64,000 bases of DNA from contig CAZEJO010000002.1 in the NCBI GenBank assembly GCA_964512285.1, forward strand, positions 32,392 through 96,391, in the 5' to 3' direction. Positions 1 to 64,000 of the stretch are shown one piece after another. Numbering within the stretch: the first letter of the stretch is position 1; each line of letters opens with the position of its first letter. The translations under genes and the position numbers were made by a program. A model generated the notes under the pieces. The model saw nothing but the letters and a program-made list of their open reading frames with translations, was not told the DNA's origin and searched no databases. This stretch comes from an uncultured Dehalococcoidia bacterium. Its GTDB lineage: Bacteria; Chloroflexota; Dehalococcoidia; SM23-28-2.

Positions 1-726
1 ACGCATAGGTAGTGGCGGTCTCGGCGGTGTGGGACACCTGCGCTGTGACCTCGCCGGTGTAGGCATCCGCGAAGGCCTCGCTCAACCCCTGGCCGTAAGC
101 GTTGTTGACGTACATCGTGCAGACACTGGCAAAGCCCAGTTCCTCCACCAAGTCGGCCAGAACTACGCCCTGGGCTGCGTCGGAGATCGGCGTGCGGAAC
201 AGGTAGTCGTCGTCTTCAACGTCGGTCAGAGCCGGCGAGGTCGAACAGTTGGATATCTGGAGGATCTTGTTAGGTATGGTGACTGATTCGGCTACCGGCA
301 AGGTCACGCCGCTGGCCGCCGCACCCACGATGGCCTGCACGCCTGCGATGTCCACCAGCCGCCGCGCTTCGGCCACGCCCTGCTCCGGTGCCGTTCCCGT
401 GTCTCCGACGACTAACTCAATCGGCTGGTTCAGCACACCCCCGGCCTCATTGATGTGCTCGAGCGCGAGGTTAGACGTATTGATGTAGTCTGGCCCAAAG
501 GGGGCAAGCGGTCCCGTAAGCGGCCCCAACAGGCCAATCTTCAGGGGACCTCCCACCGTCGGAGTCACCGCCGGAGTTTCACCCGGAGTCACCTCTGGGC
601 TGGCCGCCGGCGTCGCAGTCCCTTCCTCCTCCTCGTCCTCGCAGGCGGGAAGAAGAACCAGAGACGCAGCAGCAAGCAGTATCGCTAGCCCGAGCAGCCA
701 GAATCGCGCTACTCGAAACGTCCGCA
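1..726 (-). CDS. ABC transporter substrate-binding lipoprotein, LivJ/LivK (branched-chain amino acid) family. N-terminal part only; the 3' end lies beyond the window start.
   Basis: Manual translation of the minus strand from ATG at 727..725 (RBS AAGGAGG upstream) is open through to position 1. Translation: MRTFRVARFWLLGLAILLAAASLVLLPACEDEEEEGTATP...LKIGLLGPLTGPLAPFGPDYINTSNLALEHINEAGGVLNQPIELVVGDTGTAPEQGVAEARRLVDIAGVQAIVGAAASGVT. It has a signal peptide, an LLPAC lipobox and typical LivJ motifs. It is absent from the ORF track because it has no stop inside the window. Confidence 0.7.
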
Positions 727-911
727 TATATGCCTCCTTATGATCGCGGGCCCCCGCTGACCCGCCGCTAACTCACTAACCCATGCACACGGGCACAGGC
801 GAAACATCCACTTCTATCCCGCGGATTCTACATCCTAATATCCTATCCGTCAAGCGTTTTTGCCCCGCGTTGACGAACCCTTGAGAACAATGCAACACTT
901 AATAGAGAAGG

Positions 912-1649
912 ATGCCCGCAGCAGCCCTAGCAGCCATCTTCGCCACCTCATTTGGTGTGGGTTTCACTGGCGCCTTGATGCCGGGACCGCTCACCACTGT
1001 GGCCGTCCGCGAGAGCATGCAGCGCGGCTTCTGGGCCGGACCGCTGCTGGCCGCCGGCCACAGCCTGATCGAGTTGGCGCTAGTAATCGGGCTGGCTCTG
1101 GGCCTCAGCCGCTTCCTGACTGAGGATCCAGTTAAGGCCGGCGTTGGCATTGCCGGGGGGCTATTCCTCCTCTGGATAGGATTACACATCCTGACCAGAC
1201 CACCCGAACAGCCAGTTCCCCTCAGCCATCCGCCCTCGCCGGGCAATCCCGGCTCCGTCGCCTACAGCAACTCCTGGCGGCAGCGCTGGCTGCTTCCCCT
1301 GACTGGCAGAGCAACCGCCAGCGAATCCCTGCCGAGAACGGCGGCGGTGCTGATGTCTGCCGCCATCCTGGTGAGCGTCTTCAACCCGGCCTGGGTGGCC
1401 TGGTGGGCCAGTGTGGGCTCTGCTTTCATCAGCCAATCACTGGAGCAAGGCGCTGCCGGGGTAGCCTCCTTCTACGTCGGCCACATCCTGTCGGACATAC
1501 TCTGGCTCACTCTGCTGGCCTTCGTCCTGGCCAGCGGCAGACGCATGATGAGCGGGCTTGTCTACCGGGGCATTCTCGTTGTCTGCGGCCTCTTTCTCCT
1601 GGGGTTGGGCGCCTACTTCCTGGCCTCGGGCCTGGTGCTCGTTACCTGA
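912..1649 (+). CDS. LysE/RhtB-type translocator family membrane protein (putative amino-acid exporter).
   Basis: N-terminal GALMPGPLTTVAV...GFWAGPLLAAGHSLIE resembles the LysE family TPGP signature. Multiple hydrophobic segments. An atypical ~60-aa Pro/Ser-rich insertion mid-protein. Confidence 0.45.
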   Translation: MPAAALAAIFATSFGVGFTGALMPGPLTTVAVRESMQRGFWAGPLLAAGHSLIELALVIGLALGLSRFLTEDPVKAGVGIAGGLFLLWIGLHILTRPPEQPVPLSHPPSPGNPGSVAYSNSWRQRWLLPLTGRATASESLPRTAAVLMSAAILVSVFNPAWVAWWASVGSAFISQSLEQGAAGVASFYVGHILSDILWLTLLAFVLASGRRMMSGLVYRGILVVCGLFLLGLGAYFLASGLVLVT

Positions 1650-1708
1650 CCATCGCATCGGCGAGATATGGCGCAATTGCTGCCAACCTGCTAGAGTAAG
1701 CTGTTACT

Positions 1709-2890
1709 ATGCTCAGCCTTGGCCCTGACGTTTACGTTCTCGTCTTCGTGCTGGCCGCGGCAGGAGCCTGGAGCCTGACAGCCCTTCTTCCCCTCCACCG
1801 CCTGGCGCGGCCGGCTGAAGCCCGCCTGGGCAGGCGACGGGTGGGAGGCCTGGCAGTTTTCGCTGCCTTCCTCCTAGCGCCCCTCCTGGTCTGTCTGGTC
1901 TCGTCTGACCTCTCCGACCTCCTGGCCTCCCATAAGCGCGAGACAGCCGGTCTGCTGGGTGCCGCCTTGATGATCCTCCTCCTGGGCCTCCTAGACGACT
2001 TCCGGGAGGTGAATTTCAAGATCAAGTTCCTTGTGCAGATAGCAGCCGCTTCCTTGGTGTTCGTCATCGGCTACCGCATCGAGGACGTGTCCCTGCCCTG
2101 GGGCGCCACCTTTTCCCTGGGATGGTCGGCTCCCCTGCTGACCATCCTCTGGCTGGTGTTCCTCACCAACGCCATGAACCTCATCGATGGCAAGGACGGG
2201 ATAGCAGCGGGTGTAGCGATCATCGTGGCCCTCCCCCTCGCTTTCATCGCCGCCGATGTGAACAACCCCCTGGTGGCCGCTCAGTTGGTGGCGGTAGCGG
2301 GAGCCTGCGCTGGCTTCCTCCCCCTCAACCTACCGCGGGCCTCGCGCCTGCTGGGCGACTCAGGAGCGTTGCTGCTGGGCTTCCTGCTGGCGGCCCTGGC
2401 CATCGAGGGCTCCATCGGTGTCACCGGCAGCATGTTCATCAGCGTGCCCATTGTCGCCCTGGGCTTCCCCATCCTCGACACACTGCTCGCTTTTGTCAGG
2501 CGGCTGGCAGACCTGCGGCACCCCTTCGTTGCTGATCTCGATCACATCCAGCATCGGCTGGAGCAGAGAGGCCAGAGCGACAGGGCGGTCGTCCTCTCCC
2601 TCTATGCCCTCTGCATCCTCTTCTCGGGAGCAGCGCTCACGATCCACTATCTCGAGGCAACCGTAGCCGAGTTCCTGGCCTTCTTTGCATTCGGCGCTGC
2701 TATTACTGCTGTCCTCTTCCGGCTGGACTACGCCAGCACTCTGTGGAACAGCGCCTCGCTGGCGTTCCTACGAGGCGCCCTCGCCTCCGCCGTCGGTCTC
2801 CGACGCCAGCCTCCACCGCCCGAGTCGGACGAGCCGAAGATGCCCTACGAGGATCGCCCCCTGCCCGCCAGCAAGCGTCGCCCGTTCTGA
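1709..2890 (+). CDS. Polyprenyl-phosphate N-acetylhexosamine-1-phosphate transferase (WecA/MraY/TagO family), initiating glycosyltransferase.
   Basis: Polytopic membrane protein with the conserved NAMNLIDGKDGIAAG motif of the MraY/WecA family. Sits in a glycan biosynthesis locus. Confidence 0.8.
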   Translation: MLSLGPDVYVLVFVLAAAGAWSLTALLPLHRLARPAEARLGRRRVGGLAVFAAFLLAPLLVCLVSSDLSDLLASHKRETAGLLGAALMILLLGLLDDFREVNFKIKFLVQIAAASLVFVIGYRIEDVSLPWGATFSLGWSAPLLTILWLVFLTNAMNLIDGKDGIAAGVAIIVALPLAFIAADVNNPLVAAQLVAVAGACAGFLPLNLPRASRLLGDSGALLLGFLLAALAIEGSIGVTGSMFISVPIVALGFPILDTLLAFVRRLADLRHPFVADLDHIQHRLEQRGQSDRAVVLSLYALCILFSGAALTIHYLEATVAEFLAFFAFGAAITAVLFRLDYASTLWNSASLAFLRGALASAVGLRRQPPPPESDEPKMPYEDRPLPASKRRPF

Positions 2891-3726
2891 AGCACCAGTT
2901 GATAGCCACAGCGGACGCCAATGCCCGCCAGGGTCAGCCCATCCAGCAGAGGATTGCTGCGCATGTGCTTGCGGTAATAGCGCCACATGCTGCGGTGCCA
3001 CTGGAGGATGCTCCTGTTAGGCAGAGTATCGCTGCTCCTGCCGATGTGGTGGGTTACCGCTGCCTGGGGGAAGTAGACCACCCGATAGCCGCCCTGATGA
3101 GCCCGATAGCAGATGTCTACGTCCTCGATGTACATGAAGAAGCCCTCGTCCAGAAGGCCGATGTCCGCCAGCATCTGGCGGCGGAGGAGCGTGCAGGCCC
3201 CCGACAGCCAGTCCATCTCCGCGATGCTGTCGTGGTTCCAATCGGACATCAGGTAGCGGCTGGAGAAGCGATTGCGGGGGAAGAGACGGGTGAGGATGGA
3301 CTGGCGATTGAACAAGCCGGTCAGATGGCTGGGGAAGCGCCGACAGGAGAGCTGCAACGAGCCGTCGCTGTTGAGCAGCTTGGGGCCGAGGATGCCCACC
3401 TGCGGCTGCTCGCGGCAGTAGGCGACCATCGGCGCGAAAGCGTTGTCGGCGATCTCCGTGTCAGGGTTCAGGAGCAGGATGAACTCGCCCTTGGCCTGGG
3501 CGATGCCCAGATTGCAGGCGGCGGCGAAGCCCACGTTGGCGGGGCAGCGGATGAGGCTCGCCTGGGAGAACTCCTTCTCCACCATCTGGACGCTGTCGTC
3601 CCAGGAGGCGTTGTCCACCACGATCACCTCATAGGCGATGCCGTCCGTGTGCTCGTACAACGAGCCCAGGCAGCGTCGCAGGTAATCTCTGGCGTTGAAG
3701 CTGACGATGACGACCGATAGGTCCAC
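2845..3726 (-). CDS. Glycosyltransferase family 2 (WbbL-like, candidate dTDP-rhamnosyltransferase acting on the GlcNAc-PP-lipid primer).
   Basis: N-terminus LSVVIVSFNARDYLRRCLGSL...VIVVDNASWDDS...NPDTEI gives the GT2 DxD architecture. Adjacent to wecA-like and rml genes. 3' end overlaps the convergent wecA-like gene by 46 bp. Confidence 0.7.
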   Translation of the reverse strand: MDLSVVIVSFNARDYLRRCLGSLYEHTDGIAYEVIVVDNASWDDSVQMVEKEFSQASLIRCPANVGFAAACNLGIAQAKGEFILLLNPDTEIADNAFAPMVAYCREQPQVGILGPKLLNSDGSLQLSCRRFPSHLTGLFNRQSILTRLFPRNRFSSRYLMSDWNHDSIAEMDWLSGACTLLRRQMLADIGLLDEGFFMYIEDVDICYRAHQGGYRVVYFPQAAVTHHIGRSSDTLPNRSILQWHRSMWRYYRKHMRSNPLLDGLTLAGIGVRCGYQLVLQNGRRLLAGRGRSS

Positions 3727-3729
3727 CGG

Positions 3730-4863
3730 CTAGCCCCTCGTTGAGCTCAGAGCCGCCTCATAGGCGGTTACCGTCCCGCGCGCCGTCCGCTGCCAGGAGA
3801 ACCGGCTGGCCCGCTCCAGGCCCTGTTTGCGCAGACGAGAGCGCAGGCGTTTGTCCCGCAGCGCCTTGGCCGATGTCTCGGCCAGGGCGCTCACATCACA
3901 AGCGTCCACCAGCAGAGCGGCGCCGTCCAGCACCTCGACCAGCGCCGGCGCCCTGGAGGCCACCACCGGCAGGCCGCAGGCCATCGCCTCCAGGGGCGGC
4001 AGACCGAAACCTTCGTACAGCGACGGGAAGACGAACAGGTCGGCCATGTTGTAGACCGCCGCCAGATCGTCCTCGGGCAGGTGGCCGACGAAGCGCACCT
4101 CATCCCTCAGGCCCAGGCCATCCACCAGCCGAAACAGCTTCTCGTACATCCAGCCCTTCTGCCCCGCGATGACCAGCCCCTGCTCCACGCCCTGCTGCTT
4201 GAGCCTGTGGAAAGCACGCACCAGCGTCGCCTGATTCTTGCCCGGCTCCAGCGTGCCTACGTTGAGGATGAAACTGGGCGGCAGCCCATATCTTTCACGA
4301 ACCGCCTCCATCCTAGCCGAATCCTCCAGCGGGTGAAAGCCAGGCGCCGGCGCCAGGGGCACCGCCCGTACACTTTCGGCTGGCAGCCCCAGATGACGCA
4401 CGACATCGCCCTTCACCGTCTCGGAGACAGCGATGGCGAGATCGGCCAGGCGGGCGCCAGCGCGGCTCGCTCCCTGAAAGTAAAGCCGACGCAGGACGGG
4501 ATAGCGACGGGGCAGGAGGAAAAACGTAACGTCGTGGAAGGTGATCACCCGCCGCCAGCCAGCGGACGCCAGCGGCGTCGTGTAGTGAGGCGAATGGAGG
4601 ACGTCCACGCCCAGGCGGCTAAGCTGCAGGGGCAGCATCGCCTGCTCCCAGAGCATCCTGGCCAGCCGCGAGGATAAGCGCACGGGCACCAAGCGGAAGC
4701 CATCCCTCTGCAGGCTGCGGCCATCGAACGTCTCGCGCTTGGCGAAGACAAAGTAGGTGTTCTCTCTGTCCACCTGGGCCAGGGCCTGCACCAGGTTGTA
4801 GATGTAGGTGCCCGCACCCGCTCTCTGGCGGGGAACCGAGGTGGCGTCGATAGCGATACGCAC
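3730..4863 (-). CDS. Glycosyltransferase family 4 (GT-B, retaining).
   Basis: C-terminal EX7E-type motif FVFPSLYEGFGLPPLEAMACGLPVVAS. Confidence 0.8.
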   Translation of the reverse strand: MRIAIDATSVPRQRAGAGTYIYNLVQALAQVDRENTYFVFAKRETFDGRSLQRDGFRLVPVRLSSRLARMLWEQAMLPLQLSRLGVDVLHSPHYTTPLASAGWRRVITFHDVTFFLLPRRYPVLRRLYFQGASRAGARLADLAIAVSETVKGDVVRHLGLPAESVRAVPLAPAPGFHPLEDSARMEAVRERYGLPPSFILNVGTLEPGKNQATLVRAFHRLKQQGVEQGLVIAGQKGWMYEKLFRLVDGLGLRDEVRFVGHLPEDDLAAVYNMADLFVFPSLYEGFGLPPLEAMACGLPVVASRAPALVEVLDGAALLVDACDVSALAETSAKALRDKRLRSRLRKQGLERASRFSWQRTARGTVTAYEAALSSTRG

Positions 4864-4876
4864 GCTCCAATTCCCC

Positions 4877-5803
4877 CTAACGAAAATGGGCCAGCTCGCG
4901 CGTGCGCCCCAGGCGGCCGCGGAAGAAGTCGGCGATGCCCATAAGCATGGCCCTCAGTTGCCGCCCCTGACCCCTGGCGAGATACGACACGAAGTAGCCA
5001 ACACGAGTCGCCAGGAAGTAGGCCAGGAATAGCGCAAAGCGCGGGCGAGAGGAATGCTTCCTCATGAGGTAGAGTCGATTGCGGCTGGCATAGTAGAGCT
5101 TGAAGGGCGATTCCACACCGCCGCTGGAGGCTGCCTTACGGTGGTGGATGACCGCCGCCGGATTGAGGCGAAGGCGATAGCCTGCTGCCTTGGCCCGCGC
5201 TACGAAGTCGAAATCCTCGTAGTACATGAAGAAGCGCTCGTCCATGAGGCCCGCGTCGCGGAAGACAGCCGCGGGCACCAGCAGGCAGCAGAGGCTAGCC
5301 ATGCTCACCTCTCGCGGCCGCTCGAACCCAGGCGGCTCCGGCTTGCCGTAGAGCCAACCCCGCCAGACGCCTCGCCGCCAGTCGAAGTCGCCCACCGTAT
5401 CGTCGAGCAAGCCCGGCTGGCCGTGGAGATAGGTCTTGGGAGCAACCATCGTCCGCTCGCCGGCGCTCTCCACCAGGCGATCCAGGAAGTCCTGGCTCAC
5501 CACCGTATCGTTGTTCAGAAAGAGAACGTAGTCGAAGCGCTGCTCCAGGCAGTGGAGGATGCCCACGTTGTGGCCACCGCTCACCCCCAGGTTCTCTCCG
5601 TTGCGTATCAGCGCCGCCTGCGGGCACAGCCGCGATATCTGCTCGGGCGAGCCGTCGTCAGAGGCGTTGTCCACCACCACTAGCCTGTAGTTAGGATAAG
5701 CGACCGCCCGCAACGAGGCCAGGAAGTCCTCGATGTAGGGCGCGCTATTGTAGTTGATGGTCAGGATGGCTACAGAGGGAAGACCCCTGTCCTGAGCAGC
5801 CAC
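4877..5803 (-). CDS. Glycosyltransferase family 2. The track ORF extends to 5983, but that extension overlaps rmlD by 170 bp. GTG at 5803 proposed as start.
   Basis: VAILTINYNSAPYIEDFLASL...YRLVVVDNASDDGS GT2 motifs. The upstream 60 aa are low-complexity and overlap the rmlD 3' end. Confidence 0.65.
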   Translation of the reverse strand: MAAQDRGLPSVAILTINYNSAPYIEDFLASLRAVAYPNYRLVVVDNASDDGSPEQISRLCPQAALIRNGENLGVSGGHNVGILHCLEQRFDYVLFLNNDTVVSQDFLDRLVESAGERTMVAPKTYLHGQPGLLDDTVGDFDWRRGVWRGWLYGKPEPPGFERPREVSMASLCCLLVPAAVFRDAGLMDERFFMYYEDFDFVARAKAAGYRLRLNPAAVIHHRKAASSGGVESPFKLYYASRNRLYLMRKHSSRPRFALFLAYFLATRVGYFVSYLARGQGRQLRAMLMGIADFFRGRLGRTRELAHFR

Positions 5804-5813
5804 GGGCAGCCCC

Positions 5814-6665
5814 CTAGCGACCCGCCCTGGCCGGGGTGGTGAGGAAGTACTCCTGAAGAGCCTCCTGCCAGGGCCGCAGGACGATGCCCAGGGCAGCCGC
5901 CGCCCGATTGGCCAGCTCCGAATAGGGCGGCTTGCGATAGGGCAGGCCGCCCTCGGCCTGGACGACCGGTCGCAGCGCGACATCGCGGCGGCCCGCCAGC
6001 TCCAGAACCCGCTCGGCCCACTGGTAGCGAGAGCAACTGCCGTTATTGGTCAGGTGATAGATGGCGTAGGTCGGCCGACCGATGAGCTCAGCGATGGCTT
6101 GAGCCAGGTCGCGGGCCCAGGTGGGCGAGGCGACTTCGTCGGTCACGAGGCGCAGCTCGCCTTCGTTGGCGACAGCGCGCAGAACCTTGGCTGAGAAGTT
6201 GTTGCCCCCGGCGGCGTACAGCCAGGCGGTACGCACGATGTAGAAGCGATCGAGGATGGATTGGACGTGTCGCTCTCCGGCGAGCTTCGACCGACCGTAG
6301 GCGTTGATCGGCTTGGGCTCGTCCGATTCCAGATAGGGCTCGCCCTTCTGGCCGTCGAAGACCTCGTTGGTGCTCACGTACAGCATGGCGACATCGCTCT
6401 CGCGACACGCCAGGGCCACCTGCCGGCTGCCCTCGCCGTTGACCCGCATGGCCAGCTCAGGGTCCGCCTCGCAGCCTGCGGTATCGGTGTAGGCGGCGGC
6501 GTGGACGACCACCTGCGGCCGAAACTGGCCGATGGCCCTACCGACCGCCGCCGCATCGGTGATGTCCAGTTCCGGCAGATCCTGGGCCAGCACCGTCTCC
6601 GCAGATAGCGCCTGCTGGAGCTCGCGGCCTAGCTGGCCACGGCCGCCGGTGATGAGGATGCGCAC
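5814..6665 (-). CDS. rmlD: dTDP-4-dehydrorhamnose reductase.
   Basis: MRILITGGRGQLGRELQQAL Rossmann N-terminus and RmlD-like length (283 aa), within an rml cluster. Confidence 0.85.
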   Translation of the reverse strand: MRILITGGRGQLGRELQQALSAETVLAQDLPELDITDAAAVGRAIGQFRPQVVVHAAAYTDTAGCEADPELAMRVNGEGSRQVALACRESDVAMLYVSTNEVFDGQKGEPYLESDEPKPINAYGRSKLAGERHVQSILDRFYIVRTAWLYAAGGNNFSAKVLRAVANEGELRLVTDEVASPTWARDLAQAIAELIGRPTYAIYHLTNNGSCSRYQWAERVLELAGRRDVALRPVVQAEGGLPYRKPPYSELANRAAAALGIVLRPWQEALQEYFLTTPARAGR

Positions 6666-6677
6666 GCCACCACCCCC

Positions 6678-7133
6678 TCAGCCCATCTTGATGGCCCAAT
6701 CGTACGGTATCTGGTCGGTATCCCAGGGGAGACGGTATTCATCCGGCTGCTGTGGGTCGTAAGGCTCAGTGGGGAAGTTGATGAGGAGGGAGGGCTCGAC
6801 GCCCACCGTCTTGTAGCCGTGCATGACCCCCATCGGTATCTTCACCAGAATGTTGTTCTGCTCTCCCAGGAAGAACTCATCCACCTGGCCCTGGGTGGAC
6901 GAACCCTCGCGGGCGTCGTATAGGGCCACCTTAGCCATGCCCTTCACCACCGCGATGTGGTCGTCCTGCTTCTTGTGATAGTGCCAGCCCCGCACCACGC
7001 CTGGATAGTTCAAAGACACGTAGGCCTGACCGAACTTGCCGAAGATATCATCGTCGCAGCGCAGAAGCTCCATCAATGCGCCCCGCTCATCCGCGTGCTT
7101 GGTGAGTTGCTTGATCTCCACGCCCTCGATCAC
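6678..7133 (-). CDS. rmlC: dTDP-4-dehydrorhamnose 3,5-epimerase-related cupin (RmlC-like).
   Basis: Cupin with GWHYHKKQDDH...VKIPMGVMHGY, positioned between rmlD and rmlB. Proposed GTG start at 7133 gives a GTGA overlap with the rmlB stop (translational coupling). The track ORF starts at 7172. Confidence 0.6.
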   Translation of the reverse strand: MIEGVEIKQLTKHADERGALMELLRCDDDIFGKFGQAYVSLNYPGVVRGWHYHKKQDDHIAVVKGMAKVALYDAREGSSTQGQVDEFFLGEQNNILVKIPMGVMHGYKTVGVEPSLLINFPTEPYDPQQPDEYRLPWDTDQIPYDWAIKMG

Positions 7134-8167
7134 AGTTCTCCCTCCTGACGAGCAGCTGCCTCCAGCCGCCAACCGTACTGGCGCTGGTAGTAGTCCTGAT
7201 AGTCACCCGAACGTGCCTTCTGCCACCACGACTCGTTGTCCCCGTACCAGGCGACTGTCCTGGCCAGGGCCTCATCGAAGCCGTAGCGAGGAGCCCAGCC
7301 CAGGGCCCTTATCTTCGACCAGTCCAAACTGTAGCGCTTGTCGTGCCCCGGGCGATCCTCCACGTGGCGGATCAGACTGCGCGGCTTGCCCACCAGATCG
7401 AGGATGGCCTCGGCCACATGGATGTTGTGCCGATAGTTGTCGGCAGCGACATTGTACACCTCCCCCGCCGTCCCTTTGTGCAGAAGCAGGTCGAGGGCCT
7501 CACAGTGATCCTCCACAAAGAGCCAATCGCGCACCTGACAGCCGTCGCCATACAGGGGCAGAGGCTCATCGCGCAGGGCATTGGTGACAAATAAGGGGAT
7601 CATCTTCTCCGGGTACTGACAAGGCCCCAATGTGTTAGCGCCGCGGCTGACAACGACCGGCAGGCCGTAGGAGGCGAAGAAGGCCAGGCAGAGCATATCA
7701 GCGGCCGCCTTGCTGGCGGCGTAGGGGTTGCGGGGCTGAAGAGGATCCGTTTCGCCAAACGAGTATCCTTCGGGCGCCTCGCCGTAGACCTCATCCGTGG
7801 AGACGTAGACGAAACGCTCGATGCCATGCTCGCGCGCAGCACAGAGAAGCACGTAGGTTCCATGAACATCGGTCCTGATGAAAGCATCCGCTCCCAGGAG
7901 CGAGCGGTCAACATGGGTCTCGGCGGCCAGGCTGACGATGGCGTCGGCCTCGCTCACCAACTCGTCCACAAGCTGGCGGTCGCAGATGTCGCCCTTGACG
8001 AAGCGATAGCGGGGGTCGCCCTCTACGTCGCGCAGGTTGTCGCGGTTGCCGGCGTAGGTAAGCTTGTCGACGTTGATGACCTCATACTCAGGGTACTCTC
8101 GCAGCAAGCGGCGCACGAAGTGACTGCCGATGAACCCTGCCCCACCAGTGACTAGAATCCTGCGCAT
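7130..8167 (-). CDS. rmlB: dTDP-glucose 4,6-dehydratase.
   Basis: MRRILVTGGAGFIGSHFVRRLL...YxxxK SDR-extended family; 345 aa. Confidence 0.9.
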   Translation of the reverse strand: MRRILVTGGAGFIGSHFVRRLLREYPEYEVINVDKLTYAGNRDNLRDVEGDPRYRFVKGDICDRQLVDELVSEADAIVSLAAETHVDRSLLGADAFIRTDVHGTYVLLCAAREHGIERFVYVSTDEVYGEAPEGYSFGETDPLQPRNPYAASKAAADMLCLAFFASYGLPVVVSRGANTLGPCQYPEKMIPLFVTNALRDEPLPLYGDGCQVRDWLFVEDHCEALDLLLHKGTAGEVYNVAADNYRHNIHVAEAILDLVGKPRSLIRHVEDRPGHDKRYSLDWSKIRALGWAPRYGFDEALARTVAWYGDNESWWQKARSGDYQDYYQRQYGWRLEAAARQEGEL

Positions 8168-8176
8168 GAGAAGCCT

Positions 8177-9259
8177 CTAGACCGCCGTAATCTGGCTGTG
8201 ATCGCCCAGGGTGAGGACGCAACGGCGGCCCTCCATCCCACCCTCCCCTCTCAGCTCCACATAGCGGCCGATGAGGCTGTCCTCGATGCGGTAGCCCACA
8301 CGCTCGATCAGCGTGTGCTCCATGACCACGCTGTTGGCGATGCGGCTGCCCTCCACCTGGCAGTGATGATAGATGGACGTGCGGGGCCCTATTTGCGAAT
8401 CGACGATCCGGCTCTCCTCGCCAATGGTCAGTGGGCCCTCCAGGACGCTGTTGATCACCTGGACACCGCGCTCGACGATAACCTTACCCCGCACCCGCGA
8501 GGCGCTGTCGATGCTGCCCTCACTCCGCGCTGGCAAAGCATCGAGAACGGTCGCGTTGGCCTCTAAAATATCGCCCATCTTGCCGGTGTCCATCCAGTAT
8601 CGGTCCAGCTCCTGGGCCTGGACAGACAGCCCTTTGTCGATCAGGTACTGGATGGTGTCTGTGATCTCCAGCTCGCCCCGCGCCGAAGGCCGCAGCTGCT
8701 GCACCGCCTCGAACACATGCTGGTCGAAGATGTAGACGCCGATGACCGCCAGGTCACTGGTCGGCTGGCTTGGCTTCTCCACCACCCGTGCCACCCGGCC
8801 ATCCACCAGCTCGGCCACGCCGAAGCTCTGAGGCGTGTCCACCCGTCTCAGAAGAAGCTGGCAGTTACTGGAATCGCTGCGAAAGCGCTCCACGAAGGGG
8901 GCCACACCGCCCAGCACCAGGTTGTCGCCCAGGTAGAGGACGAAGGGCTGGCCAACTAAGAAATCGGCGGCGATCTTCACAGCGTGGGCGATGCCCAGGG
9001 GGGCATCCTGCTGGATGTAGGTCACCCTGGCACCGAAGCGATTGCCGTCGCCCACCGCTTCCTCCACCTGCGCCCGCGTATCGCCCACTACGATGCCGAT
9101 GTCGGTGATGCCGCAGCCCACCAGGTCCTCGATGGCGTAGAAGAGGACGGGCTTGTTAGCGATAGGCACTAGCTGCTTGGCGCCGGAATAAGTGAAGGGG
9201 CGCAAACGTTCGCCTTTGCCGCCGCTGAGGATGAGGCCCTTGAGCTTGTCCTTTGCCAT
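8177..9259 (-). CDS. rmlA: Glucose-1-phosphate thymidylyltransferase, long form (~360 aa, with C-terminal left-handed beta-helix).
   Basis: LILSGGKGERLRPFTYSGAKQLVPIANKPVLFYAIEDL nucleotidyltransferase motif. The long form is typical of archaea and actinobacteria. Confidence 0.85.
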   Translation of the reverse strand: MAKDKLKGLILSGGKGERLRPFTYSGAKQLVPIANKPVLFYAIEDLVGCGITDIGIVVGDTRAQVEEAVGDGNRFGARVTYIQQDAPLGIAHAVKIAADFLVGQPFVLYLGDNLVLGGVAPFVERFRSDSSNCQLLLRRVDTPQSFGVAELVDGRVARVVEKPSQPTSDLAVIGVYIFDQHVFEAVQQLRPSARGELEITDTIQYLIDKGLSVQAQELDRYWMDTGKMGDILEANATVLDALPARSEGSIDSASRVRGKVIVERGVQVINSVLEGPLTIGEESRIVDSQIGPRTSIYHHCQVEGSRIANSVVMEHTLIERVGYRIEDSLIGRYVELRGEGGMEGRRCVLTLGDHSQITAV

Positions 9260-9412
9260 AGACCTCGGCCTGAACTAGGCTACGGGTAATTCTACCTTCC
9301 CCTAGTATCCGAACGCAAGCGAGCCTGGAGGCAGCCGGTCGTTCCTTGATTTGTGACTTCTGGCCTGCTAGTCTACGGTCTGGGATTGTGACGGTTTTGG
9401 GGGGGGAATTCT

Positions 9413-10222
9413 GTGCGAGCAGTGTCTGTGGCTGCGCCGCGCCGTTTCGATCTGTCCCAGCTGGCCCGCACCTGGGAGCTGTTGCTGCTCCTGACGGTGC
9501 GGGATGTGAAGCTGCGCTACGAGGGCACCATCCTGGGCTTCCTGTGGACCCTTGCCAAGCCCCTACTCCTAGCGCTGGTCTTCTCCTTCGCCCTGAGCCG
9601 CGTGCTGAGGATAGACGTGGGAGATGCTCCCTACGTCCTGTTCCTGCTGTCAGCTCTGTTCCCCTGGACCTGGTTCCAATCCTCGATCCAGTTCTCCGCC
9701 GGCTCCTTCTCCAATAACGCTGCCCTGCTCAAGAAAGTCTACTTCCCCCGTTTCGTCTTGCCTTTCTCGGCCGTTACCAGCCAGCTTATTCACTTCCTCC
9801 TCTCGATTCCGATACTGGCGCTGCTTCTTTTGGCTGCGGGTTATCGCCCCGGCCCGGAGTGGCTGCTCGGCGTGCCCGTGCTCATGGCCATCCAGCTTCT
9901 GATGCTAGCTGGAGCCGTCCTGTTGGTGGCCTCCTTCAACGTCTTCCTGCGCGACCTGGAGCACTTGGTGGAGGTCCTGATGCTCCTATGGTTGTACGTC
10001 ACCCCTATTCTGTACCCGCTCTCCCTGGTGAAGGAGAGGGTCGGGGCAATCATATATCTCAACCCGATGGCCTCGCTCATTCAGGCCTGGCGGGACCTGT
10101 TTCTGTACGACCAGCTTCCCGGCGTCGACATCTGGCCGGCCCTGGTGTTCGCCGTCATCGCTTTAGTGGCCGGCAGCATCGCATTCAAGACTCTCGAGGG
10201 ACAGTTTGAAATCGTCCTATAA
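9413..10222 (+). CDS. wzm: ABC-2 type polysaccharide export permease (Wzm/TagG/KpsM family).
   Basis: LLLLTVRDVKLRYEGTILGFLWTLAKPLL signature; 6 predicted TM helices; GTG start; followed by an overlapping ATPase gene. Confidence 0.8.
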   Translation: MRAVSVAAPRRFDLSQLARTWELLLLLTVRDVKLRYEGTILGFLWTLAKPLLLALVFSFALSRVLRIDVGDAPYVLFLLSALFPWTWFQSSIQFSAGSFSNNAALLKKVYFPRFVLPFSAVTSQLIHFLLSIPILALLLLAAGYRPGPEWLLGVPVLMAIQLLMLAGAVLLVASFNVFLRDLEHLVEVLMLLWLYVTPILYPLSLVKERVGAIIYLNPMASLIQAWRDLFLYDQLPGVDIWPALVFAVIALVAGSIAFKTLEGQFEIVL

Positions 10223-11003
10223 CGGACAAGCGGTCATCATCCTGGAGAACGTTTCCAAGCGCTACTTCCTCCACCCGCACCGCGTGAGGGAGTTGAAAAG
10301 GGCCATTTTGCATCTGCCGACCTTCTTGAAGACCAATCGGGCCAGGCAGCCCTTCTGGGCGCTCAGAGATGTCTCTCTTACCATCCGCCGGGGCGAGAGT
10401 GTGGGGATCATCGGCCCCAACGGCGCCGGCAAGAGCACCCTGCTGCGGATCGTCTCCCGCCTTGCGCCTCTAACGAAGGGAAAGCTCTCGGTGCGGGGGC
10501 GCGTCTCGCCCCTACTAGAGCTCGGAGCGGGTTTCCATGCTCAGATCAGCGGACGGGATAATGCCGTGCTCAACGCCGTTCTCCTGGGCCTGTCACGTAA
10601 GGAGGCCCAGGAGAAACTGCCGGAGATAGTGGAGTTCTCGGAGCTGGGGAATTTCATCGACCAGCCCATGCGCACCTACTCGTCCGGAATGTACGTGCGC
10701 CTTGGCTTCGCCGTGGCCGTCCACGTCAAGCCGGAGATCCTGCTCGTCGACGAAGTGCTAGCGGTGGGCGACGCTGACTTCCAGCGCAAGTGCTTCGACC
10801 ACATCGAGAAGCTGCGCCAGAGCAAGGCCACCATCGTCCTGGTGAGCCACGACCTGGAGAACGTGAAGCGATTCTGCGACCGGGCTGTCCTCCTCAACCA
10901 CGGGGCCATCGCCGCCGAGGGGGAGCCGCAGGAGGTGGTGGACGAATACCTGTCGAGCCACTTCGAGTTCTCAGCAGGAGCACAGGAAGCCGGCGATGAG
11001 TGA
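10206..11003 (+). CDS. wzt: Polysaccharide ABC exporter ATP-binding protein (Wzt/TagH), short form without a C-terminal carbohydrate-binding domain.
   Basis: Walker A GPNGAGKST, ABC signature YSSGM, Walker B LLVDEVLAVGD; only 265 aa. Confidence 0.85.
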   Translation: MKSSYNGQAVIILENVSKRYFLHPHRVRELKRAILHLPTFLKTNRARQPFWALRDVSLTIRRGESVGIIGPNGAGKSTLLRIVSRLAPLTKGKLSVRGRVSPLLELGAGFHAQISGRDNAVLNAVLLGLSRKEAQEKLPEIVEFSELGNFIDQPMRTYSSGMYVRLGFAVAVHVKPEILLVDEVLAVGDADFQRKCFDHIEKLRQSKATIVLVSHDLENVKRFCDRAVLLNHGAIAAEGEPQEVVDEYLSSHFEFSAGAQEAGDE

Positions 11004-12090
11004 AGTAGAACTACCCGACGCTGGTGAGCGGATGATACCCGCTTTCCACCACGAAGCCGTGGTCTATGCCGAACATATTGTCCGTTATCTGTTCGCTACT
11101 CGATTCGTCAGAGGCAAGCGAGTCCTGGATGTGGCCAGCGGAGTTGGCTACGGAGCCGATCTCCTGAGGTCGGCTGGGGCAGCCGAGGTTGTGGCCATAG
11201 ATCGGTCGCCGGAAGCAATGAAATACGGGCAGAAGCACCATTCCAAGTTCCAACCAGCCTACGTGGTGGGAGATGTCGAATCGCTACCTGTTCGGAGTAG
11301 CCAATTTGACGTCGTCGTATCCTTTGAGACAATCGAGCACGTCCCTGATTATCAGCGTTTCTTGGCCGAAGTGAAACGCGCTCTGCGCCAGGACGGCCTG
11401 TGCATCGTTTCCACTCCCAATAGAGACGTCTACGTGGAGGGAAACCCGTTTCATACAAAGGAGTTCACGTTCGCCGAGTTTGAGCAAGCGCTGGCGAGCC
11501 ATTTCCGATATGTGGAGACCTTCACGCAAGATGACTGGATAGCGAGCGCTGTCTTCTTTCCCGAAGAGATGGAAGGAGCCGATAAACCGTTGGGGAGGCA
11601 GCCAAGTCTCTTCAAGGCTGTTGGCAAATCGCCATCAGAAACGCTATACATGGTGAGTCTTTGCTCTGACGTGCCCTTACCCGAGGCCGGCCAAGAAGTG
11701 GTGCTGACGAGTCTCTATGAGATGCGTTACTATCTTCAAGAGATCGCTCAACGTGATGCGGAGATCGAAAGGCTCAAGGCCGATCTATCTGAGCGGGTGG
11801 CTATGCTAGCCCAGCGCGACGCTGACCTCGCCGAACGTGACGCGTCACTGGTGGAAAAGGACGCCACCATCAGGGAGTTGAGGGAAGCCTACCAGGACAT
11901 CTGGCGACAAATGGGAGCTCTTCAACGGTCCTTCGGCTATCGCCTCTTGGCGGGATACCGGCGGGCGATACGCCGGCTGTTCCCGCCGGACTCACTGAGG
12001 GGCCGTACGTATCGAAGGTCCGTACAAGGGTTGGAAGCCATTGTGCATCAACTCGCATATCTGCCCCGCCCACGGAGGCCACAGCGGTAG
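10996..12090 (+). CDS. Class I SAM-dependent methyltransferase with a C-terminal coiled coil and basic tail (candidate glycan chain-terminating methyltransferase, WbdD-like logic).
   Basis: Motif I VLDVASGVGYGADLL. Residues ~245-300 form a heptad-like repeat (AQRDAEIERLKADLSERVAMLAQRDADLAERDASLVEKDATIRELREAYQD). Arg-rich C-terminus. Start overlaps the wzt stop. Confidence 0.7.
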   Translation: MSEVELPDAGERMIPAFHHEAVVYAEHIVRYLFATRFVRGKRVLDVASGVGYGADLLRSAGAAEVVAIDRSPEAMKYGQKHHSKFQPAYVVGDVESLPVRSSQFDVVVSFETIEHVPDYQRFLAEVKRALRQDGLCIVSTPNRDVYVEGNPFHTKEFTFAEFEQALASHFRYVETFTQDDWIASAVFFPEEMEGADKPLGRQPSLFKAVGKSPSETLYMVSLCSDVPLPEAGQEVVLTSLYEMRYYLQEIAQRDAEIERLKADLSERVAMLAQRDADLAERDASLVEKDATIRELREAYQDIWRQMGALQRSFGYRLLAGYRRAIRRLFPPDSLRGRTYRRSVQGLEAIVHQLAYLPRPRRPQR

Positions 12091-12101
12091 CCTAGGGGGA
12101 T

Positions 12102-14360
12102 ATGTCTATGCCTCAGAAGCCGGCGACGAACTCCCAGGCCCCTAAAGGCCAGCCGAGAACAGATTCCCGCGATGTGAGTCGCGCGGAACTGACCCGGCTT
12201 CGACGAGGGGTGCGGCTTAGGCAAGAAGAGATCGAGAGCCTGCGGCGCCGCCTAAAAGACGTCGAGAGCTCGACGAGCTGGCGGCTGGTCCAGAGCATGC
12301 GGTCGTTGGTTTGGTTTTTCGCGCCCCCGGGTAGCCTCCGCTATCGGTTAGCGATCCGAGCAGTGCGATGGGCGTATTCGGCTCTGAGTACCCCGCCCAG
12401 CAGGCTAGTGAAGCAGCCGCTGCGCTGGGCAACGCGAGTAGTACGCGGCCGTCCAGCGCCTCAGCCGGAGGAATCGGTCTTCGTGGCACCGCGGGTGCAG
12501 AAGCTACGAGTAGGCTGCTACGGCGAGCATTCCTGGTCAGTGGGAGGAGGCGCGGTGCACGTGCTGAAGTTCCTGCTGGCCCTCTCCGACTTCTACGACG
12601 TGGACCTGCTGCTTCCTCCTGGGACACCTCTGCGAGACAAGCGATGGTACCGGCAGAATTTGAACATCGATATCGGAAACGTTGAGGTTAAGAGGTACAC
12701 TGCGGGCGCGGAGGACAACTACGATATCTGGTTCTCGGCAGCCAATGAGAGCATCGTGCTTGCCAGAACGCCGAAAAGCTTCAACATAGTGTTCTTCCCC
12801 TTCGTCGCTCAGGATGGTAGCGGCATCACGCACATCGCCAACAGCAATTACACCGCTTCCCACGTTAGAGAGCGTTACGGAACTCAGGACGTGATGGTGA
12901 TCTACCCCTCCATCGCTCCTGACGAGCTACCCCCCGGCATAAAGGAGCCCATGATCCTGCACGTCAGCCGTTTCACGCTCCCTTCCGCGTTTGCAGACAA
13001 GGCTCATCTAGCGATGATCCAGGCGTTTAAGCGGTTGTGTAGTCGAGGGTTCGAAGGATGGCGACTGGTTCTCGTGGGAGCTACTCTGGATGAGGGCGAG
13101 GCAGTATACGCTTCCCATCTTGCCCGCCATGCCGGCGGCTTTCCCATCGACATCAGGCCCAACCTATCGGCCGCAGAGCTACGTGACTTGTATTCGAGGG
13201 CTTCGATCTACTGGCATGCCACGGGATTGTCGCTGTCGGAACCGGCGGCTCAGGAACACTTCGGGCTGACTATTCTAGAGGGGATGGCTGCCGGAGCGGT
13301 CCCGATCGTCTTCAACTCCGGAGGACCGCCGGAGATTGTGACCCACGGAGAGCATGGTTTTCTCTTCAATTCAGTTGAGGAGCTTGTGAACCTAACGTGG
13401 GAAGTGGCGACCCAACCTGCCCTCTGGAAGAAGCTCTCTCAACGGGCCAACCGACGCTCCTACGACTTCAGCGATGAGGTGATGAAGGACAAGTTGCTAT
13501 CCACGGTAGCCAAGTCGGAAAAAGTATCCGTTATTATCGGTACTCACAACAATTGCCAATATTTGAGGGGGACACTAGACACTCTCTTTCGCCACACGCC
13601 ACCTGGATTTGAGCTCATCATAGTGAACAACGCTAGTGACGATGGAACGAACATCCTTCTGCAATCTCTCAACTATCCCCACCTGAAGATAATCAACAAC
13701 AAGGCAAATCGTGGCTTTGCCGCATTCAATAATCAGGGCCTGCGCCTCGCCACAAGGCCATACGTTCTCTTCCTCAACGACGATGTGGAGCTTACGCCGG
13801 GGTGGCTGGAGCCATTGATTGAGATGCTAGACCTGCACCCCAAAGTTGGTGCTGTGGGGTCACGTCTCCTGTACCCAGATGGTCGGGTTCAGCATGATGG
13901 GAAGATGTTTCTCGCAAAGGACCGCCTGCCCTACCATGTCAACATCGGTGGACGCCCTGGCGAGGACGAAAGACCGGTGGAGGTCGATACGCTGACGGCG
14001 GCTTGCCTCCTTGGACGCAGAGAACTGGTCGGGTTCTCCGAGGACTACCGGCGCGGATACTATGAGGATACCGACATGTGCCTCCGGATCAAAGAGCAAG
14101 GGTATGGCTTGGTCCTACATCGTGGAAGCGTTGTCATACACTACCACGGGATATCGATGGGCAAGAATCAGAGCGCCACAGAACGGGCTCAGGCCAGGAA
14201 CCAACGCCTCTTTTTGAAGCAATGGTCTGCCAAATTCCCGTCGTTAGTCTACATGGCTACGGAAAAGGAGCTTGCCAGCGGCAAGGTGCGCAGCCGGCGG
14301 ATACTGCCCGCTGATGTTTTCTCTCAGAGCTGGCCACTGTCCCACCGCTTGGGGCGCTGA
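12102..14360 (+). CDS. Multidomain glycosyltransferase: N-terminal coiled coil + GT4 + GT2 (candidate polymerase of the ABC-transporter pathway).
   Basis: aa 25-60 coiled coil (RAELTRLRRGVRLRQEEIESLRRRLKDVESS). GT4 motif EHFGLTILEGMAAGAVPIVFNSGGPPEIV. GT2 motif VSVIIGTHNNCQYL...LIIVNNASDDGT...DDVELTPGW. Confidence 0.75.
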   Translation: MSMPQKPATNSQAPKGQPRTDSRDVSRAELTRLRRGVRLRQEEIESLRRRLKDVESSTSWRLVQSMRSLVWFFAPPGSLRYRLAIRAVRWAYSALSTPPSRLVKQPLRWATRVVRGRPAPQPEESVFVAPRVQKLRVGCYGEHSWSVGGGAVHVLKFLLALSDFYDVDLLLPPGTPLRDKRWYRQNLNIDIGNVEVKRYTAGAEDNYDIWFSAANESIVLARTPKSFNIVFFPFVAQDGSGITHIANSNYTASHVRERYGTQDVMVIYPSIAPDELPPGIKEPMILHVSRFTLPSAFADKAHLAMIQAFKRLCSRGFEGWRLVLVGATLDEGEAVYASHLARHAGGFPIDIRPNLSAAELRDLYSRASIYWHATGLSLSEPAAQEHFGLTILEGMAAGAVPIVFNSGGPPEIVTHGEHGFLFNSVEELVNLTWEVATQPALWKKLSQRANRRSYDFSDEVMKDKLLSTVAKSEKVSVIIGTHNNCQYLRGTLDTLFRHTPPGFELIIVNNASDDGTNILLQSLNYPHLKIINNKANRGFAAFNNQGLRLATRPYVLFLNDDVELTPGWLEPLIEMLDLHPKVGAVGSRLLYPDGRVQHDGKMFLAKDRLPYHVNIGGRPGEDERPVEVDTLTAACLLGRRELVGFSEDYRRGYYEDTDMCLRIKEQGYGLVLHRGSVVIHYHGISMGKNQSATERAQARNQRLFLKQWSAKFPSLVYMATEKELASGKVRSRRILPADVFSQSWPLSHRLGR

Positions 14361-14426
14361 GAAGGAGCGGCCACTGCCACGCCGACCGCAGCGGCGTTCG
14401 GTCGCCAGGATTGACGGGAGGGTAGC

Positions 14427-15707
14427 GTGAGGCTCTGCTTCCTCATGTACCACGGCAGCATGTACTCTGGCGGGCAGGGCATCTATCTTCATTACCTGAC
14501 CCGCGAACTGGCCCGCTTGGGCCACGAGGTGCACGTCATCGCCGGCCCTCCCTATCCCGTCATGGCCGAGGGTGTTCAGGTACACCCCCTGGAGAGCTTT
14601 AGCTGGCTCCGCTACCTGGAAGCGCGGCAGGAGTTCCTGGCCAGGTCCAACCCCCTGAAGTTCTTCTATCCGCTAAACCTGTTCGAGCTCACCACCACCC
14701 GCGTCGGCATCTTGCCCCTGATGTTCACCTTCAGCCTGCGGGCGGTGGCCAAGTTCCAGGAGCTGCACCGGCATGAGCCCTTCGACCTGGTTCACGACAA
14801 CCAGGGCCTGGGCATCGGCCTGTTGCTGATGAAGAGCTTCGGCGTGCCGATCGTGGCCACCATCCACCAGCCCTTGTCAGTAGACATGCGCAACGCAGTC
14901 GCCCAAGCTGAGGGTTCGCTCGAGAAGATCCGTCGCGCGGCCTACTACTACCCCCTCTTCATGCAGGAATTCGTCGCCCGCCGCCTGGACGAGATCATCA
15001 CCGTATCGGAGGCATCAGCCAGCATGGTGGAGCTCGCCTTCGGCATCCCTAGAGCACGGATGAAGGTGATCTACAACGGCATTGATACGGAGGTGTTCCG
15101 TCCCTTGAAGGTGTCGAAGGAGCGCAATAGCATTATCTACGTAGGCAATTCGGAGGACCGCAACAAGGGCGCCGTCTATCTCCTCCAGGCGTTGCGCCAC
15201 CTACGCGACAGCACCGACTACCACCTGACCCTTGTCGATCGGCCGCGCCAGGAGCTGAAGCTAGTTCCCCGCCTGTTGCGCCGCCACGACCTGAGCACTC
15301 GCGTTCGCTTCACCGGGCGCGTTACCACGCCCCAACTGGTGCGCCACTACTGCCGCGCTCAGATGAGTGTCTGCCCCTCCCTGTACGAAGGGTTTGGCCT
15401 GCCCGCCGCCGAGGCCATGGCCTGCGGCCTGCCGGTGGTAGCCACCTCCGGCGGGGCGCTGCCCGAGGTGGTAGAGGACGGCGTCACCGGCATCCTCGTG
15501 CCGCCAGCCGATGCCCGTGCCCTGGCCGAGGCCATGGACAACCTCATGAGAGACGCCCAACTGCGGCAGCGAATGGGGCAGGCGGGCAGGGAGAGGATCC
15601 TGGAGAAGTTCAGTTGGCGGAAGGCTGCTTTGCAGACCGAGGCCGTCTACCAGCAGGTGTGCCAGCCGAGTCCGGCTGCGGCGTCAAAGCCTGTAACCGC
15701 ATCGTAG
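14427..15707 (+). CDS. Glycosyltransferase family 4.
   Basis: EGFGLPAAEAMACGLPVVATSGGALPEVVEDGVTGILVPP. Confidence 0.8.
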   Translation: MRLCFLMYHGSMYSGGQGIYLHYLTRELARLGHEVHVIAGPPYPVMAEGVQVHPLESFSWLRYLEARQEFLARSNPLKFFYPLNLFELTTTRVGILPLMFTFSLRAVAKFQELHRHEPFDLVHDNQGLGIGLLLMKSFGVPIVATIHQPLSVDMRNAVAQAEGSLEKIRRAAYYYPLFMQEFVARRLDEIITVSEASASMVELAFGIPRARMKVIYNGIDTEVFRPLKVSKERNSIIYVGNSEDRNKGAVYLLQALRHLRDSTDYHLTLVDRPRQELKLVPRLLRRHDLSTRVRFTGRVTTPQLVRHYCRAQMSVCPSLYEGFGLPAAEAMACGLPVVATSGGALPEVVEDGVTGILVPPADARALAEAMDNLMRDAQLRQRMGQAGRERILEKFSWRKAALQTEAVYQQVCQPSPAAASKPVTAS

Positions 15708-15926
15708 CAAGGCTCCAGCCGATCCAGAAGGCCACCGAGAGAACCCCCAGGCTACCCACCAGAAGAGGGGCAGCCAGCGCCCAGTAGCTGCGCCTTCGCA
15801 CTCCCTCCAGCAAGGTGGCTGCGATAGCCAGAGTCGTCCCGCAGATGACGACCCCGTACAGGCGCGACCTGTCCGGCCTCGAACTTAGCCCTACCATCTC
15901 CGCCATAGCACCCTGAGATAGAAAAA

Positions 15927-15975
15927 GCTAGCGTCCCCAGTAGAACTCGAACCCACAATCGCCTGGTCCGAAGTA
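15927..15975 (-). pseudogene. Degenerate copy of the 3' half of tRNA-Arg (T-arm + acceptor 3' strand), with no matching 5' half.
   Basis: 49 bp are ~90% identical to 19741..19790 (ctagcgYccccRgYagRactcgaacccacaaYcgcctggtccgaag). The minus-strand sequence folds as a T-arm GTGGG/TTCGAGT/TCTAC plus TGGGGAC, but no complementary acceptor 5' strand is present upstream. Confidence 0.45.
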
Positions 15976-15977
15976 GG

Positions 15978-16011
15978 GTTGCTAACCAAATTGGCTAGCA
16001 GAATGTTAGCA
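15978..16011. repeat. Inverted repeat (8-bp perfect arms TTGCTAAC/GTTAGCAA, 18-nt loop) directly abutting the tRNA fragment.
   Basis: Read directly from the sequence: ttgctaac caaattggctagcagaat gttagcaa. Confidence 0.5.
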
Positions 16012-16246
16012 ACTTCAAGGCGAAATCGCAAGGCGAAAACCTACCACCGTCCCCTCCACGAGCCACTCGATGGCGTCTGGTTGCAGAGAGGGCAACCTAT
16101 CTCCTTTTGCGCTATACTTGGGGGAACGACGAGCGCAGCATGGTGCGCCCCTACAGCGTGGAGCCACCTGGAGCGGCTAGAGGGGGCCATCGGCGCCCAC
16201 GGCTCCGGCGAGACGCAGGAAGAATAGCAGGACCTGGGAGAAGACA

Positions 16247-17041
16247 ATGAAGCTGACATCCTTGTTACGCCGCGTCCGGAGAGCTACTCAGCGTCCTTCC
16301 GTGCATCCAGATTCCCCCTTGGACATCGACATCAAGGCCGAGGCCTCAAAACTGCACTGGTACCACTGCATCAAGCTCGCGCCGGGCTACACAACTCCGG
16401 GGATAGCAGGTTGGTCAGCGGATACATCCGGCTGGGAAAAGAAGTATCTGTTTCCCTCTGCCAAGGAGCTGCGCGGCAAATCTTTGCTGGACATCGGCAC
16501 CATGAACGGGTTCTTCGCCTTTGAAGCGGAGAGGAGAGGCGCCTCCCCTGTGGTGGCTATAGATCGGGATCCTCCCGGCTTCCCTGACGCGAGGGAGGCC
16601 TTCAATTTCGCCGCCCGAGCTCTCGAGTCCCGCGTCACCTATCGGGTACGCTCCGTCTACGACCTCGAACCCACAGATTCCGGCACGTTCGATTTCGTCC
16701 TAATGTACGGAGTCCTGTACCACTTGAAGTTCCCGTTGTATGGCCTGTACCGAGCGGCTAGCGTATGCCGTGACGTCTTTCTCCTCGAGACTCACGTCAC
16801 TTTGAAGGATGATTACTCAAGGCCGATGATGCTCTTCTACCCCGGCAATGAGCTTAACGACGAGCCGACAAACTGGTGGGGACCAAACACACGCTGCGTC
16901 GATGCCTTCGTGGAGCATCTGGGATTCCGCATTGAGAAGCGCCTCACTCATCAACAGGATGTCGCTGGCCTCGCGCCAGCTCGCTACACCGTGTGCTGTC
17001 GCCGTGTCCGGCCGACCCCTCCGCCCTTCAGCGAACTCTAG
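16247..17041 (+). CDS. Class I SAM-dependent methyltransferase-like protein.
   Basis: WYHCIKLAPGYTTPG...GKSLLDIGTMNGFFAFEA (glycine-rich motif I) ... FDFVLMYGVLYHLKFP. The last 9 codons lie inside a 135-bp repeat shared with the next gene. Confidence 0.5.
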   Translation: MKLTSLLRRVRRATQRPSVHPDSPLDIDIKAEASKLHWYHCIKLAPGYTTPGIAGWSADTSGWEKKYLFPSAKELRGKSLLDIGTMNGFFAFEAERRGASPVVAIDRDPPGFPDAREAFNFAARALESRVTYRVRSVYDLEPTDSGTFDFVLMYGVLYHLKFPLYGLYRAASVCRDVFLLETHVTLKDDYSRPMMLFYPGNELNDEPTNWWGPNTRCVDAFVEHLGFRIEKRLTHQQDVAGLAPARYTVCCRRVRPTPPPFSEL

Positions 17042-17150
17042 CGCCTATGGCGCGTCCTGGTCTAAGTGAGAAGGCATTCCTGAGATCGGGGTGGAGTTGC
17101 CAGCCCCAATCCTTAAGCAAAAAAGCCGCCTTGCGGCGGCAGCGGTAGGC
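17015..17150 (+). repeat. ~135-bp direct repeat, copy 1 (second copy at 19588..19727, ~95% identical).
   Basis: ccggccgacccctccgcccttcagcgaactctagcgcctatggcgcgtcctggtctaagtgagaaRgcaYtcctgagatcggggtggagYtgccagccccaatccttaagcaaWaaagccgccttgcggcggcag. Confidence 0.75.
17119..17140 (-). terminator. Rho-independent terminator-like hairpin oriented for the minus strand (GCCGCC-GCAA-GGCGGC + TTTTTT) inside repeat copy 1.
   Basis: Plus-strand aaaaaagccgccttgcggcggc. The T-run exists only on the minus strand. Confidence 0.45.
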
Positions 17151-17498
17151 AGCCAGACCTTAGTGTCGGCCCGCCAGACAGAGAAGGAGTGCCGTTGGCC
17201 ACGCTGAGGACCCCCGGCAGAGTCATGACGGCCAAAGCGGGCCCCTGGCTGGCGGTAGCTCTACTCTTCTCTGTGGCCGCCAGCGTCCAGCCCACGCTTG
17301 CCCTCATCGTCGCTCGCTGCAACGGGCGCGACACCGGCCGGCCCTGGTTGCCACCCCTGGTCGCCGCTGCTCTCAGGGAGTAAACTCTTGCCCGGTGACT
17401 CACCACAATCCCAATCCGCTTACACACTTAAGGCACCTCTTCCCCAGACGCAGAATCGATTGACATGGCGGGCGCCGGATGCCCTAATAAGCGTTGTT

Positions 17499-19652
17499 AT
17501 GCACGGCACACTCTCCAGCGTAGACGAGGTGCGACAGGCTGCATGGCGCCGGGCGTTATCCAACTTCGCTGTGCGGCTATCTCCGCAGCACCCGCTGGTC
17601 GGCCTGGATGCGTTAGTCTTGGGTTTGCTGGCCGCCCTCTCTGCCTATATCACCTATCGGCTGTACGCCTTCACCTACGACGACGTCTACCTGGCCTTCA
17701 CCTACGCACGCAACTTGGTCGAGGGCCATGGGTTCGTCTTCAACGGCGAGGAGATCCTCAGCACCCCTGCGCCCTTGTTCGTCCTCTTGTTGGCCCTGGG
17801 CAATATTGTGGTGCCCGACGTCAGCATTCCGGGCGTCGCCAGCCTCATCAATGGGGCTTCCCTCTTTGCTATGGCCGCCACTCTGTATCTGCTGGGCAGT
17901 CATCTATCGGGGCGGACCGTAGGGTTCGCCGTCGCTGTCCTCTCCCTTTTCAATCCACTGATACTCCATTCTTTTGGCAGCGAGACCCCGTTTTTCCTGG
18001 CCCTGGTCCTGGGCGCCTTCTACACATACCTGACCGGTAGGACGTACCTGCCGGCCTTTCTGCTGGCGATGGCGGCTCTGTGCAGAACGGAGGCGGTTAT
18101 CCCCGGCGTCATCATCCTGGCCCACCTCCTCTATACCAGACGCCGCGCCGCCTTACCTTTTGTGTCTGCTGGCCTTTTGTCGGTGGCGCCCTGGCTGGTC
18201 TTCTCAGGAGTCTATTTCGGCTCTCCTCTCACCAGCTCCTTCGCCGCCAAGCAGGCCCAGGTGAAAGCGGGAGCCGGCTTCGCATCCTTCCTGGAAGGGG
18301 CCAGGGATTGGGTCCCTAACATCATGCTAGATGGCGACGAAAGGTACCTTCTGGCGGCGCCCCTGGTGGGGCTGGGTCTCCTGGTGCTGGCCACTGGGGA
18401 CCGTCGCTGGCTCCTGGTGCTGGCCTGGCCCCTGGCCCAGGCTCTCTTTTATACCCAGCTGGGGATCCACTTCTACTGGTGGTACGCCGCCGCGCCGGGC
18501 CTCGGCCTCAGCATCGTCGCCGGCTTGGCCGTAGGAGTGATCCCCATGGCCTTGAAGATTGTCATCCCCTACGCCCGTGAGAGGGGGGGCAGATTGTTGG
18601 TGCTGCGCGTCGCACAGCCTCAAGAACGGGAATCCTCTCTGCTTCTGCTGGTGTCCATCGCTGGAGCCATCCTGGTGGCGGGCACCGTCGTGGCCTTGGT
18701 CTGGACGGGCCACCATCATCTGACCAGCTTCAAGGACCGGCAGAAAGGCATCAACGATCTCTACACTGCCACCGGCAAATGGCTGCAGGATAACACCCCT
18801 CCGAACGCCTCGCTGGCCTATGCGGAGATCGGCCAGATCTCCTTCTACTCCGACCGCCGGACTATCGACATCCTGGCAGTAGTGACCCCCTCGCAGGTAG
18901 ACCACTTGGCCAAGGCCGATTATCTCTGGCCGTACCTGTGCTACGAACCGGACTACATCCTTTACAACCCCGCGCTTTCCATCTGGAACGGGCAGATCAA
19001 GACCGAGTCGTGGTTCAAGCACTCCTACCGAGAGGTGGCAGCTGTCCGGGTCGCCACGTATCCCTTCCCTATGCATGTGTACGAAAGGCAGCCGGCGGCT
19101 GCGATCCCGTTGCCGGTGGAGGAGGTTGACGTACACCAGACCAAGCTAGACTTGGGCTTTTCCCCCGGGCAGATTGGGGGCGGGAACGTCGTGGGCCAGA
19201 CGTTCCGCTCAAGGCACGACAACCTCTCGGCGGTGGAGGTGGTGTTCGGCAATGTGGGGCTGGGCAACGCGGCCACCATCGTCTTCCACCTTAAGGCGTC
19301 TCCGGTAGGCGAAGACCTGGTGCGGATGGAGGTGGCGGCGGCCGACCTGGAGCCCAATGCCTATTACGCCTTTCGCTTCCCTGCGATTGCCCAGACCAAA
19401 GGGAAGGAGTTCTACTTCTACTTGGAGGCCGTTGAAGCAGCCCCGGGAAACGGCGTCACCGTCTTCGCTCAGTCCGGGAACCCCTATTCCGACGGCAGCC
19501 TCTTTCAAAACCACGGAGCCCGCGAAGGCGACCTCGCTTTCAAGACGCGCTATCGGCTGCCCGATTCAGCCATCGACAACGAATGCCGGGCCAGCCGACC
19601 CCTCCGCCCTTCAGCGAACTCTAGCGCCTATGGCGCGTCCTGGTCTAAGTGA
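17499..19652 (+). CDS. GT-C fold integral membrane glycosyltransferase (PMT/ArnT-like; candidate oligosaccharyl- or glycan-transferase) with a C-terminal soluble domain.
   Basis: ~11-13 TM segments in aa 30-400. First-loop acidic motif YAFTYDDVYLAFTYARNLVEGHGF, as in GT-C families GT39/GT83. ~300-aa hydrophilic C-terminal domain. The track ORF begins at 17298, but the first in-frame ATG preceding the first TM helix is 17499; the true start is uncertain. The last 21 codons lie in repeat copy 2. Confidence 0.6.
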   Translation: MHGTLSSVDEVRQAAWRRALSNFAVRLSPQHPLVGLDALVLGLLAALSAYITYRLYAFTYDDVYLAFTYARNLVEGHGFVFNGEEILSTPAPLFVLLLALGNIVVPDVSIPGVASLINGASLFAMAATLYLLGSHLSGRTVGFAVAVLSLFNPLILHSFGSETPFFLALVLGAFYTYLTGRTYLPAFLLAMAALCRTEAVIPGVIILAHLLYTRRRAALPFVSAGLLSVAPWLVFSGVYFGSPLTSSFAAKQAQVKAGAGFASFLEGARDWVPNIMLDGDERYLLAAPLVGLGLLVLATGDRRWLLVLAWPLAQALFYTQLGIHFYWWYAAAPGLGLSIVAGLAVGVIPMALKIVIPYARERGGRLLVLRVAQPQERESSLLLLVSIAGAILVAGTVVALVWTGHHHLTSFKDRQKGINDLYTATGKWLQDNTPPNASLAYAEIGQISFYSDRRTIDILAVVTPSQVDHLAKADYLWPYLCYEPDYILYNPALSIWNGQIKTESWFKHSYREVAAVRVATYPFPMHVYERQPAAAIPLPVEEVDVHQTKLDLGFSPGQIGGGNVVGQTFRSRHDNLSAVEVVFGNVGLGNAATIVFHLKASPVGEDLVRMEVAAADLEPNAYYAFRFPAIAQTKGKEFYFYLEAVEAAPGNGVTVFAQSGNPYSDGSLFQNHGAREGDLAFKTRYRLPDSAIDNECRASRPLRPSANSSAYGASWSK

Positions 19653-19727
19653 GAAAGCACTCCTGAGATCGGGGTGGAGCTGCCAGCCCCAATCCTTAAG
19701 CAATAAAGCCGCCTTGCGGCGGCAGAT
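19588..19727 (+). repeat. ~135-bp direct repeat, copy 2.
   Basis: See copy 1. Lies immediately 5' of tRNA-Arg on the plus strand, i.e. downstream of the minus-strand tRNA. Confidence 0.75.
19701..19723 (-). terminator. Hairpin terminator downstream of minus-strand tRNA-Arg (GCCGCC-GCAA-GGCGGC + TTTATTG).
   Basis: Plus-strand caataaagccgccttgcggcggc, 22 bp downstream of the tRNA 3' end. Confidence 0.45.
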
Positions 19728-19744
19728 CCGTATCTGAAAGCTAG

Positions 19745-19818
19745 CGCCCCCGGCAGGACTCGAACCCACAACCGCCTGGTCCGAAGCCAGGCGCTCTATC
19801 CAATTGAGCTACGGGGGC
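19745..19818 (-). tRNA. tRNA-Arg (anticodon TCG).
   Basis: Minus-strand GCCCCCG-TA-GCTC-AATTGGATA-GAGC-G-CCTGG-CTTCGGA-CCAGG-CGGTT-GTGGG-TTCGAGT-CCTGC-CGGGGGC-G. Cloverleaf folded by hand: 7-bp acceptor, U33, G37. CCA not encoded. Confidence 0.85.
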
Positions 19819-19980
19819 ACCTTCGACCCATTGACTGAGCCAACCCAAGCTACGGAGTGTTCAACAAGCCCTAGAAAGTTTATCATAGGCCTCGTACGGC
19901 CTCAACCGCGCTTATCTGTCGACAAGCACGCTAGCTCACAACCGCCTGAGGGAGCCAACGTGGAGCAAGACGCCGAGGTC

Positions 19981-21306
19981 ATGATCAAGACGGTAGAGGA
20001 TCTCCTACGGGGCGAGGCCCTGGAGGAGGCCGTCGACCTGGTATCCTCCATCCACCCAGCCGACCAGGCCGAGCTCTTCTGGCACCTGGAGCCGGAGCTA
20101 CGGGAGGCCTTTCTGGCCCTTCTCTCTGCGGAGGGCCTCGCTCACCTGCTGGAGTACCTGGACGACGACCAGCGCGCGATAGTGGTGGAGAAGATGCCAC
20201 GGGCGTCTCTCGCCCGCGTCCTGGACAGGATCGACAACGACGTCGCCGCCGACATTCTCCGTACGCTGCCCCCAGCGGAGGGCGCGCGGGTGCTCTCCAC
20301 CATGAGCACGGCCTCAGAGGTGGCTCCCCTCCTGGAGCATGCCGACGAGAGCGCCGGCGGCATCATGACCCGCGGCTTCGTGTCCCTCCACGGCGAGATG
20401 ACTACCCAGGACGCCATCAAGTACCTGCGCCTGCGTAAGCCCAACGTGGAGGAAGCTTACTACCTGTACGTCCTGGATGCCGCCAATCGCCTGGAGGGCG
20501 TGCTAAGCCTGCGCGAGCTGGTGGTGGCCCCCGCCGCAACCCTCATCCACAAAGTCATGAGCCGAGATGTGATCGCCGTCGGGCCGGAGACAGACCAAGA
20601 GGAGGTAGCTCGTGTGGTTCAGCGCTATCGTCTGCGCGCCCTACCGGTGGTAGACGAAGAGCGCCACCTGCTGGGCATCACCACCATGGACGACGCCCTG
20701 AACGTCGTCTCTGAAGAGGCCACCGAGGACATGTACAGCATTATCGGCCTGCCCGCCGAAGAGAGCGTTTACGACCCCGTCACCGTGTCGGCTCGCAGAC
20801 GCCTGCCCTGGTTGCTACTGAACCTTGTCCTCGCCTTCATAGCCGCTGGCGTCGTCAGTCGCTTTGTAGACACCATCGAAGAGATAGCGGCCCTGGCCGT
20901 GTTTATGCCCATCGTGGCTGGTCAGGGCGGCAATGCTGGTATTCAGACCATCACCCTGGTGGTACGAGAGATCGCCCTGGGAGAAGTAGAGCTCAAAGAT
21001 GCCAAGCGCGTCCTGATCAAAGAGGTGTCCGTGGGCGTGCTGAAAGGAATCGTCCTGGGGCTATTCGTTGGCCTGATAGCCTGGGCATGGTGGAGCAACG
21101 CCTGGCTGGGTCTGGTTGTCGGGCTGGCTATACTGCTGAACCTGATCGTGGCTGGCTTCTGGGGAGCGATAATACCGCTGGGCCTACGCTGGCTCCGCCT
21201 CGATCCCGCTGTCGCCTCGGGGGTCTTCCTGACCGGCTTCACCGACGTGCTGGGCTTCTTCTTCCTGCTGGGCCTGGCGACCCTTCTGCTCTCCCATCTC
21301 ACCTAG
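19981..21306 (+). CDS. mgtE: Magnesium transporter MgtE.
   Basis: MgtE N-domain, tandem CBS region, and TM domain with the PIVAGQGGNAG motif. Proposed start MIKTVEDLL at 19981. The track ORF 5' extension (from 19804) overlaps tRNA-Arg and is rejected. Confidence 0.85.
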   Translation: MIKTVEDLLRGEALEEAVDLVSSIHPADQAELFWHLEPELREAFLALLSAEGLAHLLEYLDDDQRAIVVEKMPRASLARVLDRIDNDVAADILRTLPPAEGARVLSTMSTASEVAPLLEHADESAGGIMTRGFVSLHGEMTTQDAIKYLRLRKPNVEEAYYLYVLDAANRLEGVLSLRELVVAPAATLIHKVMSRDVIAVGPETDQEEVARVVQRYRLRALPVVDEERHLLGITTMDDALNVVSEEATEDMYSIIGLPAEESVYDPVTVSARRRLPWLLLNLVLAFIAAGVVSRFVDTIEEIAALAVFMPIVAGQGGNAGIQTITLVVREIALGEVELKDAKRVLIKEVSVGVLKGIVLGLFVGLIAWAWWSNAWLGLVVGLAILLNLIVAGFWGAIIPLGLRWLRLDPAVASGVFLTGFTDVLGFFFLLGLATLLLSHLT

Positions 21307-21744
21307 CTACTGAGGAAGGTTGAGGGAAATACCGATCGTGGCGTATTGCCCGTTCCCCCGAATGATGCCGATAGCTACCGTCCCCCATTCCCCACCGTCA
21401 CCCACACGGGAGAAATCGATGACAACGACCTCGTCCTCCCCATCGGAGACATCCACCACGTCCACATTGTCCACCTGCCAGGGATCCTCATCCAGCACCC
21501 TCTCATAGAAAGCCTGCACCTGGTCACGGCTGTGCTCCGTGTCAATACTCACCAGGAAGCCGCCCTCCTCGGGGGTGAAGGTCTCCGCACGGGTAATGGC
21601 TTCCTCGTAGATAGGGAAGTCCCGCGGGAAGCCCTCCGGCAGCTCGATGCCGCCAGGCCCTCCTTCCTCGCCGCCACCACAGGCACCAGCCAGCGCAAGG
21701 GCCGCAAGAAGGACAAGGGCAATAACGATACCTGCCCGACTCAT
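21307..21744 (-). CDS. Hypothetical lipoprotein.
   Basis: MSRAGIVIALVLLAALALAGACGGGEEGG gives a signal peptide + lipobox. Acidic mature domain. No recognisable family. Confidence 0.45.
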   Translation of the reverse strand: MSRAGIVIALVLLAALALAGACGGGEEGGPGGIELPEGFPRDFPIYEEAITRAETFTPEEGGFLVSIDTEHSRDQVQAFYERVLDEDPWQVDNVDVVDVSDGEDEVVVIDFSRVGDGGEWGTVAIGIIRGNGQYATIGISLNLPQ

Positions 21745-21828
21745 CTCGTCACCACCAGACTCCCACGAAAAGCACCGCATGCAACGGCACCTTCAGGTTA
21801 GCAGGTCAATGGAGAGCAGGCAAGAAAC

Positions 21829-21905
21829 TGGGGTGGACGGAGGGATTTGAACCCTCGATCTCCAGGGCCACAACCTGGCGCGTTGACCGCTACGCTACGC
21901 CCACC
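21829..21905 (-). tRNA. tRNA-His (anticodon GTG), with encoded G-1 and 3' CCA.
   Basis: Minus-strand G(-1)-GTGGGCG-TA-GCGT-AGCGGTCA-ACGC-G-CCAGG-TTGTGGC-CCTGG-AGATC-GAGGG-TTCAAAT-CCCTC-CGTCCAC-C-CCA. Extra 5' G pairing with C73 is the His identity element. Confidence 0.85.
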
Positions 21906-21924
21906 ACGACAGGACAGCAGAAAC

Positions 21925-21945
21925 ACTGGCATCGTCGCAATGCCA
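21925..21945. promoter_or_regulatory. Perfect 7-bp inverted repeat CTGGCAT-N7-ATGCCAG between tRNA-His and the hyp operon (candidate operator).
   Basis: Read directly from the sequence. Confidence 0.3.
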
Positions 21946-22013
21946 GCACATGGAGTGTATCACGTTTGCCCAGATACGGTCAAGAATAGCGTAGGCTGGT
22001 TCCTCTTCCCCGT

Positions 22014-22042
22014 ATCGACAAGCTAGGGAACAGCTTGTAGAA
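22014..22042 (+). promoter_or_regulatory. Sigma70-like promoter candidate for the hyp operon (TCGACA-N17-TAGAAT).
   Basis: Hexamers and spacing read from the sequence, ~65 bp upstream of the hypA-like start; RBS GAGGAGG at -9. Confidence 0.35.
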
Positions 22043-22107
22043 TCGGAGGGCCAACGTTTGCGGTAAAAGATTACGCCATAGTAAAATTAACTAGCGAGGA
22101 GGCCTTC

Positions 22108-22347
22108 ATGCACGAGCTAGCGGCAGCCCAGGATGTCGTCAAGACTGCCCTGGCGACAGCCGAAGCGGAGGGCGCCAAGAGAATAGTAGCCATTGTCCTC
22201 GAGATTGGTGACCTTTACGGGGTTGACCAGATGCGAGAACTCATCGCGATGGAGGCGAAGGGGACAATAGCCGAGGGGGCCCGCTTGGACATCGAATCCG
22301 TGGCTGGTCCTAACATCCGGGTTGAGAGCATAGAGGTAGAACAGTAG
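22108..22347 (+). CDS. hypA: HypA-like [NiFe]-hydrogenase nickel chaperone lacking the zinc-finger module (79 aa, no cysteines).
   Basis: N-terminal MHE Ni-binding motif (MHELAAAQ...KRIVAIVLEIGDLYGV) and C-terminal strand IRVESIEVEQ match HypA. The ~35-aa CxxC...CxxC insert is absent. First gene of the hypFCDE cluster. Confidence 0.6.
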   Translation: MHELAAAQDVVKTALATAEAEGAKRIVAIVLEIGDLYGVDQMRELIAMEAKGTIAEGARLDIESVAGPNIRVESIEVEQ

Positions 22348-22353
22348 GTTGCC

Positions 22354-24663
22354 GTGGCTATCAGGGCGCAGGTGGTGGTGCGAGGGATCGTTCAGGGGGT
22401 TGGCTTCCGTCCCTTCGTCTATCGCCTCGCCCAAGAGCACCAGCTTAGCGGCTGGGTCCTCAACTCCACTCAGGGCGTGGTCATCGAGGTGGAGGGGCCG
22501 CAGCAACGAATAGCTGGCTTTATCGCCGGGCTCAAGGCCGATCCCCCTCCCCAGGCCGTCATCGAAAGAGTAGAGACCAACCTCCTTCCGCCTGTTGGCT
22601 ACTCGTCCTTCATCGTCGAGGCCAGCCGCGAGGGCGATGAGTTCGTCCTGATCTCCCCCGACATTTGCATCTGCGCCGACTGCCTCAATGAGCTCCGGAA
22701 CTCCCACGACCGCCGTTGGGCCTATCCCTTCATAAACTGCACCAACTGCGGCCCCCGCTTCACCATCATCAGCGACATCCCCTACGACCGACCCAAGACG
22801 ACAATGAGCGCCTTCACCATGTGTCCTCGCTGCGATGAGGAGTACCACAACCCCGCTGACAGGCGCTTCCACGCTCAGCCCAACGCCTGCGCCCTGTGCG
22901 GCCCCCGGCTGGAGCTGGCGACGAATGGCACTCGCCCCGCTGAAGCGCCGCCGCGAGAAGAGCCCATCGAGAGCGTCCGTCGCCTGCTGACGGAGGGGGC
23001 GATTGTGGCGGCGAAAGGGCTGGGGGGCTTCCACCTGGCCTGCGATGCCACGAATGCGGGCGCGGTGGCAACCCTGCGCGAGCGCAAGCAGCGCGTGGAC
23101 AAGCCCTTCGCCGTCATGTCCCTGGACGTGGACACCGTCCGCCGCTACTGCGAGGTCAGTGAAGGCGAGGCTCAGCTCCTCGAGTCGCCGGCGCGGCCCA
23201 TCGTGCTCCTGCGACGCAAGCCGGGCTCGCCCATCGCCGCTGAGGCAGCCCCCGCCAACAATAACCTGGGGGTCATGCTGCCCTACACGCCCCTGCACTA
23301 CCTCCTGCTGAGCGATGGCGCGACACCCGCGCCTCTGGCCCTGGTGATGACCAGCGGCAACATGAGCGAGGAGCCTATCGCCATTGGCAACCAGGAGGCG
23401 CTGGAGCGCCTGAGCCCCCTGGCCGACTACTTCCTTCTCCACGACCGCGATATCTACGTCCGCTGCGACGACTCAGTCACCCGCCTCTTTCGAGGCAGAG
23501 AGGCGATGCTCCGCCGCTCCCGCGGCTACGCGCCCTTCCCCGTCCGCCTGAACCTGGAGCTGAAGGAGATCCTGGCCTGCGGAGCTGATCTCAAGAACAC
23601 CTTCTGCCTCACCAAGGGCACCTATGCCTTCCTCAGCCAGCACATCGGCGACATGGAGAACTACGAGACCTTCGCCGGCTATCAAGCGGCCATCGAGCAC
23701 TTCCAGCGGCTCTTTCGGGTGAACCCGCGGGCGGTGGCCTATGACCTTCACCCCGATTATCTGGCCACCCGCTACGCCCTGGAGCTCGCGGAGACCCAGG
23801 GCTTACGGCTGGTGCCCGTGCAGCACCACCACGCCCACGTTGTGAGCTGCATGGCCGAGAACGGCGTGGACGGAGAGGTCATCGGCGTGGCCCTCGACGG
23901 CACCGGCTACGGCACGGACGGCCACATCTGGGGCGGCGAGTTCCTCCTGGCCGACTGCCGCCGCTTTCGCCGCCTAGGTCACCTCAAGTATGTGCCCCTG
24001 CCCGGCGGCGATGCAGCCACCAAACGGCCCTACCGTATGGCAGTAAGCCATCTTCTGAGCGCCTTCGGTGAGGAGGCCCTGGACCTGCCGCTGGAGCTGT
24101 GGAAGCAAATCGAACCGCCGGAGCTGGCCCTGATACGCCGCATGATGGCGGCGAAAGTGAACTGCCCTCTCACCTCTAGCTGCGGCCGCCTGTTCGACGC
24201 CGTATCGGCCCTGCTGGGCGTGCGCGGCGTGGTCAACTACGAAGGGCAGGCGGCCATCGAGCTGGAGATGCTGACCGCCGAAGGCGTGGATGAAGTCTAC
24301 GACTGGAGCCCACCTTCAAGCTATCCTATAATTATTGATCCGGCGCCTGTGCTGCAGGGAGTGGTTTCGGACCTGAGGCGAGGGGTGGATCGAGCTGTGA
24401 TCTCGGCCAAGTTCCACAACACCATCGCCGACGTCATTGTCGGCGTGAGCCGGGTTGCCAGAGAAAGGACGGGCATCAACCGAGTGGCCCTTAGCGGCGG
24501 CGTATTCCAGAATATGTACCTTCTTGGCCGCACCCTGGACGGACTGGAGAGCCGGGGCTTCGAGGCCCTCATCCACCACCAGGTGCCCACCAACGACGGC
24601 GGCATCGCCCTCGGCCAGGCGGTGATCGCCAACGCCCGTCTGTCACGGAGGAAGAAGCGCTAG
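22354..24663 (+). CDS. hypF: Carbamoyltransferase HypF ([NiFe] hydrogenase maturation).
   Basis: Acylphosphatase domain (VRGIVQGVGFRPFVYRLA), two CxxC-X18-CxxC zinc fingers, YrdC and Kae1-like domains; 769 aa. Confidence 0.9.
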   Translation: MAIRAQVVVRGIVQGVGFRPFVYRLAQEHQLSGWVLNSTQGVVIEVEGPQQRIAGFIAGLKADPPPQAVIERVETNLLPPVGYSSFIVEASREGDEFVLISPDICICADCLNELRNSHDRRWAYPFINCTNCGPRFTIISDIPYDRPKTTMSAFTMCPRCDEEYHNPADRRFHAQPNACALCGPRLELATNGTRPAEAPPREEPIESVRRLLTEGAIVAAKGLGGFHLACDATNAGAVATLRERKQRVDKPFAVMSLDVDTVRRYCEVSEGEAQLLESPARPIVLLRRKPGSPIAAEAAPANNNLGVMLPYTPLHYLLLSDGATPAPLALVMTSGNMSEEPIAIGNQEALERLSPLADYFLLHDRDIYVRCDDSVTRLFRGREAMLRRSRGYAPFPVRLNLELKEILACGADLKNTFCLTKGTYAFLSQHIGDMENYETFAGYQAAIEHFQRLFRVNPRAVAYDLHPDYLATRYALELAETQGLRLVPVQHHHAHVVSCMAENGVDGEVIGVALDGTGYGTDGHIWGGEFLLADCRRFRRLGHLKYVPLPGGDAATKRPYRMAVSHLLSAFGEEALDLPLELWKQIEPPELALIRRMMAAKVNCPLTSSCGRLFDAVSALLGVRGVVNYEGQAAIELEMLTAEGVDEVYDWSPPSSYPIIIDPAPVLQGVVSDLRRGVDRAVISAKFHNTIADVIVGVSRVARERTGINRVALSGGVFQNMYLLGRTLDGLESRGFEALIHHQVPTNDGGIALGQAVIANARLSRRKKR

Positions 24664-24665
24664 CC

Positions 24666-24896
24666 ATGTGCCTGGCCATACCGGCGCGGGTTGTCCAGAT
24701 CGACGAAGGTCTAGGCCTGGTGGAGCTAGGGGGAGTCGTGCGTGAAGCGAGCTTCATGCTCCTGCCCGATGCCCAGGTGGGCGACTACGTTCTCCTCCAC
24801 GCTGGCTACGCCCTCCAGAAAGTGGACGAGGCGGAGGCCGAGGAGACCATCCGTCTGTTGACCGAGCTGGCCGAGGACGGGAGGGCAGAAGCATAG
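24666..24896 (+). CDS. hypC: Hydrogenase maturation factor HypC.
   Basis: N-terminal MCLAIP motif; 76 aa. Confidence 0.85.
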   Translation: MCLAIPARVVQIDEGLGLVELGGVVREASFMLLPDAQVGDYVLLHAGYALQKVDEAEAEETIRLLTELAEDGRAEA

Positions 24897-25984
24897 TGGT
24901 GCGCTACGTGCGCGAGTTCCACGATCCTGCCGCCGCCCGCGGGCTGGCGGCGACGATCGAGCGCATAACCAACCGCTCGGTGAACCTGATGGAGGTATGT
25001 GGCACTCATACCGTGACCATCTTCCGCCACGGCATTCGCCAGCTCCTGCCGCCGCCGCTGAGCATGCTCTCGGGGCCCGGCTGCCCAGTCTGCGTCACCA
25101 CCAACGCCGATATCGACAAGGCCATCGCCCTGGCCGAGCAGTCGAAGGTAACCCTGGCCACCTTCGGCGACATGATGAAGGTGCCGGGGAGCTACCAGAG
25201 CCTCCAGCAGGTCAAGGCCGATGGCAGCGACGTGCGGGTCGTCTATTCTCCTCGCGATGCCGTCTGCATGGCCCGCGACAACCCCCGCCAGCCCGTCATA
25301 TTCTTCGCCGTGGGGTTCGAGACCACCGTCCCCACCATCGCCGCCGCGCTCCTGGAGGCCGAAGCGCTGGGGCTCAAGAACTTCTACCTGATCTCCGTGC
25401 ACAAGCTCATCCCGCCCGCCATGCTCGCTCTACTGGAGGCGCGGGAGGTGCGCATCGACGGCTTCATCTGCCCCGGCCACGTGAGCGTGGTCATCGGCTC
25501 GCAGCCCTACGAGTTCATCCCCCAACAGTACGGCGTTCCCTGCGTGATCACCGGCTTCGAGCCGTTGGACGTCCTCCAGGGCATCGAGATGCTGCTGCGC
25601 CAGATCGCCGAGGGCAGAGCAGAGGTGGAGATCCAGTATCGCCGAGGGGTGCGGCCGGAGGGTAATCCCCTGGCGCGCGAGCTAGTATCGCGGGCGTTCG
25701 AGACCAGCGACGCCGACTGGCGCGGGCTGGGCTGCATCCCCAACAGCGGGCTGAAGCTGCGAGCGGAGTACAAGCGCTTCGACGCCGAGCAGGCCTTCGC
25801 CATCAACCCTCCGCCCACCAAGGAGCACAAGGGCTGCCTCTGCGGCGATATCCTGCGGGGAGTCAAGACGCCGCCGGAGTGCCCCCTGTTCGCCGAAACC
25901 TGCACCCCCGAGAGGCCGGTAGGCCCCTGCATGGTCTCCAGCGAGGGCACCTGCGCCGGCTGGTATCAATACGGGTCGCGCTAA
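24896..25984 (+). CDS. hypD: Hydrogenase maturation factor HypD.
   Basis: CGTH, GPGCPVC and FETT motifs; C-terminal CxxC cluster; 362 aa. Confidence 0.9.
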   Translation: MVRYVREFHDPAAARGLAATIERITNRSVNLMEVCGTHTVTIFRHGIRQLLPPPLSMLSGPGCPVCVTTNADIDKAIALAEQSKVTLATFGDMMKVPGSYQSLQQVKADGSDVRVVYSPRDAVCMARDNPRQPVIFFAVGFETTVPTIAAALLEAEALGLKNFYLISVHKLIPPAMLALLEAREVRIDGFICPGHVSVVIGSQPYEFIPQQYGVPCVITGFEPLDVLQGIEMLLRQIAEGRAEVEIQYRRGVRPEGNPLARELVSRAFETSDADWRGLGCIPNSGLKLRAEYKRFDAEQAFAINPPPTKEHKGCLCGDILRGVKTPPECPLFAETCTPERPVGPCMVSSEGTCAGWYQYGSR

Positions 25985-25992
25985 GGAAGGCT

Positions 25993-27033
25993 ATGGCAAA
26001 GAGAAACGTGGCAGGAACCAGCAAGATCCTCCTGGCTCATGGCAGCGGCGGCCGCCTCAGCCACGAGCTGGTGGCCAAGGAGTTCGTTCCGCCCTGGGCC
26101 AACCCCATCCTCGACCAGCTCAACGACTCGGCCGTGTTCGCCTTGAGCCCGGATGGCACCGGCCCCCGCCTAGCTTTCACCACCGACTCCTACGTGGTGA
26201 AGCCCCTCTTCTTCAAAGGGGGCGACATCGGCCGCCTGGCGGTCTGCGGCACAGTCAACGACCTGGCCATGGTGGGAGCGAAGCCCCTGTACCTTTCGGC
26301 CAGCTTCGTCATCGAGGAGGGGCTGTCCCTGGCCAACATGAGAGCAGTGGTGAAGTCGATGCGCCAGGCGGCGGCTGAGGCGGGCGTGCAGATCGTGACC
26401 GGCGATACGAAGGTGGTGGAGGGAGGCGCCGCCGACGGCCTCTTCGTCAACACCGCCGGCCTGGGCCTGGTGCCGCCTGGGGTAGAGATCGGCGGCAGCA
26501 GGGCCCGCGTGGGCGACGCGATCATCCTCTCGGGCAGTATCGGCGACCACGGCATCGCCGTGATCTCTCAGCGGGAGGGACTGGAGTTCGAGGCGCCGGT
26601 GGACAGCGACGTCGCCCCCCTGAACGGTCTGGTGGCAGCCATGCTGGCGGTCAGCACCAACGTCCGCGTTCTGCGCGACCCCACTCGTGGCGGCCTGGCA
26701 ACCTCCCTCAACGAGATAGCCCAGCAGTCCGGGGTTGGCATCCAGATCGATGAACCAACGATCCCAGTCAAGGATGGCGTATGGGGTGCCTGCGAGATGC
26801 TGGGCTTCGACCCCCTGTACGTGGCCAACGAAGGCAAGCTGGTCACTATCGTCGAGCCTAAAGACGCTGAAAGAATCCTGAGCGTTATGCGAAAGACAAA
26901 GTATGGTGAAGAGGCAGCGATCATCGGGGAGGTAGTCGCCGAGCCGCAGGGCAAGGTTCTGATGAAGACAACTATCGGCGGCACGCGCATCGTCCACATG
27001 CTGGTGGGCGAGATGCTGCCGCGTATCTGTTGA
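25993..27033 (+). CDS. hypE: Hydrogenase maturation factor HypE (carbamoyl dehydratase).
   Basis: PurM-like fold; MAKRNVAGTSKILLAHGSGG start (RBS AAGGAAGG). The track ORF N-extension overlaps hypD. C-terminal ...PRIC. Confidence 0.9.
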   Translation: MAKRNVAGTSKILLAHGSGGRLSHELVAKEFVPPWANPILDQLNDSAVFALSPDGTGPRLAFTTDSYVVKPLFFKGGDIGRLAVCGTVNDLAMVGAKPLYLSASFVIEEGLSLANMRAVVKSMRQAAAEAGVQIVTGDTKVVEGGAADGLFVNTAGLGLVPPGVEIGGSRARVGDAIILSGSIGDHGIAVISQREGLEFEAPVDSDVAPLNGLVAAMLAVSTNVRVLRDPTRGGLATSLNEIAQQSGVGIQIDEPTIPVKDGVWGACEMLGFDPLYVANEGKLVTIVEPKDAERILSVMRKTKYGEEAAIIGEVVAEPQGKVLMKTTIGGTRIVHMLVGEMLPRIC

Positions 27034-27042
27034 GGAGCGGCG

Positions 27043-28380
27043 ATGACAACGCGCGAGAGGGGGAACCGGGCCGATACGGCCAGGCAGGACACGGAAGAGC
27101 TAGCCGCCCTGCTGGACATGTCCATGGCCTTCGCCCAGGCTACCGACCTGGACAGGGTAATGGAGACCGTTCTTGCCCGCAGCACCGCTCTCTATGAGGC
27201 GGCCGATGCCGGCGCTCTCTTCCTCTACAACCCTGATGAGGACTGCCTGGTAGCCAGGGCCTCCATTGGCTACGAGACAGAGCCTCTCTCCCGAGTGCGA
27301 CTGAGGCCGGGAGAGGCCATCGTGGGCAAGGTCTTCAAGCACAGACGAAGCCTGCTGTGCGCCACTCCAGAGCAGATAGCGCTTAACATGGCCAACCTGC
27401 GCAAGGAGAACGAAGCTCACTTCGAAGGGGCCCGCTCCGGCATAAGCCAGCCCCGCAGCGCCATGTGCGCTCCCCTGATTGCTAAGGACTCTGTCCTGGG
27501 AGCCCTGATCCTAGTGAGCCTTCGCCGTCAGGAAGCCTCTTCTCGCCGCCAGAAAGCATTCTCTGCCACCGACCTTCACTTTCTCCAGGGAGTAGCCAAC
27601 CAGATCGCCATTGCTCTCGAGAACGCCCGTCTCTGGTCGGAGGTCTGCCGCGGTCAGGCCGTAACCGAAGCAAACCGCTTCAAAGATGAGTTTCTGGCCA
27701 GCATCTCCCACCAGCTTCTCACCCCCATCACCTCCATCAGAGCTGCCGCCGACCTGCTTAAGGCTTCGCCGACCAAGGAGAGCGAGGCAGCGGACAGCCT
27801 GATAAGCAGCATTGCCCGCAACACCCAGCGCCTTCAGGGTCTAGTGCAGGAACTGCTGGACCTAGCCCGTCTGCAAAGGGGCGAGGCCGTACTCTCACTC
27901 AAGCCCTGGGACCTGAAGACGATCGTAACGGAGAGCGCGGCAGCCATCGAACCCCTCGCCGGGGGGAAGGAACAGGCGCTGGAGGTGGAAATCCCCTCTT
28001 CTTCCTGCCCGGTGCTGGCCGACCGGGGGCGACTGGAGCAAGCGCTGATGAACCTGCTCTCCAACTCCAGCAAATTCACCCCTCGCCACGGTCACATCAG
28101 GACGACCCTCCAGGACAAGGACCGAGAGTATTTGGTGAGTGTCACCGACGATGGTCCCGGCATCCCCCAGGCTGAGCAGAATCAGATCTTCGAGCGCTTC
28201 TATTCGAACTCCCGCGCGCCAGGCGAAAAGACGGGCGCTGGCTTGGGCTTAGCCATCGCCAAGACAGTGGTGGAGCTACACGGAGGGAAAATCTGGGTGA
28301 AGAGCCAGGGCGGCCACGGCAGCACCTTCTTTTTCACCCTTCCCAAGGGGGACAGTCTTGCGGATTCTAGTCGTCGATGA
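27043..28380 (+). CDS. Cytoplasmic sensor histidine kinase with N-terminal GAF domain.
   Basis: GAF region, H-box ISHQLLTPITSIRAAADLL, HATPase_c (GAGLGLAI...GGHGSTFFFTLP). No TM segments. Confidence 0.8.
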   Translation: MTTRERGNRADTARQDTEELAALLDMSMAFAQATDLDRVMETVLARSTALYEAADAGALFLYNPDEDCLVARASIGYETEPLSRVRLRPGEAIVGKVFKHRRSLLCATPEQIALNMANLRKENEAHFEGARSGISQPRSAMCAPLIAKDSVLGALILVSLRRQEASSRRQKAFSATDLHFLQGVANQIAIALENARLWSEVCRGQAVTEANRFKDEFLASISHQLLTPITSIRAAADLLKASPTKESEAADSLISSIARNTQRLQGLVQELLDLARLQRGEAVLSLKPWDLKTIVTESAAAIEPLAGGKEQALEVEIPSSSCPVLADRGRLEQALMNLLSNSSKFTPRHGHIRTTLQDKDREYLVSVTDDGPGIPQAEQNQIFERFYSNSRAPGEKTGAGLGLAIAKTVVELHGGKIWVKSQGGHGSTFFFTLPKGDSLADSSRR

Positions 28381-29080
28381 CGAGCCCGATGTGGTAGAGG
28401 TCATCGAGCTTACCTTCAGGCTTCAGTGGCCGGGGAGCGAGGTGATAGCGGCCGCCGATGGCGAGTCGGCTCTGAAGGTCTTTCAAACAGGACAGCCGGA
28501 CGTGGTTGTCTTGGACGTAGGCCTCCCAGGGATGAGCGGCTTCGAGATCTGCCGCCGCCTGCGGGCGATCTCCGACGTGCCTATCCTCATGCTCACCGTC
28601 AGGGGCGAGGAACTGGATCGCCTCAAGGGCCTCGATCTGGGGGCCGACGATTACATCGTCAAGCCCTTCAGCCCACTGGAACTGGTGGCACGCACCCGAG
28701 CCGTGCTGCGCCGCTCCCAGATAGCGCCCATGCTAACCACCTCCCGCATCATCGTCGATGAGGAGCTTACCCTGGACTTGGACAACCGCGAGGTTATCCT
28801 CCGTGGCCAGCCAGTGAAGCTGACACCCACCGAGAGCCGCATTCTCTCTCAGCTTGTAGCCAACGCCGGCCACGTCGTCACTCAGAAGATGCTCCTAGCC
28901 AAGGTGTGGGGATGGGAAAGCGAGGATGATATGCTCATGCTCAAGGTGCATATCGCTCGCTTGCGCGAAAAATTGGACGACGATGCCTACAACCCCCGCT
29001 ACATCTTCACCGAACGAGGCCTAGGCTACCGTTTCGTCAGACCAGCCACGGTTCCCTTCCCTCCTCCTTCCTCCCCATGA
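28358..29080 (+). CDS. OmpR/PhoB-family response regulator (receiver + winged helix).
   Basis: MRILVVDDEPDV...DVGLPGMSGFEI receiver domain; C-terminal ...HIARLREKLDD...GYRF winged helix. Confidence 0.85.
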   Translation: MRILVVDDEPDVVEVIELTFRLQWPGSEVIAAADGESALKVFQTGQPDVVVLDVGLPGMSGFEICRRLRAISDVPILMLTVRGEELDRLKGLDLGADDYIVKPFSPLELVARTRAVLRRSQIAPMLTTSRIIVDEELTLDLDNREVILRGQPVKLTPTESRILSQLVANAGHVVTQKMLLAKVWGWESEDDMLMLKVHIARLREKLDDDAYNPRYIFTERGLGYRFVRPATVPFPPPSSP

Positions 29081-29103
29081 CGCCGTGCCCCTCGATTGAC
29101 AGA

Positions 29104-29144
29104 ATGTAACCTTTCTGTTACCTGGTGTAACCCGCTATGTTACC
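29104..29144 (+). promoter_or_regulatory. Four direct repeats TGTAACC / TGTTACC / TGTAACC / TGTTACC at 10-12 bp spacing (candidate OmpR-family regulator binding array) upstream of the hdr-mvh operon.
   Basis: Read from the sequence: aaTGTAACCtttcTGTTACCtggTGTAACCcgctaTGTTACC. Located 24-64 bp after the regulator stop and 85 bp before the hdrD-like start. Confidence 0.4.
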
Positions 29145-29228
29145 TCTTTCGTGTAGGATTTCCCAGGGGAACCTTAGCTGAAGGCTCAGCCGGCTCCTGT
29201 CGGCTAGAGCGGAAATGGACGGCGATAA

Positions 29229-30380
29229 ATGGTAAGACAAATTGCTAACCCCTACAAAGAGGCGGTGGACATCGTCAAGGAGATGGGGGGTGAGGCACTC
29301 AGGCTGTGCTATCAGTGCGGCCTGTGTACCGGTGCCTGCCCCTGGAATGCCTTGAAGAGCTTCCCAGTCCGCAAGCTAATCCACGAGGTGCAACTGGGGC
29401 TTGTCGACTTCGAGAGCGAGGACATGTGGACGTGCGTCACCTGTGGCAACTGCGTCCAGCAATGCCCCCGCGGCGTCGAGATCATCGACGTGATGAGGGC
29501 CATGCGCCGCACCATCGTTGGCATGGGCGTCGGGCCGGTTCCCGACTCCTTACGCGTCACCATGAAGAACCTCGCTGGCACCGGCAATCCCTGGGGTGAA
29601 CCCCCGGAGAAGCGAGCTGACTGGGCTCAAGCCCTGAATGTCAAGCCGTTCAGCAACGGCACTCAGCTTCTGTACTTCCCCTGCTGTACCACCGCCTATG
29701 ACTCGAGCGTCAGTCGCATAGGCAAGGCTACGGCGACCATTCTTCAGAAGGCAGGGATAGATTTCGGTATCCTGGGCTCCAAGGAGACCTGCTGCGGCGA
29801 GAGCGCGCGCAAGGCGGGCGACGAGGAGCTGTTCCAACGGCTGGTCCAAGAGAACACGGCCGCCTTCGCCGAAAACGGCGTCAAGAACATAGTCGTTTCC
29901 TCGCCCCACTGCTACTACACCTTCAAGAACGAATACCCCATGGCGCAGAACGGCGTCCAGGTCATGCATTCCACCCAGTTCCTGGCCGGACTCATCCGAG
30001 AGGGCAAGATAAAATTCAGCAAAGAGATAAAGAAGAAGGTCGCCTATCACGACCCCTGCTACCTGGGACGCCACAGCGGCGTCTTTGACGAGCCACGCGA
30101 GATCCTGAGCAGCATTCCCGGCCTGGAGCTGGTGGAGATGGCCAATCATCACGAGAATAGCATCTGCTGCGGTGGTGGCGGCGGCCAGGTATGGATGGAG
30201 ACCAAGCCGGGCGAGAGGCTGGCCGAGGTGCGCGCGGAGCAGGCTCTGGACGTGGGTGCTGAGGTGCTGGCTCTGGCCTGCCCCTACTGCATGCTTATGT
30301 TTGAAGGCTGCCTGACGCAGGACGTGCTGGATCGGCTGGAGTTAAGGGATATCACCGAGTTGGTTGCGGAGGCTATGTAG
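29229..30380 (+). CDS. HdrD-like iron-sulfur protein (HdrC-HdrB fusion: 2x[4Fe-4S] ferredoxin motifs + two CCG domains), soluble.
   Basis: CYQCGLCTGACP and CVTCGNCVQQCP motifs. CCG domains CCTTAYD...CCGESARK and DPCYLGRH...CCGGGGG...CPYCMLMFEGC. Confidence 0.75.
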   Translation: MVRQIANPYKEAVDIVKEMGGEALRLCYQCGLCTGACPWNALKSFPVRKLIHEVQLGLVDFESEDMWTCVTCGNCVQQCPRGVEIIDVMRAMRRTIVGMGVGPVPDSLRVTMKNLAGTGNPWGEPPEKRADWAQALNVKPFSNGTQLLYFPCCTTAYDSSVSRIGKATATILQKAGIDFGILGSKETCCGESARKAGDEELFQRLVQENTAAFAENGVKNIVVSSPHCYYTFKNEYPMAQNGVQVMHSTQFLAGLIREGKIKFSKEIKKKVAYHDPCYLGRHSGVFDEPREILSSIPGLELVEMANHHENSICCGGGGGQVWMETKPGERLAEVRAEQALDVGAEVLALACPYCMLMFEGCLTQDVLDRLELRDITELVAEAM

Positions 30381-30382
30381 CC

Positions 30383-32365
30383 ATGGAAGAACCAAGGATC
30401 GGCGTATTTGTCTGCCACTGCGGGAGCAACATTGCGGACACCGTAGATGTTGACGAGGTGAGGGAGTTCGCCAGCGGCCTGCCCGGGGTTGCGTCAGCCC
30501 TGGACTATAAGTTCATGTGCTCCGAGCCCGGACAGCTCCTAATCAAGGAGAACATAGAGAAGCTGCATCTCAATCGGGTGGTGGTGGCTTCCTGTTCCCC
30601 CCGCATGCACGAGATTACCTTTCGCAAGGCCGTGGCTGAGGCGGGGATGAACCCCTACCTCTTTCAGATGGCCAACATCCGCGAGCATGATTCCTGGGTC
30701 CACAAGGACGGCGCCACTGAGAAGGCCAAAGCCCTGATCCACGCCGCCGTCGAGAGGGCTAGCGTGCTGGAGCCTCTGGAGAGAAAGGAAGTGCCGGTAA
30801 CTCCCACTGTGTTGATAGTGGGTGCCGGCATTGCCGGCATCCAGGCGGCCCTGAACATCGCTGAATCCGATCACAAAGTCTACCTGGTGGAGCGAGAGCC
30901 CTCCGTCGGCGGCCGCATGATCCAGCTAGACAAGACCTTCCCCACTCTGGACTGCTCATCCTGCATTCTCACGCCCAAGATGGCTTCCGTCGGATCCCAT
31001 CCCAACATCGAGCTTATGACCTACAGCGAGGTGGAGGAGGTCTCCGGTTACATCGGCAACTTCAAGGTCAAGGTCAGGAAGAAGCCTCGCTACGTGGACT
31101 CAGAGCTCTGCAACGGCTGCGGCCTTTGTATGGAGAAGTGCCCCTGGAAGACGGACAGCGAGTTCGATATGGGGCTGGGCAAGCGCAAGGCGATCTACAC
31201 ACCCTTCCCCCAGGCGGTACCCAACGTGCCGGTCATCGACACGGAGACCTGCGTCTACTTCAAGAAGGGGACCTGTAGGGCCTGCGAGAAGCTCTGTCCC
31301 ACGGGAGCCATCGCCTTCGATCAGAAGGAGGAGATCGTCGAGCTAGAGGTGGGGGCGATAATCGTGGCCACCGGCTACGACCTTTTCGACCCCTCTCCTA
31401 TAACTCAATACGGCTACAAGCGCCTGGACAACGTTATCACTAGCCTGGAGTTCGAGAGGATGTGCAGCGCCACCGGCCCTACCGGCGGTGAGCTGGTGCT
31501 GAAGGATGGCAGCACTCCCCAGAGCGTGGCCATCATCCACTGCGTGGGCAGCCGCGACAAGAACTACTATGAGTACTGCTCGCGCGTCTGCTGCATGTAT
31601 GCCCTCAAATACTCCCACCTGATAAAGGAGAAGACCGAGGCAGACGTATATCAGCTCTACATCGATATGCGCTGCTACGGAAAGGGCTTCGAGGAGTTCT
31701 ATCAGCGCCTGTCCGACGAGGGCGTCAACTTCGTGCGGGGCAAGGTTGCCCAGGTCACCGACCAGGCGATAAACGATGAAGAGAAGGGCAAGCTGGTGCT
31801 GGTCAGTGAGGACACCCTCCTGGGCAGGATGGTGCGCATCCCGGTGGACATGGTCATTCTCTGTCCGGCCATGGTGCCGCGGGCCGATGTCGAGGAAGTG
31901 GCCAGGCGTTTCCTCATCAGCCGAGGCGCCGATGGGTTCTTCTTGGAGAAGCACCCCAAACTGGAGCCGGTGGCCACCGCCAGTGCTGGTGTGTTCGTGG
32001 TCGGCTGTGCCCAGGGGCCCAAGGACATCCCGGACACCGTGGCTCAGGCCTCGGCGGGGGCAGCAGAGGCCCTGTCACTAATCGACAGAGGAACAGTGGA
32101 GGTCGAGGCCGCCACTGCCGTAGTGAATGAGGAGATCTGCTCTGGCTGCAAGATCTGTCTGAACCTCTGCCCCTACAATGCCATCGCCTTCGATGAGGAG
32201 AAGAAGGTGGCCGAGATCAACGACATTCTCTGCAAGGGGTGCGGCGTTTGCGTTGCCGCCTGTCCTTCCGCCGCCATTACCGGCCGCCACTTCACCGACA
32301 AGCAGATCTTCGCCGAGATCGAGGGTCTGCTAGCGGACATCAAGCTACCCTTGGTGGCAGTTTAA
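30383..32365 (+). CDS. hdrA: Heterodisulfide reductase subunit A-like flavoprotein (HdrA).
   Basis: N-terminal VCHCGSNI motif, FAD-binding GAGIAGIQAAL, inserted and C-terminal 2x[4Fe-4S] ferredoxin motifs (CSGCKICLNLCP...CKGCGVCVAACP); 660 aa. Confidence 0.85.
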   Translation: MEEPRIGVFVCHCGSNIADTVDVDEVREFASGLPGVASALDYKFMCSEPGQLLIKENIEKLHLNRVVVASCSPRMHEITFRKAVAEAGMNPYLFQMANIREHDSWVHKDGATEKAKALIHAAVERASVLEPLERKEVPVTPTVLIVGAGIAGIQAALNIAESDHKVYLVEREPSVGGRMIQLDKTFPTLDCSSCILTPKMASVGSHPNIELMTYSEVEEVSGYIGNFKVKVRKKPRYVDSELCNGCGLCMEKCPWKTDSEFDMGLGKRKAIYTPFPQAVPNVPVIDTETCVYFKKGTCRACEKLCPTGAIAFDQKEEIVELEVGAIIVATGYDLFDPSPITQYGYKRLDNVITSLEFERMCSATGPTGGELVLKDGSTPQSVAIIHCVGSRDKNYYEYCSRVCCMYALKYSHLIKEKTEADVYQLYIDMRCYGKGFEEFYQRLSDEGVNFVRGKVAQVTDQAINDEEKGKLVLVSEDTLLGRMVRIPVDMVILCPAMVPRADVEEVARRFLISRGADGFFLEKHPKLEPVATASAGVFVVGCAQGPKDIPDTVAQASAGAAEALSLIDRGTVEVEAATAVVNEEICSGCKICLNLCPYNAIAFDEEKKVAEINDILCKGCGVCVAACPSAAITGRHFTDKQIFAEIEGLLADIKLPLVAV

Positions 32366-32381
32366 GGAGGCGCAGTTAGCC

Positions 32382-32858
32382 ATGGTATCGGGCAACTACG
32401 AGCCGACGATCGTAGGGTTCCTGTGTAACTGGTGCGCCTACCAAGGAGCGGACCTAGCCGGCACGGCGCGCATGGAGTACCCCCCTAACGTGCGCCCGGT
32501 GCGGGTGATGTGCACCGGCCGTATTGACCCTACCTTTATCCTGAAGGCCTTCGCCGAAGGAGCCGACGGCGTGCTGGTTGGTGGCTGCCACCCGGGCGAC
32601 TGCCACTATCTGGAGGGCAACTACAAGGCCATCCGCCGCATCACTATGGTGCGCAGGATGCTGGAACAGTTCGGAATCGAGCCCGAGCGCTTCCGCCTGG
32701 AGTGGGTCTCCGCCAGTGAAGGAGCCAAGTGGGCCAAGGTAGTGAAGGAGATGACCGAGCAGGTGAGAGCCTTGGGCCCACTCCAGTGGTGGGAGAACGT
32801 TAGGGAGGCCCAAGATGCTGAGTCTGTGGCCTTGGGCTCGGCGGAAGGCCGACGATAA
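32382..32858 (+). CDS. mvhD: MvhD (methyl-viologen-reducing hydrogenase delta subunit, [2Fe-2S]).
   Basis: GFLCNWCAYQGADLAG...VMCTGRIDP...GGCHPGDCHY signature. Confidence 0.85.
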   Translation: MVSGNYEPTIVGFLCNWCAYQGADLAGTARMEYPPNVRPVRVMCTGRIDPTFILKAFAEGADGVLVGGCHPGDCHYLEGNYKAIRRITMVRRMLEQFGIEPERFRLEWVSASEGAKWAKVVKEMTEQVRALGPLQWWENVREAQDAESVALGSAEGRR

Positions 32859-32904
32859 GGCTGAGACGAAGGCCGAGAGCTCGAGGGCATCAGGGAGGCC
32901 TAGC

Positions 32905-33909
32905 ATGGCAAAACCTAAGATGGCTCTGTATTGGGCAGCTAGCTGTGGTGGCTGTGAGATAGCTGTGGTGCGGCTGTACGAGAAGATTCTAGACGTGGCC
33001 AACACCTTCGAGATCGTTCTCTGGCCGTGCATTATGGACTTCAAGTACAAGGACGTAGAGGCGCTGCCGGAGAAGAGCATTCTGATAACTCTCTTCAATG
33101 GCGCCATCAGGAACTCCGAGCAGGAGCACATGGCCCACATGCTACGGGAGAAGTCCCAGATTCTGGTCGCCTACGGGGCCTGCTCCCACCTGGGCGGCAT
33201 CCCCGGCCTGGGCAACGTCACCAACCGCCAGGGGGTTTTCGAGAGCAGCTACCGCGAGACGCCCTCTACCGTTAACGAGGAAGGCACCTATCCTCAGCTA
33301 AGCTTCCAGGTGCCCGAGGGAGAGCTTACACTGCCCGAGTTCTACGACACTGTCCGCGCCCTCAACCAGGTAGTGCCGGTCGATTACTACATCCCCGGCT
33401 GCCCACCAACGAAGGAGCAGACGGAAGCAGTGATCCAACTGCTGGTACAGGTGGTGACAGAGGGGGCGGAACTGCCTCCAGCCGGCTCGGTGATCGGGGC
33501 ATCAGGCAAGACGGTGTGCGCTGACTGCCCTCGCACCAGGGAGGAAAAGTCGATCAAAGCCATACACCGCACCTACCAGATCATCCCCGACCCCGAGAAG
33601 TGCCTTCTGGACCAGGGCATCCTCTGTGCCGGGCCCGCCACCCGTGGCGGCTGTAGCGCGCCCTGTCCCCAGGTGAACATGCCCTGCATCGGCTGCTACG
33701 GGCCAGCGCCGGGAGCGGTGGATCAGGGAGCCAAGCTTCTGAGCGCAGTGACATCTAATATCGATTCCAAGGATCCGGAAGAGATCGAACGAATACTGGA
33801 CGGCATTCCCGACTCCATCGCCGCCTTCTACATGTTCGGCTTGCCCTCATCGCTTCTGCGCCGCCGGAAGCTGGAGCGCGAGGCAGCGACGGCCGAGGCC
33901 TCGCGGTAG
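32905..33909 (+). CDS. [NiFe]-hydrogenase small subunit, group 3 (MvhG-like).
   Basis: MAKPKMALYWAASCGGCEIAVV... (NuoB/20-kDa-like proximal cluster motif), CxxC distal cluster motifs. Proposed start at 32905 with RBS GGGAGG; the track ORF starts at 32815. Confidence 0.8.
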   Translation: MAKPKMALYWAASCGGCEIAVVRLYEKILDVANTFEIVLWPCIMDFKYKDVEALPEKSILITLFNGAIRNSEQEHMAHMLREKSQILVAYGACSHLGGIPGLGNVTNRQGVFESSYRETPSTVNEEGTYPQLSFQVPEGELTLPEFYDTVRALNQVVPVDYYIPGCPPTKEQTEAVIQLLVQVVTEGAELPPAGSVIGASGKTVCADCPRTREEKSIKAIHRTYQIIPDPEKCLLDQGILCAGPATRGGCSAPCPQVNMPCIGCYGPAPGAVDQGAKLLSAVTSNIDSKDPEEIERILDGIPDSIAAFYMFGLPSSLLRRRKLEREAATAEASR

Positions 33910-33968
33910 CGTCCAGGGCTTTCTGAGGCCGTAACGTGGAGTGACAGGGAGCGAGGAGCAAAGAAGAG

Positions 33969-35453
33969 ATGACAGAGGCTAAGGTGGAGACGCGGCGAAT
34001 AAGCATTGACCCCATCACCCGGCTGGAGGGGCACGGCCGCATCGAGATCTTCCTCAACGATGAGGGGGACGTGCAAAACGCCTACTTCCAGGTGCCGGAG
34101 CTGCGGGGATTCGAGAAGTTCTGCGAGGGGCGGCCGGTGGAAACCCTCCCCGTCATTACCGCCCGCATCTGCGGAGTGTGCCCCGAGGCCCACCACATGT
34201 GCTCCACCAAGGCCCTCGATGCAGTCTTCAAGGTGGATCCCCCCTCTGCGGCCAAGAAGCTGCGAGAGCTTCTGTATAGCGCCTTCTACGTGGCCGACCA
34301 CGCCACCCATTTCTACGCCTTAGGCGGCCCCGACTTTGTGGTGGGGCCGGACGCCCCCGCCGCCGAACGCAACATCGTCGGCGTCATCGGCAAGGTGGGC
34401 ATGGAGATCGGCGGCCAGGTGCTGAAGGCTCTGGCTGCTACCCACGAAGTGGTGGCCATGCTCGGCGGCAAGTACATCCACCCTACCTGCGGCGTGCCCG
34501 GCGGCATAAGCAAGGGCCTCACCGAAGAAGAGCGGGCCAAGGTCGAGGAGATCGCCAAGGCTGCGATAGAGTTCGGCAAGCTGACCATCAAGATCGTGGA
34601 CGACGTAGTGCTGGCCAACAAGGCCTACGTGGACATGATTCTGAGTGACACCTTCGCCCATCAGACCTACTACATGGGCCTGGTGGACGAAAACAACCAC
34701 GTGAACTTCTACGACGGCCATCTGCGGGTGGTCAACCAGCAGGGCAAGGAAGTGGCCAAGTTCCACCCGTCTCAGTACCTGGACTACATTGGCGAGCACG
34801 TGGAGCCGTGGTCGTATCTCAAGTTCCCCTTCCTCAAGAAGGTCGGCTGGAACGGCCTGACGGACGGGCCGAATAGCGGCATCTACCGGGTGGCTCCCCT
34901 GGCCCGCCTCAACGCCGCCGACGGTATGGCTACTCCCCTCGCTCAAGCGGAGTACGAGCGGTTCTACTCCACCCTGGGCGGCAAGCCCGTTCACGCTACG
35001 CTGGCCACCCACTGGGCGCGCGTTATCGAGCTGGTGTACGCCGCCGAGCGCCTGATGGAGCTGGCCACTGATCCGGAGATAACCAGCACCGACATCCGCA
35101 CCATTCCCACGGAGACTCCAGGCGAAGGCGTGGGAGTGGTGGAGGCACCGCGGGGAGTCCTCATTCACCACTACTGGGCAGACGAGAATGCCTTGGCGAA
35201 GAAGGTCAACCTGATCGTAGGAACGGGTCACAACAACGGTGCCATCGCTATGTCCATCAACAAGGCGGCTAAGGGCCTGATCAAAAAGGGCACAGTGGTC
35301 ACCGATGGTCTCCTCAACACCATCGAGATGGCATTCCGGGCCTACGACCCCTGCTTGGCCTGCGCCACCCACTCCTTGCCCGGCCAGATGCCCCTAGTCG
35401 TCAGCATCTACGACAGCCAAGGGAACCTCGTCCAGCGCCTCAGAAGGGACTAG
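33969..35453 (+). CDS. [NiFe]-hydrogenase large subunit, group 3 (MvhA-like).
   Basis: N-terminal RICGVC and C-terminal DPCLACATH Ni-Fe ligand motifs, with a 26-aa C-terminal extension for protease processing. Confidence 0.9.
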   Translation: MTEAKVETRRISIDPITRLEGHGRIEIFLNDEGDVQNAYFQVPELRGFEKFCEGRPVETLPVITARICGVCPEAHHMCSTKALDAVFKVDPPSAAKKLRELLYSAFYVADHATHFYALGGPDFVVGPDAPAAERNIVGVIGKVGMEIGGQVLKALAATHEVVAMLGGKYIHPTCGVPGGISKGLTEEERAKVEEIAKAAIEFGKLTIKIVDDVVLANKAYVDMILSDTFAHQTYYMGLVDENNHVNFYDGHLRVVNQQGKEVAKFHPSQYLDYIGEHVEPWSYLKFPFLKKVGWNGLTDGPNSGIYRVAPLARLNAADGMATPLAQAEYERFYSTLGGKPVHATLATHWARVIELVYAAERLMELATDPEITSTDIRTIPTETPGEGVGVVEAPRGVLIHHYWADENALAKKVNLIVGTGHNNGAIAMSINKAAKGLIKKGTVVTDGLLNTIEMAFRAYDPCLACATHSLPGQMPLVVSIYDSQGNLVQRLRRD

Positions 35454-35456
35454 TGA

Positions 35457-35921
35457 TTGCGGACCCTCATCCTGGGTCTTGGCAATCCTATTCTCTGCGA
35501 CGACGCCGTCGGCCTTCAGGCTGCCCGCCAGCTATATGAACTGATAGGTGAAGAGGATGTCGATCTGGTGGAGGCGGCGGTAGCGGGAATGCAGACCGTT
35601 CAGCTTCTCTCTGGCTACGACCGGGCGGTGGTCATCGATGTGGTGCCAGACGAGACGAGAGTGGGCGAGGTCTGGCGCCTCGACACCGACGAGCTGGAAG
35701 ACGTCTCCTCAACATCCAGTCATGGCATCGGCCTGGGGCAGGCCCTGCGCCTGGCCCGGCTGATGGGCCTGCCCGTCCCTGAGCAGATCCTCATCTATGC
35801 TATCGCTGCTGCCGATACCCAGACCTTCGGCGAGACCCTGACGCCTAAGCTCGCGAAAGCCCTCCCCACCATCGTCCGCAGGATCGCCGCCGACCTGGAC
35901 CGCCCCCCGGACCAGGGCTAA
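35457..35921 (+). CDS. Hydrogenase maturation endopeptidase (HycI/FrhD family).
   Basis: MRTLILGLGNPILCDDAVG motif; 154 aa; directly follows the large subunit. Confidence 0.8.
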   Translation: MRTLILGLGNPILCDDAVGLQAARQLYELIGEEDVDLVEAAVAGMQTVQLLSGYDRAVVIDVVPDETRVGEVWRLDTDELEDVSSTSSHGIGLGQALRLARLMGLPVPEQILIYAIAAADTQTFGETLTPKLAKALPTIVRRIAADLDRPPDQG

Positions 35922-36050
35922 TCGTTAACCGCCTCAGATTCGAGAACCCGGGGCAAAGCCAGCGTGGATTTCGAGGGTCTGCAGGCGCCAGGGTTGGCAA
36001 GGAGAGAGCCTGGCGGCACCCCAACAGCCCTAATCCGCAACTGCTTGGGC

Positions 36051-36059
36051 TGGTATAAT
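36051..36059 (+). promoter_or_regulatory. Extended -10 element TGgTATAAT upstream of the 36146 ORF.
   Basis: Read from the sequence; no good -35. Confidence 0.25.
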
Positions 36060-36145
36060 ACTGAAAGCAGCCATCGGGCGCAGCGGCACTTCTCGCGCGC
36101 CCTTCGTGCAGCAAGCGTTGCAGTCCATAAACAGAAGGCCAAACG

Positions 36146-36844
36146 ATGACGTGGGATGACGAGGTCGAAAAGCACCCGCACGATGTCTCCTCATTCGACT
36201 TCAGGGTCATCGAGGCGGACAAAGCATCGGCGAAAGACCTCGAAGCCATCTCCTCCCTCTTCGAGATGAACTATCGCCAGGCCAACCGCGCCTATCTGGA
36301 GAAGTCGCTCGGAACGCTGCGACACCTCGCCCTGGCCAAGCACGAGGGCACAACGGTCGGCTTCGCTCTCGGCGACTCCCGGAGCATGGACCTGCCGCGC
36401 CTACCCGGACAGGTGGTCAACCTCGCCGGCATCTGCTGCATCGCACCCCAATTCCGGCGGCGAGGCCTCTTCGCCGGCCTAGAGTACCGCATCTTCTTGG
36501 CCGTCGACATGCCAGCGCATTCACGCCGGCTGACTTGCGGACGCATGGCTCACCCCGCCGGCATGCGAGGGCTTACCCGTATCCCGACGGTGGTCCCCAA
36601 GCCGGGAGTGCGACCGACACCCTGGCAGCAGGAGGTTGGTCAAGCCATCGCCGATGCCTTCGGCAGTCACGCATTCGACCCGGAGACGTTCGTCTGCATC
36701 GGATCGGGCGAGCCCATCGGCTACCCGATCATCGAGTTCCAGGTGGAGCCGATAGAGTGGGAGGTGTTCAGGCAGGTCAACCGGGATCGAGGCGATTCAC
36801 TGCTGGCCATGGCCTGGACACCGGACGCCCCGCCGGGCTGGTAG
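36146..36844 (+). CDS. Hypothetical protein, weakly GNAT-acyltransferase-like.
   Basis: No strong motif. Central ...GTTVGFALGD...RRRGLFAGLEY has an acetyltransferase-like feel. Confidence 0.3.
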   Translation: MTWDDEVEKHPHDVSSFDFRVIEADKASAKDLEAISSLFEMNYRQANRAYLEKSLGTLRHLALAKHEGTTVGFALGDSRSMDLPRLPGQVVNLAGICCIAPQFRRRGLFAGLEYRIFLAVDMPAHSRRLTCGRMAHPAGMRGLTRIPTVVPKPGVRPTPWQQEVGQAIADAFGSHAFDPETFVCIGSGEPIGYPIIEFQVEPIEWEVFRQVNRDRGDSLLAMAWTPDAPPGW

Positions 36845-36920
36845 CCGGCTCGCTGGCTTCCCTGTCCCCTGTGCGGCGGCATCATCGCACTCACCCTCCC
36901 TTCTACGCCCCGCGTCATCC

Positions 36921-36949
36921 TTGACACCGTCGGGCTCGCGTGGTATGTT
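36921..36949 (+). promoter_or_regulatory. Sigma70-like promoter TTGACA-N17-TGgTATGTT upstream of arsR-CDF.
   Basis: Consensus -35 and extended -10 with 17-bp spacer, ~33 bp upstream of the ArsR start. An AT-rich imperfect dyad TTGTGCAATAATGCAGTAA follows (possible operator). Confidence 0.4.
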
Positions 36950-36981
36950 TATTTGAGCAGTTGTGCAATAATGCAGTAATT

Positions 36982-37353
36982 ATGTCCCAGGCTAGAACCT
37001 CGTCTGATGCCTCAGGAGCCGGCTATCTGGATGCTAAGGCTGCCGCCCGGGTCAAAGCAGCCCTGATCGACCCGGCCATCGCTTCCCGCCTGGCCGAGAC
37101 CTTCAAGGTCCTGGGCGACCCCAGCAGGGTCAGGATCGTCCACGCTCTCTCGCTCGAAGAGCTGTGCACCCACGATCTGGCCTCGGTTCTGGGCATGAGC
37201 GAGTCGGCCGTTTCCCATCAACTGGGCCTGCTGCGCCTGCTGAGGCTGGTGAGGTTTCGCAGAGAGGGTCGCATCGTCTACTACTCTCTGGATGACGAAC
37301 ACATCCGTCAGCTATTCGAGGACTCTCTCAGACACGTCAAGGAACAACGATGA
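36982..37353 (+). CDS. ArsR/SmtB-family metalloregulator.
   Basis: HTH ...LGDPSRVRIVHALSLEELCTHDLASVLGMSESAVSHQL. Translationally coupled to the CDF transporter (ATGA overlap). Confidence 0.75.
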   Translation: MSQARTSSDASGAGYLDAKAAARVKAALIDPAIASRLAETFKVLGDPSRVRIVHALSLEELCTHDLASVLGMSESAVSHQLGLLRLLRLVRFRREGRIVYYSLDDEHIRQLFEDSLRHVKEQR

Positions 37354-38282
37354 CCTGGCAGCATCAGGCTTCACGTCCCGCCAGCCAGCGAGCCCTCCTC
37401 CTCGCCTTCGCCATAACCCTGTCCTTTCTGGTGGCGGAGGTAGTGGGCGGTGTGCTAACCAACAGCCTGGCCCTTCTGTCCGACGCCGGCCATATGCTTT
37501 CCGATGTGGCCGCGCTGGGGCTGGGCATCTTCGCCATCTGGATAGCCATGCGGCCGGCCACCGCTACCCGAACGTATGGCTTCCACCGAGTGGAGGTGCT
37601 GGCCGCCCTGGCCAATGGGGTCATGCTTGTCGCCATAGCCATCTACATCTTCTGGCAGGCCGGCCATCGCCTCCAAGAACCGCCGGAGGTGAGGAGCCTG
37701 CCGATGTTGCTGGTAGCGATGGCTGGTCTGGGCGCCAACGTCGCCAGCGGCTCCCTTCTCTACCGCCATAGCAAAGACAGCCTCAACGTCAGGGGCGCCT
37801 TCTTGCACGTGCTGGCCGACGCCCTGGGATCGGCAGGCGCCATCTGCGCCGGGGTCATCATGCTGACCACGGGCTGGTATCGGGCCGATGCCATCGCTAG
37901 CGTCTTCATTGGCGCCCTCGTCCTGGTCAGCTCGTGGCGGCTGCTCAAAGAGTCACTGGGGGTGCTGCTGGAGGCGGTTCCGCCGCACATGAACGCCAAT
38001 GAGATCGAGGGTGCCCTGAAAGAGGTGGCCGGAGTGGTGGGCGTGCATGACCTGCACGTCTGGACGGTGACCTCCGGCTTCGTCGCTCTGACCTGCCACG
38101 CCGAGCTCAACGATAGCTGCGATATCCAGCAGGTGCTGGAGGAGCTCTGTCAGATGCTCCACGAGCGGCACGGTATCCGGCACGTGACCATCCAGCCCGA
38201 GGTCACCGGGCAGCACAGTAGGACAGCTCACCGCCCACTGCCACGCTGCCACAGCGCCTCCGACAGCGGCTGCGAGGAATGA
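37350..38282 (+). CDS. Cation diffusion facilitator (CzcD/ZitB-type) metal efflux transporter.
   Basis: HMLSDVAALGLGIFA and HVLADALGS motifs, 6 TM + C-terminal cytoplasmic domain; His-rich tail. Confidence 0.85.
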   Translation: MTWQHQASRPASQRALLLAFAITLSFLVAEVVGGVLTNSLALLSDAGHMLSDVAALGLGIFAIWIAMRPATATRTYGFHRVEVLAALANGVMLVAIAIYIFWQAGHRLQEPPEVRSLPMLLVAMAGLGANVASGSLLYRHSKDSLNVRGAFLHVLADALGSAGAICAGVIMLTTGWYRADAIASVFIGALVLVSSWRLLKESLGVLLEAVPPHMNANEIEGALKEVAGVVGVHDLHVWTVTSGFVALTCHAELNDSCDIQQVLEELCQMLHERHGIRHVTIQPEVTGQHSRTAHRPLPRCHSASDSGCEE

Positions 38283-38462
38283 GGCAAATAACCGCGCCCG
38301 AGAAGCTGATCAGCGTCGTCTAGTTACATAGTGGCCGGCAACTATGCAACGCTGCGCTAGGGCACTTGAAGAACTAAGCCCCTCACCGCATCTCGAACAG
38401 CCGCAGCGGGGCAACTTGCGGTGCGCCTGAGCATGACTGACGGCAGCTAGTGAGCTGAAAGG

Positions 38463-39806
38463 TCAGTCCTCGGGCACTTCAATGAAGCCTTCTCGCATCA
38501 ACATTTGGGTCTGCTCACGGGCCATCTTGATCCTTGCAAACGCACTTTCGCGGAGTTCTTGTTCAGTAAGCTTTATCCTTGCAAGTCCCTGTTCTATGGC
38601 CTTCAAGCCAACCGCTGCTGCTTCACGGGGGAAGACTTCCCATTCGTCCATCGTAGGAACAATATGTTCCTCATGGATCCCCTTGTCCTCAGCACATCTA
38701 GCAAGCTCACTGGCAGCGGCGATACACATCTCATCGGTTATGTTTGTAGCCCTAACATCCAGCGCCCCCCTGAATATGCCGGGAAATCCCAGCGAGTTGT
38801 TAATCTGATTGGGGAAATCGCTGCGGCCGGTAGCGATAATCTTCGCCCCAGCTTCTTTGGCTTCCCAGGGAAATATCTCCGGAACCGGGTTCGCGCAGGC
38901 AAATACAATCGGCTCAGGAGCCATTTTGGCTATCCATTCCTGCTTGATGACGCCCGGTCCGGACTGTGAAAGGGCGATCAGGACATCTGCGCCTGCCATT
39001 GCATCAGGTACACCACCCTTGAGATTGTCGACGTTGGTCACCTTGGCCAGTTCCCACTTCTCCGGGTACTTGACTTGCAGGTCTGTTCGCTCTCGATGCA
39101 GTGTGCCTTTGCTGTCGCAGATTATGATGTTTTCCGGGCGAATGCCCGCAGCAATGATTAGCCAAGCGGCTCGAACACCCGAAGCTCCTGCCCCGGCCAT
39201 CGCTACCCTTGCTTCGCTCATCTTCTTGTTGACCACTTTCAGGGCATTGATAAGGCCAGCCAAGACAACTGTAGCTGTTCCTTGCTGATCATCGTGCCAA
39301 ATCGGGATACGGGCCGTGCTGCGAAGCGTCTCAAGGATTCTGAAGCACTTCGGCTGAGCGATGTCCTCCAGGTTGATTCCACCGAAGCTGGGCTGGAGCA
39401 GGAGAACCGTCTCGATGATCTTGTCGGGGTCCTTCGTATCCAGGCAGATAGGAAAGGCGTCCACACCGCCCAGGTACCTGTAGAGCAGAGCCTTGCCCTC
39501 CATCACTGGTAGTGCTGCTTCAGGGCCAATGTCACCAAGGCCCAACACCCTTGTTCCGTCGGAAACCACCGCTACAAGGTTAGACTTATTGGTATGGTCA
39601 AAGACTCTGTCGGGATGATCACGAATGTCCAAGCAGGGTTCGGCTACGCCTGGTGTATACCAGATGGCAAAGTCATTAAAATCGCGAACACAACACCTAG
39701 GGAGGGTCTGCATCTTCCCCTTATAGAAGGGGTGGAGCCTCATGGCATCCTTTCCCGGCTGTTCCGCCTTTTCAAGCAGCTCCTGTACCTTATCCGTAAC
39801 CGCCAT
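38463..39806 (-). CDS. NAD(P)-dependent malic enzyme.
   Basis: [42 protein letters not shown] and AGAGASGV motifs; 447 aa. Confidence 0.85.
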
Positions 39807-40101
39807 ACCTCAGCTTCCTCCCCTCTGGGGACTCTGCATATAGCCAATCAGGCAATTCCAACAGCGCTCCGCGTCGCTCGGGGATAAGAGCGTAGCTGGT
39901 GGACACAAGCAGCTCATATCCCCGCATGCTATTTCGATACAACTCCTATCGCGCAGACCGCTCAGTCTACGTTTTCCCATTATAACAGATGTCAATCAAA
40001 ATGCCACCTATTAATAAAAACAACCTTTAGACCCAAAGGTTAACCATCATGTGCGAACACTAGCCTAGAAGTTCGTCAGTCGAGGTAGCAGCGATGCCGG
40101 C

Positions 40102-41028
40102 TCAGGCCATGGCCCGCAACAGCCGGATCCGCTCCTCGATAGGCGGGTGGGTGGAGAAGAGGTTGTTCAGGAAGCTCTTGTGCTCGCGGAGAGGATTGTT
40201 GATGTAGAGGTGGGCAGTCGCCTTGTTGGCCACCTCCAACTGATCCGGATCGGCGGATATCTTCTCCAAGGCACGGGCCAGACCGTCCGGATAGCGAGTG
40301 AGTAGCGCCGCCGAGGCGTCGGCCAGGAACTCCCGCTGGCGCGAGATGGCGAAGCGAATGAGCTGAGCCGCGATGGGGGTGAGGATGATGGCCACCAGGG
40401 CGATGGCGTAGATGATTACCACCCCGGCGCCGCCACCACGCCCTCGATTGCTGGATCGGCGTCCGGCACCGAACAGGGTAAGGCGCAGGGCAAAGTCCGC
40501 CATCAGCGCCGTCAGGCCCACCAAAACCACGACGATGGTCATCATCCGGATATCGTAGTTGCCGATGTGGGAGAGCTCATGGGCAATGACCCCCTCGAGT
40601 TCGAGTTTGTCAAGCTTCTGGAGGAGGCCACGGGTGACGGCGATGGCCGCATGGTCGGGGTCGCGGCCGGTGGCGAAGGCGTTGGGGGAGCCGTCCTCGA
40701 TAACGTACACCTTGGGCATTGGCAGACCAGCGCCGATGCACAGATTCTCCACCGTGCGGTACAGCTCGGGCTCATCGTCCTTCGTCACCTCACGTGCCTG
40801 GGAGATGGCCAGCGCCACCTGCGGCGAGCGGTAGTACATTATCAAGGCGATGATCAGAAAGGGGATGATGAGCAGAGGGGCGAAGGGATACGGCAGCCCC
40901 AAGACGATTCCGATGGCGATGGATACGCCTGCCAGCAGTGCCACGAAGACGAACAGCATCAGGAATGTGTCCCTGCGGTTGCGGTCGATGCGGTCGTAGA
41001 TGAGGAGGGGCTGTTCGGTCTCAGCCAA
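40102..41028 (-). CDS. htpX: Zinc metalloprotease HtpX (M48).
   Basis: HExxH (IAHELSHIGNYD), 4 TM helices; followed by lemA as is common. Confidence 0.85.
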   Translation of the reverse strand: MAETEQPLLIYDRIDRNRRDTFLMLFVFVALLAGVSIAIGIVLGLPYPFAPLLIIPFLIIALIMYYRSPQVALAISQAREVTKDDEPELYRTVENLCIGAGLPMPKVYVIEDGSPNAFATGRDPDHAAIAVTRGLLQKLDKLELEGVIAHELSHIGNYDIRMMTIVVVLVGLTALMADFALRLTLFGAGRRSSNRGRGGGAGVVIIYAIALVAIILTPIAAQLIRFAISRQREFLADASAALLTRYPDGLARALEKISADPDQLEVANKATAHLYINNPLREHKSFLNNLFSTHPPIEERIRLLRAMA

Positions 41029-41040
41029 CGTGGGAACTCG

Positions 41041-41682
41041 CTATTCTTCGCTCGACGAGGCTGGCGGTTCAGGTGGCGCCGGTGGGCTGGCCGGCGGCGG
41101 CTCGGCAGGCGCTGGCGGCCGTGCGAAGCTGACCTTAGGAACCTCCCGCGCTTCCTCCGGTGCCTCGAAGAACTCGAATCGCTTGAAGCCGAACATGTTG
41201 GCTACTACTACGTTGGGAACCGTCTGGATGCTGGTGTTGTAGGTCGACACGTTGCGGTTGTAGAACTGGCGGGCGTAGGCGATCTTCTCCTCGATGTCCG
41301 ACAGCTCGTTCTGCAGGTCCAGGAAGTTCTGGTTCGCCTTGAGCTCGGGGTAGTTCTCCGCCACAGCGAACAAGGAACGCAACGTCTGGGTAAGGAAGTT
41401 GTTGGCCTGCGCCGCCTCCGCTGCCGTTCCCGCCTGCTGCAACATCGCCCGGGCACGAGTCACGTTTTCGAAGGTCTCGCGCTCGTGGGCAGCATAGCCC
41501 TTGACCGTTTCGACCAGGTTGGGGATCAGGTCGGCACGCCGCTTCAACTGGACATCGATGCCCGACCAGGCCTCGCGTGTGCGGACCCGCGCTCGCACGA
41601 GCCCGTTGTACATGCCTACCAGCACGAGCACAGCGAGCACGACGATGCCGACGATGACTCCGATAGCGATTACCGCTGCCAT
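41041..41682 (-). CDS. lemA: LemA family protein.
   Basis: N-terminal TM segment followed by [44 protein letters not shown]...[12 protein letters not shown], characteristic of LemA. Confidence 0.8.
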
Positions 41683-41799
41683 GTTGTCCTCCCTCGACCG
41701 CCTGCCCACAATCGGGCAGTTCCAAGCCCTGTCAGCACCCCAATTCTAGCATGCCCCACCAGTGTGAGCTCCTAGTACCTCGGTCTGAATGTCTTATCA

Positions 41800-42819
41800 T
41801 CAAGCGCTGTAGGTCCTGATCGCCTGGTCGATGAAATCCGCGAAGAGGGGGCCGATGGTCCGGTTGGCCAGTTCGTTGGGGTGGGCATCGTACTCATCGG
41901 TTTGATAGTCGGTCCGGAGCACATTAGTGGATGGGTCGGCCAGCAGGTCGAAGAAGTTGAAGGTGAACACGTTCGGGTGGCCGCTCAGGTATTCATCCGA
42001 GGCCAGCCAGTTGCTGAAAGCGCGCGCCCTTGCTGCGGCCTCGGGTTCGGTGTATTCGGCTACCTGCGGCGGTGGGCTGACGACAATGAAGATCTTGTTA
42101 GGATACTGATCCATCCGGTCGCGGATAGAGAGGTAGTAGGACTTGTACTCAGCCAACTGATCGTCGCTCTGGATATCGCTTACCGGAAAGCAGGACTTGA
42201 AAGCGATGACGTCGTACTCCATCAGGTGGCTGAAAGTGTTATCCGACGGATCGTGCAACGGCTGGGCAAAGATATCAGCGAACCCATCAGGATCGGTATT
42301 GTCATCGGGAACATCGAAGTTGCGACCGGTCCAGGTGCCGTCGGCGAGAACCAGTCCATCATCGTTGTAGCCGTGATCGTAGAACTCGTAGCCCAGACCG
42401 GTGAGGCGCTGGCGTACGTCTCCCTCCTCAATGAGGCTGGCGCCAGTGGAGTGGTGCAGGAAGATGACGCGGCGGAAGTCGACTTCAGGCGCGAGCGTTG
42501 GCGTTGGCGTCGCCGCTGGCGTGAGCGTTGGTGCGAGCGTAGGGGTAGGCGTAGCCGCGGCAGTGGGAGTCTCGGCTGCGGCTGTGGGTGTCACTGCGGG
42601 GGGCGACGGCCTTGCCGCGGGCGTCGCAGTGGGGCTGGTGGTGGCGACCAGTGTCGCGCTTGGCGTTGCGGCTGGTTCGTCTTCACCGTCCTCGCAGGCC
42701 ACCGCCAGTACCAGCAGCAGCGCTGCTAAGGCCAGGAAGATCAGCCAGGATTCGCCTAGCTTCCGCACGACCGCGTCAGGCCCTTTTCTCCATCCCCTTG
42801 TTCTCGACATGCTGGACAA
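41800..42819 (-). CDS. Secreted/lipoprotein with Thr/Pro/Ala-rich linker and a C-terminal globular domain; function unknown.
   Basis: Signal peptide ...LLLVLAVACEDGED (lipobox), ~70-aa TPTA-repeat low-complexity linker, then a conserved-looking domain (VIFLHHSTGASLIEEGD...). Start uncertain. Confidence 0.4.
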   Translation of the reverse strand: MSSMSRTRGWRKGPDAVVRKLGESWLIFLALAALLLVLAVACEDGEDEPAATPSATLVATTSPTATPAARPSPPAVTPTAAAETPTAAATPTPTLAPTLTPAATPTPTLAPEVDFRRVIFLHHSTGASLIEEGDVRQRLTGLGYEFYDHGYNDDGLVLADGTWTGRNFDVPDDNTDPDGFADIFAQPLHDPSDNTFSHLMEYDVIAFKSCFPVSDIQSDDQLAEYKSYYLSIRDRMDQYPNKIFIVVSPPPQVAEYTEPEAAARARAFSNWLASDEYLSGHPNVFTFNFFDLLADPSTNVLRTDYQTDEYDAHPNELANRTIGPLFADFIDQAIRTYSA

Positions 42820-43040
42820 TCAGGATAGCCCTATGCTAACCGCAGGCACAAGGGTTGGCAAGGAGGAGAGCAGGCTTACTATCATCGCCCGGTTGCGGCT
42901 GTCCAACGTGGCAAGATACTTGACGCAATTCGGGAATCTGACTAGTCTGAGTCTCACGAGGGCTACTATCTTTCTTACGGCATCGACAGCCCGACGTGAG
43001 GAATTGCAGCTGGTCTGCTGCCAAATCTGCAGTGGAGGGT

Positions 43041-44012
43041 GTGAGAGTGTATAAGAGGGTGCTCGTTCCGTTGGACGGCTCCGAGCTTGCCGAAGTAGTT
43101 TTCTCTTACGCAAAAGAGCTTGCTGCAGGACTGGGGTTGGATTTGGTCTTGCTGCACGTTGCTAGCCCGCACGAACGCGACTTGATCCCCTTGCATCGAG
43201 CCTATGTGGAGCGGGCGGCTGGAATCTTGAGGCGTGAATCGGAAGAGCTTCAGAAGAAAGCTGGCATTCAACCAAAAGGCGGAGGAGTGTCGGCGGAAGG
43301 TGAACTCGCGGTGGGCCATGCTGCTGAGGAAATCCTTAGTTGCGCTCTGAAACACAATATCGACTTGATCCTCATGGCAACCCATGGCCGCTCTGGCATC
43401 AAACGCTGGGCCCTTGGGAGCGTCGCTGACAAGGTTCTCCGTGTGTCGAAGATCCCTGTTTGCCTTGTTCGAGTGTGCCTTCGCGAAGAGATTATTCATG
43501 ACAAATGGTCAGCTAGAACGATGCTAGTCCCACTAGATGGCTCAGAGTTGGCTGAATCGGTGATTCCCCATGTTGAAGCGCTGGCGAAGCAACAAGGTTC
43601 CAAGCCGGTGAATGTGGTTCTGCTCCGAGTTTGCGAACCGCCAATCGTCCCGTCAGATTACCCTCCTACAGCAGGCTTGACGTGGAAGGAACATGAAGCG
43701 CGCGAAATGGCCAGGCCCACGATCGTCTGTGAGGAATACCTGGCTGGAGTACAGAGGCGGCTTAAAGGTGCGGGACTTGAAACTCGGTCAGTGGTGCTGA
43801 AGGGCAAGCCCGCTGATGAGATTACGGATTATGCCAACAAGAATCCCGTTAGCCTGATCGTGATGTCAACCCACGGGCGCTCTGGGATCAGCCGCTGGGC
43901 CTATGGGAATGTTGCCGACAAGGTTCTGCTAGGAGTCTCCAGCCCGGTCTTTCTTATTAGGCCACCGTCAGACGACAAGACCTCGTCTGCATCTGCGGAC
44001 TTGCCATGCTGA
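43041..44012 (+). CDS. Universal stress protein, tandem UspA domains.
   Basis: Two repeats of ...LVPLDGSELAE...THGRSGI..WALGSVADKVL. Proposed GTG start at 43041 with GGAGGG RBS. Confidence 0.75.
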   Translation: MRVYKRVLVPLDGSELAEVVFSYAKELAAGLGLDLVLLHVASPHERDLIPLHRAYVERAAGILRRESEELQKKAGIQPKGGGVSAEGELAVGHAAEEILSCALKHNIDLILMATHGRSGIKRWALGSVADKVLRVSKIPVCLVRVCLREEIIHDKWSARTMLVPLDGSELAESVIPHVEALAKQQGSKPVNVVLLRVCEPPIVPSDYPPTAGLTWKEHEAREMARPTIVCEEYLAGVQRRLKGAGLETRSVVLKGKPADEITDYANKNPVSLIVMSTHGRSGISRWAYGNVADKVLLGVSSPVFLIRPPSDDKTSSASADLPC

Positions 44013-44028
44013 GGTATCTGGATCGGCC

Positions 44029-44538
44029 TTAAGATACTGAGTCGTTAGGGTCGCACCGAAGGTCTTCAAGCACACGCTCCACCACTTCACGCGCTGCCTT
44101 CTCAACCTCCGGGGAGAGCCCTAGGCCAGCCTCGAAGGTCTTCCCTTCAACGCCGTAGACAACAAGCCGCGGCGGAAGCCGGCCGAGCGCCCGCGCAAGT
44201 TCGATGGCCTCAGCAGTGCTAAAGGCGTGAGTGGAGCAATGGGAAAACTCTGTCGGGATGGGCTGCCTGTGGGCATCGAGCCGGTGAAGGATTCCCGGTT
44301 CTGCGCCGGAATGAACCGCATCGATCAGGATAACTGCATCAGCATCCTTCCACGACTCCATCAATGCCGTGCCCTCGCTGCTCTCCTCCAGAACCCGCAC
44401 ATGCTCAGGCGCCCGTTCTCTCAGGCATCGAGCAACGATGAGTCCCACCGCATCATCGTGCCGGTACCGATTGCCGAGGCCGATGACGAGCGTGCCCGAT
44501 CTGCCAGGCGGCATGGCGATTCCTTCAGTCCCGTTCAA
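44029..44538 (-). CDS. Hydrogenase maturation endopeptidase (HoxW/HyaD family), second copy.
   Basis: [16 protein letters not shown]...HSGAEPG motifs. A possible alternative start (44514) would avoid the 14-bp overlap with hydA. Confidence 0.75.
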
Positions 44539-45814
44539 TATGGAGCTTCAAGAAGTGCGCGGAGCAAGAGATGCACGGGTCGTAGTTGCGTATCACCTGC
44601 TCGCACTGCCACGTGAGCTGGTCAGACGGCAGATCCATGTGCTTCGGGACGAACTGCCAGAGGTCGCTTTCGACGCTCTTCTGATTCTGGGAGGTCGGCG
44701 CAACGATCTTCGCGTCGAGGATCACTCCCTGATCATCAACACGGTAGCGATGGTACAAACTGCCGCGCGGCGCCTCGGTGCAGCCGTAGCACGTGGCAGC
44801 GCGCGGCTGAACCTCCACAGCTGGTTTCTCCGGCATCTCGTATTCATCAATGATGCGCAGTGCCTCGTCATAGGCGTAAAGAGTCTCCACACTGCGCACA
44901 ATGATGCTCTTGAACTGATTGCGACAGACGGGCCCAAGCCCGGCATCGCGGGCGGCCTGTTGCGCCAGTGGAGAAAGCTTGTCGAAGTTCAGGTTGTAGC
45001 GCGCCAGGGGACCGACAAGGTAGCTGCCGCGTTCCTTGAGCACAGAGTGCAACGCATTGGTATACGGCACGTGCTCTTCGACGAAGTGGTCATCGTATTC
45101 GCTAAGGGCGATGTCCAACCCCTTGTTGGAAACAAGTCGGCCTTCGGTGATGGCGTATTCGTCTGGGTGGCGCAGGGCGACGAACTCGTAGTCCTGCTCA
45201 AAGTCCGGAAAGGGTAGCGTTGCCGTCCAGCGAACAGTCTCAAGAGCGGCATCGCGCCCCCACTTGAGTTTCTCTATGAAAGGGGCAAGCTCGCGCTTGG
45301 TCGGCGCTCTGTACAATCCACCCACGCGTATGTTGATCGGGTGAACCTCTCTGCCGCCAAGGAGTGCCATAAGCTCATTGCCCACCTTCTTCAACTGCAG
45401 CCCCTTCTGGACGACCTCGGCATGATCCTTCGCCATCTGGATGCCATCGTCGTAGCCGAGGAAGTCGGGGGCATGGAGCAAAAACACATGCAGGGCATGG
45501 CTCTCGATCCATTCACCGCAGTAGATCAGCCGGCGGAGGGCACGGATCTGGGGATCCACAGTCACCCCAAAGGCGCTCTCCATCGCATGGGCCGAGCTCA
45601 TCTGATAGGCGATAGGGCATATGCCGCAGATGCGGGCTGTGATGTCGGGTGCTTCGTTGTACTTGCGGCCGCGCAGGAAGGCCTCGAAGAGACGTGGTGG
45701 TTCCCAAATCTTGAACTTGACGTCCGTCACCGTGTTGTTGCTGATCTTCACATGCAGCGCGCCCTCGCCTTCGACGCGGGCGAGGTAGTTCACCTTTATC
45801 GTCCTACTTTTCAT
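44525..45814 (-). CDS. hydA: [NiFe]-hydrogenase large subunit, group 3b (sulfhydrogenase alpha-like).
   Basis: RICGICP and DPCISCSAH motifs; 429 aa with a short 9-aa C-terminal extension; gene order hydBGDA. Confidence 0.85.
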
Positions 45815-46583
45815 GAGCTACGCTCTCCTCACGAAATGCTTCAGCCCAGGCATTGAATGTACGGAACGCGCGCACTAGGTCCTGTTCCTCCACCCCTAGG
45901 TAGCTCCACCGCCTGCTCAACGAATCCGTATTCGGCGTCTCCATCGGCCCGAAGCACCCGTAACAGCCGCGATAATACGCCGGACAGATAGCGCCACAGC
46001 CGGCCTGGGTTACGGGTCCAAGGCAAGGCGTGCCGTGCGCAACCATCACGCAGACAGTTCCGCGTCTCTTGCACTCGATGCAGACGCTATACAGCGGTAA
46101 GTTTGGTTTGCGTCCATTGAGGAAAGCACTGACGACCTCAAGGAGTTGCTCCTTGTTGATGGGACAGCCGCGTAGCTCAAAATCAACCTGGACGTGGTCG
46201 GCGATGGGCGTTGATGTGGCCAGCGTCTCAATGTATTCCGGCGCGGCGTATACAATGGAGACGAACTCCTGCACGTCCTTGAAGTTACGCAGCGCTTGAA
46301 TGCCACCAGCGGTGGCACAGGCCCCGATGGTAACCAGACACTTCGACCGCCGGCGTATCTGTTGAATCAGCTCAACGTCGTGGGGCGTCGTAATGGAACC
46401 CTCAACCAACGAAAGGTCATAGGGGCCCCTTACCACGGCCCTCGACGCCTCAACAAAGTGGGCGATGTCGACCTGGCCTGCCACAGCGAGCAGTTCGTCT
46501 TCACAGTTGAGAAGGGTCAACTGACAGCCGCTGCAGGAGGCGAATTTCCAGACGGCAAGTTTCGGTTTGCGACTCGGAGGCAA
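45804..46583 (-). CDS. hydD: [NiFe]-hydrogenase small subunit (sulfhydrogenase delta-like).
   Basis: [17 protein letters not shown]...[10 protein letters not shown] (20-kDa NuoB-like fold). Confidence 0.8.
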
Positions 46584-46585
46584 TG

Positions 46586-47461
46586 CTAGACCTCCCGCTT
46601 TGCGAAAAATGGCTGAATCTCAGCGTAGCGGAACACAGGACCGTCTCTACAGACGAAAACGGAGCCAAACTGACAGTGCCCGCAGAAACCAACGCCGCAT
46701 CTCATGTTGCGCTCCATGGAGATGAAGATGTTTTCCGGCTCCACACCCCGGTGCTCTAGCTCGCGCACCGTGAAGCGCATCATCACCTCGGGGCCACAGA
46801 CCAGGGCCACTGTCTGGAAGGGGTCAAACTGGACTCTGGGTATGAGCGTTGTCACAACCCCCACATTGCCGCGGTAACTGGCTGGGGCGGTATCCACCGT
46901 GACATCCACTTCAAGGTCTAATTGGCTGCGCCACTGCTCAAGTTCACGTTTGTAGAGCATGTCCTGGAGCGTTCGCGCACCGTAGACGAGGACGATTCTG
47001 CCGTATTTCTCCCGGTTGGAGAGAAGATGGTACAGCGCTGGGCGCAGCGGCGCCAGCCCGATTCCGCCGGTCACGATCACCACGTCGCTTCCGACGGCTT
47101 CCTCAACGGGCCAGTGATTGCCAAACGGACCGCGCACCCCCAGTACCTCCCCACGCTTCAGCTTGCATAGCGCCTGCGTCACTGTCCCGACCGCGCGCAC
47201 CGTGTGCACGAGCGTCTGAGGTTTGCTGGGGTCGCCACTGATGGAGATCGGCACCTCGCCTACTCCGAACGCATAGAGCATGTTGAACTGCCCGGCGGCA
47301 AATGAGAACTCGCCAGCGCCGTTTGCCGGCTCAAGTTCAAGGGTGAACGTATCGTATGTTTCCTTCCGCACCCTTTGAAGGCAAAAGGGGCTTGGCAGCA
47401 TCGGATCGGAGAGGCCAGCCATTATCGCCTGCTTTTCAAGAGCGAACGCCATCATAGACAT
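46586..47461 (-). CDS. hydG: Sulfhydrogenase gamma-like FAD/NAD(P)-binding [2Fe-2S] oxidoreductase (PyrK-like).
   Basis: FAD/NAD-binding region ...[15 protein letters not shown]...; C-terminal [12 protein letters not shown] cluster motif. Start uncertain: the track ORF begins at 47512, while alternative starts at 47461/47422 reduce the overlap with the upstream cNMP gene. Confidence 0.75.
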
Positions 47462-47906
47462 CCAGAAGCTGCAATCGCGTTGCCTGAAGCCGTTTCTCGA
47501 TGACGTGGGCAATACGCTTCATGAGTTCGTAGCCGAGTTCGTGATCTTCTTCGCATTTGCCGCGAAGGCATGTCCCATCGAGAGCAACAGCCCGTGTCAA
47601 TTCAACCGCTCGGGCTTCGAAACGCCAGCGGTACGGCTCAATGAGCCACGACCAGCCCAGAATATCGCCTTCTCCAAGGGTCTGAATGATGACAGCGCCG
47701 CGATTGGGAGCGAACGTCTCCACTGCCACCGTGCCGTGCCGAATGAGATAGAACAGGTTAGCGGGCTCGCCCTCTCGGAAGATAACCTCCCCTGCTTTGA
47801 ACCGTACATTCGATGCACACCCGGTGAGCAGTTGAAGGTGGGACCTTTCCAGATCCTTGAAGAACGGGTGCTCCCCCAGGATACGTTCAGCATTCTCTAT
47901 AGTCAT
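47436..47906 (-). CDS. Stand-alone cyclic-nucleotide-binding (CAP/Crp effector) domain protein, no HTH.
   Basis: [48 protein letters not shown]...[11 protein letters not shown] gives a cNMP-binding beta-barrel. 156 aa, so too short for a DNA-binding domain. Embedded between hydB and hydG. Confidence 0.6.
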
Positions 47907-47925
47907 CGGTCCTTCCCCTTTTTTG

Positions 47926-49065
47926 TTAGCTCTTACCTACGCTCAGCCGGATCGCGTTCACTTCCTCTGTTATGTCGATTCCAACCGGGCACCAGGTGAT
48001 GCAACGCCCGCAACCCACACAACCCGATGTGCCAAATTGGTCGATCCACGTAGCCAATTTGTGCGTCAGCCACTGGCGATAACGGGCCATCGCTGAGGAA
48101 CGGACGCTGCCGCCGTGGATGTACGAGAAGTCCATAGTGAAGCAGGAGTCCCACTTGCGCCAGCGTTCGGCGTGCTCGCCAGTCAGATCGGTGACATCTT
48201 CCACAGTGGTGCAGAAACAGGTCGGACAGACCATCGTGCAGTTGCCGCATGTTAGGCAGCGCTTGGCGACTTCGTCCCAGTGTGGGCTTTCATAGCTGCG
48301 GTACAGCAAGTTCTCGATGTCCCGCGTGTACATCTTCCGGCCCATTTCGCTGGCGGTTTTCGCCACGATACGTTCGGCTGCCGTCTTTTGCTCTTCACTT
48401 GCCGCTTCATGGGGAACCTCACGGAGAACCTCTGCGCCCAGCTCCGTGCCAACCTCCGCTACGAAGTAGTGGCGGCCTGCCTCCAGCACTTCCGTCAGTG
48501 CAAGATCAAACCCGAACTTCGCCTCCGGCCCGGTATTCATGGAAGCGCAAAAACAGGTGCCGCCAGCATGACCACAGTTAACCGCAACTATGAAGAGACC
48601 TTGGCGCCGTGCTTGGTAGAAGGGGTCCCTGTATTCTCCGCTCAAGAAGATTTTGTCCTGAATGGCGATGGCGTGGATCTCACACGGCCGGACGCCGATA
48701 AACGCAGACTTAGGTACTTCCTCATCCTCTTCCATGATCTGGAACCCGTTACCGCCGGGCTTGGCTCGCCACAGGCGCACGATCGGCGGGTGGAGAAACT
48801 TCTTCCAGGAGTCGGGTCCGACGGTGTAGCCAAAGAGTGCCTCATCGTTGCGTCTCTTGAGACGGTAGGTACCACCGTCCTGCTCGTCTGTCCATCCGAC
48901 AGGCAGATCCGCAACGGAGGTTAGATCGTCGTACACGATAGCACGGTCGCGAACTGTTGGCCCCCTGACCCGATAGCCTCTCTTCTCCAGAGTATCAAGC
49001 AACTGCTGGAGATGATCACGCTCCAAAGCGGCCAACTCCCTGCCCTGTGGAGAGAGCCCTGTCAT
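47926..49065 (-). CDS. hydB: Sulfhydrogenase beta-like / AsrA-like iron-sulfur subunit.
   Basis: Two C-rich [4Fe-4S] motifs ([28 protein letters not shown]). Proposed start MTGLS at 49065 with AAGAGGTG RBS; the track ORF starts at 49140. Confidence 0.75.
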
Positions 49066-49234
49066 ACTGACGCACCTCTTATCCTGAAGATGAGGCCTGC
49101 ACCTGTGGCAGAGAGCAAGAGCATGGCCCGCAAAAGCCAAGAATGTAGACTACGGACAATTCCTAGCGCCGGTCCCAATAGCTGCATAGCCATCTACAAC
49201 CCTCGCACACCCAGAGGAGAAAAGCGAGGATTCA

Positions 49235-49927
49235 TCACGGCGTATCCTCCAGTCTGAACCAGCCTCTTCTTAGCCCGTAAAGTATAGCCTCCGTACGCGA
49301 ACCAACGCCCAGTTTGTGGAAGATGCTCCCGAGGTGGGCTTGAACCGTGCGCACGCTGAGGCAGAGCCCGTTGGCAATATCCTTGTTGGCCATTCCCTTG
49401 GCGACCAGACGCAGCACTTCCATCTCACGCTCCGTAAGAGACTCGTCCGGCTGCTCCTCGCCAGGCTTGCCCTGGAGCGTCCTGAAGCGATCTATGACCC
49501 TGCGGGCGATCGCCGGATGAAGCACAGACTCGCCGGCGTGCACAGCTCGGATGGCCCCGATCAGTTCGCGAGCACGCACGTTCTTCAGCAAGTAGCCCGC
49601 CGCCCCTGCCTCCAAGAGAGCGAAGATATACTGGTCGCTGTCATAGGCGCTGAGTACGAGAACAGCGATGGCTGGACAGTGAGCTTTGATCTGTCTGGTG
49701 GCTTCGATCCCGTTAAGCTTGGGCATGGCGATGTCCATCAGTACTACGTCCGGTCGCAGCTCCACGGCTAGCTTGGCGGCCTCCTCGCCATCGTCAGCCT
49801 CGCCAATCACCTCCATGTCCCGTTCGCGCTGAATGAGTTCGCGGGTGCCCTCTCGCACTACGACGTGATCGTCAGCAAGCAGAACCCTGATCTCATCCAT
49901 GGGGCGCTCCTCCAGCACCTTAGCCAC
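49235..49927 (-). CDS. NarL/FixJ (LuxR-type HTH) response regulator.
   Basis: [20 protein letters not shown] receiver domain + C-terminal LuxR HTH ([36 protein letters not shown]). Paralog of 55973..56662. Confidence 0.8.
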   Translation of the reverse strand: MAKVLEERPMDEIRVLLADDHVVVREGTRELIQRERDMEVIGEADDGEEAAKLAVELRPDVVLMDIAMPKLNGIEATRQIKAHCPAIAVLVLSAYDSDQYIFALLEAGAAGYLLKNVRARELIGAIRAVHAGESVLHPAIARRVIDRFRTLQGKPGEEQPDESLTEREMEVLRLVAKGMANKDIANGLCLSVRTVQAHLGSIFHKLGVGSRTEAILYGLRRGWFRLEDTP

Positions 49928-50348
49928 TGATCATCATAACCCTCCCTAGGAATTCCTTCAATTAGCAGAACGGCGTAGGCAGAATGGCGTACGCCACTGC
50001 TGAAGGACTGATCGTGGTTGTTTCTGAGCCACTCGAGGGCGGGGCTGCTTTTTGCCCGAGTTGCTGGCGCTGGCGACCATCTTCACCATAGAGGAAGCCG
50101 CGAATTGCCGGTGCTCCGGCCAGCTTCCGCGCTGGCCGCTGCTCTGGAGACAAGCCCTCCGGAGATGGGCGAGCTCAGGCTTGGAGCGCTCACTGCTCGC
50201 GCAAGATGGCAATCGGCCAGTGTTTTGGCTGATGGATGCTGATTCTGTTCTCATGCTTTCCTCGTAGGGCATTTGCTGATTGGAGCTAGGCTTTTCTCCC
50301 GATGAAAGGGGCCGCGCTGGCGTCTACCATGGACTCAGGAGGTGCGAA

Positions 50349-50708
50349 ATGACTACTGCATATCTGCTGGTCAAGGCCAAAGAGGAAGCCCGACAGAACG
50401 GCCTCAGGAGCCAGATGGAGGAGCTGCTGGCGTTGCCCGAGGTCGAATCTGTCCAACCAGTCGAGGGCCTGTACGACTGCGTGGCCCAGGTGGACACTCC
50501 CATGACCACCATCTTCGTGACCCACAAAGTCATGAAGATGGGTTGGGTGGCCAGGGTCCACCTGCTGAGAGTGGCCAAGCAGGTCCTGACAACCGCGGAG
50601 ACCGAACAGGAACGCGCAGCCAGGCTGGCCAAGCAGCGCGAGATCATCGGGCGCCACTGGAGCCATGGACGAACATCCTCGGACGGGCCCGCTGAACGTG
50701 CCGCTTGA
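50349..50708 (+). CDS. Small protein with a stand-alone AsnC/Lrp-type RAM (ligand-binding) domain and one C-terminal ARLAKQREII repeat.
   Basis: MTTAYLLVKAKEE...LALPEVESVQPVEGLYDCVAQVD matches the AsnC C-terminal domain signature. Paralog of 59198..59713. RBS GGAGG. Confidence 0.55.
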   Translation: MTTAYLLVKAKEEARQNGLRSQMEELLALPEVESVQPVEGLYDCVAQVDTPMTTIFVTHKVMKMGWVARVHLLRVAKQVLTTAETEQERAARLAKQREIIGRHWSHGRTSSDGPAERAA

Positions 50709-50931
50709 CGATTCGCTCAGCAAACCTACTGTGCAGCCCAGCAGGCAAACAAACGGCTGCAGACAGAACCTCGAACACCGGAGGTGACGCCTATGCTCAC
50801 GTCACCCCCAGGAGGACCCAGACGATGGCACTGGCCGGGTGCAGAAAAGGGGCCCTAGGGTACAGCGGATGACCGAGGTGTTTACGCCCGAGGGTCAGCC
50901 ATGTGGGGCACAGCGATGGGAGTGGGAATGG

Positions 50932-52293
50932 TCAGGAGTTCCCCTCCGTGGGTCTTCCTTCGCTGACATCTCGAGCGATAACTTGAAAGGCCTTGGGGTG
51001 ACCATCCCTGGTGATCAGGATTGCGCTCAGCCTGAGATGAACCTCCGACCCGTCCTCTTTTTTCAACCCCTGCTCATAAGACCCGCCCAAAGCTTCGCCC
51101 CGCAGTAGCTTGCGTCTCGCCTCTCTGGCCCGCTTGAGGTCCTCTTTGGAAAGGAAGTCCTTGACATTCATACCGATGAGCTTTTCTCGGGAATAGCCGG
51201 TAAGTTCGACACAGGCCCTGTTGACAGCGATGATCTCGCCCTCTAAGTCATGAAATAGGATCGCCTCTGTAGCGTTCTCAAGCAGGCCGCGATAGTTCTC
51301 TTCCGACCGTTGAAGCCAAGCCGCGATTCCTCGCTCCTTCTCATAGAGACGAGCATTCTCAACTGCGATGCCGATGACTCTGCCGCTGGCGCAAAGCAGA
51401 TCTGTTTCCTCGCGGGCAAACCCTCTGGCGTGACGTGTGGCCACGCAAAGCGTCCCCAAGACCTTCCCCTTCGACTCCAAAGGGGCGATAAACTCCGCTA
51501 CAATCTTTTCCTGGGCAATCATCGGCTTCGTAAGCCTGGGATCATGGGAAGCATCTTCTACCACCAGTGGCTCGCCGGTCTGGGCCACTAGTCCATTGAA
51601 GCCCTCGCCAACCTTCATTCTCTTCAGGCTGGCAGCGGTTATTTCAGATATTCCCTGATAAGTTTCGAGCACGAGCTCGTGGCCCCCTTCATCAACCAGG
51701 GATATCAAAACGGCATCCACGTTCGCCACTTCCATTACCTTGCCGGCGGCCAGGTTCAGGATGTCCCGCAGCTCCAGGGACTGGCTGACGATATTGGAGA
51801 TGCCATTGACGGCGGCGAGCTGCCTCTCACTCATCTGGATGACTTCTAGCTGCGCCTGAAGCTGCTGCTGGGCCGCTTGCAGTCTCGAAAGCACCTCTTC
51901 GCGGCGCCCTCTTTCGGCCCGGAGTCGCTCAAAGCCAACGTTGATCACGGCACCCGCAGCGATAACGCCACCCACCTCCACCAGGGCATCGGAGCGATAG
52001 TCGGAGATAGCGAGGGCCCTTGGCAGCATGATGGCGAGAGCCAATGCCGAGGCAGCTAGCCCCGCCCTCATCCCGAACAGGAAGCCGACATAGGTGATGG
52101 GTAGCAGCATGAAGACGCGCTCGATTGCGTGCCGCTCTAGACCCAGCACAGAGCCCGGGTCCTCTATGTGCAGGAAGGGGAGCAACTCATCCGGGTAGTG
52201 CATGGGGATAGCCACTAGGAACATGACCACCGCAACCCAGAGTTCCACGCTCCCCATGGCTTCTGATATCCGGCCTGTGGCCTGCCGCTTCAT
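50932..52293 (-). CDS. Membrane-anchored GAF-PAS sensor protein lacking a kinase domain (truncated paralog of 56719..58725).
   Basis: N-terminal 3-4 TM helices (VELWVAVVMFLVAIPMHYPDELLPFL...), coiled linker, GAF and PAS domains. It ends where the paralog continues into the HisKA_3/HATPase domains. Proposed start MKRQATG at 52293 (RBS GGAGG). The track ORF N-extension is a regulator remnant. Confidence 0.65.
   Translation of the reverse strand: MKRQATGRISEAMGSVELWVAVVMFLVAIPMHYPDELLPFLHIEDPGSVLGLERHAIERVFMLLPITYVGFLFGMRAGLAASALALAIMLPRALAISDYRSDALVEVGGVIAAGAVINVGFERLRAERGRREEVLSRLQAAQQQLQAQLEVIQMSERQLAAVNGISNIVSQSLELRDILNLAAGKVMEVANVDAVLISLVDEGGHELVLETYQGISEITAASLKRMKVGEGFNGLVAQTGEPLVVEDASHDPRLTKPMIAQEKIVAEFIAPLESKGKVLGTLCVATRHARGFAREETDLLCASGRVIGIAVENARLYEKERGIAAWLQRSEENYRGLLENATEAILFHDLEGEIIAVNRACVELTGYSREKLIGMNVKDFLSKEDLKRAREARRKLLRGEALGGSYEQGLKKEDGSEVHLRLSAILITRDGHPKAFQVIARDVSEGRPTEGNS
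51803..52227. repeat. ~430-bp tract nearly identical (about 99% over the first 290 bp, about 95% beyond) to 58235..58659, within the paralogous sensor genes.
   Basis: Direct comparison of the two regions; the identical 183-bp antisense ORFs 51877..52059 and 58309..58491 in the track are a by-product. Confidence 0.85.
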
Positions 52294-52521
52294 GTCCGCC
52301 TCCTCTGGGGATGGGGCCCAGCTGAGGGGTTCCTCAAACTCGTCCTGCAGGCTGAACCAGCCTCCTCCTAGTCCACGAAGTACGGCCTCGCTGCGCGCAC
52401 CTCCAGAACGTCCCCCGTTGCCTATGATAGTCCCCTTTGGTGATCGCTTCAATCGCAGGAATCGCCTAGGGAGAATAGCGGATGCCCCCTTCGGAAAACG
52501 CTGGGCACTCCAGTTTGTCAT
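52294..52521 (-). pseudogene. Remnant C-terminal fragment of a LuxR-type response regulator fused in-frame upstream of the sensor gene.
   Basis: ...SEAVLRGLGGGWFSLQDEFEEP resembles regulator C-termini ([15 protein letters not shown] at 55973; ILYGLRRGWFRLED at 49235). Analogous to the remnant at 58750..58947. Confidence 0.4.
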
Positions 52522-52669
52522 AGGCGTTTGCCCTGGGCAGACCTACGTGCTTTATCGAGGGCGAAATTAGGCCATGCCTCAGATGGCAGATGACGGGCAG
52601 AGCTGTACCTTGAAGCTGGATCGAGGAGGTTAGCCCGAAGAAAGTTCTACGAGAGAGGAGGTTAGCGAG

Positions 52670-52996
52670 ATGACAACGATCGCTTCCAAGGGGTTCGTTT
52701 CCATCTCCGAGGAGTCGGTTCAAGCAGCCCCGGAGTCAGAGACAGCTTGGATCGCCAGGCTGAAGCGGCAGCGGGAGATCATCAAGGCTTACCGTGCCGG
52801 CCTTCCGCGTCCGCCGGGTCCGGAGCCACAGCTTCATTTTGGCCATGCTGGCCCTCCTGGCTGGGAGGAAGCTTGGTTTGCCAGGCTGAAGAGGCAGCGG
52901 CAGATCATCAAGGCTCACTACGAGAAGCGCCGCGCGGCGACGGAGGCTGTCCCTCTTCCAGTGAGGGAACGGCAGGACCTCGCCAAGGCCGCCTAA
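52670..52996 (+). CDS. Small protein consisting only of the tandem AWxARLKRQREIIKAY / AWFARLKRQRQIIKAHY repeats, with a -LAKAA C-terminus (RAM domain absent).
   Basis: C-terminal 75 aa align with the C-terminal half of the 59198..59713 protein (same repeats, same DxAKAA end). RBS GAGAGGAGG. Confidence 0.45.
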   Translation: MTTIASKGFVSISEESVQAAPESETAWIARLKRQREIIKAYRAGLPRPPGPEPQLHFGHAGPPGWEEAWFARLKRQRQIIKAHYEKRRAATEAVPLPVRERQDLAKAA

Positions 52997-53062
52997 AGCT
53001 CATTCGAATGGCCGGGGGCGTGCTACGCAGAAGGCAAGACAGCTGATTACGCAAGGAGCCGA

Positions 53063-54379
53063 TTGAAAGCCATGCAAGGTTCTCGCCTAGGTCCGACGCG
53101 ACATCATCTCTGCTCCTTTTGTGGCAAGAGCGAGGAGCAGGTACGCCACCTTATTGATGGCCCCGGCTCTGTCTACATATGCGACGAGTGCGTCCAGCTT
53201 TGCCAACAGATTCTACAGGAGAAGATGATTCAGCGACCCAGCGCTAGGGTGGCCCTGCAACGGGTGCCGCCCCCTAAGATCATCTATGATCAGCTCGGTG
53301 AGTACGTGGTGGGCCAGGAGCAGGCCAAGAAGGTGCTGTCGGTGGCCGTCTATAGACACTACAAGCGCATCTCCAACAGCGAACGACTCGAGGACATCGA
53401 ACTGGAGAAAAGCAATATCCTGCTTCTGGGCCCCACCGGCTGCGGCAAGACCCTTCTCGCCCGCACCCTGGCCAAGATTCTCGATGCCCCCTTCACCATC
53501 GCCGATGCCACTACCTTGACCGAGGCGGGCTATGTGGGCGAGGACGTGGAGAACATTCTCCTGCCCCTTATCCGGGCGGCAGACTACGATATCACGCGCG
53601 CCGAGCGGGGAATCGTCTACATCGACGAGATCGACAAGATCGCCCGCAAGAGCGGCTACAACCCCTCCATCACCCGCGACGTGTCAGGAGAGGGAGTCCA
53701 GCAGGCGCTGCTGAAGATCATCGAGGGGTATGTGGCCAATGTGCCGCCTCAGGGTGGTCGGAAGCATCCTCAACAGGACTTCATCCAGATCAACACGGCC
53801 AACATCCTCTTCATATGCGGTGGCGCCTTCCTAGAACTGGATGCAATCATCGATAGGCGCGTGGGCGCAAGCAGACGCTCCCTGGGCTTCCGGGCGGGCC
53901 TCGCTCAAGAGGACTCGACTAAGACCCGCGATGAGATCCTCACTCATGTGGCGCCTGATGACCTCTTGGAGTACGGCCTTATCCCCGAGTTCGTGGGACG
54001 CCTGCCGGTGATTGCGCCTCTGCAATCGCTGGACAAGCAGGCCATGATGGCTATCCTTACCGAGCCCAAGAACGCCCTGGTGAAGCAGTTCCAGCGCTTC
54101 TTCGCTCTGGACGGGGTAGAGCTAGTATTCACCGAGGATGCGCTGGAGGCGGCGGCTGAGGAGGCCATGCGGCACAAGATGGGCGCCCGCGGCCTGCGCA
54201 CGGTGGTGGAGGACACCCTGTTGGACGTGACGTACGAGATCCCCTCCCACCCCAACATCAAGAAGTGTGTGGTCAATGCTGAAGCCATACTGGGTCACCG
54301 GAAGCCTATCCTACTTAGCGCTGACGGCCAGGCGGTGGAGCCGTCGGAGGAAGAGGAAGCCCGCGCCGAGACAGCCTAG
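53063..54379 (+). CDS. clpX: ATP-dependent Clp protease ATP-binding subunit ClpX.
   Basis: N-terminal zinc-binding CSFCGK...CDEC, Walker [15 protein letters not shown], pore loop GYVGEDVEN, sensor motifs; 438 aa. Confidence 0.9.
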
Positions 54380-54623
54380 GCTGGCTCCCCTAGCCATTTA
54401 GCCACCCGCCCTACCACGTAGCTCTGACTCCGCTCAGATCTTGAGGGGATAACCCTACGGCACAGTCGTCAAGTGCTGATTCCAGTAGCTCATAGACCAC
54501 ATCCCTTGCCCCCAGCAATTGTATGCTCGACCGCTGAGCGAACCCCGACAGCCTGTCTGAGAAGCAAGAGGCCGCCCATTCGGCGGCCTTCGCCTTGCAT
54601 GCGTTGTGACTGTTAGTCAGAGA

Positions 54624-54901
54624 TGGAGCGGGAGACGGGGATCGAACCCGCGACAACCTGCTTCGAAGGAAGAAGGTCATCTGATTGGGCAGCGCTAATT
54701 GCTAAGCCCCCAGATTCGAAGATCGGGGTGAAAACGGGGCAAAAGCAGGGTGCAAATGAGCTCTCACCGAAACGGGCGGCAGGTCCTGACCCTGCTCCAT
54801 CGGCAATCGAGCGACCCCATACAGCCCTCGAAGGGATGTCAGGTGCCTTTCGCCGGCTTCCTCGGTTTCGCGTCGAACAATCTAAGCACCCGCGGCTGCC
54901 A
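54624..54901 (-). ncRNA. ssrA: tmRNA-like (ssrA) gene, ~278 nt; atypical, and the tag reading frame is unresolved.
   Basis: Minus strand 5' GCGGGUGCUUAGAUUGUUCGACGCGAAACCGAGG... resembles the tmRNA 5' end / helix 2 (E. coli GGGGCUGAUUCUGGAUUCGACGGGAUUUGCGAAACCCAAGG). 3' end ...GCGGG-UUCGAUC-CCCGU-CUCCCGC-U-CCA is a tRNA-like T-arm + acceptor with encoded CCA. Located next to clpX. Short length, a U-U mismatch, G3-C rather than G3-U in the proposed acceptor, and no clean ...LAA* tag frame lower confidence. Confidence 0.5.
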
Positions 54902-55025
54902 GGCCCATAATGAGGGCGGCTCGCCCTCGCCGCAGGCACGTGGCACGCCAGGAGGCGGTGGCTGGTAGGCCTTGCCGACGCCCTGCATGCGGTTACCCCG
55001 CCGGACATGGTAGTATCTCTCTGAG

Positions 55026-55226
55026 ATGCCGATCTACGAGTACGTCTGCTCCTCATGCGGCTACCGCTTCGAGAAGCTGGTGCGGAGCATTGGTTCCGGA
55101 CAGCCGAAGACGCGTTGCCCCCAGTGTCACAAGGACAACGCGCAACGGGCCGTCTCATCCTTCGCCGTAGGCGGCGGGGCATCGCCGGGCTTGCCAGTCG
55201 AACCTGGCCCAGTTGGCGGCGGTTGA
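55026..55226 (+). CDS. FmdB-family zinc-ribbon regulatory protein.
   Basis: [16 protein letters not shown]...TRCPQCH CxxC...CxxC zinc ribbon typical of the FmdB family; 66 aa. Confidence 0.7.
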
Positions 55227-55386
55227 AGCCTGACCCGATGCTGATCCCGTGGGGATCGGGTCGCTGGCCAACGCCATGGTGTGCTTCGTGGTGGCGATGG
55301 GTGCGGGTAACAGTGCCAGCCAGGGTGATGCCCAAAGATCTCATAAAGCTTCTGACACTGAAAGGTGCCAAGTGGCGCAGATAGAT

Positions 55387-55659
55387 GTGCGAACGACGCC
55401 TGAGGGTGAAGGCTGGGCCTTCCAGGTGACTGTGTCAGGGGGCGGCGGCCAAACTAGCCACCGCGTCACTATGAGCCGCAACACCTACCAGCAGCTAACC
55501 GGCGAGGTGTGCACTCCAGAGGAACTTGTGCGGAGATCGTTTGAGTTCCTCCTAGAACGCGAGCCTAGGGAATCCATCCTCCGCGAGTTCGAGATCACGG
55601 TCATTTCGCGGTACTTCCCAGACTACGAACGCGAGATCAGCAAACGCATTCGCCCTTGA
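55387..55659 (+). CDS. Hypothetical small protein.
   Basis: Open frame with GTG start; no recognisable motif; weak RBS. Confidence 0.3.
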   Translation: MRTTPEGEGWAFQVTVSGGGGQTSHRVTMSRNTYQQLTGEVCTPEELVRRSFEFLLEREPRESILREFEITVISRYFPDYEREISKRIRP

Positions 55660-55972
55660 CGCTGGTCGAGGCTCCTGCCTCACGGGGCCGCACACTATGT
55701 CTTCTCTGTTATTGATAGGCTGAGCGAAGCGAGCACGGAAAGTACTAGTCCGTGTCTGTGAACTCGAAAGCCTCGAGGCGACGTACTGCGAGGAGGAGAG
55801 CGAGGACAGCGGTGAGTGGTCTTGCGACTTGCCCTGACAGGGCCAAACCTGCAAAGCGTGGCGCTAGGCCTCATCACCTAGAGTGCCACGCAGCGATTCC
55901 TCAAGACAATGGGAACGGATCTGCCCAGCCGATCCCCCTGTTTAACCGTCAGATGACGTAGTAGACTAGTAG

Positions 55973-56662
55973 TTGGAGACAAGGGAGGACTCGATGGAGA
56001 AGATTCGCGTTCTGCTGGCCGAGGACCATGTAGTGGTGCGTGAGGGCACGCGCGAACTGATACAGCAAGAGCAGGATATGGAAGTGGTGGGCGAGGCCGG
56101 GGACGGGGAAGAAGCCATAGAACTGGCCGCCGAGCTTCGCCCAGACGTGGTGATAATGGATATCGCCATGCCCAAGGTCAACGGCATCGAGGCAACCAAG
56201 CGGATCAAGGAACTCTACCCGGCCACCGCCGTATTGATACTGACCGCCTACGATAATGAGCAGTACATCTTTGCCCTTCTTGAGGCGGGGGCGGCAGGGT
56301 ACTTGCTGAAGAATGTGCGCCGCAGCGAGCTCATTGATGCCGTGCGCGCAGTGCGCGCGGGCGAGTCAGTCCTTCATCCCGTGGTAACCCAAAAGGTCCT
56401 AGAGCGGCTCCGGAGCGGTGAAGGTAGGCCAGGTGAAAAGGGAGGGAGTGGATACATCCTCAGTGAACGGGAGATGGAGGTCCTCCGCCTGGCGAGCAAA
56501 GGCATCAGCAACAAGGACATTGCCAGAGAACTTGTGGTTAGCGTGCGGACGGTTCAGGCTCACCTGGGTAATATTTTCAACAAGCTGGGGGTGGGTTCGC
56601 GAACGGAGGCTGTGCTGCACGCGTTGAGACGAGGCTGGTTCAGCCTGGACAAGGAGATCTAA
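55973..56662 (+). CDS. NarL/FixJ (LuxR-type) response regulator, paralog of 49235..49927.
   Basis: [41 protein letters not shown] receiver domain; C-terminal Lux[40 protein letters not shown]. Confidence 0.8.
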
Positions 56663-56718
56663 GAAGCTCCCCGGTCATGGCTGGTCTGCCTAAACTGGCT
56701 TGAGTGATCCCCTTCCGC

Positions 56719-58725
56719 CTAAGCTGGCACCTCGACAGTTACCGTTGTGCCTTTGTCCAATTCCGACTCTAGTGTCAGCTTGCCACCGACAAGGCGAACT
56801 CGCTCTTCCATCCCGGCCAGGCCAAGCTTGCCAACGTTGGTCAGGTCTGCCGTGTTTCGAGGAGCCTTGAAGCCCTTGCCATTGTCTCTGACGCTGAGGG
56901 TGGTCTTGCCGTGATCGAATTCCAGCGTAACCCAAGCCCGCGAGGCCTCGGAGTGTTTCCAAACGTTCCTTAGCGCTTCCTGAGCGACGCGGAAAAGGAC
57001 CAGCTCCACCTCGGGGGAGAAGCGGCGCTCCGCGCCCATCACCGCCATGCCGATAGTTATGTCGAAATGCTTTTCCAGGTCAGAGATGAGCCACTCTAGG
57101 GCAGGCAACAGGCCCAGATCATCTAGTACGGACGGACGCAGGTCCTGGCTGAAGCGACGCACACCTTCCAGTATCTTGTCGACCCGTGCCTGTATCTCCT
57201 CCAGAAGCTTGAGGTCTTGCTTTGACAGTTTCCTCGGTACGGAAGTCAAACCGTCCAGCTGACGGGACAGGGCCACCAGTTCTTGAGCTGTCTCGTCATG
57301 AAGCTCACGGGCGATGCGCTTGCGCTCTTCTTCTTGGGCTTTGGTGACCTGGTGAAGGAAAAAGCGCAGGTTCGCCTGCATCCGCTTTTCCTCGGTGATA
57401 TCGCGGGCGATAAGCTGATAGGCTCTGGACTGACCATCGCCAGTAATCAGGCTTGCGCTCAGACTGAGACTGGCCTGCGAGCCGTCCTTTCTTCTGATTT
57501 CGCCTTCATAACGCCTGTTTACCATCCCGCCTATGAGCAGCTTGCGCCGAACCTCCCTTGTCCGCTGAAGAGCCTCCCCGGAGAGAAAATCCTCGACGTT
57601 CATGCCAACGAGTTCTTCTCGCGAATAGCCGGTCAGCTTGACACAGGCCTCATTGGCCATGATGATCTCGCCATCTAGATTCTGAACCCAGATGGCATCC
57701 TCGGCGCTTTCAAACAGGTCGCGATAGTTCTTCTCCGATATTCGCAGCTGTTCGGCCATCAACCGCTCTTCCTGATAGAGGCGGGCATTCTCCACGGCGA
57801 TGGCGACAACGTTTCCGCCAGCACAAAGGAGATCTATCTCCTCAGCAGGAAAGCGTCTGGGATGACGTGCGGCCACGCAGAGAGTGCCCAACACCCTCCC
57901 TTTGGACTTGAGAGGGACGATAAGCTGAGCTTGAATCCCCTCCTGACTCACTGCCGCCCTCGTCAGTCTAGGGTCTTGAGAGGCATCTTCTACCACTAGT
58001 GGCTCGCCGGTCTGAGCCACTAGTCCATTGAAACCCTCGCCCACCTTCATCCTCTTCACGCTGGCAGCGGATATCTCAGATATGCCTCGATAGGTTTCCA
58101 GGACAAGCTCATCGGTCGCCTCATCGATCAGGAATACCAAGATGGTCTCTAGGTTCGCCACTTCCATCACCTTGTCGGCGGCCAGATTCAGGATATCTGG
58201 CAGCTCCAGAGACTGGCTCACTATGCTAGAGATGGCATTGACGGCGGCGAGCTGCCTCTCACTCATCTGGATGACTTCTAGCTGCGCCTGAAGCTGCTGC
58301 TGGGCCGCTTGCAGTCTCGAAAGCACCTCTTCGCGGCGCCCTCTTTCGGCCCGGAGTCGCTCAAAGCCAACGTTGATCACGGCACCCGCAGCGATAACGC
58401 CACCCACCTCCACCAGGGCATCGGAGCGATAGTCGGAGATAGCGAGGGCCCTTGGCAGCATGATGGCGAGAGCCAATGCCGAGGCAGCTAGCCCCGCCCT
58501 CATCCCGAACAGGAAGCCGACGTAGGTGATGGGTAGCAGCATGAAGACGCGCTCGATTGCGTGCCGCTCCAGGCCCAGCACAGAACCCGGGTCCTCTATG
58601 TGCAGGAAGGGGAGCAACTCATCCGGGTAATGCATGGGGATAGCCACTAAGAACATGGCTACCGCAAGCAAGAGTTCGAAGCTGCGGATACCCTGTGCCA
58701 CCTGGTCTGTGGACTGCCGTCTCAT
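56719..58725 (-). CDS. Membrane-anchored GAF-PAS sensor histidine kinase (HisKA_3/NarX-type + HATPase_c).
   Basis: N-terminal TM helices nearly identical to the 50932 paralog, then GAF, PAS, H-box ARELHDETAQELVAL (HisKA_3) and HATPase (GKGF...GLAGMEERV...GGKLT). Confidence 0.8.
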   Translation of the reverse strand: MRRQSTDQVAQGIRSFELLLAVAMFLVAIPMHYPDELLPFLHIEDPGSVLGLERHAIERVFMLLPITYVGFLFGMRAGLAASALALAIMLPRALAISDYRSDALVEVGGVIAAGAVINVGFERLRAERGRREEVLSRLQAAQQQLQAQLEVIQMSERQLAAVNAISSIVSQSLELPDILNLAADKVMEVANLETILVFLIDEATDELVLETYRGISEISAASVKRMKVGEGFNGLVAQTGEPLVVEDASQDPRLTRAAVSQEGIQAQLIVPLKSKGRVLGTLCVAARHPRRFPAEEIDLLCAGGNVVAIAVENARLYQEERLMAEQLRISEKNYRDLFESAEDAIWVQNLDGEIIMANEACVKLTGYSREELVGMNVEDFLSGEALQRTREVRRKLLIGGMVNRRYEGEIRRKDGSQASLSLSASLITGDGQSRAYQLIARDITEEKRMQANLRFFLHQVTKAQEEERKRIARELHDETAQELVALSRQLDGLTSVPRKLSKQDLKLLEEIQARVDKILEGVRRFSQDLRPSVLDDLGLLPALEWLISDLEKHFDITIGMAVMGAERRFSPEVELVLFRVAQEALRNVWKHSEASRAWVTLEFDHGKTTLSVRDNGKGFKAPRNTADLTNVGKLGLAGMEERVRLVGGKLTLESELDKGTTVTVEVPA
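58235..58659. repeat. Second copy of the near-identical ~430-bp tract (see 51803..52227).
   Basis: Direct comparison of the two regions. Confidence 0.85.
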
Positions 58726-58749
58726 CTCGGCCTCTTCTGCGGATGGGGC

Positions 58750-58947
58750 CTAGGCGGAGGGTTCTTCAAGCTCGTCGTGCAAGTCGAGCCATCCCGTCTT
58801 GAGCCCATAGAGCACAGACTCGCCAATCGCATCCATGTCCCGTTCGCGCCGAATGAGTTCGCGGGTGCCTTCCCGCACCACAATACTATCCTCAGCAAGC
58901 AGAACGCTGATCTTCTCCATGGCGCCTTCCTCCAGCACCTCAGCCAC
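58750..58947 (-). pseudogene. In-frame internal-deletion remnant of a LuxR-type response regulator (N-terminal 43 aa joined to the C-terminal ~20 aa).
   Basis: [43 protein letters not shown] | SVLYGLKTGWLDLHDELEEP. Compare with the intact regulator at 49235: [43 protein letters not shown]...EAILYGLRRGWFRLEDTP. Confidence 0.55.
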
Positions 58948-59197
58948 TGACCATCATAACCCTCTCTAGAGATCGCTTCAATTGGCAGGACAGCGTAGGC
59001 AGAATCGCCTACATCCCTGCCAAAGAGACGTAGGTGACCCCGCTTCTCATAGGCATTTGCTCAGAAGAGAGACAGGTGCTTTCTCCGAGAGGAGATTAGG
59101 CCTTCGCTCGGATGGCAGGTGGTTGGCACAAGTATAGGCTGAAATTGGATCGAGGAGATTGGCCCGGAGAAGGTCCAGCAGACAGGAGGTTAGGAAG

Positions 59198-59713
59198 ATG
59201 GCAACGACGGCTTACTTGCTGATTAGAGCGTCGGAAGCTATCCGGAACAACGGGTATCTCAAGGCGCTCGAAGACTTATGGGCACTCCCTGAGGTCGAGT
59301 ACGTGGAGCCAGTATCGGGCCTGTATGACTGTGTGGCGAGGGTAGAGGCACCGATAAGGCTCATCTTTCTGGTCCACAAGATCATGGCGAAGAGCTGGAT
59401 CGAGCGTGTGCACGTCCTCAGGGTTGACCAGCCAGTCGCAACAGCCCTGGAGTCCGAGGAAGCTCGGACGGCGAGACTGATGCGGCAGCGCGAGATCATC
59501 AAGGCTTACCTTGCTGGCCTTCCGCGTCCGACCGGACCAGAGCCAGAGCTCCATGCTGGTCATGCTGGTCCTCCTGGCTGGGAGAAGGCCTGGATGACCA
59601 GACTGAAGCGGCAGCGCGAGATCATCAAGGCTCACTACCGGGAGCGCCGCGCGGCGTCGCAGGCTGACACTCCTCCAGCGGAGGAAGGGCAGGACATCGC
59701 CAAAGCCGCCTAA
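59198..59713 (+). CDS. Small protein: stand-alone AsnC/Lrp-type RAM domain + tandem ARLMRQREIIKAY / TRLKRQREIIKAHY repeats, with a -IAKAA C-terminus.
   Basis: MATTAYLLIRASE...LWALPEVEYVEPVSGLYDCVARVEAP is a RAM-domain signature. The C-terminal half duplicates the 52670 protein. RBS AGGAGG. Confidence 0.55.
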   Translation: MATTAYLLIRASEAIRNNGYLKALEDLWALPEVEYVEPVSGLYDCVARVEAPIRLIFLVHKIMAKSWIERVHVLRVDQPVATALESEEARTARLMRQREIIKAYLAGLPRPTGPEPELHAGHAGPPGWEKAWMTRLKRQREIIKAHYRERRAASQADTPPAEEGQDIAKAA

Positions 59714-59723
59714 AGCTCATTCG

Positions 59724-60290
59724 ATGGAGGCGATGGAGATGAGGGTAAGAAGCTTCGAAACAGCGCTCCGGACTAAAGTGGAGACGGAAGGAGGCGGCAG
59801 CATGACACCTGTTCATCCGCCACGGAGGATGAGAGCGGTGGGTTACGTGAGACAAGGCTTCGGGGAGATGGACAGGAAGCGGACCAGCCCCGAGGAGCAA
59901 AAAGCAAGGATAGCTGGCTGCGCCGATGCCCATGGCTGGCACCTCGTCCAGACCTATGAAGACATTGGCTGGTCAGGAGGCGACCTGAGCAGACCGGGCC
60001 TACCTGAGCTGCTCTCCAGGTCAGACTTCGAGATCCTGATAGTAGATAGGACGGATCGCCTGACGGGCAAGAAGAAGGACCTGGACTTCTTACTCGCCCT
60101 GCTCGAGAAGCGCGGCATCACTTGTGTGCCTGCCACCTGGTCGTGGGAGCCTCTGGCTCAGTACATGAGATGCTGGTACCGCCTGAAGGCCGATCCTGTA
60201 TATGCCTTGCTCGACTCATCGCCTGTAGTAACTGACTCGGCCCTGGCCAAAGACGATGCGTCTGCAGGTGCAGCGAAGGCCGCAGCCTAA
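59724..60290 (+). CDS. Serine-recombinase (resolvase/invertase) catalytic-domain-like protein, probably degenerate; no DNA-binding domain.
   Basis: RAVGYVRQ...TSPEEQKARIAGCADAHGWHLVQTYEDIGWSGGDLSRPGLPELL...FEILIVDRTDRLTG parallels the resolvase N-domain (YARVSTxxQ...cadahGw.lv..y.D.g.SG....RPgl..ll........d.liV...DRL.R). The catalytic Ser region is disrupted by an insertion. 188 aa. Confidence 0.35.
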   Translation: MEAMEMRVRSFETALRTKVETEGGGSMTPVHPPRRMRAVGYVRQGFGEMDRKRTSPEEQKARIAGCADAHGWHLVQTYEDIGWSGGDLSRPGLPELLSRSDFEILIVDRTDRLTGKKKDLDFLLALLEKRGITCVPATWSWEPLAQYMRCWYRLKADPVYALLDSSPVVTDSALAKDDASAGAAKAAA

Positions 60291-60356
60291 GGAGCCTAGC
60301 CCTTCACAGAAGATGCCGAGGACTCGGTGAATGGACTGTAGGGTGCAGAGGAGAAG

Positions 60357-62510
60357 GTGATGGCTTCCAGGGAGATTTTCTGGAACATTCAATTCGGCGA
60401 GATCGTCTATCTGCTTGCGTTCATAGTAGTAGCTATTGCCGCCTACGCAGTGTACCGACGTGTTCGGCTCTGGCGGCTCGGCAGCAAGGACGACAGGCTA
60501 AGCAACCTACCGAACAGGATATGGACGGTCTTCGTCAAGACGATGGCCGATGGCCTATGGCACAAACGCATTGTACGCGCTCGCTATGCAGGGATAATGC
60601 ACCTGCTCATCTTCGGCGGGTTTGCTCTCCTTCTGATCGGACCGCTCCTGGACTTCACCAGCGATCACTTCGTCCACTTCCTAAAAGGGAATGTCTACTT
60701 AGGGGTCTCTCTAATGCTAGACGTGGGCGGGCTGCTAGTCCTTGCCGGACTCGGCATGGCCGCCTACCGCAGGTATGTCATCAAGCCAGCGAAACTGGAT
60801 AACCTGCTAGACGATGCCCTTACCCTGACGCTGCTCGCCGTAATCATCATCACCGGTTACGCCGTGGAGGGGCTGCGAATCGCCACAACCGAACTGGACA
60901 CCCACTCTGACTGGGCAGTGTGGTCGCCTGTAGGATTCGTCTTCGCCAAAGCGTTCAGCGGCCTTGGAGAGGACGTGAACTTGAGCTTGCACAAGGGGCT
61001 GTGGTGGGGCCACATGCTGATATCCCTTGGGACCATCGGCTACGTCTTCCTCAGCTTCTCGAGACTGGCCCACATCTTTGTCGCCCCGCTGAACATGTTC
61101 CTACGGTCTACGGACGGCAAGGGCGTCCTCAAACCTATCGAGATTAGCGAGGAGACCGTTGAGACCCTTGGAGCAGCAAAGCTCCAAGACCTGACCTGGA
61201 AGGATCTGCTCGACCTCGACGCTTGTACGCGGTGTGGCCGGTGTCAGGAGGTCTGCCCCGCCTATCTCAGTGGCAAGCCGCTTTCGCCCAAGAAACTAAT
61301 GCAGAAGCTGAAGACTCACTTGGTCGAGCAGGGACCCGCCCTACTCCGAGGCAAGAGCAACGGACAGCCTGAAGCAGACGATGGTTGTCCCGCCCTAATT
61401 GGTGACGTGGTAACCGAAGATGAGTTATGGGCATGCACCACATGCGGTGCCTGCGAGGAGGCGTGCCCTGTCTTCCTAGATCCCATCGGCAAGATCATTG
61501 CCATGCGTCGGAACCTGGTGCTGGAACAAGGCAAGATCTCCGGCACTGTCATGGCGAGTCTCAGATCAACTCAAGACAGGGGCTGTCCCTGGAAGGGGGC
61601 ATCAGCCTCACGAACGGATTGGGCTTCCGGCTTGCCTGTGAAAACTCTTTCCGACAATGGTCATGTCAAGCTCCTATTCTGGGTAGGATGCACCGAAGCC
61701 GTCGTCGAGCAGACTATGAACATACCCATCGCCATGACAAAGATCCTGGATGCGGCAGGGGTAGACATCGGCTTCCTTGGCTATGAGGAATCGTGCTGCG
61801 GCCACTTCGCACGCCGTCTCGGTGACGAGTACCTGTTCCAGTGCCTAGCGAAGCAAAACATCGAGACTCTAAAGCGCTACAACGTGGAGAAGATCGTTAC
61901 CGCCTGCCCGCATTGCTACCACACCCTGAAGTATGAATACCCGCAGTTCGGGGGAAAGTTTGAGGTGGTTCACCACACGGAGCTGCTCCTTGAGCTGATC
62001 AATGAGGGCAAGCTGAAATTCAACAGGGAACTCAACAAGACGGTGGCCTATCAGGACCCCTGCTATCTCGGCCGATACCATAACATGTACGAGGCCCCGA
62101 GGAAGATCCTCGCAGCCATCCCGGGTATCAAAGTAGTGGAAATGTCCCGCTCTCGCTCTGAGAGCCTATGCTGCGGCGCCGGCGGAGGCCGCATGTGGAT
62201 CGAGGAAGAACCCGATCAGAGAGTGAACCGATTGCGCAGCCAAGATGCGATCGCAACAGGGGCGGACATAGTCGTTACAGCCTGCCCCTATTGCCTCCAG
62301 ATGCTCCAGGATGGAATAGGTGGACTGGAACTGGAGAAGCCTGTGGAGGTGCTCGACCTGGTGCAGTTGTTAGAGGACTTAGTGACGGTTCCGGTGGAGC
62401 CTGCGCCTGCCTTGGAAGTTGACGCCGCCACTGATGGCCAGCAGTCGAGTGCCGCTGGCAGCAGCCAAGGCGATCAAGAGAGCGTAGGGGTCGAAAGGTC
62501 GGGGAGTTGA
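60357..62510 (+). CDS. Membrane-bound heterodisulfide-reductase-like fusion: N-terminal NarI/HdrE/DsrM-type di-haem cytochrome b domain + C-terminal HdrD-like domain (2x[4Fe-4S] + two CCG domains).
   Basis: aa 1-250 has 5-6 TM helices with conserved His (IMHLLIFGGF, WWGHMLISLG, FSRLAHIFVAPLNMF). It also has CTRCGRCQEVCP and CTTCGACEEACP ferredoxin motifs. CCG domains VGCTEAV...CCGHFARR and DPCYLGRYH...CCGAGGG...CPYCLQMLQDG. 717 aa. Confidence 0.7.
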   Translation: MMASREIFWNIQFGEIVYLLAFIVVAIAAYAVYRRVRLWRLGSKDDRLSNLPNRIWTVFVKTMADGLWHKRIVRARYAGIMHLLIFGGFALLLIGPLLDFTSDHFVHFLKGNVYLGVSLMLDVGGLLVLAGLGMAAYRRYVIKPAKLDNLLDDALTLTLLAVIIITGYAVEGLRIATTELDTHSDWAVWSPVGFVFAKAFSGLGEDVNLSLHKGLWWGHMLISLGTIGYVFLSFSRLAHIFVAPLNMFLRSTDGKGVLKPIEISEETVETLGAAKLQDLTWKDLLDLDACTRCGRCQEVCPAYLSGKPLSPKKLMQKLKTHLVEQGPALLRGKSNGQPEADDGCPALIGDVVTEDELWACTTCGACEEACPVFLDPIGKIIAMRRNLVLEQGKISGTVMASLRSTQDRGCPWKGASASRTDWASGLPVKTLSDNGHVKLLFWVGCTEAVVEQTMNIPIAMTKILDAAGVDIGFLGYEESCCGHFARRLGDEYLFQCLAKQNIETLKRYNVEKIVTACPHCYHTLKYEYPQFGGKFEVVHHTELLLELINEGKLKFNRELNKTVAYQDPCYLGRYHNMYEAPRKILAAIPGIKVVEMSRSRSESLCCGAGGGRMWIEEEPDQRVNRLRSQDAIATGADIVVTACPYCLQMLQDGIGGLELEKPVEVLDLVQLLEDLVTVPVEPAPALEVDAATDGQQSSAAGSSQGDQESVGVERSGS

Positions 62511-63616
62511 CCATGACGAAGGAAGAGAGTTGGGTCTCAAGCAGATACTCGCCGGACGATGCTGAGGATTGCCTAGGGCTTCTGGCCAAGATCTGGGGCG
62601 ACAGCGAGCTCGCGTCCCCAGCCTATCATGACTGGCAGTGCCAGCGAAGCCCGGCGGGCGCAGGTATCGCCACCCTGGCGCGAGGAGTGGAAACGGGCCG
62701 ACTTGTTGGCCAGGCAGTAACGATACCTGTCAGTGTAAGGCTTTCCGGCAAGGCACGCACCGCTGGGCTTTCCTTGAACCCAGTGGTGGATCCCGGCTAC
62801 GAAAACGGTGACATCTTCGTCGGTCTAATGAGGGATGCCTGTGCCTTCTCAGCGGAGGCGGGTATCGCCTATTCCTATGGCTTCCCTGACCAACTATCCT
62901 ATTCGAAGTTTGTGAACAAGGCTGGGTTCAGGGATATCGGCTCGGTTCCCCTCCTCATCAGGCCGCTGAACCCAGAGCGCCTGGCTTCGAAGGCAACACA
63001 CAGCCTCGTTCTAGGAAAGACGGCCTCCGTTGCCAGGAAGATCTGGCGCACTCCTGCACCCGCTCCGCGACAAGAGGTTCCACCCGATCTGGAGATATCG
63101 GAGGTTGGCTCCTTCGACGACTCCTTTGCCGTCTTCTGGGACAGAATCCAGCACCGATTCCCCGTCATGGTGGTCAGGGATCCCGCCTACCTCAATTGGC
63201 GGTTCAGCGACGCGCCGACAAGACAGTACATGACCTTCGTCGGCAGATCGGACGGGAAGATCCGAGGATTTGCCGTCCTTCGCATTGCGCCGCTGGGCCC
63301 ATTCTCGGCAGGCCTGATCGTGGATCTGATGGTGGAGACCAGCGCAGAGGGCCGCCTGGTGGGCCGCCTCCTGATCGACCGAGCGTACTCGTATTCAAGA
63401 GACCACGATTTGGACCTCGTCGCCAGCCTGGCCCTGCGCCACACCGATGAATTTCGACTTCTCCGGTCAAAGGGCTTCTGGGTATGTCCAAAATTCCTGC
63501 AGCCTCAGCCCTACCGCCTCGTTGTTCGCTGCCACGATGAGGAGGCCAGCCCCAGCCGCCTGGCCTATGACCTACGGAACTGGTTCGTCACGATGGGGGA
63601 CTACGATGCAGTGTAG
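62507..63616 (+). CDS. GNAT-like acyltransferase family protein (FemAB/BioF2-like duplicated GNAT fold), function unknown.
   Basis: Two GNAT-like halves (GFRDIGSVPLLIRPL...; KIRGFAVLRIAPLGPFSAGLIVDLMV...). Start overlaps the preceding gene (ATGA). Confidence 0.4.
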   Translation: MTMTKEESWVSSRYSPDDAEDCLGLLAKIWGDSELASPAYHDWQCQRSPAGAGIATLARGVETGRLVGQAVTIPVSVRLSGKARTAGLSLNPVVDPGYENGDIFVGLMRDACAFSAEAGIAYSYGFPDQLSYSKFVNKAGFRDIGSVPLLIRPLNPERLASKATHSLVLGKTASVARKIWRTPAPAPRQEVPPDLEISEVGSFDDSFAVFWDRIQHRFPVMVVRDPAYLNWRFSDAPTRQYMTFVGRSDGKIRGFAVLRIAPLGPFSAGLIVDLMVETSAEGRLVGRLLIDRAYSYSRDHDLDLVASLALRHTDEFRLLRSKGFWVCPKFLQPQPYRLVVRCHDEEASPSRLAYDLRNWFVTMGDYDAV

Positions 63617-63716
63617 GCAGGGCAAATTAGGTTGTTCCCTCCTAGCTAGGAGGACGGTGGAGCAAGATCGAGAAAAGAGCAAATCGGCATTACCGAGGCG
63701 AAGAAGGGGGACAGCC

Positions 63717-64000
63717 ATGCAGGACATGGGAGATTATCAAGTACTGGCGCACGTAGAGACACCAGAGTTCAGCATGCTCCTCTTCAGTCTTGGGGAGAGA
63801 GACTATGTCGCTCCCCACTATCACGACCATAGCAAGCAGCTCTACGCCATCCTCGAGGGAGTGGTCGAGGTCACGCTAGACGATCGCACTTTTCGTCTCC
63901 GCCCCTATGGGACGACACACATCGAGAAGCAGACCGTCCACAACGTTCGGTCTGTGGACGGGCGAGCGCTCGTCGTCAGCATACACACTCCTCCGTTGAA
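63717..64000 (+). CDS. Cupin-domain protein, partial (3' end beyond the window).
   Basis: ...YVAPHYHDHSKQLYAILEGVVEVTLDDRTFRL...TTHIEKQTVHNV gives two-His cupin motifs. No stop before the window end. Confidence 0.5.
   Translation, partial: MQDMGDYQVLAHVETPEFSMLLFSLGERDYVAPHYHDHSKQLYAILEGVVEVTLDDRTFRLRPYGTTHIEKQTVHNVRSVDGRALVVSIHTPPL

Follow-up and report, generated by a model that had tools for sequence, protein, structure and literature searches.

The hyp gene cluster described here raises the question of whether a HypA consisting of the nickel-binding domain alone, encoded in a cluster without hypB, can be a working nickel chaperone for [NiFe] hydrogenases. HypA is known to bind Ni(II) via its N-terminal amine together with His2 and Glu3, and its zinc site has been described as structural or regulatory; reviews state that HypA always has both the nickel and the zinc site, and that the HypA-HypB pair is 'conserved throughout evolution' (PMC7055735; PMC12134894). 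The first hyp gene of the 64-kb window (the whole stretch of 64,000 nucleotides analyzed here) does not conform to the first generalization and probably not to the second; we refer to it as mini-hypA.

Mini-hypA occupies positions 22108-22347 on the forward strand and encodes a 79-residue product, MHELAAAQDVVKTALATAEAEGAKRIVAIVLEIGDLYGVDQMRELIAMEAKGTIAEGARLDIESVAGPNIRVESIEVEQ, that begins MHELAAAQ and ends VESIEVEQ; it has an MHE N-terminus, no cysteine, and a single histidine (H2), and contains the nickel-binding domain with no zinc module. A Shine-Dalgarno sequence, GAGGAGG, is read from the sequence at 22096-22102 of the same strand, 5 nt 5' of the ATG, and is kept in relatives; together with an in-frame stop codon upstream it identifies MHE as the true N-terminus. 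The protein matches Pfam PF01155 (HypA) with an E-value of 3.6e-11 and 43.5 bits (cut-off 28.9), with residues 1-66 aligning only to profile positions 1-68 of 112, and it scores 43.2 bits against the NCBIfam equivalog TIGR00100, under the cut-off of 88.1. The N-terminal ~68 residues, including MHE and the GTIAEGARL loop, align with canonical 113-aa HypAs, as does – in frame – the last strand, G-x-x-I-x-V-E-S-I-E-V-E, and the CxxC...CxxC block of the canonical proteins corresponds to one clean 33-column gap. The structural zinc site formed by the two CxxC motifs is thus absent, with no cysteine present and the gap lying exactly over the block. The initial annotation had described a 79-aa protein that keeps MHE and the HypA core strands and has precisely lost a zinc site of ~35 aa, and translation, Pfam match and alignment bear this out, the cleanly gapped module being of ~33 residues. 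Its further remark that the cysteine of 'MHELSLC' is replaced is not meaningful, as this is an E. coli-type cysteine and canonical relatives have A, T or I at that position. These alignments place mini-HypA outside the canonical two-domain HypAs, its homology being confined to their nickel-binding domain.

A zinc-finger part does not appear to be concealed by a frameshift. The GTG start of hypF lies 6 nt after the mini-hypA stop codon, and a tblastn search of the 64-kb window with nine canonical and short HypAs matched 22108-22344 only, with no remnant of a zinc module in any frame; a frameshift or sequencing error that would restore a zinc-finger frame, a possibility recognized at the outset, is therefore excluded. 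A zinc module supplied in trans was also considered and rejected, the sole candidate in the window being a Zn_ribbon_8/FmdB-like ORF at 55026-55223 that is 33 kb away, is a member of a widespread, unrelated family, and lacks synteny in relatives.

The AF2 model of mini-HypA, built with the family alignment, has a pLDDT of 94.5 and a pTM of 0.83, and its elements are H2-20, E25-34, H39-50 and a hairpin of E59-65 and E70-78; the AlphaFold check on the annotation thus returned a confident nickel-binding-domain fold. When the model was compared with the PDB using Foldseek, the top 14 matches were all HypA structures. The best is T. kodakarensis HypA (3a43_B; TMq 0.91, rmsd 1.8 Å), the gap in the match being the zinc domain, and the others include HypA-HypB complexes (5aun/5aup), HypA-HyhL complexes (5yxy/5yy0) and the H. 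pylori structures 6g81/2kdx; a PDB sequence search gave a single match, again T. kodakarensis HypA. In the sequence alignment to 3A43, residues 1-62 fall on 1-64 and residues 61-78 on 117-134, so that both the family alignment and the mapping onto 3A43 identify the zinc domain as the deleted part. Model and alignment together describe mini-HypA as the HypA nickel-binding domain, in which a four-residue turn, A-G-P-N, stands in for the zinc domain.

A homologue search of 5.8 billion proteins with mini-HypA yielded 113 matches. The first 92 of these (sequence clusters) are short HypAs, nearly all of 78-81 aa, the few longer members being explained by an upstream start call only; canonical HypAs of 109-129 aa occur among the 113 matches from an E-value of ~1e-8 onward only. 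Identity of these 92 to mini-HypA runs from 96% down to 53%, the named ones are all Dehalococcoidia, and neither length nor junction changes across ~90 sequence clusters reaching down to 49-53% identity. All of 21 diverse members have Met1, His2, Glu3 and the T-x-AEGA core of the GTIAEGA loop, and G52 and I54 are nearly invariant. Pairwise dN/dS values between the window mini-hypA and seven genomic relatives range from 0.02 to 0.5, with dS reaching ~2. Judged by these patterns of conservation, mini-hypA is a real gene under selection and not a decayed one, and the suggestion that it represents a 'minimal Ni-chaperone variant' is supported by the invariant MHE, the confident fold, purifying selection, synteny with hypFCDE and [NiFe] hydrogenase genes, and the strong Shine-Dalgarno sequence.

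The ~100 nt 5' of the mini-hypA start are nearly invariant in six of the related loci (L005-L010), and synonymous sites within the gene differ among these by 15-37%. A consensus scan of this region places a promoter-like sequence, TCGACA-N17-TAGAAT, at 22015-22043 on the forward strand; a 7-nt inverted repeat in its spacer, ACAAGCT (22018-22024) and AGCTTGT (22032-22038), is a candidate that could be an operator. An Rfam scan of the window detected two tRNAs only, with no riboswitch or other known RNA upstream of mini-hypA.

Mini-hypA heads a cluster that according to Pfam runs hypA'(22108)-hypF(22354)-hypC(24666)-hypD(24896)-hypE(25993), all on the forward strand. HypF (22354-24663) has acylphosphatase, two zf-HYPF, YrdC and Kae1-like domains, HypC (24666-24896) matches HupF_HypC with an E-value of 8.5e-28, HypD (24896-25984) matches the HypD family with an E-value of 3e-155, and HypE (25993-27033) has AIRS/AIRS_C domains. 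The true start of hypE is likely the ATG at 25993, which follows the Shine-Dalgarno sequence AAGGAAGG, as judged from the sequence and from the HypE of locus L001; the longest hypE ORF starts at 25879, within hypD. The same hypA'-F-C-D-E order headed by mini-hypA is found in ten Dehalococcoidia loci (L005-L014) wherever the contig reaches far enough, these loci coming from GTDB representative genomes that include the complete chromosomes CP070630.1 (2.18 Mb) and OY969584.1 (2.66 Mb).

Two sets of [NiFe] hydrogenase genes, assigned with Pfam, lie in the window. Beyond hypE, and between the hyp and hydrogenase genes, are a GAF histidine kinase (27043-28380) and an OmpR-type response regulator (28358-29080), both on the forward strand; the ~3.3-kb spacing from hypE to hdrA recurs in L005, L009, L010 and L014. 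Then follows a group 3c Hdr/Mvh-type module (29229-35921, forward strand) comprising an HdrBC-like CCG protein (29229-30380), HdrA (30383-32365), MvhD (32382-32858), the small subunit (32815-33909), the large subunit (33969-35453) and a maturation protease (35457-35921). The best PDB matches of this large subunit are 7t2r (E 4e-120) and MvhA 5odc_F (E 5e-117). A group 3b (sulfhydrogenase/Hyh-type) hydrogenase is encoded on the reverse strand at 44029-49140, with HyhB-like (47926-49140), HyhG-like (46586-47512), small subunit (45804-46583), large subunit (44525-45814) and protease (44029-44538) genes. Its large subunit is homologous to HyhL over the full length, with P. furiosus sulfhydrogenase I alpha (E 6e-62) and T. 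kodakarensis HyhL 5yxy_A (E 1.4e-61) as best PDB matches. Both large subunits end in DPCxxCxxH plus a cleavable extension: DPCLACATH and 24 aa in the 3c protein, DPCISCSAH and 9 aa in the 3b protein. Mini-hypA is thus associated with hypF, hypC, hypD, hypE and two hydrogenases with their proteases, and the single hyp set is apparently shared by two cytosolic enzymes of group 3, 3c and 3b. The group 3b hydrogenase is presumably the second client; its genes are 22 kb from mini-hypA in the window, and in L009 the 3b structural genes and protease are directly upstream of mini-hypA.

The initial annotation also held that no hypB is present in the hypA'-F-C-D-E cluster, and this stands, the order being confirmed by Pfam and no hypB occurring in the entire 64 kb. 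The window contains no HypB/CobW/UreG-like ORF, no Mrp/MinD-like P-loop ORF and no second hypA, its only Walker-A ORFs being an ABC ATPase and ClpX, and a search for a His-rich nickel-storage protein in the window gave no in-frame candidate. No HypB is encoded within ±10 kb of mini-hypA in the ten Dehalococcoidia loci; a cognate HypB, whether a G3E GTPase or a Mrp/MinD-type ATPase, was therefore found neither in the window nor within ±10 kb in these ten relatives. No alternative conserved P-loop NTPase lies beside the short hypA genes, near which there are only sporadic ABC-type Walker-A ORFs.

Mini-HypA had been presented as a local oddity, and this view does not hold, for Zn-less HypAs form a large class spread over several phyla, of which mini-HypA is a single lineage. 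Among the 150 best representatives of the family (50%-identity clusters, family profile), 55 have 95 aa or fewer and no CxxC pair, and nearly all of these start with MHE; these searches show Zn-less HypAs of 77-92 aa to be both frequent and varied. In a distinct type of 86-92 aa a short acidic linker is kept and two additional histidines are conserved; a profile of this type finds 2468 matches at E ≤ 1e-5, the best 120 of which are nearly all 86-92 aa long. This type is present in cultured Novosphingobium beihaiensis, N. malaysiense, N. indicum and Thioalkalivibrio sp. AKL19, and also in Phenylobacterium, and RefSeq names these proteins plainly as HypA. Its genes are ordered small subunit-large subunit-protease-hypA-hypF-hypC-hypD-(hypE) in Verrucomicrobiota, Nitrospirota, Ca. 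Manganitrophus and Novosphingobium. The hypA of one further locus, L077, has an in-frame TGA, for which a selenocysteine reading was considered and rejected, no SECIS-like hairpin being present (z = +1.25); a nonsense mutation or a sequencing error is more likely.

An HMM of HypB, built from the fetched loci, was used to scan within ±10 kb of hypA. HypB is found at 44 of 59 canonical-HypA loci, almost always immediately 3' of hypA, and at 0 of 20 short-HypA loci (Fisher p = 1e-9), counts that are to be read with the loci not being phylogenetically independent. Counted by lineage and with the short-HypA lineage P0100 included, HypB accompanies one of five short lineages against 44 of 59 canonical loci (p = 0.024).

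We put a probability of roughly 70% on the reading that mini-HypA is a functional single-domain nickel chaperone, whose nickel would be acquired and delivered without a dedicated HypB or with a generic unlinked partner. The zinc-finger module has been excised, the two flanking strands being joined by the four-residue turn, and mini-hypA is co-transcribed or translationally linked with hypFCDE. By the chemistry of known HypAs, Ni(II) would be bound by the N-terminal amine and by backbone and side chain of His2/Glu3; mini-HypA would then dock on the immature 3b or 3c large subunit, already carrying Fe(CN)2CO, as T. kodakarensis HypA does on HyhL, and nickel would pass to the active-site cysteines, after which the C-terminal extension would be cleaved by each cluster's own protease. 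Several observations from studied systems are relevant here. In T. kodakarensis, ATP-bound HypB brings His98 to the MHE motif and a nanomolar nickel site results; HypA touches the group 3b subunit HyhL at its N-terminal tail, and the two nickel sites come to lie near each other; and high nickel can bypass hypB defects (PMC7055735; PMC12134894). In E. coli, HypA can bind the large subunit when neither HypB nor SlyD is present (PMC7055735). Since mini-HypA has lost the zinc domain, and with it the position from which His98 comes, and since its gene has no hypB linked to it, we infer that nickel is acquired and delivered without a dedicated nucleotide-gated HypB step. With no second histidine or cysteine available for a high-affinity site, nickel affinity is probably in the micromolar class, unless a partner adds ligands. 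In H. pylori, zinc-site cysteine mutations lower hydrogenase activity (PMC7055735), so that the zinc domain is not dispensable in every system.

The main rival explanation is that mini-HypA is still nucleotide-gated, its nickel being loaded by an unlinked HypB, another G3E GTPase or a metal chaperone (UreG, CooC, COG0523, SlyD); we consider this unlikely, if well short of implausible. One argument for it is the P0100 lineage, in which a Zn-less HypA gene of 80 codons is immediately followed by one for a 255-aa, His-rich protein of the CobW/HypB family; this HypA clearly operates with HypB, and loss of the zinc module alone therefore does not imply HypB independence. The part of HypB that touches HypA is a short peptide at the N-terminus of the G domain, and there is no indication that the zinc domain is required for this contact (PMC3287977). 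Other Dehalococcoidia, the Dehalococcoidales, encode HypB among the HypB matches listed, and the passages of PMC7285500 on hypAFCDE clusters report an unlinked hypB accompanying the hypAFCDE/3b cluster of Rhodothermus marinus and speculate that UreG (as in Nitrosococcus) or another, unknown protein substitutes for HypB. Against such a partner, however, stands the lack of HypB in the 64-kb window and within ±10 kb of the ten Dehalococcoidia mini-hypA genes; Rhodothermus is given as the exception in those same passages, in which most genomes with hypAFCDE and a group 3b hydrogenase, including Nitrosococcus oceani AFC132, Nitrospina, Marinobacter, Sorangium and others, are without hypB (PMC7285500). 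When the nearest Chloroflexota HypB was used as a query, none of the best 120 of at least 8000 matches was assigned to a mini-HypA contig, which argues weakly in the same direction.

Far less probable is a re-purposing of mini-HypA, either as a docking or proofreading factor that holds the large subunit open for spontaneous nickel entry, or as a regulator of hyp and hydrogenase expression. His2 is its only potential strong nickel-ligand side chain, and the COG annotation of HypA/HybF has historically read 'possibly regulating hydrogenase expression'. Although a scaffold role in HypB docking is known for E. coli HypA (PMC7055735), Met1-His2-Glu3 is strictly invariant in all short-HypA lineages, which is best explained by retained N-terminal nickel coordination, and mini-HypA has no DNA-binding feature. 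Hardly credible at all is the remaining reading, the 'decayed gene' of the initial annotation or an artefact that hides a zinc-finger part: the ORF is short, scores 43 bits where the NCBIfam equivalog cut-off is 88, and lacks a domain that reviews call universal, but recurrence of one architecture in ~90 clusters at identities as low as 49-53%, the invariant MHE, dN/dS well below 1, the C-terminal strand kept in frame with hypF directly following, the blank for zinc-module similarity in every frame of the window, and the confidently predicted single-domain fold together rule it out as far as sequence data can.

How often the zinc module was lost can be addressed through the neighboring genes. 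The window HypF, HypD and HypE are 56-70% identical to those of Chloroflexota/Anaerolineae sets with a canonical HypA (L042, L024), and only 42-50% identical to those of the 86-92-aa-type sets. In a neighbor-joining tree of HypD from 53 loci (200 bootstrap replicates), the Dehalococcoidia form a clade with 100% support whose sister is the canonical-HypA locus L042 (60%), and the short-HypA clade of the Oscillospiraceae (100%) is nested within canonical-HypA Clostridia (99.5%). Monophyly of all short-HypA loci was recovered in 0 of 200 replicates, and a single origin of the short HypAs is rejected; a grouping of Dehalococcoidia with the 86-92-aa type was likewise seen in 0 of 200. The latter result and the distances between the HypD, HypF and HypE proteins make the 86-92-aa type look like a loss independent of that in Dehalococcoidia, and the nested position of the Oscillospiraceae HypD points to another. 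On the assumption that hypA has been inherited along with hypD, the tree indicates that the zinc module was lost independently on three or more occasions.

It is possible, and we propose it only tentatively, that losing the zinc domain and losing a dedicated HypB are functionally linked events, which took place jointly on at least three occasions – in the Dehalococcoidia, in the Clostridia/Oscillospiraceae, and in a group of Proteobacteria, Nitrospirota and Verrucomicrobiota – and that they define an NTPase-independent route of nickel insertion. If so, the main role of the zinc domain would be to link HypA with the nucleotide-driven affinity switch of HypB, mini-HypAs with MHE alone would represent a minimal route of nickel insertion into cytosolic group 3 and group 4 [NiFe] hydrogenases, and HypA'FCDE with the protease would be a complete five-gene maturation kit. 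A large class of Zn-less HypAs, usually without HypB, is apparently undescribed: a full-text search, with subscription-only papers outside its scope, found no earlier description of a Zn-less HypA, and the passages of PMC7285500 on hypAFCDE clusters do not mention a missing zinc domain. HypB-less hypAFCDE clusters are known already from that source, and thousands of Zn-less sequences stand in the databases as HypA. The class contradicts the universality of the HypA zinc site and probably also that of the HypA-HypB pair, and the window mini-HypA is one member, probably of an independent lineage, of an overlooked architectural variant. Such proteins are natural domain-deletion experiments on the roles of the zinc domain and HypB in affinity, selectivity against zinc, and regulation, and a smaller accessory set (mini-hypA, hypFCDE and protease) may be enough to produce cytosolic group 3 hydrogenases in a heterologous host. 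For genome annotation, the current names 'HypA' and 'Zn finger protein HypA/HybF' are misleading for Zn-less proteins, and a 'missing hypB' in such genomes need not mean an incomplete pathway or an incomplete MAG.

Compared with the canonical two-domain HypA/HybF (E. coli HypA, H. pylori 6G81/2KDX, T. kodakarensis 3A43; PF01155, TIGR00100), mini-HypA shares the MHE motif, the alpha/beta nickel-binding domain (TM 0.91 to 3a43_B), the GTIAEGA loop and the final strand ..VESIEVE, and its gene likewise lies in a hyp operon and is associated with [NiFe] hydrogenases. What sets it apart is the loss of the whole CxxC-Xn-CxxC domain, which comprises 33 residues in bacterial proteins and roughly residues 65-116 in 3A43; it also lacks any cysteine and a counterpart of T. 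kodakarensis His98, hypB is not adjacent, and its score falls below the TIGR00100 cut-off. The 80-aa Zn-less HypA of the P0100/P0107/P0113 lineage (L002-L004) is of the same length class, with MHE and an excised zinc module, but has scattered cysteines and belongs to a hypC-SIS-hypD-hypE-hypA-hypB cluster in which HypB is encoded directly 3' of hypA. The 81-aa HypA of Oscillospiraceae (L022, L034, L067, L072) is also single-domain and lacks a CxxC pair, and hypB is likewise absent from the 10 kb around it, but its gene is inside a group 4 Mbh/Mrp-type membrane operon, directly after the large subunit gene. Similar in organization is the 86-92-aa type, a single-domain HypA with MHE, the hypA-F-C-D-E order, linkage to group 3b and no hypB nearby; it is, however, only ~36% identical to the window mini-HypA, a ~10-residue acidic linker (..DDPxDPNA..) replaces the zinc module, and its helix 2 carries H43 and H47, which are absent from the window protein. 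The hydrogenase-protease-hypA-FCDE type of cluster is that described, in the passages of PMC7285500 on such clusters, for Nitrosococcus oceani AFC132. The window has the gene order, the group 3b linkage and the lack of a linked hypB that mark these modules, but its HypD, HypF and HypE show no specific relationship to their counterparts in the proteobacterial, Nitrospirota and Verrucomicrobiota modules, so that the likeness is one of organization rather than of shared descent, and is probably convergent.

The approximately 100 nucleotides immediately 5' of the mini-hypA gene (window positions 22010-22107) are near-invariant across the Dehalococcoidia mini-hypA loci L005-L010, despite diverged synonymous sites within the gene itself. 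This stretch contains a promoter-like sequence, TCGACA-N17-TAGAAT, whose spacer carries a 7-nucleotide palindrome (ACAAGCT-N7-AGCTTGT), together with a conserved TAGTAAAATTAAC box, and could constitute an operator, perhaps one targeted by the histidine kinase and response regulator pair encoded 3' of hypE.

Among loci encoding the canonical, zinc-module-containing HypA, the closest relative (L042, positions 2075-7545, Chloroflexota) has the unusual order hypF-hypA-hypD-hypB-hypE. In an Anaerolineae locus, L024, hypF comes immediately after a canonical hypA, with no intervening hypB, and the encoded HypF shares 70% identity with that of the window; a gene order of this type may be ancestral to the mini-hypA operon. 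A canonical Anaerolineales hypA (L077, 7285-7656) contains an in-frame TGA at the first cysteine of its first CxxC motif (..AELQ-TGA-MAC..CPNC..), past which the reading frame stays open through the remainder of the gene. No SECIS-like hairpin was found 3' of this codon (z = +1.25), making selenocysteine a less likely reading than a nonsense mutation or a sequencing error.

Besides its group 3c enzyme, the window encodes a complete [NiFe] hydrogenase of group 3b, comprising HyhB/G/S/L and a protease (44029-49140, - strand). This cluster is separated from the hyp genes by 22 kb; its counterpart in the Dehalococcoidia locus L009 lies directly 5' of mini-hypA. Two predicted metal transport genes could have some bearing on metal supply: an MgtE-type divalent cation channel (19804-21306, + strand) 5' of the hyp operon, and a CDF-family cation efflux transporter (37350-38282, + strand) approximately 1.4 kb 3' of the group 3c hydrogenase protease. 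Neither NikR nor a nickel-specific importer was seen within the window. A 66-residue FmdB-like Zn_ribbon_8 ORF with a CxxC...CxxC arrangement (55026-55223, + strand) is fully contained within an opposite-strand 252-residue ORF with no Pfam match (54613-55371, - strand); the small ORF is probably the real gene of the pair, and nothing was found that ties it to HypA.

In P0366, a 110-residue member of the representative library, the first ~55 residues are those of a short HypA and lead into a [NiFe] large-subunit C-terminus; the protein may represent a chimeric assembly or a deletion fusing the two genes. The 80-residue zinc-less HypA of P0100, P0107 and P0113 (L002, 3248-4257; L003; L004) is distinct from the window lineage, and its gene is followed directly by one for a 255-residue histidine-rich HypB, in the order hypC-SIS-hypD-hypE-hypA-hypB, showing that a HypA lacking the zinc module and HypB can coexist. 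In Oscillospiraceae (L034, 8508-14776), an 81-residue zinc-less hypA lies within the operon for a membrane hydrogenase of the group 4 Mbh/Mrp type, immediately 3' of the large-subunit gene and 5' of MnhE/F/G/B-like antiporter subunits. Alignment of a further, 86-92-residue zinc-less type (L036, L046, L063, L073, L078) reveals a conserved acidic DDPxDPNA linker and two additional conserved histidines in helix 2, H43 and H47 ('HF.EH'), which may be additional nickel ligands; the Dehalococcoidia zinc-less HypA differs from this type in lacking both helix 2 histidines.

Follow-up and report, generated by a model that had tools for sequence, protein, structure and literature searches.

A putative H2-driven bifurcating Mvh-HdrA complex with a BamD/EMO-type HdrD-like subunit encoded by a Dehalococcoidia bacterium

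The window analysed here, a 64-kb stretch of DNA from a Dehalococcoidia bacterium, encodes a six-gene hydrogenase cluster, which we read with somewhat better than even confidence as a cytoplasmic soluble complex on the MvhAGD-HdrA plan. A HdrD-like subunit of the BamD/EMO type would serve as its electron outlet, likely to a redox protein with ETF as the leading candidate. This reading builds on what we observed, namely which genes are present, their motifs and conserved residues, the families they belong to and the synteny kept in relatives. From the sequences, we conclude that the enzyme would be of a known kind, fitted here with a BamD-type output module.

Group 3c hydrogenases encoded beside hdr genes are among the commonest cytoplasmic hydrogenases in anoxic sediments, and the question of the high-potential acceptor of bacterial Mvh-Hdr enzymes dates from 2009. 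In that year, MvhA2DG-HdrA1 with the soluble proteins HdrD1-5 was described for Desulfobacterium autotrophicum (PMC2702500). Group 3c hydrogenases with Hdr(D) were already described for Dehalococcoidia and Anaerolineae in 2018 (PMC6085437), and again, with or without ETF, in 2021 (bioRxiv 10.1101/2021.08.23.457424). The novelty implied by a first-pass annotation of this DNA was therefore overstated. The earlier reports on bacterial Mvh/Hdr and Flx-Hdr clusters concern the same gene families and the same idea, namely a cytoplasmic Mvh encoded beside hdrA/mvhD and soluble HdrCB fusions with a proposed H2 bifurcation; the disulfide acceptor was assumed or left open in these reports, and the residues of the CCG domains were not analysed.

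Gene cluster and neighborhood

An ORF check recovered six tightly packed ORFs with family matches, all on the plus strand at 29229-35921, where the first-pass annotation had placed an operon:

29229..30380, + strand: HdrD-like fusion of HdrC and HdrB, soluble, with Fe-S motifs, BamD/EMO type by sequence, 383 aa (Pfam CCG E 1.8e-35)
30383..32365, + strand: HdrA flavoprotein, canonical type I, 660 aa (NCBIfam HdrA2 860 bits)
32382..32858, + strand: MvhD adaptor, predicted [2Fe-2S], Cys 15, 18, 44, 69 and 74 (FlpD E 2.7e-58; VhuD 143 bits)
32905..33909, + strand: MvhG small subunit, 334 aa counted from the likely start, no Tat signal (VhuG 212 bits)
33969..35453, + strand: MvhA [NiFe] large subunit, 494 aa (VhuA 404 bits)
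35457..35921, + strand: endopeptidase for hydrogenase maturation, 154 aa, starting with TTG (TIGR00072 E 3.7e-29)

The intergenic gaps across the cluster are, in order, 2, 16, 46, 59 and 3 nt, and with gaps of 2-59 nt a single operon fits all six genes. The MvhG ORF opens at 32815, but its probable start is 32905, since GGGAGG is located 6 nt upstream of this position, the NCBIfam VhuG match starts at ORF residue 33 and the relatives are 338 aa long. Transmembrane segments and Tat/RR signals were absent from the proteins of the operon, which points to a cytoplasmic location. The same six-gene order was repeated in the related loci L082/L083 and L003, which marks the arrangement as genuine and conserved rather than a coincidence, and the HdrD-like proteins of L082, L083 and L084 were 77% identical to that of the window. 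The sequence-cluster mates of MvhA and HdrA were named Dehalococcoidia, in agreement with the bacterial origin assumed before. Anoxic estuarine or marine sediment is the habitat of the host lineage.

Upstream of the operon, the following genes were found:

22108..27033, + strand: hyp maturation genes (hypA'FCDE), just upstream of the operon
22108-22347, + strand: short hypA-like gene
22354-24663, + strand: hypF
24666-24896, + strand: hypC
24896-25984, + strand: hypD
25879-27033, + strand: hypE (ORF)
27043-28380, + strand: GAF-domain histidine kinase, between hypE and the hydrogenase operon
28358-29080, + strand: OmpR-family response regulator, between hypE and the hydrogenase operon

The hyp gene order of the window was also repeated in L082/L083, and the two-component pair was missing there between hypE and the operon. 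By its position only, the histidine kinase and response regulator pair (27043..29080) is a candidate regulator of the operon.

The hydrogenase and the HdrA flavoprotein

The motifs that delineate Mvh large subunits are ICGxCxxxH (L1) and AYDPCxxCATH (L2) (Poudel et al. 2018, PMC6085437). Both were present in the MvhA of the window, as RICGVCPEAHH at residues 66-76 and as AYDPCLACATH, which ends at H468 and is followed by a 26-aa C-terminal extension. Among the NCBIfam models, VhuA scored 404 bits against MvhA, versus 179 bits for NiFeSe, 161 bits for 3b ShyA and 141 bits for 3a FrhA. Compared with PDB chains, MvhA reached 395, 369 and 360 bits for MvhA/VhuA, 329 bits for the 3d HoxH, at most 131 bits for group 1 and at most 113 bits for group 3a, while the bifurcating NiFe-HydL of A. 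mobile (7t2r_D) slightly outscored the MvhA/VhuA chains with 405 bits. The gene context was that of group 3c as well, with an MvhG devoid of an export signal, an adjoining MvhD adaptor and hdrA immediately upstream. By motif, best family and context, the hydrogenase is probably of the Mvh/group-3c type, and would fall inside groups 3c/3d as the first-pass annotation expects.

Compared with the MvhAGD-HdrABC complex found in hydrogenotrophic methanogens such as Methanothermococcus thermolithotrophicus (PDB 5ODC), MvhA (395 bits), HdrA (760 bits), MvhG and MvhD were clear homologues, and the cofactor motifs, FAD-site residues, gene adjacency and cytoplasmic location were common to both systems. 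In the methanogen, however, HdrB and HdrC are separate, whereas the window encodes one 383-aa protein, and the host of the window is a Dehalococcoidia bacterium. Synthesis of CoM or CoB is not known from Dehalococcoidia.

HdrA aligned end to end with the PDB chains 8rvu_a (780 bits over residues 1-650) and 5odc_A (760 bits), and was about 60% identical to solved bifurcating HdrA chains. Its Fe-S domain at the N-terminus is followed by an FAD domain resembling TrxR (GAGIAG at 147), and it also has inserted and C-terminal ferredoxin domains. All Fe-S motifs were kept, namely CHC, C46, C71, DCSSC, CNGCGLCMEKCP, Cx7CxxCxxxCP, CVGSRD...CSRVCC and two C-terminal CxxCxxCxxxCP motifs, so that the full domain and cysteine set of a type I bifurcating HdrA was present. 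At the FAD N5 site, Glu356 and Lys409 (M. thermolithotrophicus numbering) are proposed markers of bifurcating HdrA. Indeed, E358 (LEFER) and K409 (CCMYALK) of the window protein aligned with E356 and K409 of 5odc_A, in line with the bifurcating role suggested by the first-pass annotation. Since Mvh-type L1 and L2 motifs were present in MvhA, and the Fe-S motifs and FAD-site residues were kept in HdrA, the prediction of an H2-driven, HdrA-type bifurcating complex is well supported.

Conceivably, the electrons of H2 could pass via HdrA and the HdrD-like protein to one acceptor with no coupled reduction of ferredoxin. Bifurcation by bacterial Mvh-HdrA complexes is a prediction, and some HdrA homologues do not bifurcate. 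With E358/K409 present, both ferredoxin exit domains intact and about 60% identity to solved bifurcating HdrA, we nevertheless consider a non-bifurcating enzyme highly improbable.

In a bifurcating complex, H2 oxidation would take place at the [NiFe] centre in MvhA, and the electrons would travel over the clusters of MvhG and the [2Fe-2S] cluster of MvhD to the FAD of the canonical HdrA. There, HdrA would bifurcate them: the low-potential electron would reach ferredoxin by way of the ferredoxin domains of HdrA, and the high-potential electron would enter the HdrD-like protein at the pair of cubane clusters and move on to the pair of non-cubane clusters bound by the CCG motifs. This module would then act as an electron outlet to a redox protein, with ETF leading and the catalytic reduction of a small heterodisulfide less likely. 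Running in reverse, the complex could form H2 from reduced ferredoxin and the reduced acceptor. We infer the assembly of this complex, its bifurcation, its direction of reaction and the identity of its acceptor.

The HdrD-like subunit and its pocket

In the product of the first gene, an HdrC-like and an HdrB-like part are joined into one soluble protein, as had been annotated, with two cubane motifs (C..C..C...CP) at C27-C37 and C69-C79. The C-terminal CCG of this protein is complete, with the canonical five cysteines (C277, C313, C314, C351 and C354), and the N-terminal CCG region contains C152, C153, C188, C189 and S225-P-H227-C228; W322 and Y353 are also present. The ten-cysteine double-CCG pattern (CXnCCXnCXXC) was not found, as the N-terminal CXXC reads S225-P-H227-C228 versus C78-N-G-C81 in HdrB. 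The extra C152 brings the N-terminal region to five cysteines, and C152 may stand in for the absent equivalent of C78. Given these five N-terminal cysteines, the distal cluster could be intact and catalytic. S225, H227, W322 and Y353 were nearly invariant across 92 family members.

The closest relatives belong to other systems than HdrB. The HdrD-like protein was 54.8% identical over 378 aa to the BamD of a genuine Geobacter bamBCDEFGH cluster, and clusters containing BamB made up 44 of the best 80 closest genome loci. The best solved relative was EtfD of M. smegmatis (9ojn; 229 bits by sequence), which also matched in fold (Foldseek E 3.4e-20, 36% identity), whereas HdrB chains matched at E 1e-5 to 1e-4 only. 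This places the subunit, judging by sequence, in the BamD/EMO branch.

BamD of BamBCDEFGHI, a class II benzoyl-CoA reductase from Geobacter metallireducens, equals the HdrD-like protein in length and domain plan, shares its SSPH motif and the spacing of a His/Trp/Tyr triad, and is likewise encoded directly upstream of a HdrA-type flavoprotein and an MvhD-type adaptor. As its partner, however, BamD has the fused double-HdrA BamE (about 1018 aa), where the window protein has one HdrA of canonical form (660 aa). Unlike the Bam complex, the window operon is devoid of the AOR-like BamB/BamC tungsten module, BamGHI and NuoEF-like genes, and its donor is a [NiFe] hydrogenase. Furthermore, Geobacter BamD reads SPH-S where the window protein keeps Cys228, and the latter adds Cys152. 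EMO/EtfD, an ETF:(methyl)menaquinone oxidoreductase (M. smegmatis, PDB 9OJN; S. aciditrophicus), shares the conserved His and Trp, but carries a fused N-terminal haem-b membrane domain and couples to quinone, whereas the 383-aa window protein is soluble, has no transmembrane segment and would couple to HdrA. In addition, the first CCG of the window protein retains its second Cys, at the position of T539 in MsEMO.

A sequence-level alignment to HdrB from three methanogens placed H227 and W322 at the Gly (C-N-G-C) and Ala positions of HdrB, and S225 at Cys78, a cluster cysteine. The small residues of an open pocket were thus not present at the HdrB Gly80/Ala positions on the sequence level. The spacing H227-W322-Y353 (95 + 31 residues) is identical to that of His230-Trp325-Tyr356 in BamD, residues that were reported to occupy the CoM-S-S-CoB site (BCRII preprint, bioRxiv 10.64898/2026.04.10.717634). 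H227 also aligned with H583 of EtfD, which has been described as coordinating the FeS3 cluster of MsEMO; the equivalent residue of SaEMO, H534, is reported to fill the CoM-binding site (bioRxiv 10.64898/2026.08.18.745454). Our structure model of the HdrD-like protein, which holds no clusters, had a mean pLDDT of 71.8, with values below 50 at 309-312 and 315-324 in the CCG/W322 region. We predict a pocket plugged by His227 and Trp322, with the blocking role of His/Trp/Tyr taken from these two 2026 preprints on other proteins.

The electron acceptor and the direction of the reaction

Would a plugged pocket still admit a disulfide? The HdrD-like protein could be a true disulfide reductase like HdrBC/HdrD, coupling H2 oxidation to the reduction of ferredoxin and of a disulfide other than CoM/CoB, for instance a small thiol pair or a carrier of the DsrC, TusA or persulfide type. 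Bacterial Mvh-Hdr has commonly been interpreted in this way since 2009 (PMC2702500), and the proposal fits the HdrC + HdrB domain plan, the canonical C-terminal CCG, the five N-terminal cysteines and the retention of C228, unlike in Geobacter BamD. TfrB, a thiol-reactive enzyme, was moreover the top NCBIfam model, albeit at 155 bits far below its cut-off of 385. In L082/L084, a YeeE-like sulfur transporter, a Se/S carrier and TusA are encoded 1.5-5 kb downstream of the operon, but the sulfur-carrier genes were not conserved beside the window operon, downstream of which an unknown ORF is found along with ArsR and a CDF transporter. Against a disulfide reductase, one cluster cysteine is exchanged for Ser225, the Gly and Ala of HdrB at the reported pocket-plugging positions are exchanged for His227 and Trp322, and the resemblance to BamD (55%) and to EtfD, the best match, far exceeds that to HdrB (E ~1e-5). 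The (hetero)disulfide reductase role implied by the first-pass annotation was hence not borne out, and we regard it as unlikely.

The predicted plugging of the pocket, in turn, makes an electron outlet to a redox protein the most likely function, and a redox protein such as ETF appears a more likely acceptor than a small heterodisulfide. BamD and EMO each exchange electrons with the FAD of ETF (bioRxiv 10.64898/2026.04.10.717634; 10.64898/2026.08.18.745454), and a survey of Chloroflexi found ETF and ETF-QO genes adjoining HdrD/Hdr/group-3c clusters in some genomes (bioRxiv 10.1101/2021.08.23.457424). The window itself contains one further gene of relevance:

60357-62510: membrane EMO-like protein, 717 aa, with haem-b membrane domain, cubane and CCG architecture (by sequence)

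This EMO-like gene implies an ETF pool in the organism. Speaking against ETF, the etfA signature was absent from the 64-kb window and from every Mvh-linked relative locus; it was detected in only 6 of about 90 loci, none of them Mvh-linked. ETF is the leading candidate acceptor. More specifically, we tentatively propose, as a possibility of modest weight, that the product of the operon is a soluble H2:ferredoxin/ETF oxidoreductase, with the high-potential branch leading via the BamD-like subunit to ETF and not to a disulfide, and with confurcation of ETF and ferredoxin electrons to H2 as the reverse reaction. If so, the acyl-CoA/ETF pool of sediment Dehalococcoidia would be tied directly to H2, without a membrane step of reverse electron transport. 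Since the characterised BamD/EMO proteins donate electrons to ETF or take them from it, and are not disulfide-cleaving enzymes, the "unknown disulfide" of these enzymes would be narrowed to a testable ETF acceptor.

HdrA-type modules are reversible in principle, and the same complex might predominantly run in reverse. Reduced ferredoxin and a high-potential carrier in its reduced state, such as ETF reduced by acyl-CoA dehydrogenases, would then be confurcated at HdrA to H2, providing a soluble way to release H2 in fermentation or syntrophy when H2 pressure is low. The anoxic sediment habitat is compatible with this, the EMO-like protein and a 3b hydrogenase that the genome also encodes point to ETF- and H2-linked metabolism, and the pairing of the HdrD-like/HdrA core with formate dehydrogenase, Flx-like and NuoF modules in other Chloroflexota loci is typical of redox-balancing enzymes. 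On the other hand, the sequence carries no signal of direction, β-oxidation and etf genes do not adjoin the operon, and H2 uptake is the direction of the methanogen Mvh-Hdr. We therefore give H2 release as the main direction only limited credence and retain H2 oxidation with a redox-protein outlet as the preferred reading.

With 5,875 proteins at E ≤ 1e-20 (among 8,000 candidates scored), the HdrD-like family is large, and since its core with HdrA is reused in Chloroflexota with other modules, an answer on the acceptor would extend to many of its members.

Operon structure and the hydrogenase module

The first-pass annotation had assigned six open reading frames to an Mvh/Hdr-type, putative electron-bifurcating hydrogenase, and all six were confirmed in place on the + strand.

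Genes of the hydrogenase operon
29229-30380, +, HdrD-like protein, 383 aa; ferredoxin motif CxxCxxCxxxCP and CCG domain (Pfam CCG, E 1.8e-35), each present twice
30383-32365, +, HdrA, 660 aa; NCBIfam HdrA2 model, 860 bits
32382-32858, +, MvhD; FlpD, E 2.7e-58
ORF opening at 32815, likely start 32905 (preceded by GGGAGG), +, MvhG
33969-35453, +, MvhA; NCBIfam VhuA model, 404 bits
35457-35921, +, maturation endopeptidase; NCBIfam match

The MvhG start at 32905 is likely because of the GGGAGG upstream and the agreement with the 338-aa gene called in relatives, and the spacing between the six genes is 2, 16, 46, 59 and 3 nt. Directly upstream of the operon lie a short hypA-like ORF, hypF, hypC, hypD and hypE, followed by two genes that encode a histidine kinase with a GAF domain and a regulator of the OmpR type. 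The gene order hypAFCDE-hdrD-hdrA-mvhDGA-protease is kept in the related loci L082 and L083, where the HdrD-like protein is 77% identical, and the order hdrD-hdrA-mvhDGA is shared with locus L003. The kinase and OmpR-family response regulator genes (27043-29080, +), located between hypE and the operon, are missing at this position in L082 and L083. The HypA-like ORF (22108-22347, +) encodes 79 aa that have the N-terminal MHE and lack the zinc-finger part at the C-terminus, and is conserved as a 78-aa gene in L082 (648-884) and L083 (180-416); hypB was not found in the annotated parts of the window. A promoter scan of 28900-36400 returned zero promoter-like sites and terminator-like sites at chance level, while Rfam and tRNA scans returned only tRNA-Arg and tRNA-His, far upstream of the operon. 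Two further ORFs on the + strand, one of 232 aa just 3′ of the protease gene (36146-36844) and one of 784 aa (17298-19652), matched nothing in Pfam or NCBIfam. A few kb downstream of the operon, L082 (14157-16724) and the related locus L084 (9258-12054) encode a YeeE/YedE-like sulfur transporter, a Se/S carrier protein and TusA; these genes are not conserved in the window.

This type of operon is already known from three earlier reports, and its genes are routinely annotated. A bacterial MvhADG-HdrA with a soluble HdrCB-fusion "HdrD" was proposed to bifurcate H2 electrons in the 2009 paper on the genome of Desulfobacterium autotrophicum (PMC2702500), an MvhA clade of Chloroflexi/Proteobacteria followed in 2018 (Poudel et al., PMC6085437), and group 3c hydrogenases with Hdr(D), with or without ETF (electron-transferring flavoprotein), were described in Dehalococcoidia and Anaerolineae in 2021 (bioRxiv 10.1101/2021.08.23.457424). 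Public annotation pipelines already name the genes likewise: UCH87474.1, "(Fe-S)-binding protein [Dehalococcoidia bacterium]", falls in the 93%-identical cluster of the HdrD-like protein, and the 90% cluster mates of HdrA are named "heterodisulfide reductase subunit A". MvhA and HdrA are themselves on record with identical sequences, and together these records place the window in a sediment Dehalococcoidia (Chloroflexota).

MvhA carries the motifs L1 (RICGVCPEAHH) and L2 (AYDPCLACATH), which fit the patterns ICGxCxxxH and AYDPCxxCATH by which MvhA was delineated (Poudel et al. 2018, PMC6085437), and a C-terminal extension of 26 residues past H468, matched by the protease gene downstream. Among NCBIfam models, VhuA scored far ahead of the 3b, 3a and group 1 models. 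By its motifs and VhuA score of Mvh type, the large subunit probably belongs within group 3c/3d, on which the first-pass annotation depended. The motifs fit group 3c, while the PDB scores, a comparison of scores rather than a tree, come near a tie with the Bfu-type HydL: the A. mobile NiFe-HydL (7t2r_D) scored 405 bits, MvhA 395 and 369, VhuA 360, the 3d HoxH 329 and others at most 131. A Bfu-type NiFe-HydABCSL was therefore considered but rejected. Because the operon encodes MvhD and HdrA and is devoid of HydABC/NuoEF-like genes, we take the hydrogenase to be functionally Mvh-type. No subunit of the operon has a transmembrane segment or a Tat signal. A MetFV-Hdr-MvhD methylene-THF reductase was also rejected, as neither metF nor metV is found nearby in the window.

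Residues 1-650 of HdrA match solved HdrA chains in alignment (8rvu_a, 780 bits; 5odc_A, 760 bits), and the protein has the cysteine motifs of all six [4Fe-4S] clusters, one of them with a five-residue insertion (Cx7CxxCxxxCP). In the HdrA of M. thermolithotrophicus, K409 and E356 were proposed as marks of a bifurcating HdrA (PMC12054007). They align with K409 (CCMYALK) and E358 (LEFER) here, so that the FAD-site residues required by the bifurcation claim of the first-pass annotation are retained.

The HdrD-like subunit as a relative of BamD and EMO

Of 8,000 candidates scored in a search with the HdrD-like protein, 5,875 matched it at E ≤ 1e-20, the top matches being from Chloroflexota and Dehalococcoidia. 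Clusters containing BamB make up 44 of the 80 closest reference-genome loci. One of these, L012 from a Geobacter MAG, was checked and encodes bamB (AOR-like), bamC, bamD, bamE (a 1018-aa fused double HdrA), bamF (MvhD-like), bamG (NuoE) and bamH (NuoF); its BamD, a subunit of class II benzoyl-CoA reductase (BCRII), is 54.8% identical to the HdrD-like protein over 378 residues. Among solved structures, M. smegmatis EtfD, an ETF:(methyl)menaquinone oxidoreductase (EMO; PDB 9ojn), comes closest in sequence (229 bits) as well as in fold (Foldseek E 3.4e-20 at 36% identity). HdrC aligned to the ferredoxin part only, and HdrB only at E 1e-5 to 1e-4.

In BamD, the site for CoM-S-S-CoB is filled by His230, Trp325 and Tyr356, and the distal cluster is degraded by a Cys-to-Ser change (bioRxiv 10.64898/2026.04.10.717634). 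In EMO, the CoM site is filled by a His, H534 in S. aciditrophicus and H583 in M. smegmatis (bioRxiv 10.64898/2026.08.18.745454). The HdrD-like protein has H227, W322 and Y353 spaced as in BamD, 95 and 31 residues apart, with zero indels relative to Geobacter BamD; the reference here was the MAG sequence, the PDB copies searched holding no BCRII structure. H227 also aligns with H583 of the M. smegmatis EMO. Where S225-P-H227-C228 stands, HdrB of three methanogens has C-N-G-C, with Ala at the W322 position and Phe at the Y353 position, the His/Trp contrast being one with HdrB alone. S225, H227, W322 and Y353 are essentially invariant across 92 family members. The predicted structure (mean pLDDT 71.8, below 50 in the ferredoxin domain and the W322 loop) is adequate for assigning the fold and inadequate for judging the pocket. 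From the sequence comparison, we assign the HdrD-like partner to the BamD/EMO type of module and predict that its pocket is plugged.

Two features set the window protein apart from Geobacter BamD. Cys228 is kept in the window protein and is Ser in L012 and in locus L022, and position 152 is Cys in the window protein and 51 other members, whereas it is Gly in 38 members, mostly Bam-linked. With Cys228 retained and Cys at position 152, five cysteines remain available in the N-terminal CCG region, so that a complete distal cluster is possible.

Proposed electron transfer and candidate acceptors

Established here are the genes present, their cofactor motifs, the relations to known families and the conserved synteny; by inference, the six proteins, less the protease, would assemble like MvhAGD-HdrABC. 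Electrons from H2 would pass via MvhG and MvhD to the FAD of HdrA and would there be bifurcated, with ferredoxin and the HdrD-like subunit as the two recipients; the reaction may run as H2 uptake or as confurcating H2 evolution.

The first-pass annotation had described the partner as an HdrCB fusion and looked to a disulfide or other acceptor. The fused domain plan stood, with its two ferredoxin motifs and two CCG domains. The five-cysteine CCG region, with its possibly complete distal cluster, is the main argument for a catalytic role in disulfide reduction; this reading is countered by the BamD/EMO relatives and by H227 and W322, which occupy the positions that fill the CoM site in BamD/EMO, and we rank it second. 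ETF takes the high-potential electron from BamD (bioRxiv 10.64898/2026.04.10.717634), and EMO's non-cubane clusters serve electron transfer with the FAD of ETF (bioRxiv 10.64898/2026.08.18.745454). By analogy, we hypothesize in the first place that the terminal acceptor is a redox protein such as ETF. The window encodes a 717-aa membrane EMO-like protein (60357-62510, +), which suggests that the organism has an ETF pool, and ETF and ETF-QO genes lie beside HdrD/Hdr/3c clusters in some Chloroflexi genomes (bioRxiv 10.1101/2021.08.23.457424). However, when the window was scanned together with some 90 related loci, the EtfA signature GISGAIQH was found neither in the window nor in any Mvh-linked locus. 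Genomic linkage therefore lends no support to the ETF idea, and the assignment is kept hypothetical; that the enzyme as a whole works as a soluble H2:ferredoxin/ETF hydrogenase, by bifurcation or by confurcation, has a fairly low probability. A partner of BamD/EMO type with a predicted plugged pocket, which we did not find stated in the literature searched, changes the acceptor to be expected.

The EMO-like protein has the EMO/EtfD/HdrF architecture, with four or more TM segments at the N-terminus, cubane and CCG motifs in two copies each, and CPHC, WIE and CPYC; its identity to the soluble HdrD-like subunit is 36%. The whole window is devoid of any etfAB signature. In two Bacillota loci, L068 (about 9527) and L076 (about 1610), etfA lies directly 5′ of an HdrD-like gene of 40-42% identity, and HdrA was not detected near either; these may be soluble ETF-HdrD-like pairs.

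Donor modules of the family and a second hydrogenase

Genes of the HdrD-like family adjoin those of HdrA-type flavoproteins together with differing donor modules.

Donor modules found with HdrD-like genes (L-numbers are related loci)
MvhDGA: window, L003, L055, L059, L082-84
GltD-like flavoprotein and MvhDGA: L085
FdhAB and MvhD: L089
Flx-like NAD(P)H module with MvhD: L091, L092
NuoF: L005, L007
Full Bam complex: Bam clusters

Because of these varied donor modules beside HdrA, the family appears to be a general, reusable module for the high-potential output (or input) in bifurcating enzymes based on HdrA. In L085, L087, L089, L091, L092, L005 and L007, from other Chloroflexota and Desulfobacterota, the HdrD-like proteins are 56-65% identical and have HdrA-type partners; the pairings there also include HdrA with a 1005-aa HdrA-like protein, an FrhB-like protein and HdrCB.

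The window also encodes a second cytoplasmic [NiFe]-hydrogenase, of the group 3b/sulfhydrogenase type (44029-49140, -).

Genes of the group 3b operon
44029-44538, -, protease
44525-45814, -, large subunit; ShyA model, 282 bits
45804-46583, -, small subunit
46586-47512, -, NAD-binding gamma subunit
47926-49140, -, beta subunit

This operon is followed by genes for a LuxR-type regulator and GAF/PAS sensors.

Follow-up and report, generated by a model that had tools for sequence, protein, structure and literature searches.

A probable trio of old signalling-cassette copies, each pruned differently, in an uncultured Dehalococcoidia genome

Two-component systems of the NarL/LuxR class, such as NarX-NarL, LiaS-LiaR and MctS-MctR, pair a kinase carrying HisKA_3 and HATPase_c domains with a regulator carrying REC and GerE domains. 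Degenerate or kinase-less sensor paralogues modulate a cognate histidine kinase as accessory, "third component" sensors. Gene conversion drives concerted evolution of bacterial paralogues, for example the tuf genes and rRNA operons. Stand-alone RAM proteins of the Lrp/AsnC (feast/famine) type, among them STS042 (2zbc), TTHA0845 (2djw) and P. horikoshii DM1, form oligomers and take amino acids or 2-oxoacids as ligands, although what they do in the cell is unclear (PMC2995911).

We analysed a 64,000-nucleotide stretch (the window) from an uncultured Dehalococcoidia genome. Sequence comparison suggests that a ~10-kb part of it probably holds three old paralogous copies of one signalling cassette, each pruned differently; this "probably" covers the evolutionary reading jointly with the mechanism proposed below. 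The cassette is specific to one Dehalococcoidia clade. Its canonical gene order is RRa (+) / histidine kinase (−) / RRb (−) / conserved control region / S (+), where RR is a NarL/LuxR-type response regulator and S a small RAM-repeat protein. RRa is convergent with a TM-GAF-PAS-HisKA_3 kinase, RRb opens the kinase operon, and a divergent, conserved control region of ~250 bp lies between RRb and S. The comparison with relatives that the initial annotation called for recovered this canonical arrangement, with the full RRa/kinase/RRb/S cassette intact elsewhere in Dehalococcoidia (L004/L013 (CP070630.1), L011, L012, L014 and L018; L numbers denote loci of other assemblies). The window contains the following cassettes and genes.

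Cassette A, 49235-50010: RRb kept (LuxR1), heading a NiFe-hydrogenase operon; S gene lost
LuxR1, 49235-49927, minus strand: intact RRb-class NarL/LuxR-type regulator (Response_reg and GerE)
S_x deletion scar, 50010-50011, no strand: a further S gene and its leader lost from the window's lineage
Cassette B, 50349-52996: kinase-less TM-GAF-PAS sensor sens1, ~22-codon RRb tail and RAM-less S1b
S1a, 50349-50708, plus strand: divergent S paralogue; RAM-like domain, one helix repeat
sens1, 50932-52293, minus strand: 453 aa; four TM helices, coiled coil, GAF and PAS, no kinase domains
S1b, 52670-52996, plus strand: S paralogue without the RAM domain (in-frame deletion); two helix repeats kept
clpX, 53063-54379, plus strand: zf-C4_ClpX, AAA_2 and ClpB_D2-small domains
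Cassette C, 55973-59713: RRa (LuxR2), HK2 and S2 retained; RRb a 65-codon relic
LuxR2, 55973-56662, plus strand: intact RRa-class regulator, convergent with HK2 (Response_reg and GerE)
HK2, 56719-58725, minus strand: 668-aa histidine kinase; four TM helices, coiled coil, and GAF, PAS, HisKA_3 and HATPase_c (Pfam)
S2, 59198-59713, plus strand: complete 171-aa S protein; RAM-like domain, two helix repeats

Copy A would have retained RRb as LuxR1 and lost its S gene recently. In copy B, RRb would be gone, and the sensor and the S protein would have shed their kinase and RAM halves, respectively; copy C would have lost RRb through a single in-frame deletion. The initial annotation had described two paralogous modules. 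Their paralogy was confirmed by a 1414-bp alignment of sens1 with HK2 (50955-52362 vs 57388-58794; 80.7% identity, E = 0), but the number was not, because three cassettes are present. The overlooked third copy consists of LuxR1 and its leader at 49928-50010. Differential domain loss between the modules was upheld by Pfam domain content and by the relic and S alignments.

Pfam searches confirmed two minus-strand multi-TM GAF-PAS sensors, one with a kinase and one ending after PAS. The mechanical open reading frame of sens1 (50932-52521) extends upstream through the RRb relic and stops directly after PAS, with GAF and PAS as its sole Pfam domains. Protein P0121, 100% identical to sens1, was called at 453 aa. 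The kinase-less sensor occurs in 10 further protein clusters (85-88% identity; 453 aa, two at 430 aa), and the L010 orthologue ends at the same stop position, TE(K/G)NS*. HK2 carries the H-box RIARELHDE and was collinear with the L001 kinase, at 95-97% nucleotide identity on either side of the conversion tract described below. Like NarL/LuxR-class kinases, HK2 has HisKA_3 and HATPase_c domains, and LuxR1 and LuxR2 likewise combine REC with GerE. Among NCBIfam models, the top matches were MctS/UhpB/LiaS/NarX for the kinase and MctR/MadR/NarL for the regulators. Because all equivalog scores were far under their cut-offs (e.g. MctS, 157 bits vs 700), none of the named systems is an orthologue. 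Unlike these systems, the input here is an unclassified four-TM bundle with cytoplasmic GAF-PAS domains, and there are two regulators per kinase plus a divergent RAM-repeat gene.

The two intact LuxR regulators lie at the other side of the modules, as the initial annotation had placed them (REC and GerE at 49235-49927 (−) and 55973-56662 (+)). LuxR1 is the first gene ahead of sulfhydrogenase-like NiFe hydrogenase genes with a ShyB-like neighbour. It was 77-80% identical in amino acids to the regulator that immediately precedes the kinase in L004, L011, L012, L014 and L018, and was absent from L028, L010 and L024. LuxR2, which likely starts at the ATG at 55994, was 93-97% identical in amino acids to the convergent regulator of L004 and L001. 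LuxR1 (RRb type) and LuxR2 (RRa type) are not equivalent partners. The regulator type deleted beside both sensors is RRb, LuxR1's type.

In S proteins, a stand-alone RAM domain precedes one to four helical ARLxRQREIIKAY repeats. The family (141 proteins; 97 clusters at 50% identity among 1.84 billion representatives, mostly RAM-only) was limited to one Dehalococcoidia clade. Its RAM Pfam match falls below the gathering score, and the C-terminal helical repeats matched nothing known. The fold resembles that of stand-alone Lrp/AsnC RAM proteins (both beta-alpha-beta-beta-alpha-beta, with no HTH), with weak profile similarity; S differs in the C-terminal repeats and the Pro-rich linkers between them. 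A divergent small RAM/repeat protein had been reported for each module. Such genes are present at 52670-52996 and 59159/59198-59713, but S1b has no RAM domain. S1b ends 67 nt upstream of clpX and has 108-aa orthologues in L008, L023, L028 and L029. S1a, a third S paralogue overlooked in the first reading, is convergent toward the 3' end of sens1 and has orthologues in L010 and L023-L028 (82-84% amino acid identity). L030, 93-95% identical to the window in nucleotides, has 701 extra bp exactly at 50010-50011, which encode an S protein with a conserved leader. This gene, S_x, is missing in the window and L029 and present in L030, L028, L010 and L024.

The intergenic regions of the two sensor modules are homologous, as had been claimed (52400-52685 aligns with 58929-59213). 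We located the following control elements.

S leader copy B, 52521-52669, plus strand: conserved 148-nt leader/control region (nhmmer E = 4.9e-35)
S leader copy C, 59050-59197, plus strand: conserved 148-nt leader/control region
RRb-leader promoter copy A, 49933-49961, minus strand: sigma-70-like TTGAAG-17-TATGAT (consensus scan)
RRb-leader promoter-like site copy B, 52424-52452, minus strand (consensus scan)
RRb-leader promoter-like site copy C, 58953-58981, minus strand (consensus scan)

The predicted promoter is kept at homologous positions in all three RRb leaders. Matches to the S leader (nhmmer) fell before S genes, plus a few weak partial matches elsewhere; in L026/L027, its first 104 nt precede clpX. 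Copy C contains the direct repeat TAGGCNTTNGCTCNGA at 59050 and 59097. Neither a conserved NarL-type inverted repeat nor an RNA structure was found in the S leader, which makes it no more than a candidate target of the regulators.

A domain search confirmed clpX between the modules, and its adjacency to S1b is kept in L008, L023, L028, L029 and L030. The initial annotation also placed a tmRNA-like (ssrA) gene beside clpX. This was wrong: ARAGORN, Rfam at gathering threshold, and Rfam at E ≤ 10 over 54300-56000 found no tmRNA, and only one tRNA-like half is present.

tRNA-like 3' half, 54624-54673, minus strand: anticodon arm, T arm, acceptor 3' strand and CCA

In the acceptor, the predicted pair is G3-C70, where a tmRNA has G3:U70, and the 5' half is absent. 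A hairpin (54569-54589) comes after it.

The initial annotation also reported a near-identical conversion tract, which our analysis supported and placed in the two sensors.

Conversion tract copy 1, 51804-52217, minus strand: sens1 residues ~26-163, TM1 through the coiled-coil linker
Conversion tract copy 2, 58236-58649, minus strand: within HK2

The two copies differed at 5 of 414 bp, with a perfect run at 51804-52089, sharp boundaries and flanks of ~70% identity. The tract spans all four TM helices and the coiled-coil linker. That it is nearly identical in both copies, that regulator relics exist, and that the window and L030 differ by a very recent S_x presence/absence would fit the first reading of the locus: recent module duplication with ongoing decay, in which the kinase-less sensor and the RAM-less S protein are young, pseudogene-like derivatives in a snapshot of rewiring. 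However, outside the tract the copies were ~70-72% identical in nucleotides, and dS within the window was 0.95 for sens1 vs HK2 (GAF-PAS), 1.96 between the two LuxR regulators and 2.4 between S1a and S2. Every derived form has orthologues of the same architecture, with an identical sensor end point in L010, and dN/dS was low for sens1 (0.24-0.26), S1a (0.34) and S1b (0.36-0.40). Because of these orthologues in other assemblies and a dN/dS of 0.24-0.40, the three genes are not recent decay products. The order S1a / sensor / relic / S1b / clpX also occurs in L023 and L028, and partially in L010 and L024; cassette B architecture is conserved in L029 and L030 as well. Judged from these divergences, the paralogues are old (dS 0.95-2.4), the domain losses are not recent, and sens1, S1a and S1b are maintained, stable genes, with decay confined to the RRb relics. 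Neither the recent duplication nor the rewiring snapshot was borne out, and this reading is very unlikely and largely refuted already. By the same measures, the recent event is gene conversion, not duplication. Near-identity of the TM region could instead reflect very strong purifying selection on the membrane sensing domain: this is the most conserved sensor part across genomes (83-95% nucleotide identity), and the tract proteins of sens1 and HK2 are 100% identical. Yet synonymous divergence falls ~16-fold within the sharp tract edges (dS = 0.06 vs 0.95 in GAF-PAS), and we saw no overlapping functional element there that would constrain synonymous sites. Both window paralogues share derived bases, e.g. 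at sens1 nt 243, 255 and 324, where L029, L030 and L001 carry other nucleotides, and among the genomes compared the sens1 and HK clades were distinct in GAF-PAS and intermixed in the TM tract only. Selection with no conversion therefore has hardly any probability.

The repeat tract or the adjacency of the modules could instead be an assembly artefact, and a 286-bp perfect repeat is difficult for short-read assemblers. Synteny with L030 stops at 54566, and no independent contig spans the junction that places cassettes B and C adjacent (54567-55915). In sample 3300061472, the modules sit on separate contigs with other flanks, L030 (clpX / ADH-like) and L001 (PBP-A2M / LuxR2). Nevertheless, the window was collinear with L029 and L030 over the entire sens1 and both flanks, and with L001, L002 and L005 over the entire HK2 and both flanks. 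Those independent assemblies likewise show 92-97% identity between the paralogues in the tract, and the junction segment is unique, non-repeat sequence. A metagenome chimera or collapsed consensus is thus highly improbable; strains do differ in whether the two modules adjoin around clpX. The regulator remnants, one upstream of each sensor and in its reading frame, were confirmed by translation.

RRb relic B, 52343-52406, minus strand: ~22 C-terminal regulator codons in frame with the sens1 leader, aligned to the L004 RRb
RRb relic C, 58750-58947, minus strand: 65-codon open reading frame of 43 N-terminal and 22 C-terminal codons, junction 58815/58816

They are genuine relics, with an intact regulator at the exact position in five other genomes. 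Relic B is fused into the sens1 open reading frame because the regulator stop codon became Trp. Relic C might still serve as a functional small gene, either as a mini-protein or as an upstream open reading frame for translational coupling of HK2. In the window, as in L001 and L002, its frame is open and keeps the native start, the native stop and the 24-nt gap to the kinase start; relative to the intact L004 RRb, it arose by a single in-frame deletion of 510 bp, an exact multiple of three; and its dN/dS against L001 was 0.55, below 1. On the other side, it has neither the phospho-acceptor Asp nor the HTH, its protein identity to L001 was 83% vs 97% for both neighbours, and the number of changes (13 non-synonymous, 7 synonymous) is too small to exclude neutrality. 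The cassette B relic has lost its start and erodes to varying lengths (41 aa plus stop in L028, ~22 codons in the window, ~15 aa in L023). We consider a functional relic C unlikely, and selection on it appears relaxed.

Under the preferred reading of three old, differently pruned cassettes, HK2, the sole kinase of the set, would phosphorylate LuxR2 and probably the unlinked LuxR1 too; a separate, unlinked kinase at another genomic site may instead serve LuxR1. The targets of the regulators would be the hydrogenase operon and the conserved control regions at the S genes, and S proteins would be small-molecule-binding output or adaptor proteins. The RRb relics would now form part of the 5' leaders of both sensor genes, with the kept RRb promoter upstream of them. 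Recurrent conversion would hold the four-TM bundle and coiled-coil linker of the two sensors near-identical while their GAF-PAS domains diverge. As in tuf and rRNA concerted evolution, near-identity is sharply bounded inside diverged genes and lineage-specific variants are held in common; unlike there, conversion affects just a single domain module within a signalling protein, and it recurs across related strains. Because sens1 shares the membrane and dimerisation module of HK2, we propose that it would modulate HK2 output, either by forming heterodimers with the kinase or by competing with it for the same membrane signal, and would contribute a different GAF-PAS input. Like accessory sensors, sens1 has no catalytic domains and is encoded near a full kinase with the same module; unlike them, its link to HK2 is concerted evolution of the TM/coiled-coil segment only. 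That homogenised segment is the one pointer to a sens1-HK2 interaction, and selection for a common membrane signal or topology, with no physical interaction, would give the same pattern.

Overall, with an uncharacterised S family and conserved 148-nt leader, the case is real and tidy, yet an ordinary kind of genome evolution of modest novelty.

The locus at 49.2-60.3 kb was mapped from an ORF listing, translation and Pfam scans. It holds parts of a cassette in which a response regulator (RRa, plus strand) is followed by a histidine kinase and a second regulator (RRb, both minus strand), a control region and a small RAM-repeat protein (S, plus strand).

Features of the locus
49235-49927, minus strand: LuxR1, response regulator with REC and GerE domains (cassette A)
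50349-50708, plus strand: S1a, S protein (cassette B)
50932-52293, minus strand: sens1, four TM helices, coiled coil, GAF and PAS, without kinase domains; ORF to 52521 (cassette B)
52670-52996, plus strand: S1b, S protein (cassette B)
53063-54379, plus strand: clpX
54624-54673, minus strand: tRNA-like 3' half
55026-55226, plus strand: FmdB-type zinc-ribbon gene
55249-55659, plus strand: unnamed ORF
55973-56662, plus strand: LuxR2, response regulator with REC and GerE domains (cassette C)
56719-58725, minus strand: HK2, sens1-type input domains with HisKA_3 and HATPase_c (cassette C)
58750-58947, minus strand: 65-codon ORF, relic C
59198-59713, plus strand: S2, S protein (cassette C)
59724-60290, plus strand: protein with an N-terminal resolvase domain only

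HK2 is a predicted two-component histidine kinase of the HisKA_3 (NarX/LiaS) class, for which phosphotransfer is expected. It matched HisKA_3 (PF07730, E = 1.2e-13, residues 467-534), with the H-box RIARELHDE in translation, and HATPase_c (PF02518, E = 4e-14, residues 574-667). HisKA and HATPase_c were absent from sens1 (50932-52293), where Pfam found GAF and PAS only. The sens1 C-terminus lies 7 residues past the start of the HK2 linker to HisKA_3, and no kinase remnant was found in the 223 bp downstream. The sens1 orthologue of L010 (L001-L030 being comparison loci from other assemblies) has the same end point, TE(K/G)NS-stop. Relatives of sens1 formed 10 further protein clusters (85-88% identity), gene-called at 453 aa (two clusters at 430 aa).

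Both LuxR1 and LuxR2 matched PF00072 and PF00196 (Pfam), and a DD/ED pair and a DVV(L/I)MDI motif were visible in their translations. The window set comprises one intact kinase and two intact regulators, which belong to separate classes. LuxR2 is of class RRa and shares 93% identity with the convergent regulator of L004; LuxR1 is of class RRb, with 77-80% identity to the operon regulator of intact cassettes. HK2, LuxR1 and LuxR2 are all members of the NarL/HisKA_3 class, but their equivalog scores were all far under the cut-offs, so none is orthologous to a named system. The clpX product matched PF06689, PF07724 and PF10431, that is, C4 zinc finger, AAA+ module and C-terminal small domain (Pfam). 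The 188-aa product of 59724-60290, directly 3' of S2, matched PF00239 (E = 1.7e-11) and a PHROG integrase (E = 2.4e-15) and has no DNA-binding domain. This gene is present in L001 and L002 (94-96% aa identity, dN/dS 0.25) and missing from the post-S2 position in more distant relatives.

Blastn self-comparison bore out the duplication proposed in the initial annotation. Links were found between 50955-52362 and 57388-58794 (80.7% over 1414 bp), 52725-53007 and 59442-59724 (83%), 52400-52685 and 58929-59213 (69%), 49795-50000 and 58815-59020 (83.5%), and 49245-49303 and 52343-52401 (76%), and also between LuxR1 and LuxR2 (71%, inverted orientation). That annotation had called the duplication recent. 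This part fails, because the paralogues in the window are anciently diverged, with dS of 0.95 for sens1 versus HK2 (GAF-PAS), 1.96 for LuxR1 versus LuxR2 and 2.4 for S1a versus S2.

The same order of minus-strand kinase, intact minus-strand regulator of 226-230 aa and divergent plus-strand S gene was observed in L004/L013 (CP070630.1), L011, L012, L014 and L018; in L004, another regulator lies downstream of the kinase and converges on it. Translation, together with the intact RRb at that position in relatives, confirmed that both window sensors are preceded by regulator remnants. Upstream of HK2, 43 N-terminal and 22 C-terminal regulator codons are joined in frame, followed by a stop, 24 nt and the HK2 start (relic C). 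Compared to RRb of L004, relic C shows a single clean 510-bp deletion (170 codons, junction 58815/58816) that takes out the phospho-acceptor Asp and the HTH. The 24-nt spacing ahead of the kinase start is still the native one. Upstream of sens1, ~22 C-terminal regulator codons are left (relic B), and the mechanical sens1 ORF runs on past them because the stop codon of the relic has become Trp.

Relic C is also present in L001, L002 and L005, whose kinases are ~96% identical to HK2 (aa). Between the window and L001, its protein is 83% identical, versus 97% for HK2 and LuxR2, and its dN is 0.093 versus 0.017 for these neighbours. With a dN/dS of 0.55, this indicates relaxed constraint on relic C. 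Relic B varies in length by lineage (41 codons and an intact stop in L028, ~22 codons in the window, ~15 in L023), which looks like the pattern of an eroding relic. Among the cassette parts, decay is confined to the relics. A promoter-like site, TTGAAG-17-TATGAT, was found in all three RRb leaders, on the strand opposite to the S genes (49961-49933, 52452-52424 and 58981-58953). Because these sites are kept, relics B and C fall within the 5' leaders of sens1 and HK2, respectively.

In L030, which is 93-95% identical to the window (nt), 701 extra bp at window position 50010/50011 encode a further S gene, S_x, with its conserved leader, divergent from LuxR1. L028, L010 and L024 keep S_x and have lost LuxR1 except for a 5' stub homologous to 49891-50006. 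In the window lineage, as in L029, the S gene partnered with LuxR1 was lost recently. A different origin for LuxR1, in which a copy of the regulator deleted beside HK2 had moved to this site, was rejected, since L030 has LuxR1 at the same site with its own divergent S gene and the regulator stub is retained there in L028, L010 and L024. LuxR1 thus still occupies its ancestral position.

LuxR1 precedes a sulfhydrogenase-like NiFe hydrogenase operon, which suggests that it controls, or shares a transcript with, that operon. According to the gene table of L029, the sulfhydrogenase-like set (window ~44000-49140, minus strand) lies downstream of LuxR1 as first gene. It also includes an NAD-binding subunit, NiFe small and large subunits and HycI, in addition to:

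47926-49140, minus strand: ShyB/HydB-like Fe-S subunit
47436-47906, minus strand: cNMP-binding protein

We observed that 51804-52217 and 58236-58649 differ by 5 mismatches and are identical over 51804-52089. This tract codes for sens1 residues ~26-163, i.e., the four TM helices and the coiled-coil linker, and its boundaries are sharp. It shows the marks of gene conversion, as had been proposed: synonymous divergence drops relative to the flanks (dS 0.06 within the tract versus 0.95 downstream), and the two paralogues share lineage-specific variants. Bases common to both window paralogues differ from L029, L030 and L001 (e.g., sens1 nt 243, 255 and 324), which places this conversion after the split from those strains. 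In GAF-PAS, sens1 orthologues and kinase orthologues formed separate groups (88-90% identity within, 72-76% between), whereas in the TM tract they were intermixed in the genomes compared (83-95%); sens1 of L030 and the kinase of L001, from the same sample, are 95% identical there. These data show that homogenization of the TM module is recurrent. The kinases of L011, L012 and L018 have another TM module than HK2 (69%) and share its GAF-PAS and kinase core (83-84% nt), which indicates shuffling of the membrane-domain module between cassette lineages.

A metagenome scan with S1a, combined with contigs holding close sens1 relatives, showed the order S1a, kinase-less sensor, regulator tail, S1b, clpX complete in L023, L028, L029 and L030, and partial in L010 and L024. 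The dN/dS was 0.24-0.26 for sens1, 0.34 for S1a and 0.36-0.40 for S1b. Cassette B is old and maintained, and all three genes are under purifying selection. We have high confidence in this evolutionary account of the cassettes. In L026 and L027, which are without sens1 and S1b, the S leader's first 104 nt abut clpX (L026 1063-1192; L027 3338-3467), and in the window S1b ends 67 nt ahead of this gene. An S-type promoter may therefore drive clpX expression across the clade.

The S homologues (141) all came from Dehalococcoidia metagenome bins, and none carried a Pfam domain (0/141). A scan of 185,579 species genomes returned 13 Dehalococcoidia/Chloroflexota loci in a few MAGs and one weak unrelated match, and an exhaustive profile search of 1.84 billion representatives gave 97 S clusters, mostly RAM-only and 90-130 aa long. 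An AlphaFold2 model from a 12-sequence alignment (mean pLDDT 67.5; N-terminal domain 73-84) has a beta-alpha-beta-beta-alpha-beta domain and then two long helices. The S profile matched 2zbc at E = 0.0045, and PF01037 gave 15.8 bits (gathering cut-off 25), with weak matches in 12/12 members (best E = 0.0012). The predicted fold is closest to Lrp/AsnC RAM modules. The assignment of these proteins to a RAM/repeat family thus holds at the fold level, given this fold and the weak 2zbc and PF01037 matches, but the PF01037 gathering score is missed and S1b lacks RAM, having undergone a net 63-codon in-frame loss of this domain compared to S.

The C-terminal repeats of S (ARLxRQREIIKAY) number one to four, with Pro-rich linkers between them, and had no similarity in Pfam, NCBIfam, PHROGs or PDB sequence searches. 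In the S-protein alignment (A2), homologues P0002, P0006, P0010 and P0052 cover the range of one to four repeats, and L008 (114-791) carries the RAM-less S1b gene in two tandem copies; the repeat region is therefore expansion-prone. A literature search found nothing on the cassette or the S family and only general background on stand-alone RAM proteins. The S family is a new variant of that class, whose physiological role is itself unclear (PMC2995911).

Directly upstream of essentially every S gene in L001-L030 lies a 148-nt leader, ~75-90% conserved, which is not coding because it contains indels. Its conservation persists between S paralogues just 59% identical in protein and exceeds the coding conservation of distant paralogues. 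Within the window, nhmmer found it only at 59050-59197 and 52521-52669. It contains a direct repeat, TAGGCNTTNGCTCNGA, in two copies 47 bp apart. A structured RNA or riboswitch was rejected for now (RNAalifold -2.2 kcal/mol, no covarying pair, nothing in Rfam). Further S paralogues with the same leader occur away from two-component genes (L001 17926-18545, L003/L009 and L016), where they adjoin acetyl-CoA synthetase, a SatP/YaaH-type acetate channel and HdrABC-like genes. One such paralogue (P0074) is probably also on the source contig, past the right end of the window.

The initial annotation placed a tmRNA gene (ssrA) beside clpX, which was not borne out. ARAGORN reported nothing but tRNA-Arg and tRNA-His, both at other places in the window, and Rfam had no match at the gathering threshold, nor at E<=10 over 54300-56000. 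The candidate between clpX and LuxR2 is instead a tRNA-like 3' half: the minus strand of 54624-54673 reads anticodon arm, T arm, acceptor 3' strand and CCA, with the 5' half absent. The acceptor 3' strand CTCCCGC gives G3-C70, not the tmRNA G3:U70, and no matching 5' strand or tag ORF could be read from the sequence upstream. The half does not duplicate the tRNA-Arg(TCG) or the tRNA-His of the window, and no tRNA was found downstream of clpX in relatives.

A hairpin (54569-54589) lies beside the tRNA-like half. The window is syntenic with L030, the closest relative, up to 54566 and with L001 again from 55915 onwards. Between these points, the segment specific to the window (54567-55915) begins with the hairpin and the tRNA-like half, holds the FmdB gene and the unnamed ORF, and its start possibly marks a former site of integration or recombination. 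A chimera formed by cross-over at the repeat is unlikely because independent contigs are collinear with the window across each sensor gene and both its flanks (L029 and L030 for sens1; L001, L002 and L005 for HK2). The joining segment is unique sequence covered by no other assembly, and in sample 3300061472 the sens1 and HK2 blocks have other neighbours. The apparent adjacency of the two blocks in the window may be strain-specific.

In the mechanism we propose, HK2 would phosphorylate LuxR2, and probably LuxR1 too, and both regulators would act on the S leaders, their own leaders and the hydrogenase operon. With its shared membrane/dimerization module and diverged GAF-PAS, sens1 might tune HK2 as a heterodimer partner or competitor; we regard this co-sensor step as possible but rather doubtful. 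S proteins would bind a metabolite via the RAM domain and act via the helical repeats. We consider a fuller reading that joins these elements unlikely as a whole. Here the kinase-less TM-GAF-PAS protein would be a dedicated co-sensor of HK2, and selection would retain recurrent conversion, keeping the four-TM bundle and coiled-coil dimerization helix interchangeable. Heterodimers of sens1 and HK2 would merge two GAF-PAS inputs into one kinase output, and the RAM-repeat S proteins, from the ultra-conserved 148-nt control region, would be metabolite-gated effectors of the circuit. The S proteins could link this circuit with the hydrogenase genes, the Hdr-like genes and those of acetate metabolism, and perhaps also with ClpX.

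Since paralogous two-component systems, relics, kinase-less paralogues and gene conversion are familiar phenomena, the result represents an incremental advance. Less usual are a conversion that recurs within one domain module, a RAM-repeat family specific to the clade, and the strong conservation of that family's leader. The locus shows the diversification of a two-component cassette with orthologues at each stage: regulator loss by clean in-frame deletion, a kinase-less sensor under selection, and homogenization of the membrane/dimerization module alone. If sens1 and HK2 do form heterodimers, domain-restricted concerted evolution would be a possible genomic signature for cooperating sensor paralogues. 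The analysis also flags an uncharacterized family in uncultured marine-sediment-type Dehalococcoidia, combining a RAM domain with helical repeats behind an unusually conserved leader. This family adjoins hydrogenase, Hdr-like and acetate-activation genes in organisms whose regulation is almost unstudied.
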